DNA of 64,000 nt from Sphagnum compactum (Eukaryota), in assembly GCA_965153455.1 (NCBI GenBank), contig OZ234494.1:2914001-2978000 (forward strand), read 5' to 3'. Of this stretch, positions 1-64,000 are shown in pieces; the stretch's first letter is position 1; every line of letters begins with the position of its first letter. Under the pieces are notes generated by a model, which was not told the origin of the DNA, ran no database searches, and saw nothing but the letters and a program-made list of their open reading frames with translations. Position numbers and translations under genes: made by a program.

Positions 1-134
1 GAGTCAGTTACATCTGGGGAAGTTACATCTGGGGAAGCTCCACAGGGAACAGGCAGTGACTGGAATCTTCGTAATGTTAAAACGTCGTAATGTCTTGTGA
101 CACACAAACACCACTGTAGCTTTTATATATAGGA
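1..134 (-). mobile_element. 5' terminus of a Helitron extending left out of the window (same family as 3740-14216)
   Basis: Minus strand reads A|TCCTATATATAAAAGCTACA. 71-134 closely matches the 5' end at 14141-14216 (cgtaatgttaaaacg...aatgtcttgtgacacaca...tgtagcttttatatatagga). Confidence 0.8.
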
Positions 135-689
135 TTAGGTCACAATGATTATAACCATTAATAAAATTTAAACGCATGTAATTATTTTTGCCATTGTTTT
201 ACGGGTTGCAAGGTTGTTGGCTTCCCAAGAATTCAACTTATTATAATTTGGCTTGTTACACTATGGCATATGCTACAACCAAGTTTGTTGTTGAATCAAT
301 TTAAAAGGAGATTTAGGTTGTCACTAAACTTCCCTCCCATCTCTTTAAAGGGCATCAAGTTCATCTCATTCCTATTGTTGTCATTGCCCATCAACATTCT
401 TGGGGAGTTGGGCATTAGATGTTTCATCTTTGGTGTCTTGTTTTTTGTTCAACAACATCCTTTCTTGTTGGAGTCTTTGGTTCATGTTGACTTAGGCATT
501 GTCCCATTCCAACAACATTTGAAAATAACATATGATCTTTTCTCCTTATGGCTTGCACTTGTTTGTTTTTATTTGAATAATTTATTTTGAAACAAATCAA
601 ACACCTTAAAAACTCCATTTTAGTATGTTTATTCTAGCACACCTAATTTGAATATTCTTTTGAAAGGGAAGTCCAATGTGCATGAAATT

Positions 690-972
690 CACACCATTTC
701 TTGTTTAAGTTCAGGCATGTGGTTCACAACTTGGCATGTTTTATTGATGTTCCACCTATTGTTAACAATCTTATCCATGCCTTACAAATTTTAGCTTTGT
801 TTGCCCCCATCTTTTAATAACATGTTTTCTTCATTGCATTTATATTCAACCCATTGATCCATTGGGTATGCATCTATTAAAATATGCCCATGTACTAAAT
901 GCATAAGGATGCATGATGCGATTCGTGATGTTTTTACATCCATTGCACATGAATTCAACTTCAACATGGTTC
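690..972 (+). mobile_element. Degenerate fragment of an RLE-type (CRE-like) non-LTR retrotransposon, zinc-knuckle region
   Basis: Frameshifted translation LGMHLLKYAH...HDAIRDVFTSIA resembles the motif at ~61830-61920 (GIHLFRCTHGG*RIASHD..DVFTSIV). Confidence 0.45.
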
Positions 973-2671
973 ATAAATGAGAAAGTCATGAGCCCTCAAA
1001 TTGGCACAATTCATAACTTGGTAATTTTTGAGACTTGCACATGGGAGTCCATGGAAAATTTTGATATAACCACTATAGGGAATTACATAATAGTAGGGAA
1101 AAGAATGATGAATTCTCCCAAATCCACACCATGATGAACTTGCAAATTTGTGGTTTATTCATGTGTATTCATGCTCAAAAATGCATTCATTGTTATTTTC
1201 TCTGAATTTGTGCACTTTTATGTGACCATGAACTCAACATGAAAAACTCATCCTAATTTTATATTGTAATTCTAACACGGCTCTCTTGTTGTAATGTGTG
1301 GAGTTAGGGAACATGCCAAAGGTTTTCAAGTATTTTGCAACGCATCAAATATCAAAAAATTGCACCAATATCTTGTGCCATGCCTTTCACATAGAGCTCC
1401 AAGCATTCCATGCAATGTCAAAAAATATTAAATAGACAAATTTATTTAATGTTGAATGTTGTTCCTATAGGCTTGTGTTAAAAACAACAGGTGAAATTAT
1501 GTATGTGTAATGTTAATAGGTTAACATTTAGAATTAGGAAGTAAAATGATATCCATAGAAATATTAATGATGTAGTAATGTAATTAAATAATTGTTGTAC
1601 AACATAAGAAGGTAATTATTATGCATTTTTTTTCAAGTAACCATGTGTAAATGAAAATTGATGGGTTAGAAAAAATCATTATGAGTACCCAAGTACATCA
1701 TGGTATTGAGGTTAATGAGAGGAATAATGTTGCACATATAGGATTATCAAGTGATATTGGGGGTACAAAACCTATTGACTTTTGACTTTGTAATGGAAAG
1801 CAAACCTAGGGCATGTTCTTTAGTTCCTGCAAAGAAAATGGGCATGGGAGCTTCTAGATGGGGCCAAGATAAATTCAATTAAGTGAAATTAAAGATAAAT
1901 CAATTTACACAAACCAAAAAAAAGAACAATTAATGCAAATCAACACCAAAATTGGACATCAATTAAATCACAAGATACATGTTCACATGAATCATCATGT
2001 TCTAGACTTGCAAGGAATCACCATTCTCCTCCCTATAATAAATTTTTTGATTGGCAACTACATTGAAGTGCCAAAAATTCTCAAAACTTTAAAAGGGGGA
2101 TCTTGAAATTTTCAATTTTGTCAAGTCATGAATCTTACAACTTTGTGGGCTCATAATTCTTACATACAAAGTTTGATTGAAAAACTTTTAAAAGAAAAGT
2201 TATAACCTTTGAAAACACCTTGTTGATGTCATATTTCACCTTTCAATAAAATGTCATTTAACCCTTATTTTTATGAGTTTTATGTTTGGGAGTCAAATTA
2301 ACAATTTGATTTTTCAATTATATTCTTTTGGCCATAACTTGTGTTTTTAAGTCATCAAAGGAGAATGCAAGTCCACTTTTGATATCTACACTTCAATAAA
2401 ATTTTCAATGATATAAAGAAAGCCCAATTTGAACAAGTTTTGATATCTAAAACCTTGTCCCAAAAATTTGAGATGCCCACAAAACTCCAATTCCCAAAAT
2501 TAGAACCCACTTCTTAGGAGTGTTGGGATTCATTTCCTTGCATTTTCCCACACTTATGGGAGTGTGTTTGAATCCCAACCCACCTTCATGGCCCACTTCA
2601 CTTATCATGCCTTTGCTTTGGTCATTAATTGGTAAGGTAATTAGTGTGTTGTGACAATGCGATTTAAATTG

Positions 2672-3020
2672 AACATATTGTGGAATTGGTTTGCACATTT
2701 GTTAGAAAGTAAAACATTTAAAGAACTTTTTAAAAAATTCAATTAAAAAAAAACAAGTTTGCAGTAACAAATTATTGTTGAGCATAGGATAGTTGCAAAT
2801 TTGATTGATCCATTGAAATATGAAAGGTAGCAACTTGAATGGTATTGGAGTGCAAAAGAATTTAAAAAACAAAAATTCAATTGATGACAAAGGTGCATCA
2901 CATGAAAGAAAAAAAGGAGGATGAAAGTAAAATTATTTTTAACAATGCCTCTAAATTTTGTGTGGGACCATTGCATTAAGATTTGAAGTCCTTTTTGGCA
3001 AGTGAGATCATTCTAGTAGA
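2672..3020. repeat. Dispersed AT-rich repeat, second copy at ~19183-19530
   Basis: Shared blocks aacatattgtggaattggtttgcacatt, atagttgcaaattt.attgatccattgaaata.gaaaggta.caacttgaatgg and ttgatgacaaaggtgcat. Confidence 0.8.
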
Positions 3021-4930
3021 AAAATGCAAAATAATTGGAGTGATTGTAAATCATTAATGAACTACTAAAATTTCACAAACAATGCAATTATGAACTCCGA
3101 GATGAACTATATGAAGACTGCTGAAGAATCTTCAACGAAGGATTTTGGAATTAAGCAAAGAGAAATAAATGTTGTCCATCACATAATTCAAGGATGTAAA
3201 AGCTAAACATATTTAACAGAAAGAAAGGGTACCAAAATGACTAATTACAAAGTTAATCTTGTTAAAGAACATAAGTTATAATTACAAATGGATGTGGAAA
3301 AATGCAAGGTGATTGTTCTAGAGCATCTCATACAAATTGTGAACAACAAACAATTGAAAATTGAAAAGAAGTTATTTTGTTTAATCAATTGGGAAAAAAA
3401 AAATTAACACCCACAAATAACAAAACTTCAACAAATTGAAAATGCAAACCTTCCATATGCTTTCCCTTTGTAATATTGTTAGATTATTTCATGTGCATAA
3501 AAGACACAGCTATGCAAAACATTACAACAAGTACAACATGGTATGATCAAAAGCCCAACCTCCATAATACCAGTTATATGTGATTTCATGTGTGGTTTGC
3601 AATATATATTATAACCATTAATGACTATTTTAGAAATAATAAAAACAATATCCTTCTGAAAAAGGAATAATAATCTAGCACACATATAAAGGACATAGGA
3701 CACATACGGATTGACCTTCCTCTTTTCTAATTAGAAAGACTAGTGGGTAACCCGTGGCTACGCCACTCCAGCCACCCCTAGGGTTTGGGGCTTTTTAAGT
3801 TTTTTTAAAATAAGATTTAATATTAAGTTCTGATTTTCTTTTTTTCTTTTAATCTTTATTTAGGGTTTAAGATTTGGGGCTTTTAGGGTATATTTTTAAA
3901 CTAAGGTCTCATTTTCTTTTTATCTTTTAATTCTGAATTAATATATATGTTGATTGGTTTGTTCATTATTCCAGCAATTCTTCCATCAGTTTCATAGCAA
4001 GTGTATTTGTTCTGATCCTACTGAATGATTTGACCATTTTTTTGAGCATGATTTTAACACATTTGATTCTCTAGGACTCATCAATGAAATTTGCTGGTGT
4101 TTGTTCATTGCTCATTTGCCCAGTTACATTGTCATGAAGGTCAAGACAATTGTCTAATACTTTGTGAGTGGACCCACATAAGGTTATGACCACACCTCAC
4201 AGACAGACAGATAGACTAAGTATAGGTACTACCACCATTGATTCCACTACCAATTGGGACATCAATAGTTTCTCCTCGGTTAAGCTTTGTAATCGAATCT
4301 ATCATGAGCTTACTCTCTGCAACCCAGTCAATACGATCTACTCTAACCACTGTCAATTTCAACCGCTGCTCATCATTGTACATCTCTTCTTTCACTTTCA
4401 GCTTAAAGAGGTGCTCCGTGAATGTCAGCTTCTGTATTGCTTCAATGAATTTTTGGTTATCAGTTTGGCTCCATAAGAAAAGTTCTTTTGCTGGGTGTTG
4501 CATAATCTCCTTGCCAACCTCCTGGAAGGCTGTAACCCATGTTGGACCCGTATGATCTTGCACTTGGATGTTAAGCAAATACCTGCAGCCAATTGATCAA
4601 GTTCTGAATAGGAACCCAAAGAGGCACTGCAAGATTTGACAAACTCTCAATGACATCCTCCACTGTCATATTATGGGAAGAACATGCAATTCCACATACC
4701 CTGCCCCTACAGTGGTGTTCTACTAATTATGGTTAAACAAAGGCTCCCCTCCATACAATAGACCACCAGGGTTATAACCAAGACAATGTCTCTTGAATAA
4801 TTAGGAACTGAAAGACTGACCTGTAATCACATTCCGGTACAGTGCGATCACATCTATCACACCGCCATGTACCGCCATTGTTGGTCACTTTCTTGTTGCA
4901 TTGCTTACCACCATTGTCAAGTGGGCAGGC

Positions 4931-5160
4931 TGTCATGGCCTAGGATATTTTTGGATACTTTTGGCAATGTCATGTCCTAGGATATTTTTGGATACTTTTG
5001 GCAATATCATGGCTTAGGATATTTTGGGATTAGTATGGCTCAGGGTTATAAAAGGAGATAGTCTGGGGAACAACCCTTCAGCAAATCAACACCAGTTGAT
5101 GGGTCAATAAAGCTTGTCTTGTCTTGTAATTCTCCACTTGTTTGTAGTCGGTCCATAACA
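4931..5160 (+). repeat. 5' LTR (230 bp)
   Basis: tgtcatggcc...ccataaca. Two full ~37-bp internal units plus a partial one. TATAAAA at 5047-5053 and a downstream AATAAA. Confidence 0.97.
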
Positions 5161-5162
5161 GT

Positions 5163-5172
5163 TTGATATGCT
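5163..5172 (+). promoter_or_regulatory. Putative self-priming primer-binding site
   Basis: TTGATATGCT directly after the 5' LTR is complementary (9/10) to AGCAAATCAA (5080-5089) and AGCAGATCAA (10866-10875), 33 nt after the LTR TATA box. No tRNA-type TGG start. Confidence 0.7.
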
Positions 5173-5336
5173 CCTTCTTCTTGTTTGTTTGTTTTGTTGT
5201 TTCAGTAAGTAGCTAGAAGTATCTTGGAGTGAAACTTGGAAAGGTTATAGAAGACTATAGGACGCTTCTACTCTCAAAGTTTCAAAAGAAAAGGATATGT
5301 TTTGTGAGAGTTAAGAGCTTTTGAAAACTCTGTGCC

Positions 5337-5954
5337 AGATCTGGGTTTTTGGTCATATCTCCTTTGTTTAAGCTTTTTTGGGTCTGTAACTTTGTGATCT
5401 TATAGATCAAATAGGAATATATGTGTGAGAGAAATTTCATGTCATTCGGACTTGTATTGAGAGAGATCCAAGCATCTGAAGTTTCAAGTGCAGATCTGGT
5501 TTTTTTGTCATATCTCCTTTGTTTAAGTTTTTTTGGGTTTGTAACTTTGTGATCTTATAGATCATATAAGAATATATGTGTGAGAGAAATTTCATGTCAT
5601 TCAGACTTGTATTGAGAGAGATCCAAGCATCTGAAGTTTCAAATGCAGATCTGGTTTTTTGGTCATATCTCCTTTGTTTAAGTTTTTTTGGGTCTGTAAC
5701 TTTGTGATCTTATAGATCATATAAGAATATATGTGTGAGAGAAATTTCATGTCATTCGGACTTGTATTGAGAGAGATCCAAGCATCTGAAGTTTCAAGTG
5801 CAGATCTGATTTTTTGGTCATATCTCCTTTGTTTAAGCTTTTTTGGGTTTGTAACTTTGTGATCTTATAGATCATATAGGAATATATGTGTGAGAGAAAT
5901 TTCATGTCATTTGGACTTGTATTGAGAGAGATCCAAGCATCTGAAATTTCAAGT
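5337..5954. repeat. Tandem array of 4 x 155-bp units in the retrotransposon leader
   Basis: agatctg(g/a) starts at 5337, 5492, 5647 and 5802; units nearly identical. Confidence 0.95.
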
Positions 5955-5992
5955 TTGAAGATTGAAAGCGCAAAAGTGTGAGAACTACCACC

Positions 5993-6967
5993 ATGGACAA
6001 TTCAGAATCAAACATCGATCTCACTCAAATCCTCGCCGCCCTTCAGCACCTTCAACAAGAAAATGCCGTGCTTAGAGACTCGGTGACCCGCCTACAGAAT
6101 CAGCCACCACCTCCTGCCCCAGTACTTCTTGTTCTTGCAATGGCCGCCCAAGAGCCCAAGATCAGTCTGCCAGAAAAGTTTGATGGAACGCGCCTCAAAT
6201 TTCGAGGCTTTGTCAGCCAAGTACGCCTGATCATGCAACTACACCCCCGTCGTTATTTTGATGACACCATTCGTGTAGGATTCGTAAGAACCCTATTCAC
6301 TGGGACAGCTGCAGCATGGTTTGCTCCCATCCTGGAAACATCATCCCCTCTCCTACAAGATTTCAACGCCTTTATGGCGGAATTTGAAGCAGTATTTGGG
6401 GACAGTGACAAGGCCAAGACTTCAGCCAACAAGCTGCGCCGCCTCCAACAAGGGACACGTTCGGCCATCGTCTACGCCTCAGAATTCAGGCAACTTGCCT
6501 GCGACGTCAATTGGGGAGAAGCTGCCTTGATTGATCAGTTTCGCTGTGGGCTTCGTGATGATGTTCAAGATCTTTTGTTGACACTCGCCGACCCTTCTTC
6601 CTTCAGTGAAGCCATCACCTAGGCAATTCGGTGCGATAATCGTCTGTTCGAACGTCGCTAGGAAAAGAAAGTCACCTCCAACGCCCAGCTTTGGAACAGT
6701 CAGCCTACTACGCTCCCCTTAGTTCCCCAAACAACACCAGTTGCCCGACCTGCCTCTTTTGGACCTGCTCCGATGTAGATCGACACAGCTAAGTTTAAAT
6801 CTTTGACAGAAGCTAAGAAACTTCGCCGAAGGACAAACAATCTATGTCTTTACTGTGGCAACCCAGGGCATATAGCTCGTCAGTGCCCTCAAAAGCTTGT
6901 CAAACTTCAAGTACAAGCTGTGAAAACTCCCCAGGAGTTGGAAAACAAGAACATCCAGTCACAGTAG
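5993..6967 (+). pseudogene. gag: gag (capsid + CCHC zinc knuckle) with three premature TAG stops
   Basis: EPKISLPEKFDGTR, RLQQGTRSAIVYASEF, CLYCGNPGHIARQC. Stops at 6620, 6659 and 6776; natural stop at 6965-6967. Confidence 0.92.
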
Positions 6968-9900
6968 GTGCCGTGCGACTGGATCTCACCCAACACCACC
7001 TTTGCAAAGGCTCTTGTTCCGCTGTTGGTCCCAGTCCTAGTTTCACTCAGTATGTGGACATCATTCGTATTCTAGAAGACATACCACAAGTGTCAGTTTT
7101 GGTGGACTCCGACGTCACCTCTTCTTTCATCGACCAAACATTTGTCGTCCAACACAACATCCCTGTGGTCAAGAAGTCAACCCCTGTTCCGGTAGAGGTT
7201 ATTGATGGGGGAACCATTGCTTCTGGTGCAATCACACACGAGACAACCCCTCTACAACTCTGTATCGGCAAGCACACGAAGAAGATTGTTCTCAACATCA
7301 TTTCCACCCCTCCCCATCCCATCATCCTTGGTCTGCCTTGGCTAGAAGCACACAACCCTATCATTGATTGGCGATCTAGAACCCTCACCGTCAGCGCACA
7401 ACGGTGCACCTTTCAAGAACCCCACGCTCAGAAAAACACTTTGTCCAGTCCTGCCAAGAACCCTGTGGTCGGAACCAATTCCAGTTTTATCAAGTCTGTT
7501 ATGTCAAATCCTGCAATCAAGAACCCCCGGTTGGTCAGAACTAAACCTTGTCTTGTCAAGAATCTTGTCAAGAATCCTGCCCAGAAAACCAACCCTGTCC
7601 AGATCTTCGTTGATAGAGCTGTCCCTTTCTATCAGGCTGCTAAGAATCTTCAAGCCTTCGCCATCCATGTCAACCCAGCCAACACCACAAACCCCCAATT
7701 AGAACCAACACCTGTCAAACTTCCCGAGAAGTACAAGGACTTTGTTGATGTTTTTGAAAAGATTAATGTTGATCAGCTCCCCGCCCATAGTCCATATGAC
7801 TGCCCGATTGATCTAGAAGAAGGACACTCACCACCCTTTGATCCTATCTATGGCCTATCGGAACCGAAACTCCAAGCCCTGCGTGATTACCTTACTGAAA
7901 ATCTTGCCAAGGGGTTCATTCAGCATTCCAAGTCTCCAGCCGGCGCCCCAATTTTGTTTGTCAAGAAGAAGGATGGCTCCCTTCGACTCTGTGTGGATTA
8001 TCGTGGACTCAACAAGATAACCAAAAAGAATCGATATCCCTTGCCCTTGATTTCAGGTCTCCTAGATCGACTACGTACCGGGAAGATCTTCACCAAGCTT
8101 GACCTCCGTGGAGCCTACAACTTACTTAGGATTCACCCCGGTGATGAATGGAAGACAGCTTTCCGCACACGCTACGGCCACTTCGAATACACGGTCATGC
8201 CCTTCGGCCTCACCAATGCACCCGCAGTCTTTCAGCATCTGATGAATGATATCTTCCGGGATTACATGGACGAATTTGTCGTGGTCTATTTGGATGACAT
8301 TTTAATCTTTTCCAAGGACCAGGAAACCCACGACAAACATGTACGATTGGTGCTTGCGACGCTCCGGGAGCATGGCTTATACACCAAGTTGGAAAAATGT
8401 GAATTCGACAAATCTTCAGTGGCGTTCCTCGGCTACGTGATCTCTCCAGATGGCATTTTCATGGACAAGTCAAAGGTCGAGACCATCCAGTGTTGGGCTA
8501 TTCCATCCTCGGTCAAGGACGTTCAACGCTTCCTAGGGTTTGCCAACTTCTATCGTCGGTTTATCAAAGGCTACTCCAAGATCACAACACCGTTAATAAC
8601 CCTGACTTGCAAAGACAAGCCCTTCTCGTGGAATCCAACGGCCCAGGCTGCTTTTGATACTCTTAAGATGGCATTCACCTCTGCACCCATCCTGATACAT
8701 CCCGATCCTGCCAAGCCATTCATTGTGGAAACGGACGCTTCAGATTTTGCCTTGGGAGCTATTCTATCTCAATTTCGAATAGATGGGTTGTTGCATCCAG
8801 TTGCTTTCTATTCACGGAAGTTAACCAGTGCCAAAATCAACTACCAGGTCTACGATAAGGAACTCCTGGCAATCATCATGGCATTCGAGCAGTGGAGACC
8901 GTATCTTGTCGGAGCTCAACATCGAGTCCAAGTTTTGACAGAGCACAAGAATCTCCTTTATTTCACAACTACTCGAACCTTAAATCGTCGTTAGGCACGC
9001 TGGTCTATCTTCCTAGCTGATTTTGACTTTGAGATTCAGCATCAACCCGGCACCCAGCAAGGGAAAGCTGACGCGCTATCTCGTCGTTCAGAATATGAAC
9101 TTCGAGCGGGGGATGAGGCCTACGGCCAGCAGAACCAGACTTTACTCAACCCCGAGCAATTTCGAGTTGCAGCAACAATCAGCATCCTCCCAGACTCATA
9201 CCTTGTCAGGGACATCAAGATGGCAACTGAGGAAGACACCTGGGCTACCAACATCAAGAAGGAACTCCAGGAACGACCAAGGAACCCAAATCGTGATGAC
9301 TTGGATTAGTTTGAGCAGCAAGACGGACTTCTCCTTCGAAATAACCTGATTTATGTACCCGAAGGACCTATACGCCTAAAAATCCTGAGAGAATGCCACG
9401 ACAACACCCTGGCGGGTCACTTTGGAATGGCACGGACTCACGAACTAGTGTCAAGGACTTACTGGTGGCCCAAAATGAACAAGATGCTACGGGAGTATGT
9501 CAAGTCTTGTGATACATGTGTTCGATCCAAGGCTCCTAGGCATCGCCCGTTTGGACTCCTACAGCCTCTGTCGATTCCTAGCCGACCTTGGGGATCTATT
9601 GCAATGGACTTCATCACGGACCTCCCTACTATCAGAACCAAGAATTCAATACTGGTTGTGGTCGATCGACTCACCAAAATGGCCCATTTCACCCCTTGTT
9701 CCAAGTCAATCACGGCAGAAGAGACAGCTCAGTTAATTCTGGAGGGGATCGTCCGACTGCATGGACTCCCCGAGGAAATTGTGTCCGACAGAGGTCCTCA
9801 GTTTGCATCCAAGTTCTGGCATCGTCTATTCGAGCTTCTTGGAGTTGACATTCGGCTATCTTTAGCTTTCCACCCTGAGACAGATGGACAAACCGAACGG

Positions 9901-10680
9901 ATAAACCAGACACTCGAGCAATACCTTCGCTGCACTGTGAACTACCAACAGGACGATTGGCTAGACCTACTATCTCAAGCAGAGTTTGCTTATAATAACA
10001 CAACACATGCATCGACCGGGATCAGTCCATTCTTTGCCAATTACGGTTTTCATCCCAGGTTCAGCCTTGAAATTCCTGGAGACTCCGTAAACCCCTCGGC
10101 TGAAGAAAGGGCCACGAGGCTTGGACAGGTTCAATAGAACCTTATGGCAAAACTCAAGCTAACACAGGAGTGGCAAAAGAAGCAAGCAGACCGCCGACGC
10201 AAGGACCATCCAAACTTCAAGGTTGGAGACAAGGTCTGGCTTCTCAGAAAAAACATTGCTACCACTCGCCCATGTGCCAAGTTGGATTACAAGCGCCTCG
10301 GACCTTTCAAAATCGCCAAATTGGTTGGTCTAGTGGTTTGCCAGTTGGAGCTTCCACCCCAATTCAAGATCCACAATGTTTTCCATGTCTCCCTGCTTGA
10401 GCCCTATCATAAAAACCCGATCCCAGAACGTCATCAAGAACCCCCAGCTCCAGTCGAAATTGAAGGCCAAGAAGAGTTTGAAGTTTAAGAGGTCTTGGAC
10501 TCCAAGAAGATTCGTGGAAAGCTCCTGTACCTTGTCCTTTGGCGAGGTTATCCTCCTTCTGAAGCTACTTGGGAGCCTGCTGGAAACCTAGTTCATGCCC
10601 AAGACTTAGTTAATCGGTTTCACCAACGATATCCTAACAAACCGGCTCCATCTAGAAGATGTCGCTTGAGGAGAGCATAA
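6940..10680 (+). pseudogene. pol: pol (protease, RT, RNase H, integrase, chromodomain) in the -1 frame relative to gag; four premature stops
   Basis: VLVDSD (degenerate PR), LRLCVDYRGLN, YLDD, TDASDFALG, HDNTLAGH..CDTC, IVSDRGPQF, GPF, YLVLWRGYPPSEATWEP. In-frame stops at 8992, 9307, 10135 and 10486. Confidence 0.95.
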
Positions 10681-10946
10681 TGTCATGGCCTAGGATTTTT
10701 GGGATACTTTTGGCAATGTCATGTCTTAGGATATTTTGGGATACTTTTGGCAATATCATGGCCTAGGATATTTTGGGATACTTTTAGCAATATCATGGCC
10801 TAGGATATTTTGGGATTAGTATGGCTCAGGGTTATAAAAGGAGATAATCTAGGGAACAACCCTTCAGCAGATCAACACCAGTTGATGGGTCAATAAAGCT
10901 TGTCTTGTCTTGTAATTCTCCACTTGTTTGTAGTCGGTCCATAACA
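10681..10946 (+). repeat. 3' LTR (266 bp), preceded by PPT gaggagag (10668-10675)
   Basis: Matches the 5' LTR with one extra ~37-bp internal unit. Confidence 0.97.
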
Positions 10947-12571
10947 TAGGCAGTGTAGCAGAAATTGTGGGGCTTGATATATAAGACCCTAGCTCTTACA
11001 GTTATCCAGTCAGGCTTATCACCTCTGCCTAGTCCTTCATCTTTGATTGCAGAGACAATTTTGCGGAGCTTAGTTCGCATGCCAGTACCACCTTCCCTGG
11101 AAATTGACTGGGAAACTGAATGCCGTCCCTCCCCATCAAACCAATCCCGAAGCTGATGTGCTACCGGTATATCAGGATCTATAAGGAGCTGTGTTGAAGA
11201 TATTGTTCCAACTGATTTGCCACTGAAATCATTGACCCTACCTGCCTTCACAGCCAGTACAGGGTTCAGGCCAGAGTCACAGAGATCTTGTATCTGCTGC
11301 CCCTCTTTATGACAAAAACTGCCCCACATTGTGATTTCCACACTGTGGCCAGATCTATCCTTTATCTGCAAAGTTCTCTTGTGTGTCTCAATGCCATTCT
11401 TGCGCATAATGGTACTTGAGAAATTGATTGACACAACAATTCCAATGACATCCACCATTGCATTATTTTCCATATTTTCAACATCACCAATAGGCCTGAA
11501 GTGAAACTGCTGCTAAGGGATTGATCCATCTCCCTCAAAGCAAGGCTCCACTGTTGATGATGACTCCATAAATATTTCCCAATCATTTTTTAAATGATCA
11601 AAATTCTTGTTTGTTGCCTTTAGAGAACCCTTTGTAATGAAATACACCATGCCCACATCAATTTTATCATAGAACTGATCCACAACATTGTTGAAGTAAG
11701 TAGCTCGAATCTCTCCATTATCTGCATCCAAAAGGTCAAAGGAGAAAACCTTGCCATCTCCCCTGGCGTTGTGGAAACGGCGGACATCACTCTTGGCAGT
11801 CACTCTTGCTTTGATAGTCCACCGACCCTGGTATGGATTCAAGGCGGCAATTGGGACAATTCTGGCAGGTGCTTCATTCTTGGCAATGGGTCCTCTATTT
11901 GAATAAACAGGGGCAGGTTGGTAGGGAGGAGCAACACTGGGTCTTCCATATGTATTTTGTTGCTGAACTTGCTGATTATTAACCCCACCTACTCCACCCA
12001 TAGCTGGCCTCTGGAAGTCACCAGAGTCAGTCTGAGGCACAGCACTCCCTCCTCCATGTCCATCAGAGTAACTTCCATTATTGGATTGACCTATACCTCC
12101 TTTAATATTCATGTCCTGTATGTTTTTTGTGATAAACCAAGATAGGACATCTGATTGATACCCTTTGTTTCTTGTATGTTTTTGTGATCAAATTATGTTT
12201 TCATTGATCTTGATAAACCAAGATAGCTTGAAAAAAAGAAAGTCATAAGTTAAAATTTCCTTCCCTTCTCCCTCCCTTCATAGAGAACATACCAGGAAAT
12301 CTTGATGTCGCAGCTTCATACAATTTCAACAGCTTCATGTTATCATACAATTGTTGCAAGAAATGCATTATTTTGTCAGGGAGAGAAGCTTGAGACAGCA
12401 AGTGTCTAGGTTGAGCATTCAGGTCAATCATGCCTGATACAGGCTGGTTGTTCTCGAGCAAACCCACTCAAATGGACTAAACATTGAAACCTGCCATCCT
12501 TTGGTGATACATCCCACTACTGTCATTGCATGCATAAGGTTTACTTTGGCATGCTGAGTTTCCTGCATGAC

Positions 12572-12733
12572 ACTTCCAATGCAAAGCTGCTAGAGAAAGC
12601 TGCACTAAAAAGAAATGATGACAGATCACAGACATGTGTTTATTGCTTAGGAACTTCCAATGCAAAGCTGCTAGAGAAAGCTGCACTAAAAAGAAATGAT
12701 GACAGATCACAGACATGTGTTTATTGCTTAGGA
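12572..12733. repeat. 2 x 81-bp tandem duplication inside Helitron cargo
   Basis: acttccaatgcaaagctgctagagaaagc...ttattgcttagga starts at 12572 and 12653. Confidence 0.95.
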
Positions 12734-15700
12734 AAGGTCGGTTCTACCAGTCAATTCCTGGAAGCAGAAAGTACAGCATCATGAATGCTCTTGGACATGT
12801 AGACAATGACACACTATGTAGTGGAGCAACGATGCCAATGCACATCCATTTTCAAGTGTTTCTCAGGTCCTTTGCAATTTGCAAAATACCTGTCTCCAAT
12901 GCCATATTGGTTCTTTCTGTTGCATCATTGACAATATAGACTTTTGGTGCTAAGTTTTCAAAATACCTGATAATATCCATTTTGCAACCTAATTCCAGCA
13001 CTTGGTGATTTGTAGACCTTAGAAGCACACAATCAAACAAATGAGACAAACAAACCCTAACTCAAGTCTTTACCCACTGATAAGTGGAGTATGGAGGGTA
13101 CTTGTGTCCACTTCATCAGCAAACTTGGTGAAAATAGATACAAACTATCAGTCCCAAGAATCTAACATATGAGATTTTTTGCTATCCTTCCTACAGGTCC
13201 ATACTGCAAGGAAAGCTGCTAAGTACCTGCATATTCCAACACTCACCTGGCATAGGTGAAGCAGGAAGGAGGGCCTTGCACGTAATGAGTCACATTCAGA
13301 AATCCCTATACCCTGTGCAAGAAAAAAAGAATCAAAGCAATAATGGCTCTGACTGACCTGCAAACCTGCACAGGATCAAATGGTATCAATGTGTTACATT
13401 CTACTCTCACACCTAAATGACTGACACAGGGAAGATGGACACTGATAGTGGCAAATTAAGTAACAGAGGATCATCCACATTGCAATCTTAGGTGCTCTCC
13501 ACTCCACCTGCAGCAGATGTTATTGGGCCTGCAATCTTGACATACATAGAGAGGAAGAGAGCAAGGGACTAACGCTAACAAATATAGCCGCATTCAATAG
13601 AGATTTACCCATTTTCTGCCCCTGTTCACCTGTACACAAACAATTTGTTGGCTTTTACAGCTCCAATTCCAAAACATTTCAAGCTGCTGGCCTATGAATT
13701 TTTTTATGAATTTTTTTGATGAGGATTGTTGAATTTTGTTATGAATTCATTGTAGCTCTTACTTCGATTCTTACATTCTGGAGGTCAGCAAATCTCTTGA
13801 ATGTGCCATTGGCATCTAAAGTTATGAATTGAAAGACAGAGAGACACAGACACAGACACACAGAGAAAAATACAAAAGGGATTTGAATGTGGTCTCATTG
13901 AACATTGCTCTGCTCTGATCTAAATGCATCTTCTTCAGAGAGAAATACAAAAGGGATTTGAATGTGGTCTCATTGAACATTGTTCTGCTCTGATGTGAAG
14001 CATCTGTCTGTCTCTTGGAGCTTTTTCAGATATCAGAGACATCAAGGCAATTTCTTCAGAGATCAGAGACATCATGGCAATTTCTAAGAATTTGCTTTTC
14101 AAAGATGTTTCCCAACTGCCCTAACTGCCGCCGGTTCCGGCGTAATGTTAAAACGCATAATGTCTTGTGACACACAGACGGACACATAGACACCATTGTA
14201 GCTTTTATATATAGGATGGACAATGAAAAAGATAAATACATTGTCATAGCCATGAACAGTGTACTCACATGTGCTTCATGTCTTTGTTGTGTTTGCGATT
14301 CTTGATGCATTTCATTGACATTTGAGCAAAGGCATAAAAAAATTCAATATGTATTTTTTATTGCTAATGATAATCCTCCTCCTCCTCCAATTCTAAAGGT
14401 TTCAACTAATAAAGGCATTTAGGTCAACTTCATCATTTTGTTAAATATATCCACATATGTATATATAAAATGTCAATGTTTCAACTTTTATTTTACTTTT
14501 TCCATAATTCTTGCCACTTCAACTTCTTGCCAATTTACCATGTTTTATATCTAAAAGAAAATTTGGTTTTGTTGGCATCACCAACACCAATATAATGGTT
14601 ACGATTGAACGAAAACATTTGTTTTCGTTTTTCTCCTTCCATTGCCAAGGTATCAACAACCATATGCCCCCAACCTTGTCATTGTTTCATTCCATGACAA
14701 CAAATGGGACAGTGGATCTGTGCATGTATCATCATCATCATGTTACATTGAATGGGTTTCTCATTTTCATGTTTGTGGAGTGGACTAAAGGTTGACTTTA
14801 ATCAATGGGAATGGTATTTAACAATATTCATGGTTTTGTTTAAGTGGATTTGAATATCCATGTTTTTTTAACTTTCAATTTTGTCTATCATGTTGTAGAA
14901 TCCACAATTTACAAATGTTGAAAATTTCCCCCAAAAATTCAAAACAATTTTTTTTTGTGAAGGAAACTATTGAATTATCAAGAATATTTTATTTGTCAAA
15001 AAAATTAATTATTTGACAAACATTTGTTGAAGTTACAAAGGTAAAAAGGTATTAGTATACACACAAACAACAGAAGCAAACTCCTAAAATAGCCCCACAC
15101 AAGATAATTGATCTAAAGTTTATCTGAATATCAAATGGGAAAATGGGAAAATCAATCCTAAGCAAAACCTTCACACCAACAATATGATGTCCAATGAAAG
15201 TGGGTAGATGTGACATATAATGTTGAAACCTTCATAAGGAGGAAAGCCACCATAAATTACAAAACATTTTTTGTTACTGATTTAATCACAAAATCTACCT
15301 AAAAAAAACCTGAAAAAACACACTTTTGAAGGGGAGGGTAAATCCCAACAAATAATGCAAAACCTCAAACATTATTATAATGGAGTCACAAAAACACCTA
15401 ATAACCACATAAATCATCAAAAAATTGTGTTGATTGAATTTAGGATATAACCAACAATAGCACAAAACATAACACACTACATTAAGATCAAATGTTGACA
15501 ATTTTTTTTTAAAATTTGAAAAAATAATTAGCCAAGACATTTTCACAATTATTGTAAAGTTATCATCATGCAAATTGGGAATTAATTTTGAACCATGTCA
15601 AATTTATTGTGTATTAGTACATCATGATCCTCCTAGATGAAATTCTCATGGAATTTTTATTCCCCAAAAGTAATAATCATGTCACCTAGCTTTGGTAAAT

Positions 15701-16446
15701 GGCCAATATCATACTCTTGAAAAATGAATCACACTCGATGAATTGTTAACTTCGGGAATTGTCAACAATGCACAGAAAACATTTGTGGATGACATAATCG
15801 AATGGCTACCCTTATGATTTGCAAACAAATAATGTAAAAAATATAAATGGAATCAATTAATACATGGTGAAATTTTCACAGTTTCTTCTTTTGAAAAAAA
15901 ATCCCAATTTTTCATTTCATCATAATTTCAAATTGAAAAAATAGAACTAGCATATTATCATTAAAAAAAAAAGAATTGCAAGAGTATATTTAACCAATTA
16001 TTCATAATTGTATCTAAAAAAGTGAGGATTTCCACTATAGCCTTTTCTAGGACCTAGCATTAAATAATATGCCTCTTAGGAGCTTTTAATCAACTTTTAA
16101 ATATATATATTTTGGGTTCCAATTCAATTTTCAAACATTGAGGCATTTAAGCCCATTACATGAATGCACATCATGTTAAGATGAATCCTTACATTTAAAT
16201 GGATCATGGATGACATTGATTAATGGAGCCCTCCTATCACAATTATAATTTGGGTAGCTTGCAAATGGTAGTTTTATTTTTGGGACATGAGTTTGGCAAT
16301 TGAATGACTGGTTTCATTTTTTGGGACATAAGTTTTGGTGTTGAATGAATGAGATTTAATCATTGGACAATTTGCAAGAATTTATTTTCCTCCATTTTGA
16401 AGATCATTCAAATAGTCCAATGAAATGCTAAAAGTCATTTTTTACA

Positions 16447-19400
16447 ACATTCAAATCCTCATGTAACATAGTAAAACACAAAATCTCTCATTTGTTTTGA
16501 AGGGGATTAATGTGATTGTTGTTTCAACCCAAAAATTGAAATAACTAACAAGTATATTAGTTACATCCACTTCATCCTTTTTAATGTAGATTAATAAGGC
16601 TTGCAAGAAACATAACAAATTAAAAAAATGTAAAGTTTTCCAAGTAATGCACATGTTTTTATTTTATTTTATTTTGGAAAAATGTTTTATTTTCATTTAT
16701 GTTGACATTTTTTCCAAGTGTTCTCCACATACATTTCACCAAAAATCAATGTGATACTTGTTCTAAACTTTCAATTTAGAATTGTTGACATTCCTTTTAA
16801 CAAAATATATTCCAAAACATGTAAATATAAACATAGCTTCTCAACATATGATGTTGTGCAATGTGTTTTTTTTGAACATATGAAAATTGTAATAATTTTT
16901 TAGAAATAGGAATTCCAATGTCAAAAAACTTGAAGTTGGTATAATGAAGATGTTTTGTATGGTCTTTTATCGTAACAATTCTAAATAGAATGTTGAGGAC
17001 CATATGACGGATTCTGCAAAGGTGTCTCTTTGGATCTATGTCTTTTCAACACCATAGCCATGAATTACCAAAATCATGAACAAATTTTCAATACCTTTTG
17101 TACCAATTTGCATTTCATTTCTTTTCAATTGATTATGAATCCCATTGAATTTGAATTTAGTTCAATATATTTTAATCCAATAGGAATTTTAATTCAAATA
17201 ACCATATTGATATGTTAATTCCAAACTACTCCAGATTATAACATGTTAAATCAATTATATTTTGATTATTTGTTTCTAACTGAATATTAAGCATGAGAAG
17301 AATTTTTTTATTAAAAAACTAATGTAGGTTTGATCCAACCCTATTACATAATACACAACATTTACATCACTTTAGATGGACATCACACTGCCACCCACAT
17401 ATCATTAAGTTTTATACATGATCATCATATGAAGACATACAACAACAAAATGAAAAGGCGAACATTGTTGTTAACACATGAATAATGAACTATGGAATGG
17501 AAAATTTATTACTTCTATTTAAATTTCATTGAAATTTAACTCTTTTTGTAAGAACTTTTATGTCCAAAAAAAAACTTCCATAATTTGCTGAAAATGAAAG
17601 TTAAAAAAATATATCAATGAATATTTTCAATCGTCGAATATTTTGCTACATTTCCCTCCAACTTCCACCAAAACTTCAATCTTCACTCCCTGGTGCACCA
17701 TAACCATAACATATTCTACCTATTGGTTAATCTCCCAGAACATGTTACAACATAATCAAGTCAGATTCTCTTCCCCCCCGCCCCTGCCCCCCCAAATCAT
17801 GCACCCATCAATGTAACTTATCAACATACACTTCAAAAATTTTAATACAAACTAACATATGACCCAAACAACAACATAAATTGCAAGAAATCAAGGAGGT
17901 CAATACAACACAACCATAACAATGAAGTGTAAATTAAAATGAAAAGAACAAAAAAAACCATATTCTATTGTGCGTTTCAAATATACAATATTGTACACAA
18001 GGTGCCATTGACCCTACAACAAATCCAAGTCCTTTAGAATTGTGTTAATTAAACTACAATCGTGTAGGAATGTGCAACCTGAATAAGATTGTCCATCACA
18101 AAATTCTCATTTTTGTATCATTGTTTGAATTTTTTTTAAATGTTGATGTTCATTCAACATAAAGGTTCTCCCCTATTCCCACATTCACGTAGACCAACTT
18201 GACTATAAAATTGTCTATAAAAAATTTCCATGTTTGGATCTTTCTTTGAATCCTTTCTGAATGTTGATATTGTTCAATGGAAGGGATTTCCACTATTCCA
18301 CGCCCATGTTCCATGTCTTCAAGAACAACGCTTTCAAATCCATCCAACTCTACAAAATGGGAAGGAACAAAACTAATCAAAGAAAAATGTTGGACATCTA
18401 GATGAGTGAAACCATCCATAAGCTTTTGGACAATTGTAAATCAATATAAAATGATAAGTATAAACCATCTATGAAATCTATTTCAAATGAAAGAAGTTTT
18501 TTGCTTTCTAAATACAACTCCAAGGAAAGGCCATTTTGAAATCTTTGAACTGGTCAATGACTCCACTAATCCATCGACTCCGTACCAAATCTCCAACTAG
18601 TTTGGAAAATTAGTCCAAAAGTCATGAAGGAGTTGATGGCATCTATAGAGTGAGCCACAACAAGTTCAAGAGCCTCATTTTTTGTAAACCGTGCAATTGA
18701 GTTCCTCAGATTAATGCAATTGTGAGAAAGCTTTGGTACTCTTGCGGTGCCATGCCCATGATATTTGAACCTACTTGAATGGCAAATTCAAGTAGTTAGA
18801 ACATCCTAAAAACAACATCTTGAAAATTCATTAAAAACAACATAAACATTTATATCGTTCACTTCTATCCTTGAAAATATTTGTACAAAAACTAGGAAGT
18901 AGTAATGTTGTTGTGCCTTATAGATTATTAAATACTCACCACCACGAGCGCAAACAAGTCATCTTCAAAAAATTGCTTTCCATCACCGTCCTCTTCTCCT
19001 CTCATATTTATGTTCCATTTCAAGATTATGTTGCACAAATTATTAAGTTGTTCCCACTCCAATGGTGTCTAAGCACTTTGAACTCCTTGAGGTTTACTTT
19101 CACCTCACAATCATTCCATTCAATATATGTCACAATTTAATAGTTATTTTAAATTTGAAAAAAAAGTCAACAACCTTATTCCAACATATTGTGGAATTGG
19201 TTTGCACATTTAAAAAAAAAGTAAACAATAAAAGAAGCAACATTTTTTGAGGATTTAAGGATTGTCACCATAAGTTTGTATAACATATTATTGTTAAACA
19301 TAGTATAGTTGCAAATTTAATTGATCCATTGAAATACGAAAGGTATCAACTTGAATGGGATTCGAATGCAAAAGAGTTTTTAGAAAAAATAAAATTAGTT

Positions 19401-21095
19401 GATGACAAAGGTGCATTGCATCAAAGAAGAAAAAGAAAAAGAAAAAGAAATTGTGTTTAACAATGGTTCTAGAATTTGTGTAAAACCATTGCATTGAAGT
19501 CCTTTTTGATTTCATAAATGTCATCATTCTAATCTAACAAAATGTTAAAAGGCTTTTTTTAAAAGCATTCAAATCCTCACGACACCTTAATTCCCAAAAT
19601 CTCTCACTTTTGGAAGGGGATTGTTGTGACTGTTGTTTTGACCCAAAAATAGAAGTAATTAATAAGTATATTAGTTACATCCACTTCATCTTTTTTAATG
19701 CATATTAGTAAGGCTTGCAAGAAACATAACAAATTGAAAAAAAATGTAGAGTGTCCAAGTCATGCACATGTTTTTATTTTATTTTATTTTTTCCATTTTA
19801 TTATTTTGTAAAACCATTTTATTATTTATTTATGTTGACATTTTTTTCAAGTTGTCTCCACATACATTTCACCAAAAATCAATGTGATACTTGTTTTAAA
19901 CTTTGAATTGAAATGGCCACGTGAAATTTCTCCAAAATTGTTGGCATTCCTCTTAACAAACTATATTCCAAAACATGTAAATATAAGCATAGCTTCTCAA
20001 CATATGATGTTGTGTGATGTGTTTTTTTTGGGCAAGTGGAAATTGTAATAATTTTTTAATAATAGAAATTCCAATGACAAAAAACTTGAAATTAGCATAA
20101 TGAAAGTGTTTTGTATGGTCTTTTATTGTAACGATTCTAAATAGGATGTTAAGGATCATATGAAGGATTCTACAAAGGTGTCTCTTTGGATCTATGTCTT
20201 TTCAACACCATAGTCATGAATAATCAAAATCAAGAACAAATTTTCAGTACCTTTTGCACCAATTTGCATCTCATTTCTATTCAATTGATTATTAATCCCA
20301 TTGAATTTGAATTAAGTTCAACATATTTGAACCCATCTTAGGAATTTTAATTCAATTCAATTTAATAATTTCAATGAAGTTCAAGTTGCATGGAATGTCA
20401 TTCAACATTTTAATTCAAATGTAATTTAATTTTCAGAAAATAAACTCATTTTTTCATCATTATGACATCATTAGTAGTACATAGGAATGTAGAGTCCATC
20501 GTTTGATAATTTTTTTGTTAGACGTGACAAAAATGTTTTATTTTTTACAAAAATAGGGCCATTGGTGGACTATACAGGAACTTACTAATGTTGAAAAACC
20601 ATATTGATATGTTAATTCCAAACTACTCAAAATAATTACATTTTAATTTTTTTATATTTCGATTATTTGTTTGATAATTGAATATTAGGCATGAGAAGAA
20701 AATTTTTATTAAAAAACTGATGTAAGCTTGATCCAAGCCTAGACCGTCTTGGATGCATGTTGTTGCCATTAAAAAGTCAAACTAATTAACAATTGCAGAT
20801 TTCTCGATTACATAATACACAACATTTACATCACTTTAGATGGACATCACATTGCCACCCACATATCATCAAGTTATTATCCATGATCATCATATGAAGG
20901 CATACAACAACAACAAAATGAAAAGGCGAACATTGTTATTAACAACAACCAAATGAACACATGAATAGTGAAATATAGAGTGGAAATTTTATTATGTATA
21001 TTTAATTGCATTGAAATTTAACTCTTTTTATTAAGTTTTTATGTCAAAAACTTTCTTTCGTCCATAATTTGCTAAAAATGAAGTTTTAAAAAAAA
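16447..21095. repeat. Diverged direct duplication: ~16447-17620 vs ~19566-21095 (second copy longer by insertions)
   Basis: Collinear blocks including aagtatattagttacatccacttcatc, aaggtgtctctttggatctatgtcttttcaacaccatag and catttacatcactttagatggacatcaca. Confidence 0.9.
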
Positions 21096-21284
21096 TTTCC
21101 ATGATTGAAATGCAAGTGTCAAATGAAGTTCTTGCGACTCAAACTCAAGTGTTTTTAACACAGAAGGAATTCCTATTACCACTCCAATTCAAGTGTTTTC
21201 AACACACAACACAAAAAGTTACGTGATTCAAACTCAATTGTTTTCAACTACAACCCGTTTCTTTCTGCATAATGGGTAGGGATA

Positions 21285-22130
21285 AAAAAAACCCATTGCA
21301 AAATTTATTACAACCCACTTCTGGATATGGGCAGGAAAGAAAACTCATTGCAAGACTTACTAACAACCCATTTCTGCATTTGGGCAGGGAAAAAAAATTC
21401 CATTGCAAAATTTACTACAACCCATTTCTACATTTGGGCAGGGAAAAAAATCCCATTGCAAAATTTACTACAACCCATTTCTGGATACAGGAAGGGCTTT
21501 TTGCCCATGGCAAAATTTACTACAAACCCATTTGTGCATACGGGCAGGTCCAAAAAAAACCTATTGCAAAATTTACTACAACCCATTTGTGCATAAGGGC
21601 AGGTCTAATAAAAACCTATTGCAGAATTTACTACAAACCCATTTGTGCATACGGGCAGGTCCAAAAAAACCTATATCAAAATTTACTACAACCCATTTGT
21701 GCATACGGGCAGGTCTAATAAAAACCTATTGCAAAATTTACTACAAACCCATTTGTGCATACGGGCAGGTCCAAAAAAACCTATTGCAAAATTTACTACA
21801 ACCCATTTGTGCATACGGGCAGATCTAATAAAAACCTATTGCAAAATTTACTACAAACCCATTTGTGCGCACGGGCAATTCTAAAAAAAACCAATTGCAA
21901 ATTTTCCCACAACCCATTTGTGAAAACGGGCAGGTCTAAGAAAAAACCCATTCCAAAATATGCTAAAATGCATTTATGCATACGGGCAAGGCTAAAAAAA
22001 ACCAATTGCAAATTTTCCCACAACCCATTTGTGAAAACGGGCAGGTCTACAAATAATAAACCCATTCCAAAATATGCTAAAATGGATTTATGTATACGGG
22101 CAAGGCTAAAAAAAAGCCATTGCAAAACTT
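21285..22130. repeat. Minisatellite, about 15 units of ~55 bp, with alternating-unit (dimer) sub-structure
   Basis: Unit cc(t)attgcaaaatttactaca(a)acccatttgtgcatacgggcaggtc; units alternate between ..ggtccaaaaaaa and ..ggtctaataaaaa. Confidence 0.95.
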
Positions 22131-22187
22131 GAGTTAGCGTCAAGCATGGTATTTTTTTTTGATTTGGGAAGTTGGGTTGGGTTAGGT

Positions 22188-22347
22188 GAGCCCTATTTTC
22201 AAAAGGCTTCCAAAAATTAGTGGGAGTGACCAAAAGTAGGGCCACTTAAATCCCACATGTAATGTGTGTTCCAGGCAGGTGTGTCAGCACGGCTTCCCGT
22301 CCCTAAACGGTCATTGGCAAGCCGCCATCACCCTTGCAAGGTCGGGT
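22188..22347 (-). ncRNA. U4atac: U4atac minor-spliceosomal snRNA
   Basis: Minus strand ACCCGACCTTGCAAGGGTGATGGCGGCTTGCCAATGACCGTTTAGGGACGGGAAGCCGTGCTGACAC matches the recalled plant U4atac 5' stem-loop (CAATGA.CGTTTAG.GACGG...CGTGC.GACAC). 3' hairpin GTGGGA..GTGGCC/GGTCAC TCCCAC, Sm site AATTTTTGG (22210-22218) and terminal hairpin AGCCTT/AGGGCT. Exact ends approximate. Confidence 0.88.
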
Positions 22348-22372
22348 GAACCAGGCAACGCAAGGGCGAGAG

Positions 22373-22419
22373 TATATATAAGCGAAGGCTTCCCTGGATA
22401 CGCGCAATCAATATGGGAT
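22373..22419 (-). promoter_or_regulatory. Plant snRNA promoter: USE plus TATA
   Basis: ATCCCATATTG (22419-22409; consensus RTCCCACATCG), then TTATATATA (22381-22373), about 30 nt upstream of the U4atac start. Confidence 0.8.
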
Positions 22420-23917
22420 AAAAAAAACACACCACCCCACACCATCGGATAAGCCCTAGAAGCAGAAACGTGAAGAATGCTTCGCTCGTCGTTTCCTTCT
22501 TTCCTTGCGTGAATGTGCATTGTGGGTTTTGTCGCAGCAGACGAGAGCGTTTCTCTGAAGGTAAAAAGAGGAAGAATCGAGTGCCAAATGTGGAATATCG
22601 CACTCGTTCTGTATCAAGTAAGTTTTTTTTTTTTTTTTTTTGGGTTTGCTTTTCCCCCTTTCTTTTCTTCTAGAACCACTGCTTCTTTGTTTGTTATTGT
22701 TGTCGTTGTCATTTTTGTTGTTCATGTAGTATGCTAGGATTGTTTTGTAAGGTATCGTTTTGGTGAGATAATCGTTAAGTAGTTTTGTTGCTTTTATTTT
22801 ATTTATTTTTCCTCCAAAAGTTTCGACTGCTGGAAGCTTCAAGATGATTTTTTGGTGTATCAAAACGAACTTTTTTCGTCAAGGTTCAGTATCCAGCTGA
22901 TGACCTTTTTTTCCTTGGTTAGCGACTCATGGTCATGGTGCAAGTGATGGTTTGGTTTCCAGGATCTTCTTGACCTCTCTTACAAGAAGGTTGAATGTCT
23001 TTAAGAGTCATCATTCCGCTCAGATATCTTCTGTGACTTTTTGGGGGGGGGGTGTCTTTTGAGCATCATCATACTTTGTGCTGCTGATCTGTGTGCTTTG
23101 AGCTCTGATTGCTCTTTATATCCACATCAATTCTTCCTCTGCAACCTGTGGCCTTTCAATTGAACTTGATTATGTGTCCAATCCTTCTATTTGCTATCCC
23201 TTCTTCTTCATTCCTAGCTTCCTACTTTGGTTTCCAGTGAGGTTCTGTTAGCTACCAGCATGCGGTTCGGTTCTGTTTTGTGACATGACCTCTCTTTTAA
23301 AGAGTTGAGATAGCGGAGAAGGCATTATGATGAAGACATGCAGCAATTAGGGTTCCAGAAACTAGAGTAAAGTGATGATATTTGAAGTGTGCTTTCATCT
23401 CCAGGTAATTTGAGATCAAGTGTATGCATTTTCTATGCCCTGTCTACCCTTCTGGCTCTTGCCTCAACATTGCCCATATTGACATAATTACACTCCCTCT
23501 TCTTCTGCATTGGCTGTTTGTCCATCCACTCAAGCAACCAAATGTTTGGTCAGGACTGTTGTTATATCTTGACCTACCAAGTGATCTTCTTTCTGTCTTT
23601 ACTTCTTGGCATTGCTTTCTCCTGGCATCCTGCTGCCTATCTGATATGCAATTGAGCATCCTCATCTTTTGATACTGATGTGCATGCTCTTGAAATTCCT
23701 TCAACAAACCAGAATCGGACAGTTGATATAATTGGCTGTTGGGGGTTTGGGACCACAAGTAGAAATGTTTCTTGGAGTCTGATGGGAAACCTTTGCTGAT
23801 CCACAGGTGGAAATGAGGTGAAACAATGCAAGAGAGCGTGAGCAGGCTAGGAGACTTAATTATCAAGATCTTGAATAAGGTCAAAGTTGGAGCATGTGAC
23901 TGAATTGCTGCACACCA

Positions 23918-26900
23918 ATGGAAAGCCCTATCAAGCAGCGTCCCCCACTGGCACCCTCTGCATTTCGAAGGAAACTCACAGTGGAGGTGCAGAAAAAGCT
24001 ACAGAAGGTGATTTTTGCTTTTTGAGAAGTCTTCTCAGAAATTCTCAGTAAGCATGTCTTTCTGTACATTAGGCAAAATGGAAGAGGCTTCCCCAAAACA
24101 TCAATATTTGCAGGAAAGTCTCCTCATGACAGTGACAGGAGTAAAGGTGTCATAGCAGGACTTAAGCTGTTACTGTTAGCAATTGCACCTGCAGAGGTGG
24201 ATGATCCCTGTATAAATTGCATGAAGATTTCTCCCTCATTGATGAAAATGTTTTGAATTTCTTTACAGTTTATGGATTGCAATGCTCAAGTGCATGCTTA
24301 CTAGTCTTGAATATGAATATGCCCCATTATTGATTGAGCCCTTGGGCTGAACATTACTACAAAATTGCAGCACATTTTTGTACTTTTTTCTGTGATGTGA
24401 GGTGAGGATTCAACTTTGCATTTCAGTAGCAGCATTTGTGAGTCACAATCTTCTGTTGTATCTTGCTTTTGCTATAGACTGTATTTCAAAGCAGGGCATG
24501 CAGGAAATGTGAAGCTTTTCAGAACATTTAGTCCATTGACAATTATTGCATCAGTCATCAGTCATTGCATAGAATTTTGGGTTTCTATGAAGAGTGTGTT
24601 TTCCTAGGAAGCTTGTATATTCACAGTGGAAGGAATGGCAGGCACTTGATATACCAGCACAGAGAGGAGATTTGCTACGTGAGCTCTTCACAGATGTAGC
24701 CTTGGAAGTGGACTCCCGAGCCCAAGGTTATGACAAATCCCCTTTTCTGAACTTGGCCCTAAACACTTGACAGGCATTGCTGAATTGTGACTCTGTCATC
24801 CCTTGGCTGCTCATGAGTGAAGGACCAAAGATTATCTCATTGCAACTCATAGAATGCCTACAAACCTTGGTTTGACCATGCTTCTCTGCTACATTCTTTG
24901 TGTGGTTGTGATTGTGGTTCTTTTTAACTGAATTGTCTAAGTTATTGAAAAAAATTTCCTGCGTGAATATGGCCTTGTTGGGCCTAGTGATATTTAGGCT
25001 TATTCTAAGCAACTGGCATCATGTTGCAACTGCAGAGAGACTTTATGGTTCAAGTGACAACTTAAGTGGTGCTGAAGTTCCAACAACTGCAAACAATGTT
25101 TCTCCATCTCTCTGTTTCTATGAAATTTTTGCGCAGCATTATGCAGAAGTTCCTGAGGATGGGAAGGCAATTCTTCCATTGTTTTTACAGCTATGGAGCC
25201 AGTCTTTTGCATCCCAGATATTTGCTCTGCTCTTCTACCGATGGGTATCTTTCCTCTGTTTGCATCTCTTTAGTTTGTGTCTCAGGGTGAATACATGGAT
25301 AATGCCATCTTGCTACCCTCTTGAGCAGTCATTAAGAAACTATCAGTAGAGGACAGGTGCTTAGTTCTCATTCTGCCTTCTTGGATCACTGTCACCTGGT
25401 TTCTATTTCTTGATCCATGAATGTGCTACACCGGCAGCTTCTGGTTTTGTGAAAAAGGTGGATCCTGTGCCAAGTAAACTATATCTTCTATTTGGGGGGT
25501 GGGACCCATGGCAGTTATTTGAGATTCCAAGAGAGGACTCTGAGGGATTTCTACGTTACTCCACTGCATTTGTTGAAGGTGCTAGCAACATTTTCTGGTA
25601 TGGGAGTATCCCAGCTTTTTGTACTTGAGTCTCCTTAATTTGCTTGCAAGTGCTCCATAGTGACAGCTGATTTCTGCAGTTGAAGGGATCTATACTAATG
25701 CGATGTCTGTTGTCTTCTTCCCCTATCCTCGTGTCAATTAATGTGAAGTGTGGCATCTGACTAACTAGAGGACCATGGGGTGGTTGTGATGTGGGAAGGA
25801 TTGATTTGCAGAGCAATGTACGCCGCTTTTTTTCATTGTTCAATGTAACTTATCTTCTGATTCAACCTGATATTTCATGCACAAGATACCACTCGTAATT
25901 GACCCAGTTGTTGTGTGGTCATCTCTTCTCTCAATGAAATCATATGTTGAGGAGAAAAGTAATTCAATTATTGCACCCTTTTTGTTCAAATGCTTTGTTT
26001 GTATCTGCTCAAGATTCAAATCTTAACCATGTGCATTATTTTGGTTGCAGTATACATTTGAACAGGTTCTAATGGATCCAGAACGACTAACAAGGGTTCC
26101 CAAACAGGTCTTACTTACTTCCTGCAGTGGCCTTTTTCCTCTGTCATTATGGTGATAGCCCTTGTTTTCTTGCCAGATTTGCAACTTTTGAATTACAGGC
26201 AACCTGAAATGAATATCATATGTCCTACCTACTGTTTTCTTGACCACAAGTTGTGATGTTACTTGATTTTCCCAAGCTCAGGTGCAATGAGTGGGAACTT
26301 TTATCAATCAGCCTGTATTGCTTTGCACATGTTGATATTGCAGTTTGAGTTATTTTAAGGTTTTTAATAAAGCCCTTTTTTCGGATAACAGCTTTGATAG
26401 TTTTTGTTTCTGGATAGTCTTTGAATGATGCATGTGTTTCTTTTGGAGAGGGAGCAGGCTCGCCATGACCTCATTTTGTTAATATCTCGCTACTTCCTGT
26501 ATTATGAATCAGGTAATTACTAATTACACCAAAGCATAAGCGATAAACCTTTTAGGAGTTTAAAGCTTGGGTTGTGTAACCTTTGGAGGAAATTAGATAT
26601 TTTAGCATGAATTTGTGAGCAAATACTTTTTGAGTAAAGAAAAGCTGCAAGTTGCCAAGGAAAGCTGTCCTCTGATAATTACCTTTGTGTTGTTGTGCAG
26701 CCAAAAGGTTGGAGACCTTTTTACAAAAATTTCCTCAAGTCCCGAATGTTTTGCTTGCGCCAGCAGATATATTTGTCACAGAGCTCACGGACCAGGTACC
26801 TCTCTTGTTCTGTATGTTGTTCTGCAACTGATATTGGGCTTATGGCTTCATTTAATAGTCTGTATGTCTTGCACTTGTATATTCATCAGTGATCTTGGTT

Positions 26901-27771
26901 GGAAGAGGCAACTGCACACACCTAATGTTATTAGCACTATGGGTGTGACAAAAAACACAGCTACAAAAGGTCAAGGTGGAGCTTGTTCTGCTACATTATC
27001 TCAATAGCATGAAGGCACTCAAAGGTGAGGATTTTGGAATGATGGATAGTATATACTTTGTTTAGCTCTTTACTTGGAATCAGCATAGGATTTGCATCAT
27101 ATCATTCTCCTCCTGCTCTTGAGATCCTTCTGTTCTGTTAATCCAGGAATGGAATTGAGGGCCACGACAAGCACACGGTTGAAGACAGCTCTCTATTCCT
27201 TCACAGCGCCTGGGGGCCCCATGTATCCTACACGACCTGTTCGCCATGCTGCTTGGGAGACTTTGGATGTGCTTTTCCCAGTGAGTATGATGTTCTTGCT
27301 CAAGAAAAATACAGTGAATAAGACAGAAAGCTGTTTTGAGGCTGTTGCATTGGAAATCCAAGAGCCTTGTCTTCCAGAAATTGCTTCTAATGATAGTATG
27401 CTAGCAGACATTTGGAGGCAATTTCACAATGCAGATAGAATTGTGCATAAAGCATTAGTGCATCAATTTGAAGTTACAAAGTTTTGATCGGTTCCAAGGC
27501 AGGTCAAGGGCCAAGGGCACTCAGAGTACCATTTTCCTATTGTTTGCAGGTAGGTCGGCATTCGAGGCTTCTCATCAGTCTCTTCTTCAGACTTCTGCAT
27601 CCTTATTACTGGCCAGTGTCAGCATGGAACTTCATAAGAACGACAATCACTGCCTTCTATGTCAGAATCTACACCATGTTTTTTGATTTTTTGGATTTTG
27701 TCCTTCAAATTTTTGAACGTGTCATTGGTATCCGCCATGCAGCACCACGGGATCTGAGGACACGTGATTGA
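23918..27771 (+). CDS. Conserved plant protein of unknown function (AT5G59960-like), 11 coding exons
   Basis: Exons 23918-24007, 24642-24726, 25036-25244, 25515-25597, 25799-25844, 26051-26107, 26458-26512, 26701-26795, 26961-27024, 27147-27280, 27550-27771, all GT-AG. Motifs LFTDVALEVD, QLWSQSFASQIFALLF, STRLKTALYSFTAPGGPMYPTRPVRHAAWETLD. Confidence 0.88.
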
Positions 27772-29687
27772 CTTTCTCTTCATTTTCATGTCATGGATTT
27801 TTCAACTCAAATAGAAGTCACATTTGAATCCATCAATTTTGGCAAATTCATGTTGAGACTGAGGTTATAAACAACCCCTTCATCATATCAGCTATTTTGG
27901 ATTCCTTAAAAACTGCTGAGAGCTAGGAGGACATAATTGGTTCTGTCAGGATAGTGGATAGAATAACAGAATGTAGTCAAAAGTTCCCATAGTGCTGTTT
28001 TTACACCAGAGTTATTAATACAGTCAGTGTCATTAGCCCATCCAAACAATATGTGAAACTGGAGTTTTTGTTGGCCCTGCTATACACTGCCTTGTATGGC
28101 AGGGGATATTGTGTTGAGAATCATTATAGAGTATAGTGGCTTAAGGGATTTTGGCCCCCAGAAGCTAGGTGAGATGATTCATCCTAATTTGGTTTTCAAT
28201 GCACTCATCTTTAAAGAATTCACATTCATCCCTTTGATGTTGTTTTGTTTTCTCTACAACCTCATAAGCAACAAGCGACATTTATAGATAACATAGAAGG
28301 AAGAAGAGGGAAGCAGGGAAAGGTACTCCGACAGATGCTCGGGGTCTTTGGCTGTTTCTCTGGAGCTGCCAGTGGTTTGTTGTTGTCATTGAAAAGAACT
28401 GTGTTGTTTTTGCACTGTGGAGGAGGAGGAATAAAAGGATGAGAACTATTTGTTCGTACTTTTATTTTCTTTTTCTTGCTTCTCTTATTTTTTTCAATGG
28501 ATTTGGTATTTTGCTTTATTTTTTGTTTTGTTTTTGAAAAATGGCTTGTAGAGTTTCAGCTTAAGGAGGGTTTATTTTGGGTTTCTGGAAGTGGATGTTT
28601 CATGGTGATTTTGGATTTGTTCAACTCGCTGGGCTATTGGAATTAGGTATTGCAATGAAAGGTTGACTAAGCAAATTTGGTGTAGCTGGGGTTTGGTTTT
28701 TTTTCAAGTAGTGGAAGTCAAAAGTTGGGAAGGATCTGTTTGTAGAGAGCCAGGAGTTTTGGTGGAGCACAATCAAGAAAGTTGCAAGTTGCTCGAGGCC
28801 TCTTTTGGCTTGGGATTGTGATCAGGGCAACCTAGAAAGTAGGGACCAGAGTCCCTTGTAGCTACCATAAAGTTTTCAACAAGAATCATGTGGAAAGCAC
28901 TAAATGCAAGGTGGGAGGGGAAATTTGAAATGCCAATTGTGAGATGAGAACTTCCAAAATTGTTACTGACAAAGAGCTTCAGAGGTCCAGTTCACAGAAA
29001 CATTTAATCAATTTTTGAGTTTGATGATTATTACACCTATGACCAAAGTGCTTTCACTTTTACAGCTCTAGATCTTGCTTGTTTTAATAAATAGACTTTC
29101 ATCTCGTTGTTGTGTCCAAAAAGTGTTCAAATCCGCCATCAAAGCCCTTACCATAGTAGTTTTAATAAGATGGAACCTGAACATTCAAAAGAAGGGATAC
29201 AAGGCTGTTGGTACTTCAACATTACTCTAGTGGTTCATGGTATTCTTTGTTATTTATTGTCTTCTAGACAGGGGCATTCATGAATCCATGTGCTGCACAT
29301 ATTAACAAGATAAGCCAAGTTGAACTCTCCAAACAAGGCACACAGTCTCACGAGTTGCCTTACACCCAAACCCCAAATGAACTTGTTTTAAATCCATTTT
29401 TTCAAAGACTAAGTCTTTCACATTTTGTACACAAGGTGGAGACAAACAAGTAACAAGTGGGAGACCAATGTCTTCCACTTGTCTTTCACTTTGTAACAAG
29501 TGGGAGACAAACAATGCTGTGACAATCTTGAACACTTTTAGCATGCATTGTTTCAGTCTATGCACTCAGCAAATACAAGCAAGCACCAAAAAAAAAAAAA
29601 AACTTCTTACGACTGCAAAATATGGATCCATAAAGGATTGTGTTAAGGGGATCTATTGACCCTTATGACTACTAAACACTTAACTAT

Positions 29688-30827
29688 TTAACAGTAACAT
29701 CTACTTTTAAGCTCAAAGAAGGTAGGCTCAAAGAAAGCTGCATCAACCTCTACTGCGTCCACGTCTGGACATGACCTAATATAATCCGATCTCCTGATGG
29801 AAGGGAGTATTTCCCACTTCCTCTCCAAGAGATGGAATGCAGCAATTGTCTGCCTGTGATTCTGCCATATGAAAATTTGCTGGCTGTTGGCAGTGCACTG
29901 GATGTTTCCAGGCTTTGGCAATTCCTGATGCACTCCAGGCTCGATGTTTAGCACATCAGCACACATCCTCTCTGGCATCTTCATCACCCATGAGAAGCTC
30001 TGTGTGTTGCAGTCAAACATCCATATCTCAACCAACCCCACCTTTGTTTCAGTTATTGCAAAAATCTTACCTCCACATTCAACAACTTGACATTCAACTT
30101 CTGTTGCATTTGAAGTTGGATATGGAGACTCAATGACATCGTCACTCCATTCCTCTGTTGCAACATTGAATGCAACCAAAACATTGAATCCTTCTTGGCT
30201 TTGGCCCACACAGTAGAGAAACCCATTAGAGTAGGCAGCTCCATTCTTTGCTTTGAGTTTGCAAATCGTTAGATTTGTTATGCTCACTGGCATAGATGCT
30301 GCTACTGTGGTCCAAGAATTTGATGCAAAATTATAGACCTCTGTCGCTTGTCCTCTGATGGCAACAATCTTGAGGTTTTTTGTCTCCTCCTCCACCACCA
30401 TCTGCAGTTCTGATGCCCCCCAATAATCTGAAGATTGGGGAAGTGGCTTTGATTCTCCAATCACAGGATTAAACATGGTGTAACTTGAATAGTGGTTACC
30501 AGACTTCAGACACAAAATGCCTTTCCAACTTCCCCGTGTTCGAAGAGGATCAACTTTCTTCACAATATCTCCTAAAGCTGGCATCCGCTTCCACTTGCTG
30601 CTTGTGCTATCATACCCTAACCAGACGTGGTTACCAAAATCATTCTTCATGAAAGCAAGAGGGCAGTAAGTGTGAGAGTTTGCAAAGCCAGCTCGAAAAG
30701 GCTTGTTATCTACTAGGCATTTCCAGCGTCTGCAGACAGCTTTTGCTCGGATTAGGTCAATCAGAGGCACTTTCCAAAAAACCAGCTTAAGCAGATCATC
30801 TATGAGACGATTAATGGGGGATTCCAT
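29688..30827 (-). CDS. F-box protein with C-terminal kelch-like/F-box-associated region, single coding exon (379 aa)
   Basis: N-terminal LIDDLLKLVFWKVPLIDLIRAKAVCRRWK F-box; TEVYNFASNSW, NGFLYC and VVECGGKIF propeller-type motifs. Confidence 0.9.
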   Translation of the reverse strand: MESPINRLIDDLLKLVFWKVPLIDLIRAKAVCRRWKCLVDNKPFRAGFANSHTYCPLAFMKNDFGNHVWLGYDSTSSKWKRMPALGDIVKKVDPLRTRGSWKGILCLKSGNHYSSYTMFNPVIGESKPLPQSSDYWGASELQMVVEEETKNLKIVAIRGQATEVYNFASNSWTTVAASMPVSITNLTICKLKAKNGAAYSNGFLYCVGQSQEGFNVLVAFNVATEEWSDDVIESPYPTSNATEVECQVVECGGKIFAITETKVGLVEIWMFDCNTQSFSWVMKMPERMCADVLNIEPGVHQELPKPGNIQCTANSQQIFIWQNHRQTIAAFHLLERKWEILPSIRRSDYIRSCPDVDAVEVDAAFFEPTFFELKSRCYC

Positions 30828-31496
30828 CTTTGCTGCTCACAATGCCACTCCAATGAACAAATGTAACAGGCATCTTAGTTGCAGCAGCAGGATACCTGTA
30901 CAAGGATCAAAGGAGACACAACAAAAGCAGATGAGTCCCTAAAGGAGATAAATGATTACCATGGCTTTGTCTATTTTGTTCTCCTGCAACTGATGCAAAA
31001 ACTTTCAGCTTTCATGAAATCTGTTATGCACCAATACACTTCCCTTATGAAGAACTGCAAAGGAAAAAAAAAGGAAAGAAAACATAGAAAACACATTAGT
31101 TCATTACGATGGGGTAGTATTACCAGTACAAGCAGTTGCTTTTTTTTTCTTGCTGCAGTCTGCAAGGCAAGAACCAGAAAAATAGAAAGTGATTGCCAAA
31201 AAAAACATCTACAGTAATAAACACGCACCTCTCTCCTGCTGTAGTTTATCTTCATAATCCGTTTACACGTGAACAGCAACATTGGCTTCACAATCGCCTG
31301 AAAACCCTTCACAGCAGCCCGACGAACAAAATTGTGCCTCAACGATTTGGAAACAGTTTGTTTTGCTGTTTTCTCTGTAATTTTAACAATCGTGCCTCGC
31401 TAGCTTCCGCAGAAAACCGCAAAACAAACGGCAATACTCGACTTCAGAGAAAAGTTCTGGAAAACGTCGTCGACGAGCACAACAAGGATCGATGAA

Positions 31497-31790
31497 GTTG
31501 CAGAGAAATCTCCACAACAACAATTAAAGGTAACACGACAATGAGTGCAGTCATAACCTCATGAGAGTCGCTCACAAAGTGACAGACCATCACCTTCATC
31601 ACGAACGGCAGTGACGAGCTGCCATGACTACCCACTGAGTTCATCAGCTCCCAACAGTGAGTGTAGATAAGCATATAATAATCTTCCCAAAAAACTTGGG
31701 CAAACCATTATACACAATCTGCGTCCTGAGTTTCTGTCGCCTTTCCGGAAGCAATGGGAAGACTCAGACGTGATGTTGGCTAGCACTCAA
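31497..31790 (-). ncRNA. Candidate structured noncoding element, copy 1 (partial copy 32195-32345; copy 3 at 50716-51025)
   Basis: Homologous between loci with non-triplet indels. Several hairpins and a 4-way junction are retained, with G-U pairs on the minus strand. Confidence 0.45.
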
Positions 31791-33625
31791 GAGACATTGC
31801 TAATCAAAAAAGTCAACAGTATCCTCATTCAAGCTGCAACAAGCTTCTGAAGGAAAGAGCTTTTATTTCATTTCATCGTCGACGACCACAACAATTGTAG
31901 CTGAACGATTTGGAAAATGGGGGGGGGGGGGGAAACCTCGCTAATTACACAGAAAACATAACAAAACAACCAGCAATACTCGCCTTCAAAGATGAGAATA
32001 TCTTTCATAAGAGTAGAGAAATCTCCATTCTGACGATGAAGAAGAAACAGCGAGGTTAACTCTTCCTCAGGAAGCCACAGAAAGAACCAAACAAGAACCA
32101 GACAAGGGAAGACAGAAACAAAACAAAAAAAAACAAAAAACACACACCGGTATGAACAAAAGTGCCAGTCTCACACCTGTTCAGGGACCATCACCGGTAG
32201 TATGTATGATAGTGACTTAACTACCACAACTTCCCCACTGACTTCATCAGCTCCCTACCGTGGGTAAAGGCCGATGACGAGCACCAACCTACGAACTGAG
32301 TTTCTGCTCCAATTCCGGAAGCAACGGGAAGACTCAGCCATACTACTGGCTAGCAACAGACCACAACAACAATGACAAGACAAAGAAACAAAGAAAGACA
32401 GAAAGGGAAAGAAAAACTAAAGGAAATGACAAACAGGGAAAGACTATGAACAAAGATGAGAACCGGAAAACACCGTCGACGAACGCAATAATTGTCCCTC
32501 AAGGATTTGGAAACTCGGGGAGAAAAAAAAATCACAACATTACACAGAAAACAACAGCAAAAGAAACAACAATACTCGACTTCAAAGATGAGCTCTGAAA
32601 AACACCGTGGCAAACATTAGAAAAAACACCAGAGAGTCACACACAGAGTCCGGAGAGAAGATACGAGAGAGAGACGGTCATGGCATGAACTATAACGTGA
32701 CTAACCAAAAGACATTCAATAGGTTTGCTCACTGATAAAGCTAGATCTCTGCCAACGAGCTATGGAAGAGAAGAAACGAAGGGAAAAAAAATCACCAAAA
32801 AAAACGAAGAAAACAACAAAAATGGAATGAAAATGGAGAGAAAAGGAAGACGAGGCGAGAGTGACAAACGATCACGTACCTCGGAAGTAACAACAACACA
32901 CATATGTGAGGATCCAGCCAAAGTCGACAATCCTCGCGCGTTTGTGCAGAAGCACTGCAGCAGACAAGAGAAGTCGAGCGATGGGAAAGGGAAATACTTA
33001 ACTACACTAGGGAGTTAGGGCTGAAAAACTGGGTGCCAACTTTGAGCATTTTTGGCCTGTTGTTTGGCCCTGAGTTGCTAATAAATGTTAGAACAGTGAC
33101 ATCAAGCCCTTTGGGGGCTAATTTTCAACTTTTGCACCAATAGGAATGCTTTGATTTGAGTTGAACCTTGGCCTTGACTCCTAGTGTAAAGTGGGCTTAA
33201 ATTTCATTACTTAGGTATGAACTAGTGTTGATAGGTATTATGCGTTTTAAGAAAAAAAAAACTGGAATCAATGGGTTATAAAAAAAGAAGGTTTTATGAT
33301 ACCCTTGATTGACAATTTAAAAACCCAACAAACCAGTTTTAAACCTCGACTAGAGGTTTAATGAAATAATAGAACTGGCGTTTTGCCCTTTAACCAAGGT
33401 TTAAAGAAAATCAAAGAACCGAGTTAAAGAACCTACCCTACATTACAGTTTTTGCCGAAAATGGGGACGAGATGAGAAGTCATGATGAAAACAGTGCACC
33501 ACTGGACTAACTAGTTTTCCTCACCTAAACTGGTCCTCATGGGGGGTTCCATCCCCAGTTTTGGATTTGCATACCTTGCACCGTGACCGGAAAAATCACC
33601 TTATTCACCTCTCCTATTAATTAGA

Positions 33626-35177
33626 CTAGTCTGAACCCCGTGCCTAATGCACAGGTGTGTGTGCATTTGACAATACATATTACAAAATTACAATTACAAA
33701 CTACATTTTCAAAACCTCTTTATATACGACATTCGGCATGTATCTATCGAAACCCTGGCCGCTGAAAATCTTGATGTTTGCACTACTTGTGATGGGTGAA
33801 CCCGGCACTCACGCTGTGATAAAAACCTTGAAATTTTTTAGGATGCTTCTAACTCTAGTAAATATGGGATCCTTAATACTAAATAAGTACCCCAAGTTTA
33901 TATGGTGACGAACAGTTTTGAAAATAAAAATTTCATGTAACCAATGGGAAAGATTTTTTTTAAATTTTTTTTCTTTGTTCTCAACATGTTCCTTTCAAGT
34001 TCCCAATGGGTTCCCTAAATGTGTTCCCAATAGCACCTCCCTTTAATTCCATAGCATGGACTAGGGAGGCCACAACATTTTTATTCCAGGTTGAAGGAGG
34101 CGTTTTTTGATCGGGAGGTGGTGCTCATCAACATTCACAAAATGGATTTCAAACAATGGAACATTGGAACATTTTCTATTTGTTCTTGGGAGTAATAGAG
34201 TAATATTTTTGGAACTTATTTTAAATTTTAATAGATTGCACTGTGATCTGATAGTCTATGGGTTTTCATAAAAACATTCGTTCAATGGTTTAAAGGTAAG
34301 TGGAATTTTCATTTATCATGACATATGGATGCATTTTGATATACTTGACAATACATGATTTTTGGTTTAAATTGGGAGCACATGTATTCATTAGAAATCT
34401 TATCTAAAAGAGTGGTGGGGTTATCATATTTAAAAGTGTTGAAGGGGGGGTGGTGTGGTGTTTATTGTTCATCATCTAACGACATGTGTAAAGAATTGTT
34501 AGTATTGACGACATATTATCAAAATGTTTTTGTAAGCAAAATTATTAAATAAATGATATATGCACCATGATGAGCGCACAACCCATTTTTCAAACGGCCT
34601 AAAAGGAGGAATCAAGTGTGCATGCTAGTGTGCATCCCAAGTTCTGAAAATTTTCCTGAGCAGAGCAGTGACTTGAGGGCGGACGCCACCAGAGGACGGG
34701 GCTGGTGCTGTGAGAGCGCTCACACATCTCCCCTTGCTTCACATTCCACACCAAACATTTCTCCAAAGCTCCCACTAACAACAGTTTGCCGGACTTATCG
34801 TAGCACACTCGAGCTTGACCTGCAGACACCACTCCGAACGCATCTCCCTCCTCATACCTCAAGTACGCCTTCACCATTTCTAATCCGTTCGGAGTGCTGC
34901 TCCATTCCCTTCAAGAGCACGCCTACTCTTTTGCTACACTCACGCCTTTTCCTCCGTCTCCAAGAACCTAAACTGCTAGCATGTGCAAGTCTCGCTATAT
35001 TTAGCTACTGTCCGTCCGGATTAAGGGGAAGCTTCACGACATCCTCACTGTATTTAGCTACTGTCCGTAGGGGAAGCTTCACGACGTCCTCACTATATTT
35101 AGCTACTGTTCGTAACTACTATCCGTCCGGATTAAGGGGAAGCTTCATTCTTCCTTTACTAATAATAATAATAATGA
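33626..35177 (-). mobile_element. Non-autonomous Helitron with RepHel helicase C-terminal remnant and captured UTP12/WDR3 exon (5' end tentative)
   Basis: 3' end CCTGTGC-ATTAG-GCACGGG..CTAG|T at 33626. 33701-33793 translates ITSSANIKIFSGQGFDRYMPNVVYKEVLKM* (Pif1-type Helitron helicase end). Candidate 5' TCATTATT.. at 35177, with subterminal repeats at 34996-35146. Confidence 0.75.
34660..34877 (-). pseudogene. UTP12: Truncated first coding exon of UTP12/DIP2/WDR3 (U3 snoRNP WD40 protein)
   Basis: MVKAYLRYE..AFGVV...YDKSGKLL.VGALEK..VWNVKQG, then apparent frameshift; no further exons follow. Confidence 0.8.
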
Positions 35178-35214
35178 GGCGCCTCCTAAGTTTTATTTAT
35201 TTAATTTTTAGTTT

Positions 35215-35510
35215 TTTTTTTTTTTTTGGGCAATGAGCGAATTTGATTGGCCCATCACTCAAAAAAACTGAAATCATGGAGGCTCCCCAAAACAGAAGGT
35301 TCTATCATGAAGTATAGAGTTCTTCCCCTTTGGCCCACCTATATAGGTGAAAGGAGGACAACATTTGCCAAAGCATATGGGATAAAAGTGAGGTGCTATG
35401 GAGAACATGTTGAGGAACACATTGAGAACTTAGGGAACATATTGAGAACCTGATGAAAACCCCAATGAGAACTTAAAAGAAACACATTGGGAACCAGAAA
35501 AAATGGTTCC
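35215..35510. repeat. Dispersed MITE-like repeat; related inverted fragment at ~33940-34050
   Basis: gaggtgctatggagaacatgttg here resembles the reverse complement of caacatgttc...gtgttcccaatagcacctcc. Confidence 0.5.
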
Positions 35511-38069
35511 CCCAAACCCCGCCCCCCCGCCCCCCTCCCAAAACCCTAAACCTAGACCCAACAAAATGCTAGACACAACACGTTTAAGGTCCAAGCTATG
35601 GATCAAATGTAATTTCTTTGGCATTGATTTTGGCAACATGTTAAATTACAAGAGCAAAAACAACATAGGAATTATGAACAAATTTGTTTAATAAGTCACT
35701 TGGAAGGGAATTGAACCCTAATTTTTCATTGAAGAAGAAGACCATGGCCCATAATCAATGCAAAGATGGTTATGTTTTGCTAGCACTACATGTCTTTTTT
35801 ATCGATTTATTTTGACTTATGAAACCATCTAGGTCAAAGGGCAATGATAAACCAACAATGAAGGTTATATATTAAAAAAAACACTTTTGAAATAAAAATT
35901 GCTAGCAATAAACTTACATCGACACAATTACACACAATTTGTGAATTAAGCTTCACTTGATGATTGTTTAGGTGAACATTTTAATCTTATTCAATAATGA
36001 TGTTCATTGGATTTGGTTAAATTATTCCAAACTCAATATGTTTTTTATCATTGGTTTTCATTACTTACGTCCCCATTACACAAACACAATCAAGTTTGGA
36101 AATAATAATCATCCACAAAATGGACATTATCATCCATCCATCCACACCATGACACACATAACATTGTGTGTTTTTCTAGATTTAATATCCATCAAAATGT
36201 ATAACTTGTATTTCATTTGGCAACAAAATGAACACCAAAAATCTTGAAGATACTACATATAACATTCTATTTATTGCATTTTTGCACATTATAATTGCCG
36301 TTTAAAAAACCAATTCTAATAATAAAAAAATGTGAAACAAATGATGGAAGGGTACCAAACAATGCGGTATTTCTTGAATGGTGAATGAAGTAGATCTTAC
36401 GAGTGATATTGAGAACTAGATTCCGATTCTAATTACACATGAAACCAAAACCGAAATATTTGTCTTTGGTGTCTTATTATAAACATGACTATAACAAAAC
36501 TATAATACTAGTTAAATATTATAGTGAAAGTTTTGTCGAATCTTAGAGATGCTCACACAACAATGGTGAAGACCCAAGATTTCATTTTGCAAGCTATTTT
36601 GTGTACCAAAAGCTCTCTCGACAAATTGTTGTAACACAAAAAGAGTAAAACTTGTTTCAAATCTTCTGAATCCCAAATTCCAATGGTACTTTATAATCAA
36701 TCCATCTATGTACAAAAATCTAAGCATCCTTCAAAAGATTCACAACAGAACCTAACCACCTATATAGCAAATCAATTTGAAAGTACCCATCTAGCAATTG
36801 GATTTAAATAGAAAGGCACCTTCTACAAAGTTGATGAAAGGACCCCACCATAGTACTCTGTGGGTTGCTTGTTCTATTAAGTTAGCATCTAGCATCCAGC
36901 AAAGGGTATGATGGTTGTTTGGTCGTTTAAAAAGATTAATATCGTATATGCTCTTAGTCCTACCAAGAAAGAATAAGATGGTTGGCTGTTCGATAAAAGT
37001 AATGAACATTGTAGATTCTAGGAGTGTTCATTAAGGTATCCAAGCTTTGCAGCGGCGGCCAAACACATATCTAGTTCTCATTATGCTAATCATGCACTCT
37101 TACCCTATTGGAATACATAGACACTCATACACATTAAGGTAGAGGCACTTAGAATTGTCAGAATAGAGCAATCCCCACTTCAGCCATCTTGTGTGACTTC
37201 TATATAGCAAATCAGAGATCCTTTGATCCATGGCTAACAAGTAGTACACTCAACACATTTGCTGTGACACATCTTACAAGTGGTTCACACTACAAGGTTT
37301 GTTAAGTCTTATCAAACCACCAAAGTAAAGTCCCGAAAATAACCCAAATGCTAAAGAAAACAAAATTCTCAGGGCTTTCAATTTTGTTCAAAACGACTTG
37401 ACTTTCTTCCAGTCTTATAGTTTGTGGAGATCGTAAAGGAAACTCATCCACGTGAAAAAAACAGATTTGTTGTAGGGCTCTGGCTGGAATGTGAGCAAAC
37501 CTGGACGATTTGGGTCTTGGGTGGTTGCATCAAGTCCTTGTCTCCAATCTTTTGGGCTAGCATGGAAAACAGGCCACACAAAACAGAAATGGTGATCAAA
37601 GGGTCACTTTCTAGTCTAAATTGAAAACTTCTGCATTTTCTAATGCCAGTTCTATGCCAATTCATATGCTGTTTTCATTTCACAAGGACACTAAGAACCT
37701 GAAAGAAAATACAGCTACACAGCAACTCTTGGGATGCAGGTACTGAAATAGTAGATATGGCATCAACATTGAAGAAACTGTCTTGGTGATTGTTGTAGAA
37801 ATTGAAAAACAAATGGATTTGAGAATGGGCTTTTGGATTCAACAACCAGTTTACTAGGGTGACAGTGGTGCATGTTCAATCCTTAAAAGACAAGTGCAAA
37901 TACAACATTCGTGGGACTTCATAAATGAAAAGTATCACAAGGCTCCCAAGATACGAAACTACAAATGACTGCAGTTCAATACACAATACATTGTGCATAT
38001 GTTGGCTATGCACATACAGATTACATCACCTACCAAAACTTGTTCCATCCTACATAACTGTTGGTCTAT

Positions 38070-41000
38070 CTATGCTGCCACTGCTGCTGCTGCAGGCCTC
38101 TTGCTTGTCTTGATGCCCCTTATGGCTGTACCAAGTCACATCAGGAAACATTGTGAGAACCACATTGTGAAGTGAAGAACATGGTCTCTGTTCCCAAAAC
38201 AGAAATCCAGAGAGAAATCGCTGAAACCTCTTCAGTGAGATATTAATCTTAGTATCATAGACCAGTAAACCAGAAAGTGGGTCAAAAATGGCAACAGCAA
38301 GTACTACATTGAGGTAAGAAGAACACAATAACATGGGAAACAGAATGGACAAGATCATCAATTAAAACAATCTCACATACCATCAGCATAACTTTTGGCT
38401 CCAAAGACAGCAGATCCTGCAACTAAGGCATTTGCTCCTGCCTCAATCACCTGTGTCATTCAAGGCTTGTCATATTGTTCATACAATCTATCTTTAAATT
38501 GAAATGATCCCCACAACAGAAAACCATTAGATGACTGCACCTCCAAAATAAGGAGATTTTCCATGTAAATCGAGAAGGATGTGAACAAATCTGATGTGCA
38601 ACCATAAGACTACCTTACTATGCAATAACCAAGAGATATCATAATCTAAATGCTCCTACAGAATAAAGCAGACTCAGACAAAAATGTAAACATCCTCCTG
38701 GGCTAACCCACAACAAAGTGACTATACAATATGAGAAAGTGAAAAAACATGGGAATCTTACACATACCTTGTAAGCATTGGTGGGAGTTACACCACCATC
38801 AACCTCAATCCATGGGTTCACACCCTGCATTTCATAACCCATGGTTCAGCTTACTGTATAAGGAAGGAAACTTGATCCTTCTGAAATGATGCTCAAGGCA
38901 CATTAAAATGAGAATGAATATCATATTTTCAAGTGGTGTCACTGTCAATAGACATCAATATTTGGCATAGTTGACAACTTAGAATACCAGCACTCTGCCC
39001 TGCAACTGTGAACAGCCTACATTCTTCAATTGCAAGTAAATGAATTGGGCAATGTGCCTCAAAAGTGAGCAATATAGCTGTTTTCAATTTCCTTATTTGG
39101 CAAGAGTTCTCCCACATGGAAACATATGATGATGGTTTTAGCACAGCCAAGCCCTGTTCATAGGGAGGTTGATCTAGGGCTTGAAAGTGGATTATTATAG
39201 AATTTTTTTAAAAAATCATCTGCACAACTCCTACTTTGCCCTATCATATACTTGAGTTCCAATTGATGATAAATTATTTTGTGAAAGGGCTGGAGTTATC
39301 ACCTTCTCTGCACATAATTTTCTAAGGTTGACAATCTTCTTGACTTGGCTCTCAATGAAACTCTGTCCTCCAAACCCAGGGTTGACAGACATGATCAAAA
39401 CTAGATCAACCGCTGTCACCCCAACACATAACCCAGTGAATATTCAAGCTGAGGCAACAATCACTAGTAAGAAGCTGGCATTTGATTCACAGATCTTGTA
39501 TCGATAGCCAAACTTCCTAAGTCCTGAACTAACAGCCAAGTTCATACATCTCCATCCAGCTGTAGACTGGCTCCTGGCTCCATGACTCTCTCAAAAAACT
39601 TCAACCTCCGTAACAGGCTTTTTCAATTGGCTTCCTGCTTATTTGGCATAGGACTGATCTCATGAGTGTTAGTGATATCAACCTTATAGTGACAACAGTA
39701 AAGAATGGCACATACAATCAAGAACATATTCAATGGCATCAAGAGATGTGCCAGGGTTGAGCACCACTCCTGCCTTAGCCCCCAGACTCTTGATCTGCAA
39801 ACAACAACACAAAGTAATTTACCACTGATTCAACATCCAATGCACACTTCACAGACAGATTTCCATTGGCATTTAAGAGAAGAAAGGTAAATGAAGCCCC
39901 CCACACTTTGATGCTTGCTGCAGCTGGGTTTGCTCCCTATTAAATGATTCTCAAGCTTCAATGGAGCCATTTCACCATATAGCCCCACAGACTGATTGGT
40001 TAGACTACATAACTGTACACCCAAAGATCACCACATGTGATGGATGTGCTTGCCTGGTTTACTGTCCTGTGCAAATGGATTGTAGCTGCATTCTCACAGT
40101 GAACTGAGACAATATCAGCACCAGCCTTGATGAAATCAGGCACACGCCGCTCAGGCTCAACAATCATCTGTGGACCCACCACAACATCAGTGACTAATGT
40201 ATTTCCTGTTGTCATACCTGGAGAATCAAAATAAAGCAAGGCGAGCTTGAGATTGCAGGAGACAAAACAAAGCAAAGCAAGTGCCCCTTGAGATTACAGG
40301 AGACAAGAAAAAGGAAAGCAGCAAAGCTCAGCATGCCCTGAGAAGTTGCGACAGGAGAGGACAGAGGAACAGACCAGATGAACATCAAGAGGAAGGTCAG
40401 TGACAGGACGCAATGCATCGACAACAAGAGGGCCAATTGTGATGTTGGGCACAAAGCGCCCATCCATGACATCCACATGAATCCAGTCACATCCTGCTTC
40501 CTCCACTGCCTTCACCTGTGACCTCCAAGCATCCCAATCCATCGGTCTTCAGGAGTCCAAACACATCCATAGTGAAATGTGCACAGAGCAGCAGATATAC
40601 AGGTTACCAATCCATCAATAGTTCACAGAATGGCACATGAGAACATGTCCATAACATACACAGCAAAGATTTCTCTCAGTGGAAACAAGCTCCATATATC
40701 AAAGGTTCTTCTTCGAGAGCACATAATTGTGGTAGTGAAATTGGCTACCTGCTCACCCAGCCTTGCAAAGTTTGCAGACAGAATTGATGGCGACACTATG
40801 ATGTCATCCTTTGAAAATCTGTCCACTCGTGATGCCTCTACCACTGGCATTGTTGCTGCTCTTCCACTGCAACCAAGAAACAAAGATGCGCATTTTTGCC
40901 TCTCAGCACTAATGCATCATTGAAGAAGCAATGCCACCTACGAGCTGAACCCTAAAATTTGGCCCTCCTCCAGAGAGGTTCAAAAGTTGCAAAAACCTAA

Positions 41001-41390
41001 TCGTTCGCGTGCTACACTTCTGCCTCCTCAGCACTGCCCATTATGTTCCTTACAGCCTTTAGAAGGCTCATGTTGCAAGACAGTTCTGCTCTCGTTTGAG
41101 GAGATTTCTAGCACGATTTAACGAGAGATTCGGAGCGACAAAATGGTTGAGCTCAGGAGGAAGAGAATCCAATCAATTGCTCAGCAGATTTTGCTGTCAA
41201 GATGCGGTGCAAACCTGGTGGAGACAGCGGCCTTTGAGAATCGCGCACAGTTGAGCTTAGCTCCCCAGAAAACATTCTGACAATCCCCAGTCGTCGCCTT
41301 CTGTGACGACGACGATGCGACCGTCGCTCCCACAGAGCCTGTTGCACATACCCCTTTAACTAAGGTCGTCGTCGCTGCCGCTGTCGCCAT
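38070..41390 (-). CDS. RPE: Ribulose-phosphate 3-epimerase, chloroplastic (9 coding exons, transit peptide)
   Basis: [61 protein letters not shown]. Last exon [18 protein letters not shown] (38125-38070). Confidence 0.96.
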
Positions 41391-43778
41391 ACCTCTTCCT
41401 TTACGTTAGCTCTCAAAACACCCCCTCCCCCCGCAACAACGCAGGCAATTCCCAGAAGCAGCAACAAGAACAAAAGCAGAACAGCACGCGCCTCTCAAGC
41501 TCAAGAAACCAGCTTCCAAAAAATGCCACAAAAATTTCAAACGGACACCGAATTTTTTGGGATTTTTTTCCTCAGATCGACAGCAATTCAAACCAGATCT
41601 TCCCAGAAGATCCACGCAATTTGCAACCAACAAGTTCGCGAATTGATGATGAGAAGAGAGGGGGAAGAGACGCACTTGTGCGGTAGAGAACCAGACGAAG
41701 AAGAAGAAGAAGAGGAAGAAGCAGCAGCAGCAGCTAAGGTTGAGACATTCCAGGAGTGAGCGAGTGACACGTGGTGGATTTTGATTGGCTTATTTTTTAA
41801 AACGAAACTTTGTGTGGCCATGGACGTTTCTGTTCATTTGCCCCAACCCAAGTCCAAGGGCTTGATTGTAGATGAAGTAATCTACTTTTCATCCATAAAA
41901 AGGCCGCTTTCTGTCCGTGAAGAGGGCCTGGTTATCAGAAATAGTTAGCCCTTTGGTGGCTTCAGAATAATAATAAAAATATTATTATTATTTTTTAGAA
42001 GGGCTGAAATTCCCAATTTTTATTTGAAAGAAAATTTTTTTTTGTGAAGGAAAATTAGGAAGCTTTTAGGCATATATATATATATATATATATATATTCT
42101 TATTTTCTTATTTTTTCAAATTGGAATCAAAAAATGGAATCAAAATTATTTGAAATGGAATTAAATTTTGAAAAAATAATAAAATTATTTTTAATAATAA
42201 TTTATTGTCATTTTAAATTTTTATAAATTAATTTGTGATGTAGTTGAAGTGGCATTCATCCATAAGATGATTTAGCCAGATTTGGCTACATACTACATAT
42301 GAAAGTAGAGAGAGAGAAAAAAAAAAAAAAGAACCATAATCTTTTTGTATCCTTGGGTACCTACTAGAGAACTTATCATAAAAAATTGGCAATTTGCAAT
42401 TTTTTTCTCTTTGAAATTTGGCAAATTTGTGTCATTTTTCCCATGAAAAATGCTTTGTATATGTATCACATCTTTCAAGCCAAAATTTGGCAAAATTTCA
42501 CCCACCCCAAAATAAAAACACCAAGGTGAACTAGCAATCCTCCACAAGAGAATTTAACCAAATTTGGTTCCATAAAATAGAAAAAAGTGGAATTTGTTTA
42601 TATGACAATGCTCGGACATAAATTTTGTTAATATTTCTAACAAATTCAACCTTTTTCTCCTTGAAATATGGTGACTTGGTGCCTTTTTTTTTTTGAAAAA
42701 AACTTTCTAAGATTTGTAGCCTTGCTTTTTATTTTCCAAATGGTGAAATTTTGCCCCCCAAAAAAATCTTGAAATCAATAGGTGCATTTTCATGTTCATG
42801 TTATCTATATTAAAATAATTAAATAATACTTGTTTCAAGCCTATATACTTATCCCATGCCTTCTATGCATGTACATGGACAAGAAAAGACACAATAAGGA
42901 TGTATTATTGAAAACCATATGAGCATATAAGAAGTGTAAAATGAAGAGGGGAAATTGGGGGCATGGGGGTTTTTCTTAGTTTGGAACTTTTCATAACCCT
43001 TCCTTGAGCTTGTTCTCTTTGTCCCATGAAAGTTGAAGAAATGTTCCTCTCCAATCCATGGCCTTTTCATCCCTCAAGAATCAATGAGAATTGAGAATGA
43101 TTTGCCCTCCAATGGATTTTAGGATGAAAATTCTTATGCCCAATGAAACACTAAAAGAGTTCCATCCTCTAATCAAATATGATGATAAACCTTGTATTAA
43201 AGCTAACATGTACATTTGGGCAACATGTAATACATGCATACATGTACATGTTATTTCATGTAACATGTAATACATAACATTGAATATGCTTGAACAATAA
43301 CAAACAAGAGTCCTACAACTATAACTATGTGAACTATGTTGAAATGGACTATTTTGGTCTTGGAAATAATATTTTTCAAGTACAATGAACATGCTTCCAA
43401 GGTTGTGTGTAGACTTAAGAAAAGTTGAAAAGGAACATAAATTTAACTCAAATTATCTATATAGAAAGTGCACAAGACTACCCAAAAAAAAAAAAAAAAA
43501 AAGTGCAAAAAAAGTTCAAATAGATATAGAGAGCTACAAAATTGTTGTGATTCAAAGGAGTAGCTCAAATGTAGCCAATCCCAACAAGTGAAAATTGTGT
43601 TATTTGCGTGCTTTGTTAAAATCAATGTTGAAGGTGAACTGCTTTACAATGACCAAAGATGCATTATACTTCAAATTCATGCATGCTCTCTAACTTCTCA
43701 TTTTATAAGCAATGCATTGTGCAAGTTTATTGAGATTTTATTGGTTTCTTCTAATGTCGAAAGATATGTGTTTATTTT

Positions 43779-44149
43779 GTTTGGTAGTTGTGATGTAAGG
43801 AGTCTATTGCAATGTAGCAAGGTTGGATTGTGTGGATGTAGTGGAGTGACGCGCTCCCAAGTCCCTAGTTAGTCCCAAGATGGGGCTAACTTGCTCAAGT
43901 TGCGGAAAATGGAGGGACTTGGGGCACGCTCCCAGCCTTCAGCACTAAAAGGGGTAGAGGGGTGTACTAAAGCCTCGGGATGGGACTAGGAAGAATGACA
44001 AGCTTACTTACTTATTCGAACCTGCATCAAAACCAACCAACAAGTTGGTTAGTTCACTTTCTGGATCAAACTTTCTGGTTAGTTTGGTAGTTGTGATGTA
44101 AGGAGTCTATTGCAATGTAGCAAGGTTGGATTGTGTGGATGTAGTGGAG
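43779..44149. repeat. 68-bp direct repeat (43779-43846, 44082-44149) flanking a 235-bp TG-starting LTR-like fragment
   Basis: gtttggtagttgtgatgtaagg...gatgtagtggag is duplicated; the insert begins tgacgcgctcccaag. Confidence 0.85.
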
Positions 44150-45310
44150 CATGGTTGCCTTGGATCAACAAACTCCTCAATGATTTTGGTTGTTTTGCAA
44201 GGCAAATTTGACAATTTGTAGTGAACATGCCCTAACCCTTCATAACAATTTTTTGTCTCGGCAAAGGATCACACCTTACTTGCTAGTTCCTTAGTTACAC
44301 ATAAGAATTTTTAAATGAATCACAATCATTTCAAAATGAGGCACCTTATGCATAAGGAGGTTCCTCTTCTCCTTTCAAATGGATCATAGTCATCCATTTA
44401 TATAGAAACAATATTAAATTATTTGTTCTTTACATTGTGTAAAAAAATTGCATGAGGTTGTTTTAGAAATTGGGGTCTTAGTAGTTAGGAGGGCCCTTGT
44501 GCCCGAAATAACTTCACTTTTTGTATGTAGTATAAAATACCTACATTTAAAACATTGGGAACATGGGAGTTCATTTTTATTTTGTTATGCCACTCCCATG
44601 TTCCCCATTTTTTTTTTGCACATTTCCTCATGTTCCCCACTATGTTCCAACAGTGGAATACTTTCGATTAATGTTAAGGAGGGGGCTTAGGGTTTGGTTA
44701 ATTTTAGCCCTTAGGTCACCTAAACCCAAGGGGTTTAGGTGACATAAGATATAAACCCCTTCCCCACAAGGCTATCCTAACAAAATGGGGTTAGATTAAT
44801 TTGTACCCAATACAATTGCTATACATTATGTTTTTAAAAACATTCTTCTACAAGTTCATGTTAGTTGTTCATCTTTTTTTTTAAAAGCCCTAAACATATT
44901 TTTCATAGATTTTTTTTATAAAAAAATTAGAAACATTCAAGCATATTTTTCATGAATATTTCTGAATATTTTCAAATTAAAATTTTAAAAAAATCTTTAT
45001 AATTTATTGTCTATGATAGCCATCAATTTCACCTTAGTACATTGTAATGAGTTAGGAGACAAATTCAACCAAACCTCGCTTACTCCTTACCACATAAAGC
45101 GTTTCAAAGCTTGATTTTTGCACACTTTTTAGGCATCTTAGATTTAGGAAGAACACTTTCTTCCCAAAAAATGCCAATTTTGACATAAATGCTGGCTCTA
45201 TTTTTATTAAAAAAACCACAACTCTAATTTTAACAAAATCTGCCTGCCCTCAAAACTTCCTTCATCCGGAACCGCATCGTGTTGTTTTATGCCAGCTAAA
45301 ACCCTGACAT

Positions 45311-45424
45311 TACATCCACAGACCTTGAGCTTCTACATCCACAGACCTTGTACTTTTACATCCACGGACCTTGTGCTTTGACATCCAGGGACCTTGTGCT
45401 TTTACATCCACAGACCTTGGGGCT
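45311..45424. repeat. 5 x 23-bp tandem repeat upstream of PDH-E1beta
   Basis: (t/g)acatcca..gaccttg units at 45311, 45334, 45357, 45380 and 45403. Confidence 0.9.
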
Positions 45425-46367
45425 TTTTTTTTTACCCTGACAGAGGCAAAAAGGCAGACGGACGGATGCCCTGCTTACTACTACCTACCAAGGCTTTTGA
45501 CCTTTTTACAGAGTGTAAAGTGCAATCCATCAGAACTCTCTGGTGCTGCTGCTGTTGCTAGTTAAATTAGTTGTTACTTTTTACTTTAAGTCCCCGAACA
45601 GTGGCGGACACGAATGTTTAGGCCTCGTACTCTACGCCCACCCGCGCACTTTTGTGGCCTCGTAGTTTACGCCCGCCGGGAATGCGGATTCTCATTTTCT
45701 CGAGTCTTTTTTCTCGTCTGCGTTTTTTCTTTGTCTCCTCTCGCGCACTTTTTTTTCGTCGTGCCTCGCTCGCCTTTCGCGTTGTTGTTGTTGTTGTTGT
45801 TGTGCCCGCCTTGTACTCTGCTCTCGACACCAACGCAAAGAGCGTAGCAGCAGGAGCTTCTTCTGATTGGTAAGAGAAAACCGAAACTATCCTCCTCTTC
45901 TTCTTTTTTCTTCCCGGTTTGGGGGCCGGATTGTGCATCTTTTTATCATGCGTGGATAGCAAGCTAGAGCACATTGCGATGTCCTCACATTTCATACATG
46001 AGCATTATCTATGCGCTACGGGAAGTTTTTTCTCTGGTGACACTATAGATGCTAGTGAAGGATGTAAAACAACAAGTCCTTTTCGCAAGATGTATGACAA
46101 CTGTGACTCTTAGTTTTTTCGGTTCTTTTTTATTGAGCTCCTTTGCACTCAAATCTATCTCCTCAACGGTCACCAGATTGTAGGTCAGCAAGAGCTGATT
46201 CCTAGCTCCTTGTGGTTTATTGATATGGATAGTTCAAGTTGGATTTCTCTCTCTAAATGTGACTGCCTCTTATTCACAACCTGCACTGGTTTGAATATCA
46301 TAGGCTGGTAAAGCCTGTCCATCCTATCACACCCGAGTGGAGTGGGAGAGGTGCAAAGAAGGACAAT

Positions 46368-48694
46368 ATGGCAATGGCATGCCAAGCATTAGCAGCCACG
46401 GCAGTTACAACAGGGAACGTCGTCCCTCTTGCTGCTTCATCTTCCTCCCACTTTCCTCGTTTGCAGCTGGTTACACCGATACTCTCACATGGTAACAACT
46501 CAAGAACTGCATCCATCTCACCACCATTCTGTCTTGTGCCTATATTACCGAGACCTAACCTTCCACCATAATGTGATTTGAACACTAAATTTGAGTTCTT
46601 TAGAACTGCCATCTGTATTTTGTGTCTTTTCAATCTGTTCTTGATCATTTCCCCTGATTGTGCATTACAGAATTGGGAAGGTGTAGACTTGCAACAAGAT
46701 CTTCAGCTACTAGTTACTTTGGCACTGCTCCCCAGAATCGTGGTACCACAAATGTAACAACCAATGCTGTTGCAGTGAGTAGAGCCTAACTTGAACGTGA
46801 AGATATGGTGTGTTCTGTAGTCTTGCCATTCAATGATCAAGGATTGTTCAAAGAAAGTGCAATGCCTCCTGAATTGATGCTATGAGTTTTTTTTTATGAC
46901 CCCCTAGTGAAGCAATGCATGTTATAAAACCATGAGGGCAGCTGCTTCTCTTAATGATGGCTGAATAGTCAGTCTGGGGCTCTTTCAAGTTTCAGGGACT
47001 GTTACTTATTCAGAGAGAGTGTAAAATTTGTTGGCCTGGGTTGAGCTGGGCATGATGTGATCCTCTTCCCATGGGTTCAGACGTTTGAGTGATGTGGATG
47101 CAGACAAAGGAAGCATCCACAAGCTCTGCAACCACAACTGGAGGGTAAGCTGTGACTATAATCCTGCAAAAATGCTTTGGGCTTCTCACTCTTGCAACTT
47201 TGTGTTATTAATGTACACATGTCCTTTCAAGACAGAGTGGTGGTCCTCACTATCCAATGGTTACTTCATTGATATCATAGTCAGCTGCTGCCAACTTTCT
47301 TTCTCTTTCTTGCATCTGTACCACTTTGTCCAGAGGAGTTAAGGTCATAGGATTTCAGTGAAATGTCTGGTCCTTGGAAGCTTCCCATCTGCATGGCTCT
47401 TGAGGGTCTGGTTTGTTTCATTGCATTCCTGTCTTGACTAAAAAAGCTGTGCTACAACTGATGACTACATTATTGTGGGCCCGATTTGTGGTATTTTAGC
47501 CATGAACTGCTGCTATTTGAGGCTCTTCGTGAGGGACTGGAAGAGGAATTGGACCGGGACCCAACTGTATGTGTCATTGGTGAGGATGTTGGTCACTATG
47601 GTGGCTCTTACAAGGTCACCAAGGGTTTTGCGGAAAAGTTTGGAGACTGGAGACTTCTGGATACACCTATTTGTGAGAACTCCTTCACTGGCATGGCCAT
47701 TGGAGCTGCTATGACAGGTCTACGGCCAGTTATCGAAGGTATGAACATGGGCTTTTTGCTTCTGGCCTACAACCAGATTGCCAACAACTGTGGCATGCTT
47801 CATTACACATCAGGGGGCCAATTCACAATCCCTGTGGTTATCAGGGGACCTGGAGGGGTGGGCAGGCAACTGGGTGCTGAACACTCTCAACGCCTGGAGT
47901 CTTACTTCCAATCTGTACCAGGCCTACAAATGGTGGCCTGTTCAACCCCATACAATGCCAAGGGGCTGATGAAGGCTGCCATACGCAGTGAAAACCCCGT
48001 AATTTTGTTTGAACATGTGCTGTTGTACAATTTGAAGGAGAAAATCCCTGATGAGGAATACACGTGCTGCCTGGAGGAGGCTGAACTGGTTCGACCTGGG
48101 GAGGATATTACTATCCTGACCTATTCTCGGATGCGTTACCACGTTACCCAGGTGTGTTGTTGGTTCTCTGGCTGTGCAGCTCATTGCATTTACAACCCAA
48201 TGAACTCTGGTAGTGTGACAAGATTCAGGATTCAAGAGTGACACACTACAGTAGAAGTTGAAAGTTCCATAATATATATGTGAGAATTTATGACTAAAGC
48301 TCGCACATATGCTTGTCTTTATCTGAGAGTGTAATGCTTCAGATGCTGGGGTTTTTTGAGCTTGCAGGCTGCTAAGACCCTGGTGAATAAGGGGTATGAC
48401 CCAGAGATCATTGACATTCGTTCATTGAAGCCATTTGACATGTACACCATAGGCCAGTCAGTGAAGAAGACACACCGAGTTCTGATTGTGGAGGAATGCA
48501 TGAGGACAGGAGGCATTGGGGCTAGTCTAAGGGCTGCGATCATGGAGAACTTTTTTGATGACTTGGATGCCCCCATTGGTTGCCTCTCATCACAGGATGT
48601 TCCAACCCCCTATTCTGGCCCTCTGGAGGAGCTGACTGTAGTTCAACCTCCCCAGATTGTAGCAGCTGTGGAACAGCTTTGCTCAAGAGAGTGA
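46368..48694 (+). CDS. PDH-E1beta: Pyruvate dehydrogenase E1 beta subunit, plastidial
   Basis: Exons 46368-46491, 46671-46774, 47104-47144, 47500-48151, 48368-48694. Motifs [52 protein letters not shown]. Ser/Thr/Ala-rich transit peptide. Confidence 0.96.
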
Positions 48695-50715
48695 CATGCA
48701 ACAGATGGATGAGAATATGTTAGTGTATGTCTCAGGGCAGTCGGGTACTCTACACAGCAGTAAAGATCAGGAATGAGGACTCTTAAACACATGTAAGAAG
48801 GGGATGGACTTCCTTTCATACGTCTACCCAACTATTTGTGTAAGCATGCAGAAGGACTGTCCAGTTGGGGTTCCAGAGGAGAACCTGTACGATTTTGTTC
48901 TCGAAAGGTGAGCTTTTGTGAGGCTATTTGTTTTGCTTCAGGTTTATGTTGGTCATAAGGATCTTTGTTAGGTGTAGCATAGCCAGCTCATTTCCCAGTT
49001 CAATTTCCCCATTTTACCATTGTTGACAGACTCCAATTGCAGCCAAATTCCAGCACCTGTGGTCTGTTTTTCCTGATCTTGGGGTTCCTACTTTTCTTGG
49101 TGCTAAGCACATCACATTTTTCAAAATCCATAATTTTCCTTATACTGAGCTATTCCACAAGCCTTGAACAGGGTTGGCAACTGCCAAAAACCTTGAACTG
49201 GTTTGTAAGATATGGGGATGTTTTGATTTTTTGTAGTTGTCTCTTTCATGTGGCTTGGCTTTTGTTTTCCCTGCAGCTTCTATCTCAAGATTAATGTTTC
49301 TCAAGGTTTTGTAGCTTGTTGAAAACTTCAGTGGAGATCAAGACAAATTGCCCTTGGAGGGGGCCAGTGGCAGCAACTATGTCCAGCAGCAGAGCAATAT
49401 ATGCAAGGTTTGTTACCAATCTTCCCTGAATTGAGGGTGGATGCTGACACCCAAGTAGGACAATTTCTTTGCACTGTGTTAGAACTTTAACATCAAGCCA
49501 ATAGCCCAAGTGGTTGAAGAAACAGCATTTTGGTCTGCACACCCCACAAGAGGGTGTGAACTATAATTGCGGACTTAGATCTGGCAATTTGGGTGGAGTG
49601 TCAAAAGGCTTCTGGGAGGAAGTTAACAGTAGATGACGATTTCTACCCTTTGTTGAGATAGGCAAGGTAGCTAATGTTTTGTAGGTATAGTAATGATCAT
49701 CCTTGGGACTTTCTTGGACTTTCTGGGACTTTTGTATGTTGGTTAATGTTCCACATTAACCTATAGCCATTTCCAGGAACTGATGAATCAGTGGGGACAT
49801 TATGGTAGGTGGTTTTCAATGCTGTACATGTTCTGTTGAAGGTCCCTGAACATGTCTCTGATTGTCACTGTTGTTTGAATTCTGTTGTGTTCTTATTTTC
49901 TCTTTCCTTGAGAGTGGGATGGCCATATTTTTTCATCATTTTTGCTGATTGTTGCTGGCTTTTTGGGTCAGCTCTGAGATCTCCATTACCTTATCATAAG
50001 GTCTCTCCATTCTTTTCAGATTGGCTACTTTCGTGAGTATCAAAAAGTTCAAAGTACTTATGAAGAGACTCTTGTATAAGTTGTTGCTTGCAAGTAGATG
50101 GTCCCTGAACAAGTGAGACTGGCACATTTGTTCATACATCTTGTTTTTATTGTTTCTTCATTCTAGTTCTTCCCATCCATGTTGTTCCTGCTTCTGAAAG
50201 TCTTTATCTGGAAGTCTGTCTTTGATTTCAAGGAAAAGTTTAAACCTTGGTCCAGCCTTTTCTTAATCACCAGTATGGAAGTTTATTGATTTCTCCTGAG
50301 AGTTATTGTTGCTTGAAAGTTTGAGGAGATTATTCAAACACATGTTGGGATTCATGATATCAAGGTGGAGGATTGCTAGCTACTCAGTTACAATTGATGA
50401 CGAAGATGATGGTGGCAGGTTGAACCTTAAGGCCCCTTCCACATTGTAGCATTGTAAAGAGAGAGTGTGGTCAAAAACCTCGTTGAATATCCAAATGGGA
50501 GCCAAGATAATGCAAGAGCAATTGAAGCTCATGATGCCCACAAGTATCTCAAAACAGAACAGACACGCACAGAAGTGCCCATGCAACTGAGAATAAAGTG
50601 TCCTGACACAACAACTACATGGTGCTTCAGAAATGGGTTCATACGATACGTTTAAACAACAGCAACTAGAAGGCGCGCTCCTTCATGACAAAAAACAAAC
50701 AAGATATATCCATAA

Positions 50716-51025
50716 AATTGCAGAGAAATCTCTCTCCACAAACAACAATTTGAAAAGGTCACGTGACAATGAGTGTAGTCATAACCTTATGAGAGTTGCT
50801 CACAAAGGTGTCAGACCCTCAACCTTCATCACAAATAACTGTGACAAGCTGCCATGACTTCTACCCACTGAATTCACCAGCTCTTGACAGGAAGGTGGTT
50901 GTAGATAAGTATATAATGATCAGCCCAAAATCTGGTGAAAACCATTATACAAAAACTGCATACCGTGTTTCTGTTACATTTCCAGAAGCAACAAGAACAT
51001 TCAGTTGTGATATCAGAAAGCACTG
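50716..51025 (-). ncRNA. Candidate structured noncoding element, copy 3
   Basis: Collinear with 31497-31790 (gacaatgagtg.agtcataacc..atgagagt.gctcacaaag, ccttcatcac, agctgccatgact, tacccactga.ttca.cagctc, aaaccattatac). Confidence 0.45.
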
Positions 51026-51767
51026 AAAACAAAATGATATTAGAGTGTGTACCACAGGCAGTAAAACTGACACCTCTAACTACACATGTATGATGCAACA
51101 ATAAGCATTGAAGATCACAGAAATCACATCAAAACTGAACAATCCAGAGCAATGAGCACTGGAGAGGTTAACTCAGAACAATAGTTTGTTGAGCTCCATG
51201 AAGATGAATTTCCAAGCACTCTCACCCCCAGGAAATCATGGCAGTAGTAGCTCCAATCCCCTAGAAGCCAGAGAGACAACACAACACAACACAACATCCA
51301 TGCCAAACGCACAGATCAAAAGAGTGCTGACTATGCTCTCATTTTTGCAACATATGAATTGCATGGCAGTAACTCCAAGTCCTGGAAGAAAGAAGGACAC
51401 AACATTATCCATGGGCAATAAACAGGATCAAAAGACTGCTGGATATGCTCTCATTTTGCAAGATATACAATCAAGCTTATCACTGACATTGAAGCTCATT
51501 CCTTAACCAACTGATTCCCGAATGTTGTGCCGGGAGCTAGCTATGGAGAGATTTCACTGACCTCATTGAGATACAGTCACATCTTCCGCTCCCCACCCCG
51601 CACTTCAGCAGACTCGCTGGCATCCTCATCTTTTGCAACTTGAAGGAGACACCATGGCGTCGCCCTTTCTCCCTACCCCCTACCTCCCCTTTCACGGCAT
51701 AACGATCTCTGGATGCTGCTGTCAAAAGCAAAGGAGAGAGAGGAGATCTGTAGCCAACAGTACTGTG

Positions 51768-51800
51768 AGGCCCACTAAACCCTAAACCCTGAACCCTAAA
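51768..51800 (+). promoter_or_regulatory. Site II plus telo-box module upstream of the Fcf2 gene
   Basis: AGGCCCA (51768-51774) followed by AAACCCTAA (51777-51785) and further ACCCT(A/G)A repeats; typical of plant ribosome-biogenesis gene promoters. Confidence 0.65.
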
Positions 51801-52161
51801 TCTCAACTTCAATTCTCGCAGCCCTACAAAGCTCCCATTTGTATCCTACATCGTCCAAATCTTGGCACGAGATTTGAAGATCTTCTTTCTTTGATGGACA
51901 TATTTGTATCTTCTTTGATGTCGCGTTTGCAGGTGTGGGAGGTTTTTGTTTTGGTGTGTTTGTTGTTGTGAATTCCAGGAGGTTGTTTGCTGGCGAGGTT
52001 CTGGAGCTTTTTTATGTCTCCTTTGTTCTGAGCTTTCTTCTGGAAGCTCTGTTTTGCTCGGCCTTATTGTGTCGAGGTGTCAGGAGTCTGTTGCAAAGTC
52101 TCGCAACGTTGGGTGGGGGGAGAGAAAACTTATCATTGAAGTTTCTGGCTGCGGAGAAGAG

Positions 52162-55100
52162 ATGCCGCCTGAGTTACGGCCGCGGAAGGAGACTCCGACT
52201 CCGTCAAAGCCTGCCCTGGCTCGTCGCTCCAGGAAAACGCCATTGAAGCTGGCCGATTACTTCGCTGCGCCCCCCGCGGGTACCGGTGTGGAAAACAATG
52301 ACAGCAAAACGGTGGAGAAGAAGCGAGGCAGGAGCAGAGCGAAGAAGGAACCAGACGAGATCCGACACGATGATGATAGCATTCAGCTGGACTCTGCTGA
52401 AACTCCCAACATAAGCTTGGAATTGGCGGTCTGCCATGCGAAGGACAAAGAAGACAGGATGGAACCGATCATCGAAACTCCGTCGAAGACTAGGGTCGAC
52501 AAGAACCTTGGTGCGGAGGACTGTGGTGTGGAAGAGGACAAAGGTGAGGTGGTGGCGTCGGCACAGAAAGACAACAACAACAGTTGTGCTCCGATGTCGA
52601 GGCAGCAGCGGAGGAGGGAGCTTGACCTGAACAAGAGTTTGGGAAGTTGGCCTCAGCAGCTGGAGCAGCGGGAGAGTAGGAGTCAGACGCTCTCGAAGAA
52701 GAAACAGATGGTCGAAAATGAAGTGGAGGTGATTTGTCTCGACGATGATGACGATGATGGCAATTGTGACAATGGGTCTGTTGAGAAACTGCATGGCAGG
52801 ACGAGAGTGCAGCAGCAGTCATGTAGCAACAAGCCTGATGAAGCCCCCAAACCCTCTCTAGGGTTTTTCTTGGAGAACACAGATGAGGGTTTGAATGCTG
52901 CTGCTGTCGGAGTGGGAGTAGAGAAGGTAGTGGAGCAACCCAAGGAAACAGATGTTGAAATGGCAGTAGTGGAGCACAGCAATGTTGGCCAAGAAGAGGC
53001 TGTGGATGTTGTTGAAATGGCACTAAGGAGGCAGCACTCAAATGCAAGCCTGGAAGAAGCCTCTGTTGAGCACTCAATGGATATGGAGAAGGTATCAATG
53101 GGGCACACGAGTGCAGTGGAGGTTGTTGAAATGCCAGAGGGGCATGCAAGTGCAGGTGGAAAAATTCCAGGTGAGAAACAAAGTGAGAGAGGTACAGGAC
53201 ATGCACTACTACCAGGTGATGGGGAAGACACCGAGACCGAGGTAGTAATAGCACAGAAGCAAACAGAAGAGGGAGTAGTTCAGGAATCTGAGATGATAGA
53301 GGAAGAGAAATTGGAGGTTGAGGACTCACAGAGCAACAGACCTGAGAATGCCCACATGACAGTGAAGGAGCTGCCTTCATCAGAGCGAGAACATGGAAAC
53401 AAGGAGGTAAATGATAGAAATAGTGGTGTATCAAGTGAGCAGATGGCAACATGTTCAGATGATGTGGAACAAGCGCAAGAAGACTCAACGCCTGGGAATG
53501 AAAATCAGGGAGATTATCAAGCCATGGTTGATGGAACAGGAGGAGATCATCTCAAGGAGAATGCAGTCAAACAATCTGAATCTGCTATGGTGCAAGATGT
53601 CCAGGTTGGTAGACACATGGTTGTTGGGGATAGAAAACATCCTCTTGAGGAGAATGTGAAGGAATATCCCATTGACTTGGTTGACAGGGAAGGACACGAT
53701 CATCTCGAGGAAAACCCAAAGGAAGATTCTCCAATGTTACAAGATCCTCAGGCACATGAAGTAATTAGTAGTATAGTGTCAGAAGAGCATGATACTGTTC
53801 ACTCACATGCCTCCCTGGTAACAGAGAGGATTAACAATCTCCAAGCAGAAGAAATTTATGAAAAAATGCTGCCATCAGAGGGACCTTGTACTGGTAATTT
53901 ACACAACTACCCACTGTCAGAACTCACACCAGAGGTCCAGGAACGCAAGGTTCTTGAAGGAGGAACATTAACAGAGAATGATGCTGGGGACTCACATGAC
54001 TCCTCATCAGCAGGGTCAGAACCTGAAGATGAGGACGTTCAGGTTCTGAATGGAATAGGTTGTGAAGATGAAGCTAAGGATGGTGAAGACAACCTTGTCG
54101 CATCTTTTGAGAATAGGAAAGCAAGTGAAATAGAAGACAACACTGACAGCAACGATGAAGATAGTGAAGAGGAAGAGGATGACACAGAATTGATAAAGCT
54201 GGTTGCTAAGTCCCTGAATACTCATCTCAAGCAAGAGAACGCAAGGTACAATGCATAATTAGGTTTTGGTCAGAGAAGTCTGAATCTCTTTTGCTGCATT
54301 CTGTCTTTCTTCACTTACACATCATGATATCCACTCTAATCAGAACTTCAATGTTTGCTGTACAGTAGAATCTACAATTTTTTCACTGAATGTGTAAAAG
54401 GTTATTGTCTGTGGGAATAGGGTGGGAAGCAAGGACAGAGTGGATCCTTCAAATTCTACCTCGAGGACAGATGGGATTGATGAAGTGATGTATATTGATG
54501 ACTCCAGGGACAGAGAGTAAGTTTCCCTCAGAGCCTGTTAGATTGTGGCGTAAGTGTTCCTTCTTTCATACTGAATTGCAATTGCAATTCCTTGTGACAG
54601 GCTTCAAAGTTATAATCTTTCTTGGATTGGCTTCCCGATCTCTTAAAAGTCATATTGGAATAGTTCTGCCCTTCATGCCCTGCAGACATTGATTGAGTAC
54701 ATTGCACACCTTGTGAGGCAATTGAAGGTCTTGAGTTCAAGCCCAGTCATGGGTTCTAACCTCCTAATTTGAATCTAACTGTAGGGCCTAGTTGTATTTG
54801 CATAGTTCTGTCCTGTGTGCCCTTCAAGTTTCTTTGGTAGCTCTTTTATGGGCAGGGACTGCTTGCTGGACAAGTTTGTGTTTCTAACCAAGCACAGTAC
54901 ATCTGATTTTTTTCATGTCTCAAGTTGCCTGGGTCCTGTGTTTTGTTTGCAGTGCTGCTGAAGCGGCAGCAGAGGCCATGCATATCAGGTGGGTCCCAAA
55001 GACTGGTTTGCCAATGATAGATGGTAAGGGGGTGGCAGATAGCTCAGGCCAGAGAACCAGTAAAGGTATATCTGAGAAAAGCCTGGACAGGAGCGTTTGG

Positions 55101-56474
55101 AGAGGAGAGAAAGATTTGGAGGATGGACTTTTGGTACCCTCACTTGACCCACGAAAGCTGAGGAAACTTGCAAAGAAGACAGCGAAAGATACAGCTGGAT
55201 CAAAATGGTAGGAACTCTGTCTCATGTTCTAATGTTGATATTGTCTTTTTGGTCTTTAGTTTCCTTGCATCTAGATTTCTGCCAAGCTAGCAGACTAGAA
55301 CATAGTACTATTTCTTTGAACTATTCTCTTTCAGTCTTGCAGTTTCTCTCCAAATGAGGACAAAAGTTGACAAAGTGCATCTTTAGATGCAATCTCAAGG
55401 TGTAAATGGGGGAAATAGATTCTACTTTTACACTAACAGTTGAGGACTCCTGTACTGCACTGCCTGAAGATGACTTTAGCTGTGATTCCATACTTCACAG
55501 TTTAGTGGTGAAACTTGCAGTTAAACATGCCAGTTGTTTTGACTCCTTGTACTTTTCCTCACACCCATCACAAATTGTTTGGAACTACTTAAATACTGAT
55601 CTCTCCAATGAGTGTGGGACCAGGTTTGATATGCCCGCACCAACAGTCACACCAGAGATTAAAAAGGAGCTGCAGCTTTTACAGGTTTATCCTAAACCCT
55701 AACCATTAGAGAGCCTGCAGTTTAAGAATTTGTTGTTGAATAGCAGGTAAAGAAGTTGAGAGAGTTGGAAGTATATGACTTCACACTATCTGTTTCCTTT
55801 ATAAGCTCAAGTGTTTTTATGAAAAGTAGCATGCTAAATGCAAGTGGAGTGATTTGGTGTGTGCAGCTAAGAGGTGTCATGGATCCAAAACGCCATTACA
55901 AGGCCAGTGACATGAAGGGCATACCAAAGTACTTTCAAGTAAGGTTTTCAGACCTCATCATGGCAACCATCACTAAGCAGGATTTTTTCTTCCACAAGTT
56001 GTGTGGTGCAAGTGTTCATGGAAATCATCATTCTTGCCTTGTGTTTGCAACTCCTGCAGATTGGAACAGTAGTGGAAGGAGGTGCTGATTTCTACTCGGG
56101 AAGGTTGACAAAGAAGGAACGCAAGGGGACATTTGCAGATGAGCTTCTTGCAGACACATCTCTTAACTCCTACAGGTATGGACACTTTTCCAGTGTTTTC
56201 TGCAATTACTTGCCTGCAGGGAAGAACCATCAGAGCTTACAAGCAGAGGAATTGTGTGAATTGCCTAGGGGGTTTTTGATTCAGTTTAAGGATTTAGAGT
56301 ACTTGAGGAAAAAGATTGCATTGATTGACCTTCTTCTGAGCAGACAAACAATTTTGTTTTCCTTGTTACAGAAAGCGGAAGTATAAAGAAATACAAGAGG
56401 AGAAGCAGGCTGGTGGCAAAAAGTTTTGGAAGCAGAAAAAGAACCGGCAAAAGCCTTCATGGGCAAAAACATAG
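52162..56474 (+). CDS. FCF2: Fcf2 pre-rRNA-processing domain protein with long acidic low-complexity N-terminus (DNTTIP2-like architecture)
   Basis: Exons 52162-54245, 54953-55207, 55624-55684, 55867-55938, 56060-56175, 56372-56474. C-terminal KDTAGSKWFDMPAP..KKELQLLQLRGVMDPKRHYK..PKYFQIGTVVEG..DFYSGRLTKKERK.TFADELL. Confidence 0.9.
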
Positions 56475-57377
56475 CCAATGTAGGGCAACCCTTTCACTTC
56501 CAAAAGTTCACCTTCAAAGTTTCTGTAGCAAAAGTTCTGCTTGGAGACACACAGAAAGATGCATTTGCATCTAACCATGTTGTAGAGTGTGTTGCCTTCG
56601 TATTGAAATTCATTGAGATCCTTATTGCAGGAAAAGAATTTTTCTTTGATGGAAATATAAAACTAGTTTCACAAGAATTTTCTCTCCTTGGCGTGTGCCC
56701 ATGGGAGCAGCTAGATTTGAGATGAGAAAGAGAGAGCACTCTGCACATGACCACTGCTGCTCTTGGAGACCCATGTGAAAGCTTGAAATAGAGAATGGAG
56801 AGGCATCTACTGTTTTTCAAGGAGCTTATTCACACCATGACCACCTACACTACAATCTTCTAGAGCTCCTTAATGAATACACAAATGCTTCTATAACACC
56901 AAGGATAATATTGTGAGTGAAGTCAGAACTGATGATTGATTTTGAATGAATTGCACATCCCTTTGACATTTTAAAATCCTTGATAAAGATATATGGTCAT
57001 TGGTATTTCAATGAAGTAGTCACAAAGAGAGAAGATAGATCAAAAAGTCACATACACTACATGACCTGGTCACAAATGCAACAGGTCTGATTTGCCAAGA
57101 ACTGAAAGTCCTTCAAATATCTGATTTGTAAGATACAATTGCAATGATGGTAATAAAAATTATGGTGGCTTTCAAACCCAAGTATCTAACTACTAAATGA
57201 AACTCCATTGCAATCATATGTTTCATTGCAGTTGTTGTATTTACATAAAAATCACAGGCAATACAAACATCACAATTAGAGAAAACTTTGAAAACTCTTT
57301 CATCCCTATCCCAATGATGGCTTCAGTAACATAAGACTGTAGCAAGCTTCATCTCAGCCACAAACATCCAAACATGT

Positions 57378-60337
57378 TTAAGATGCACAATCAGCACCCA
57401 ACACAGCACCAGAATTGTTTACAATTTTTGCTGCCTGCATTAAAAGCTCCTCCTGTGCCACTAGGTAATCATCTGTGCCCTGCATTGCACCAGCCAGCGT
57501 TTAGAACATCATTATAAACAGCACATATAACACACACACACAACTTAGAACAGGTATAGAAAAGGAGGTTAGCAGTGCATTACCATAGGCTTTAGATTGC
57601 AGGTTATGGCAATGATTAAAGAAGATGGTCCCACTTGTGAAACATGGCACCGTGGCTTCTCTTTCTCCAAAAAGACCCTTGGGTGAGAGTTCAACATAGA
57701 CCGGATGTTTGCAGTGATGGAAGGGATCTTGTCAAAGTCCATCAGTCGAACTGGCAGATTCAGAGACAAGCCTCGCCACTGTGCACGAGATTTGTTTATT
57801 ATCACCTGCCACAAGATTGAACCACCACAAAATCTCAATTATGTGACACTCCCAATTTGAAAAGTTCTGGAAATTTCTCAATAGGTTAAGCTCACTGGAG
57901 CAAGAAGCATTTTCCCTTCAAGCCTAAGTATCTTGCACACAAGCTGACTAATACAGACAACATCAGATGACCAAATCTGGCATCACCCAGCAAAAACAGT
58001 ATGGGGTATAAAGATTTATCACCTGGTTAGAGAAATAGGAATTGGGGACTACTATGGGGAACTTGTCAGAATTGAGCAACTGAGTTGAATGAAAGCCCAT
58101 CTCCACCACCTGACCACTTACAGATCCCGCCTGGCACAAGGAGCTCAATTCAGCCACAAAAAAGAATAAAAGGACCTGCAACTTATGCCAATTTAAAACA
58201 TTTCTAACTTGCAACTTGGACATGAAGGCAAGGAGAGTATGAGCACACAGCTGGTAGATAGAAAGCTGAAGGTGACGGGTACATTGATACTGTCGCCCAC
58301 AGTAAAAGGTCGTGTGAACTGTATAAATACACCACTCAGCATATTACCCAGTATATCTCTTGCAGCAAATGCTGTGGCCACACCTGCAGCCAATGGGAAA
58401 TTTCTTTCTTTAGTGTGCTGGGTCTTACCCACATTGCAGACCAGACATAAATGGTTGCTTCATCAAGAGGGTTTGATGGTATTGAACTAGAGACATCCAC
58501 CTGAACAAATGACCATCCACTACCAGAAAACAGAATGTAAAGCAGAGGCCAGAGTACACAAGCATCGAATGAAAAGCAAAAGTAGGCAGCAAATTCTGAA
58601 TAACCAGAAGAGAAAGTGAGCAGATAAGTTAACATGAGGCTCAAAGATTTTCATATCAAAAAAACACTAGTACATTCCTTCTTCCTGACCAGAAAAAAAG
58701 AAGTTGCTACCACCTTCAATACACCCAAGAATCACTAGCAAACCTTTCAGTTTTTCCCTCACAGCAATCAGGAAGATAACCATATCATCACATCATTCTG
58801 AGTTTTCTCTTACCTCCTATTCCACCAACTGTCAAAACTGATTGAACGGCCACACCACAGGCTTCTGCAAATGCCATGGCCCCCAGCACCAGCAATCCTA
58901 TTGAAGATATCCGGTCCATTAGCAGATAGCGCTCCCTTTCACCTCCTGCAGTTGTCTTCCCAGCAACAAGGTGTGCAAATACATTGCTCTTCCAACGGTA
59001 TAGGAACCAGATTATGCTGATCACTGTGGCCCCACTCCATATCCTTGTGAGGTAGTGGGCTCCAATGGATGTGGGTGCTACAATATAACCCCTGATACGC
59101 ATGCACAACAAAATTGGGACTGGCACTGAAAAATCTGCAAACCTACTTTAGGAACTGCAATAGAGAAGTGAGACAAATCACAATTGAAAGGTAGACAGCC
59201 TCTCAAACACATTCTTCACTTCATTGATCAATAGTCTGCTGTTTCTTTCCAGTGTGAAGAAGAAGCAGAAGAAGAAGAATCACATATAGTCTCCCATTCC
59301 TGTTCAACAATGGTGCATATGTACACAAGACAATATATTTGTGCTTGTCAGGGGCACTCACTCATACAAGGTAAGCTTAAAGCATCACATTTTCCACCAT
59401 CTGGTCAAAAGCTTAAGCTCAATTGTGGGTTTAAGGGATGAGAGACTCACAAGTAGCTGAATGTCACAACTGTTGCAAGCAGGCGAGCAGGCATCTCAAG
59501 AGCTCCAAAAACACTATCTTTATACTCACTTTTCTCTTCCAGTGTTCGTCTGAGCAAGTGAGCTGTGGGACCTGACTCTACATAAGAATGCAGTGTGCGC
59601 AGAACTCTTGGCAAGACAAACCAGGCTGCTAAAGAGACACCAACAGCTGCACTCGCAGGTGCCACCAGCTGTGCTATAGATTCCGTTCCTGAGGGATCCA
59701 TCCACTTCTGCAACACAGGAACCATCTCTCTTGCAGACTCTCTTGCTGCCTCCCAAGCTCCTACCAACATGTCACCCATTGAATTCAATCCTTTCTGCAC
59801 ACTTTCAGATATGTTGGCGGAAGTTCCTGTTTCTGCTGTTGTTGCAGAAACATCAGGAGAGCTGGAAGCTGCAGGAGGTGAAACTGGACCAGTTCTTCCT
59901 TGTCCAGGAGAGCCACTGGCAACATCTCTTGCACTTGCAGCAAAACTCCGGTGTCCCAGTGGTAAAGTACTCCAACCACTTTGCAATGCCAACTGTTGAT
60001 GGTAGATTCTCTGCTTGTATCCTCCAAGAGCATCATCTCTTGCTTCTGCCACAGACATCCGACATGGAACCCCCTGTGCTTCTTTGGGTGTCAACCCAAT
60101 GGTAGAACCATGGAATGGTTTGGCGACAGCAGCAATCAAAGCTCTATGCTCTGAGATGGCAACAGATGCATGATAGCTTCGCAAAGAGAGAGTCGGAATG
60201 CAGATAGACGAGGAGGACCCATTCAAGAAAAACGCCGAAACTGCACGCGGAGCACACAGACCGTTTTTCTCAGGGGAAGTACAAATGCATCTGGTGAGAG
60301 AACGCAGTTGCAATGCCGACGACGAAGACAGCCCCAT
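57378..60337 (-). CDS. MSL1: MscS-like mechanosensitive ion channel, MSL1-like (probably mitochondrial)
   Basis: Exons ~60337-59451, 59091-58813, 58383-58283, 58130-58023, 57805-57584, 57480-57378. Motifs GVAVQSVLTVGGIGGVATAFAARDILGN, PFTVGD, GQVVEMG, VPNSYFSNQVIINKSRA. Confidence 0.93.
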
Positions 60338-61339
60338 TCTTGTGAATTTACCCAGCTTCAGAAACAGCCAGAAGTTTCCCCTGCATCCATCCTTGCGCTA
60401 CCTCCACATCCGATCTCTTCCTTCTTCACGATGGCTCCACAGAAGAAGCTGGAGCAGAACAGTACATCTAGAGGTTCCCTCCTCTGATGCAACAGATCCC
60501 TAAACCCTAATCCAAACCCATCACAGATTCTTCTTCTTCGTCACGCTGGGCAGCTTAGTAGCAATCATCATCATCATCATCCGCGAATTGCTCTTGGATT
60601 TGCGCGGGCGGACAGCTCTTAAACCCTAATGGGAATGCGAGACACGGCATTGCATCCAAGTGGAAGGCAAATCTACTTTCGACGTAAGCAGCATGCACAG
60701 CTGCTTTCAGCTCACTGGTCGCAACCCACGGGTTCAATGCCCACCTTGCAGCGATCACGTTCCGCTAAGTTACCCCAAATGAATCCCGCTGCATGATGAC
60801 ACCCACCACACTCCCCCAATCCTCGGCTTGTGAATTTTCGGGGAGGAGGGGGAAATGCAGGCAACGGCAGACATGAATCTCCTGGCAATCCACAAAATAC
60901 AACGGGTGGGTCCACATGCGCGAGAGGCTATCATCATCATCATCATCAGAGAGGCTCTATCTGGGTACAACAAGAATCCTCCAGTGTTATGTGCGGTCCC
61001 TAGGTTCTAGAAGGATCCCACCTGTGGATCCCATTCTTAAATGTTTTAAGGACCCGATTCTGGTTCAGATTCCCATTTTTTTTTTTCCAAAATGGGGATT
61101 CAATTTGGATTCTGATTTCATAATTTCAGCAACCGAAATTGGTTTTGGTGAAACCCTGCCAAACTTAATAAAAAAAAGCACACCAGAAAAGGACAGAAGA
61201 AAAAACAAGGGGCAAGGACCAAAGTCTGGGCAAGCAAACAGCCCAAACGGGAGGGGCCCCACAAGGAGGAAAGGGAACCCCTAAGAACTGAACCCTCAAC
61301 TAGTCGCCTGAAGAACATCAAATAAAGAGATGGGAGATA

Positions 61340-63790
61340 AACCCCATAGAACTGCAAGCCTAGTTGAACCCTCCCTTGCAATAATAGGTTGTTTTAAGAT
61401 GGAGGCAACATGCGCTCTCTATAATGCCACCGACACTTTCTGTTTATAAAAAGAACGCAACATTGATAAAGGAGGGCCTCCAATGCCCTTTGATGTCCAT
61501 GCCATGTTAGCACATCGATGAAGAAAGTTGAAGGCTTGCTAGTGAAGACACACAAAACCCTTTTATGGCAAGAGGGAGAAACACATGCATTGGGTAACGG
61601 TCATAATAAAGTCCTTTCACCTAAGCTGCCAATGTTGCAATCACCCCATGAAAAAAGAGCTGCCCATGATACCAAATATGCTTGACTAGGGTCAACAATG
61701 ATGACATTGACCAATGTGCAAATGCCATCAATCGATAGAAAAATGTCGATCTGTCAATGACAAAATTGAAAAACAGGCAATGGAAGAATATGGGTTTGCA
61801 ATCGCAAAACATGAAACCTTGCATCTCTCACAATGGACGTAAAAACATCCCAATCGGCATCATGGGATGCAATCCTCTACCCACCATGGGTGCAACGGAA
61901 GAGGTGGATCCCCATGGGGTCGAACATTTGGCCATAGATGCAATGCATCAAACTAAGAGCTAGAGGATGGGGGGGGGCCTAATTGATGCAACGCAAAAGA
62001 AAAAACATCTGAAGGTAGATGAAAGCATGGGATGACAAAACGAACATACATCTAAGCTCCCACGTTCAGCCCTACATAAGACCTTAAGCATGCTCGATGC
62101 GAGTCAAAAGACATGTCAAAGATGATGCTTGAAAAGGAATGGTTGGGTAAGTTTTCTAAAATAGTCTCTTGAAGTCGATATGTTCCCCCCTTTTACAAGT
62201 TGTTCGAACAAGGGTAGACATGTTGTTTCAACTAGGGGAGAAGTTCCTGAAACAATTTCAAGTGCGTCTAGAAGGGGAGTGAACCCCAACTGCTCGCCCA
62301 AATAGCCTTTAATAAGAATAACATGAATTGAACAAAAATCTAGAAGTAATGATAGGCACTACTACCACCCAACTCCCCAACTTAAAAAGTCACCAATGAA
62401 ATGGTCATTATTAAGATGAGGCCTATACCTCTACTAGAAATGGGGAGAGAAACTTGCCAACACACCAAAATGGCCTCTGGACACTCAAGAGAATTTGGGC
62501 CTAAAAGCCTCTTGAAAACCTACATGAAGGATGAGTTGAAGGAAGCGAGCTAGTGCAGAAGCTCAAGAGGGGTGGGAAAGCACACGGCAAATAAGGTGTT
62601 TTCTTTGTTATAGAATTTCTCTTCTTTGTTTCTAATTCTCTTTTACAAAAATCATCAACGGGTGAATTTTATCCCTAATCTAAAAAAATATGGAAACAAG
62701 AACATAAAGATTTTTTTGCTTATTCACAAAGAACAAAATTAATATGAATTCCCACACATAAAATCAAATAGGAAAAAACTTCAAAAATTTCAAAAGTGTA
62801 GTGATTCATAAAATCAAAAACTCCAAAAGTTACAAAAATAAAAAGAGATTTTTATTTCATCTTTAAAAATCCTCCTATTTGCACTAAGTCATAGTGTTGT
62901 TTCAACTTAAATAATCACTAGCCAATACAAACTCAAATCAAAGTAGGAATTAATGGTCACAAGTTTAAATCAACATGTTTTATCATTAACCGGTTACTTG
63001 TTCACATTACAAATTGATTAACTTAAGGATCTGTTATCCAGTAATAACTAAAATAGTCTCAAAAATGGTATTGCCTCATCAGTTATTAGTTGGTACAACG
63101 GGTTACTATATAAATAATGAAAAATTGGGTTAACAAAAGTCTATGTGCGAAACATCGAAAAAGGATCTCAACAATAACCTAAACATCCCCCAACTTCAAA
63201 ACACATCTACATGGCAAACATCTTCATCCAAAACATCATGCAATAAGGAAAAGGAAAGTGACATAGAACCAAAGGGGACCCCTAAAACCCTATTGTTGTC
63301 AAGAGGGCAATAAAAACCATGAAAAGGTTAAAACCAGTTGGCAAACTAAAAGGGGATTAAGCCATTTATGGGGTTGGACAATTAAACCCACTAAGGCCAA
63401 CTAGGAAGTAAAATGGTCAAAAACGAGGGGAACGAAGGAGGCAAGGTTGAAGATGTGATTGTCATCTATCAACAATGGGAAGAGACACAAAGAAAAAACA
63501 CCAGAAGAGGTTTGCAAGGCATGGAAATGAGCTAGAGCAAAAAGAGGTTTGGTAAACATGTCGCCTTGATGCATTCCCATAGACCAAAGGATAACATGTA
63601 ACTTTCCCTTGAAGGAATGATGATTAAATAACAAATGCAACTACTAAGCATAAAAAAAACGAACAAAAAGAAAGAATATAAATAATTGGCCTCCTGTTGC
63701 ATGAAGTTCCTAGAAACTGGCCTTACGCAAGATGGAGTCAAATGTGTTCACCATGTTCATTTGTAACACCACCCAATCGAGATGTCTAAA
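61340..63790 (-). mobile_element. Degenerate RLE-type (CRE-like) non-LTR retrotransposon remnants, interrupted at ~62330-63350
   Basis: 63401-63640 gives RT-like GMHQGDM...LFALAHF...LIDDNHI. ~61690-61920 gives GIHLFRCTHGG*RIASHD (Zn knuckle) and RQIDIFLSIDGICTLVNVIIVDP (restriction-like endonuclease motif). Confidence 0.65.
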
Positions 63791-64000
63791 GTAGTTCAAA
63801 TACCATGCACCATTGTCTCACACCTACCCCTATATGCCACACCAAACAAATGAGGCAACAAATGAGAAGAGAACACATTTTGGAACTAAAAACACAAGGC
63901 TCTACTAACCAACTGGTAGAGGACCTTGCCCAAAAGTTTGGCCAAAGTCAAAAACCTAACAACACCAAGGATGTGAGCAATGGACCCTAGGAAACAACCC

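What the first reader, a model, noticed from the sequence alone, without database searches (positions are those of the whole stretch)
3740..14216. Helitron that has captured a host-like RPA70 gene with its intron
Seen: both Helitron termini bracket an RPA1 fragment with all three core ssDNA-binding OB folds and the Zn ribbon, an intact GT-AG intron (DNA-level capture), no DBD-F and no RepHel. Established: some autonomous angiosperm Helitrons encode diverged RPA70-like proteins thought to assist rolling-circle transposition. Inference: this may be an independent, recent RPA acquisition, since the protein still looks host-like and its visible lesions are one TAG and the LTR insertion.
Basis: partly seen in the sequence, partly recalled or inferred. 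Interest (0 to 1): 0.78.

Follow-up and report, generated by a model that had tools for sequence, protein, structure and literature searches.

The report
Moss Helitron carrying young host RPA70
A rolling-circle transposon (Helitron) family in peat moss carries the DNA-binding core of the moss's own replication protein A gene, whose intact donor is still in the genome; this copy is dead, but signs that parent elements kept the reading frame open suggest an early stage of a recruitment otherwise known only as ancient, untraceable events.

Summary
Observation confirmed. Window 14216→3740 (minus strand) is one Helitron: A|TC start, hairpin, CTAG|T end, 4,456 bp without a nested 6-kb Ty3 chromovirus. 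Ten other RPA-bearing copies have both ends at unrelated A|T sites. It carries linker, DBD-A/B/C and a 238-nt intron from an intact, syntenically conserved Sphagnum RPA1C-type gene on contig C6, plus four other host fragments. It is not an angiosperm Helitron RPA: mobile copies form one clade (99) sister to the host orthologues. Copies decay neutrally (ω≈1), this one is dead, and RNA reads were host-type only (17/17). Yet 7 of 7 shared rearrangements keep the frame, against 3 of 18 single-locus ones, no stop is fixed in any family, and fixed changes are 13 synonymous to 13 replacement. Against function: gene capture is common here, and fixed replacements hit conserved columns. Odds of functional cargo in source lineages are about even. 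The scan's notes held no earlier Helitron-RPA case.

The parts
3740..14216 (-). Whole non-autonomous Helitron (4,456 bp without the nested LTR element), between A and T
   Evidence: ten other RPA-bearing copies with both ends at A|T sites
13664..14216 (-). 5' terminus (TC start) and 553-bp leader shared with a RepHel-bearing family member without RPA (L067, 96%)
13101..13665 (-). Fragment 73-74% similar to DNA just downstream of two U2AF35-like genes (C4:7.79M, C11:3.55M; gene name from my reading of the translation)
12462..13058 (-). Fragment matching C15:4.909M (86-95%), with an internal 81-bp tandem duplication
12225..12460 (-). Fragment matching C1:8.523M (96%); part of it lies in an expressed host transcript
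12108..12227 (-). Fragment matching C8:5.649M (98%); supplies the in-frame ATG (12112-12110) that opens the RPA frame
10952..12100 (-). Captured RPA1 exon, first part: shortened linker (48-nt in-frame deletion), DBD-A, DBD-B, start of DBD-C
11513..11515 (-). Private premature TAG between DBD-A and DBD-B
4931..10946 (+). Nested, decayed Ty3/gypsy chromovirus-type LTR retrotransposon (gag, protease, RT, RNase H, integrase, chromodomain); LTRs 4931-5160 and 10681-10946; target duplication 4926-4930 / 10947-10951
   Evidence: 5 differences in the last 165 LTR bases
4821..4930 (-). Rest of the exon: DBD-C zinc ribbon, with the family-wide 3-nt deletion
4583..4820 (-). GT-AG intron inherited from the donor (238 nt)
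   Evidence: the same intron is spliced in host RNA
4216..4582 (-). Last captured exon part (DBD-C) to 4222, then a new stop from element sequence; the donor's Gly-rich CCHC tail is not carried
3740..4215 (-). 3' tail, with a piece matching another host transcript, ending in the hairpin (3754-3766) and CTAG

Best explanation
SHOWN: this is a dead, non-autonomous member of a Sphagnum Helitron family. A Helitron once captured, as DNA, most of the host RPA1C-type gene (at least from the end of intron 1 to just past DBD-C). The piece then moved among Helitrons with at least two different sets of ends and was trimmed by deletions. One arrangement put it upstream of RepHel in a single element (C18, 10.4 kb); the window family looks like a RepHel-less derivative moved in trans. 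After insertion each copy decays neutrally. INFERRED: in the source elements the RPA frame was under moderate selection to stay open, so the cargo acted for a time as a helper protein. The product (about 545 aa: DBD-A/B/C without DBD-F or the CCHC tail) would bind single-stranded DNA and, through DBD-C, could join host RPA2/RPA3 to coat the displaced strand or circle during rolling-circle transposition, without the N-terminal domain that recruits checkpoint partners (domain roles from established knowledge, recalled).
For: Donor found and syntenic in related Sphagnum contigs. Mobile copies monophyletic, UFBoot 99, and nested with the donor, 100/100. RPA and RepHel in one element at C18, and RPA plus a 345-aa helicase end at C6. 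Coding rearrangements found in two or more copies: 7 of 7 in frame; single-locus ones: 3 of 18 in frame, leaving out two CAG-slippage events (Fisher p=2.5e-4). With microhomology-matched baselines the six of 9 nt or more multiply to about 0.003 (my product values). No stop is fixed in any group, while 18 of 243 singleton changes are stops. Group-fixed changes absent from hosts and paralogues: 13 synonymous, 13 replacement (p=0.010 against 27% synonymous). Window family: intron 6/238, synonymous 10/351, replacement 10/1263. A control, an RPA1B fragment captured by a CACTA-ended repeat, has a frameshift fixed in 4 of 4 copies. The retained domain set is that of maize Helitron RPAs (PMC3288121).
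Against: No expression seen: in a polyA library (12% of the run read) 17 of 17 reads at the diagnostic codons were host-type, and three other runs gave host-type contigs. Lineage-specific changes alone, 8 synonymous and 9 replacement, are not significant (p=0.06); the other 9 may date from the host phase. The dead RPA1B control also shows a synonymous excess against its donor, 5:6 unpolarised. Fixed replacements are not biased to variable columns: 3 of 8 at columns at least 90% conserved (Fisher p=0.73, rank test p=0.07). Large rearrangements alone, 6/0 against 3/3, give p=0.18; the frame test was post hoc, and three events lie in one lineage, two of them adjacent. The element also carries four non-RPA fragments. 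Truncated copies multiplied too (family 2: DBD-A only, 7 copies). Of the 16 window-family and 7 family-2 copies only 2 carry RepHel parts, against at least 150 RepHel matches in the genome. Only 1 of 12 copies reaching DBD-C has a frame free of stops and shifts (L034).
Confidence: 0.5

Rival explanations
1. Passive gene capture. RPA1 is one of many host fragments picked up by Sphagnum Helitrons and never functioned; the synonymous excess comes from the host phase before capture, and the in-frame rearrangements are chance plus codon-periodic microhomology.
For: Mosaic of at least five host pieces. Singleton changes neutral (ω≈0.97). Host-only RNA. An RPA1B fragment was also captured, by a different transposon type. 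Conserved columns are hit by fixed replacements. Earlier scan notes describe many gene-capturing Helitrons in this genome (unchecked).
Against: 7 of 7 shared rearrangements in frame against microhomology baselines of 0.32-0.51 each; no fixed stop; intron and synonymous divergence about three times replacement divergence in the window family; the same cargo kept under several element architectures and in more than one species.
Confidence: 0.4
2. The frame was kept open for a reason other than RPA activity, for example because source elements whose transcripts carry premature stops are degraded or silenced faster, or because a Helitron-borne duplicate served the host for a time and seeded the families.
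For: Explains frame conservation together with replacements at conserved columns. A spliced 447-aa product with a mobile-type tail (P0129) is in the protein collection.
Against: No direct support. P0129 has host-type residues where its group is fixed for others, so it may be an assembly chimera. Copies sit at unrelated sites, with no conserved extra locus seen.
Confidence: 0.1

Closest known systems
Plant Helitron RPA (PHRPA), including the rice Mothra mother element with RPA but no RepHel (Roffler et al. 2015, PMC4683698; passages seen)
   Same: RPA70-like cargo inside Helitron ends; a RepHel-less element whose relatives carry RepHel.
   Different: PHRPAs are reported only in monocots and dicots, average 21% identity, branch outside core RPAs and have no known donor. 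Here the cargo is 93-96% identical in DNA to an intact host gene in the same moss genome and nests among core RPA1 proteins.
Maize ZmhelA1/B1/B2 and stepwise gene-fragment capture (Dong et al. 2011, PMC3288121; passages seen)
   Same: DBD-A/B/C retained; RPA upstream of Rep in one architecture; several host fragments and repeated 5' termini in one element.
   Different: The ZmhelA1 RPA is described as a remnant of very low similarity, and ZmhelB1/B2 carry RPA after the helicase in the same ORF; here it is a separate, young, host-like frame.
Group-C plant RPA1 (RPA1C/E; Aklilu and Culligan 2016, PMC4731521; passages seen)
   Same: The donor has few introns (3) and a Gly-rich C-terminal extension with two CCHC knuckles.
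   Different: The captured copy lacks both DBD-F and the CCHC extension.
HELIANO survey of domains carried by Helitron-like elements (PMC11417382; passages and one supplement search seen)
   Same: RPA recurs in HLE1 and HLE2 and is thought to be independently captured; S. magellanicum was scanned.
   Different: It reports RPA enriched downstream of RepHel in HLE1, whereas C18 has it upstream. I saw no statement on a Sphagnum RPA or a traceable donor in the passages read (2 of 6 supplement hits for Sphagnum viewed).

Membership tests
Canonical Helitron (HLE1) | 5' TC start | tested here: met
   window and 9 of 10 other two-ended copies; L036 starts GA
Canonical Helitron (HLE1) | 3' CTRR preceded by a GC-rich hairpin | tested here: met
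   CTAG (CTAA in L038) with hairpin
Canonical Helitron (HLE1) | Insertion between A and T, copies at unrelated sites | tested here: met
   11 of 11 two-ended copies whose flanks were printed, window included
Canonical Helitron (HLE1) | Empty site without target duplication | not testable with these tools
   right flank unique in the genome; no relative genome held
Canonical Helitron (HLE1) | RepHel in a family member with the same ends | tested here: met
   C18 element (PF14214, PF05970, PF21530; frame broken) and L067
Autonomous Helitron | RepHel in this copy | tested here: not met
   no tblastn hit in the window
PHRPA (angiosperm Helitron RPA) | Branches outside core eukaryotic RPAs and is highly diverged | tested here: not met
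   nests with the Sphagnum host gene, 100/100; no PHRPA sequence was in my tree, their position is taken from PMC4683698
PHRPA (angiosperm Helitron RPA) | DBD-A/B/C carried inside Helitron ends | tested here: met
Functional Helitron accessory gene | Purifying selection after capture | tested here: inconclusive
   frame test for; lineage-specific synonymous excess p=0.06; column-conservation test against
Functional Helitron accessory gene | Expressed | tested here: not met
   17 of 17 diagnostic reads host-type in one raw library, low depth
Group-C RPA1 (donor gene) | C-terminal Gly-rich extension with CCHC knuckles; few introns | tested here: met
   donor L037, 912 aa, 3 introns; PF00098 in orthologue P0132

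The most novel reading that the evidence does not exclude
Sphagnum Helitrons have independently recruited the host RPA70 core as a working accessory protein, recently enough that donor, intermediates and trimmed variants (one with an in-frame DBD-A duplication) all survive. This would be a replay, with a known donor, of the ssDNA-binding-protein acquisitions known elsewhere only as ancient events, converging on the same DBD-A/B/C set.
Probability: 0.45. Interest if true: 0.78.

Novelty: new variant of a known kind. Interest (0 to 1): 0.58.

Why it matters
Whether Helitron RPAs come from the host gene, and whether they help transposition, is open: Roffler et al. argue for horizontal transfer from an unknown donor, and no functional test turned up in the passages I read. 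Here a host-derived RPA core sits in Helitrons beside its intact donor, across species and element types, with a RepHel partner. Host origin is shown for this case, and selection and function become testable with the many Sphagnum assemblies. If the cargo is passive, it is an ordinary but well-resolved gene capture that also explains spurious RPA1 gene models in S. fallax.

Tried and rejected
Normal or syntenic RPA1 locus: rejected (donor on C6 with conserved flanks). Chance pairing of separate termini: rejected. Retrocopy: rejected (intron kept). PHRPA membership: rejected. Empty site: no paralogous site in the window or genome. The Cys-to-Tyr at the first zinc ligand scored for the window copy arises because my LTR-free sequence kept the mutated copy of the target duplication; it is not a separate lesion, and it adds one to the window's private count. 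Polarising against one paralogue mislabelled some host changes and was replaced by host orthologues. Counts of variants shared by 4 or more copies include recurrent C>T/G>A hits, so I rely on group-fixed counts. Rows dropped: L109 and L111 as the same locus as L108; L047 (old diverged copy) and rows under 430 aligned bases (L091) from the DNA tree; one junction-linked synonymous and one junction-linked replacement change remain in the 13:13. Branch-level dN/dS was not obtained, so pre- and post-capture changes are separated only by sharing patterns. Searches for prior reports listed no paper on a moss Helitron RPA; subscription journals, Repbase and bioRxiv supplements were not seen.

Full report
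Setting. The window is G000:C2:2914001-2978000 of a 382-Mb genome. The closest named homologues of its RPA proteins are from Sphagnum fallax, S. tenellum, S. troendelagicum and S. jensenii, so the organism is a peat moss. RepHel Helitrons are abundant: 150 scored PF14214 matches from 398 candidates.

The element. On the minus strand it runs from A|TC at 14216 to a hairpin and CTAG|T at 3740. A decayed Ty3 chromovirus-type element occupies 4931-10946 with a 5-bp target duplication; its LTRs differ at 5 of the last 165 bases. Without it the Helitron is 4,456 bp. Of 11 other loci whose ends I printed, 9 have both ends between A and T at unrelated sites; the tenth (C18) ends further on, and L042 lacks the 3' end. 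Full-length copies are 97-98% identical to the window. The family has at least 16 RPA-bearing copies, 12 of which reach DBD-C; counts are lower bounds. The first 553 bp are shared with a RepHel element lacking RPA. The next 1.56 kb match four unlinked loci at 73-98%, the last of which supplies an in-frame ATG.

The donor. L037 (C6:5.205-5.209 Mb) is an intact 912-aa RPA1 with DBD-F, three introns and a Gly-rich tail with two CCHC knuckles, which is the group-C pattern of PMC4731521 (passages). It matches the element only over the RPA segment, at 93% and 96%. An intact paralogue lies on C2 (81-87%). Two metagenome contigs match the donor and several kb of both flanks, so that is the native locus. 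The window copy holds donor residues 164-720 with the 238-nt intron.

History. A second family in this genome (7 copies, 1.8 kb, different TC and hairpin-CTAG ends) carries DBD-A of the same gene. Of the 23 metagenome loci, 16 are non-syntenic copies with several other junctions and tails; S. fallax gene model P0161 has the window family's exact start junction. In the DNA tree all mobile copies are one clade (UFBoot 99), sister to four host orthologues plus the donor (91), well inside the paralogue split. The protein tree groups mobile and host proteins at 100/100 within moss RPA1. This supports one capture, younger than the paralogue duplication (pS 0.31) and at least as old as the sampled orthologues' split (pS 0.05). 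Some lineages keep the end of intron 1 with exon 2, or the intron 3 acceptor, so the first capture was longer and DBD-F was lost later. C18:47264-57693 holds 5' end, RPA, a second 5' segment, a frame-broken RepHel and the 3' end in one unit. L036 joins RPA to the last 345 aa of the helicase. Three short copies end in a fusion of that second 5' segment to the 3' end, as expected of internal deletions of a C18-like element (inference). One metagenome locus has a RepHel piece 1.5 kb upstream of RPA on the same strand; whether it is one element is unknown.

Was the cargo functional? Inserted copies decay neutrally: singleton changes are 65 synonymous, 160 replacement and 18 stops (ω≈0.97 after allowing for the C>T/G>A spectrum). 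Only L034 keeps an uninterrupted 534-aa frame. Shared features look different. Seven coding rearrangements occur in two or more copies (deletions of 48, 3, 237, 84 and 9 nt, a 420-nt DBD-A duplication, an exon 2 junction) and all keep the frame; of 18 single-locus events, 15 shift it (p=2.5e-4). Microhomology-matched baselines are 0.32-0.51 per event. No group has a fixed stop. Group-fixed substitutions absent from hosts and paralogues are 13:13 (p=0.010), split 5:4 shared by nearly all mobile copies and 8:9 lineage-specific (p=0.06). A control, an RPA1B fragment in four copies of a large CACTA-ended repeat, has a fixed frameshift, but also a 5:6 ratio against its donor, which weakens the substitution argument. 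Fixed replacements are not confined to variable columns among 113 homologues (3 of 8 at 90% or more conserved). Large events alone do not separate shared from private (p=0.18). RNA gave no support: in one raw polyA run (12% read, 289 reads laid on L034) all 17 reads at the diagnostic codons, 8 across the 48-nt deletion and 6 across the 3-nt deletion were host-type; contigs of three other runs agreed where they covered these places. Silencing would give the same result, and the runs may be other individuals.

Mechanism. Shown: DNA-level capture, in-trans spread without RepHel, neutral decay. Inferred (about even odds): source elements made a DBD-A/B/C protein able to bind the displaced strand and, through DBD-C, host RPA2/RPA3, lacking the DBD-F and CCHC modules linked to damage signalling (recalled; CCHC role as discussed in PMC4731521). 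The rival is passive capture, which earlier unchecked scan notes describe repeatedly in this genome.

Comparison. PMC4683698 (abstract and passages) places angiosperm Helitron RPAs outside core RPAs, finds them only in monocots and dicots, has no donor, and counts at least three independent acquisitions of ssDNA-binding proteins. PMC3288121 (passages) describes DBD-A/B/C in maize Helitrons and stepwise capture. PMC11417382 (passages, one supplement search) lists RPA among recurrent domains and scanned S. magellanicum. Eight searches (listings only for other papers) showed no report of a moss Helitron RPA with a known donor. The element works like a Mothra-type RPA-bearing derivative but is not a PHRPA.

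Verdict. Real, correctly delimited, independently derived from the host gene; function unproven. New variant of a known kind; interest 0.58.

Noticed in passing
G000 C6:16.35M, C1:0.87M, C16:6.42M, C1:3.06M (L083-L086); donor C5:14.566M (L087): A repeat of over 27 kb ending in a CACTA-type terminus, four copies at 98%, carries a 1.45-kb fragment (DBD-A, with introns) of the host RPA1B-type gene, with a fixed frameshift. The other end was not reached.
   Followed up: partly
L047 (C11:4.015M): An older, heavily decayed RPA1 A/C-type copy (about 74% DNA identity to the donor) with many stops; context not examined.
   Followed up: no
L094 (C88:17.6-19.5k): A divergent RPA70-like sequence (26-36% identity) on a 30-kb contig; could be a contaminant or another element.
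   Followed up: no
window 1-135 (minus): 5' end of another Helitron related to the same family, running off the start of the window.
   Followed up: no
window 5298-5950: About four 155-bp tandem repeats in the 5' untranslated part of the nested LTR element; the LTRs themselves differ by one 35-bp unit.
   Followed up: no
window 21280-22130: Minisatellite of about 55-bp units, roughly 15 copies.
   Followed up: no
window 16495-17411 and 19609-20875: Degenerate duplicated blocks 3.1-3.5 kb apart (81-97%); 2672-2997 also matches 19183-19508.
   Followed up: no
window 29691-30836 (-), 47465-48238 (+), 51919-54255 (+), 59450-60397 (-): Host genes by my reading of the translations, not searched: an F-box protein, a pyruvate dehydrogenase E1 beta-like exon, a 779-aa low-complexity frame, a possible mechanosensitive-channel N-terminus.
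   Followed up: no
P0003, P0005, P0130, P0143, P0161 (S. fallax models): Several annotated S. fallax RPA1-like proteins share the mobile copies' diagnostic residues or junctions and are probably transposon-borne fragments, not host genes.
   Followed up: partly
P0129; P0154: P0129 is a spliced, open 447-aa product with a mobile-type tail (possible expressed copy or assembly chimera); P0154 is an open 612-aa frame with DBD-A duplicated.
   Followed up: partly
L041 (C3:19.63M): Rearranged family copy with an inverted duplication of the RPA segment.
   Followed up: no
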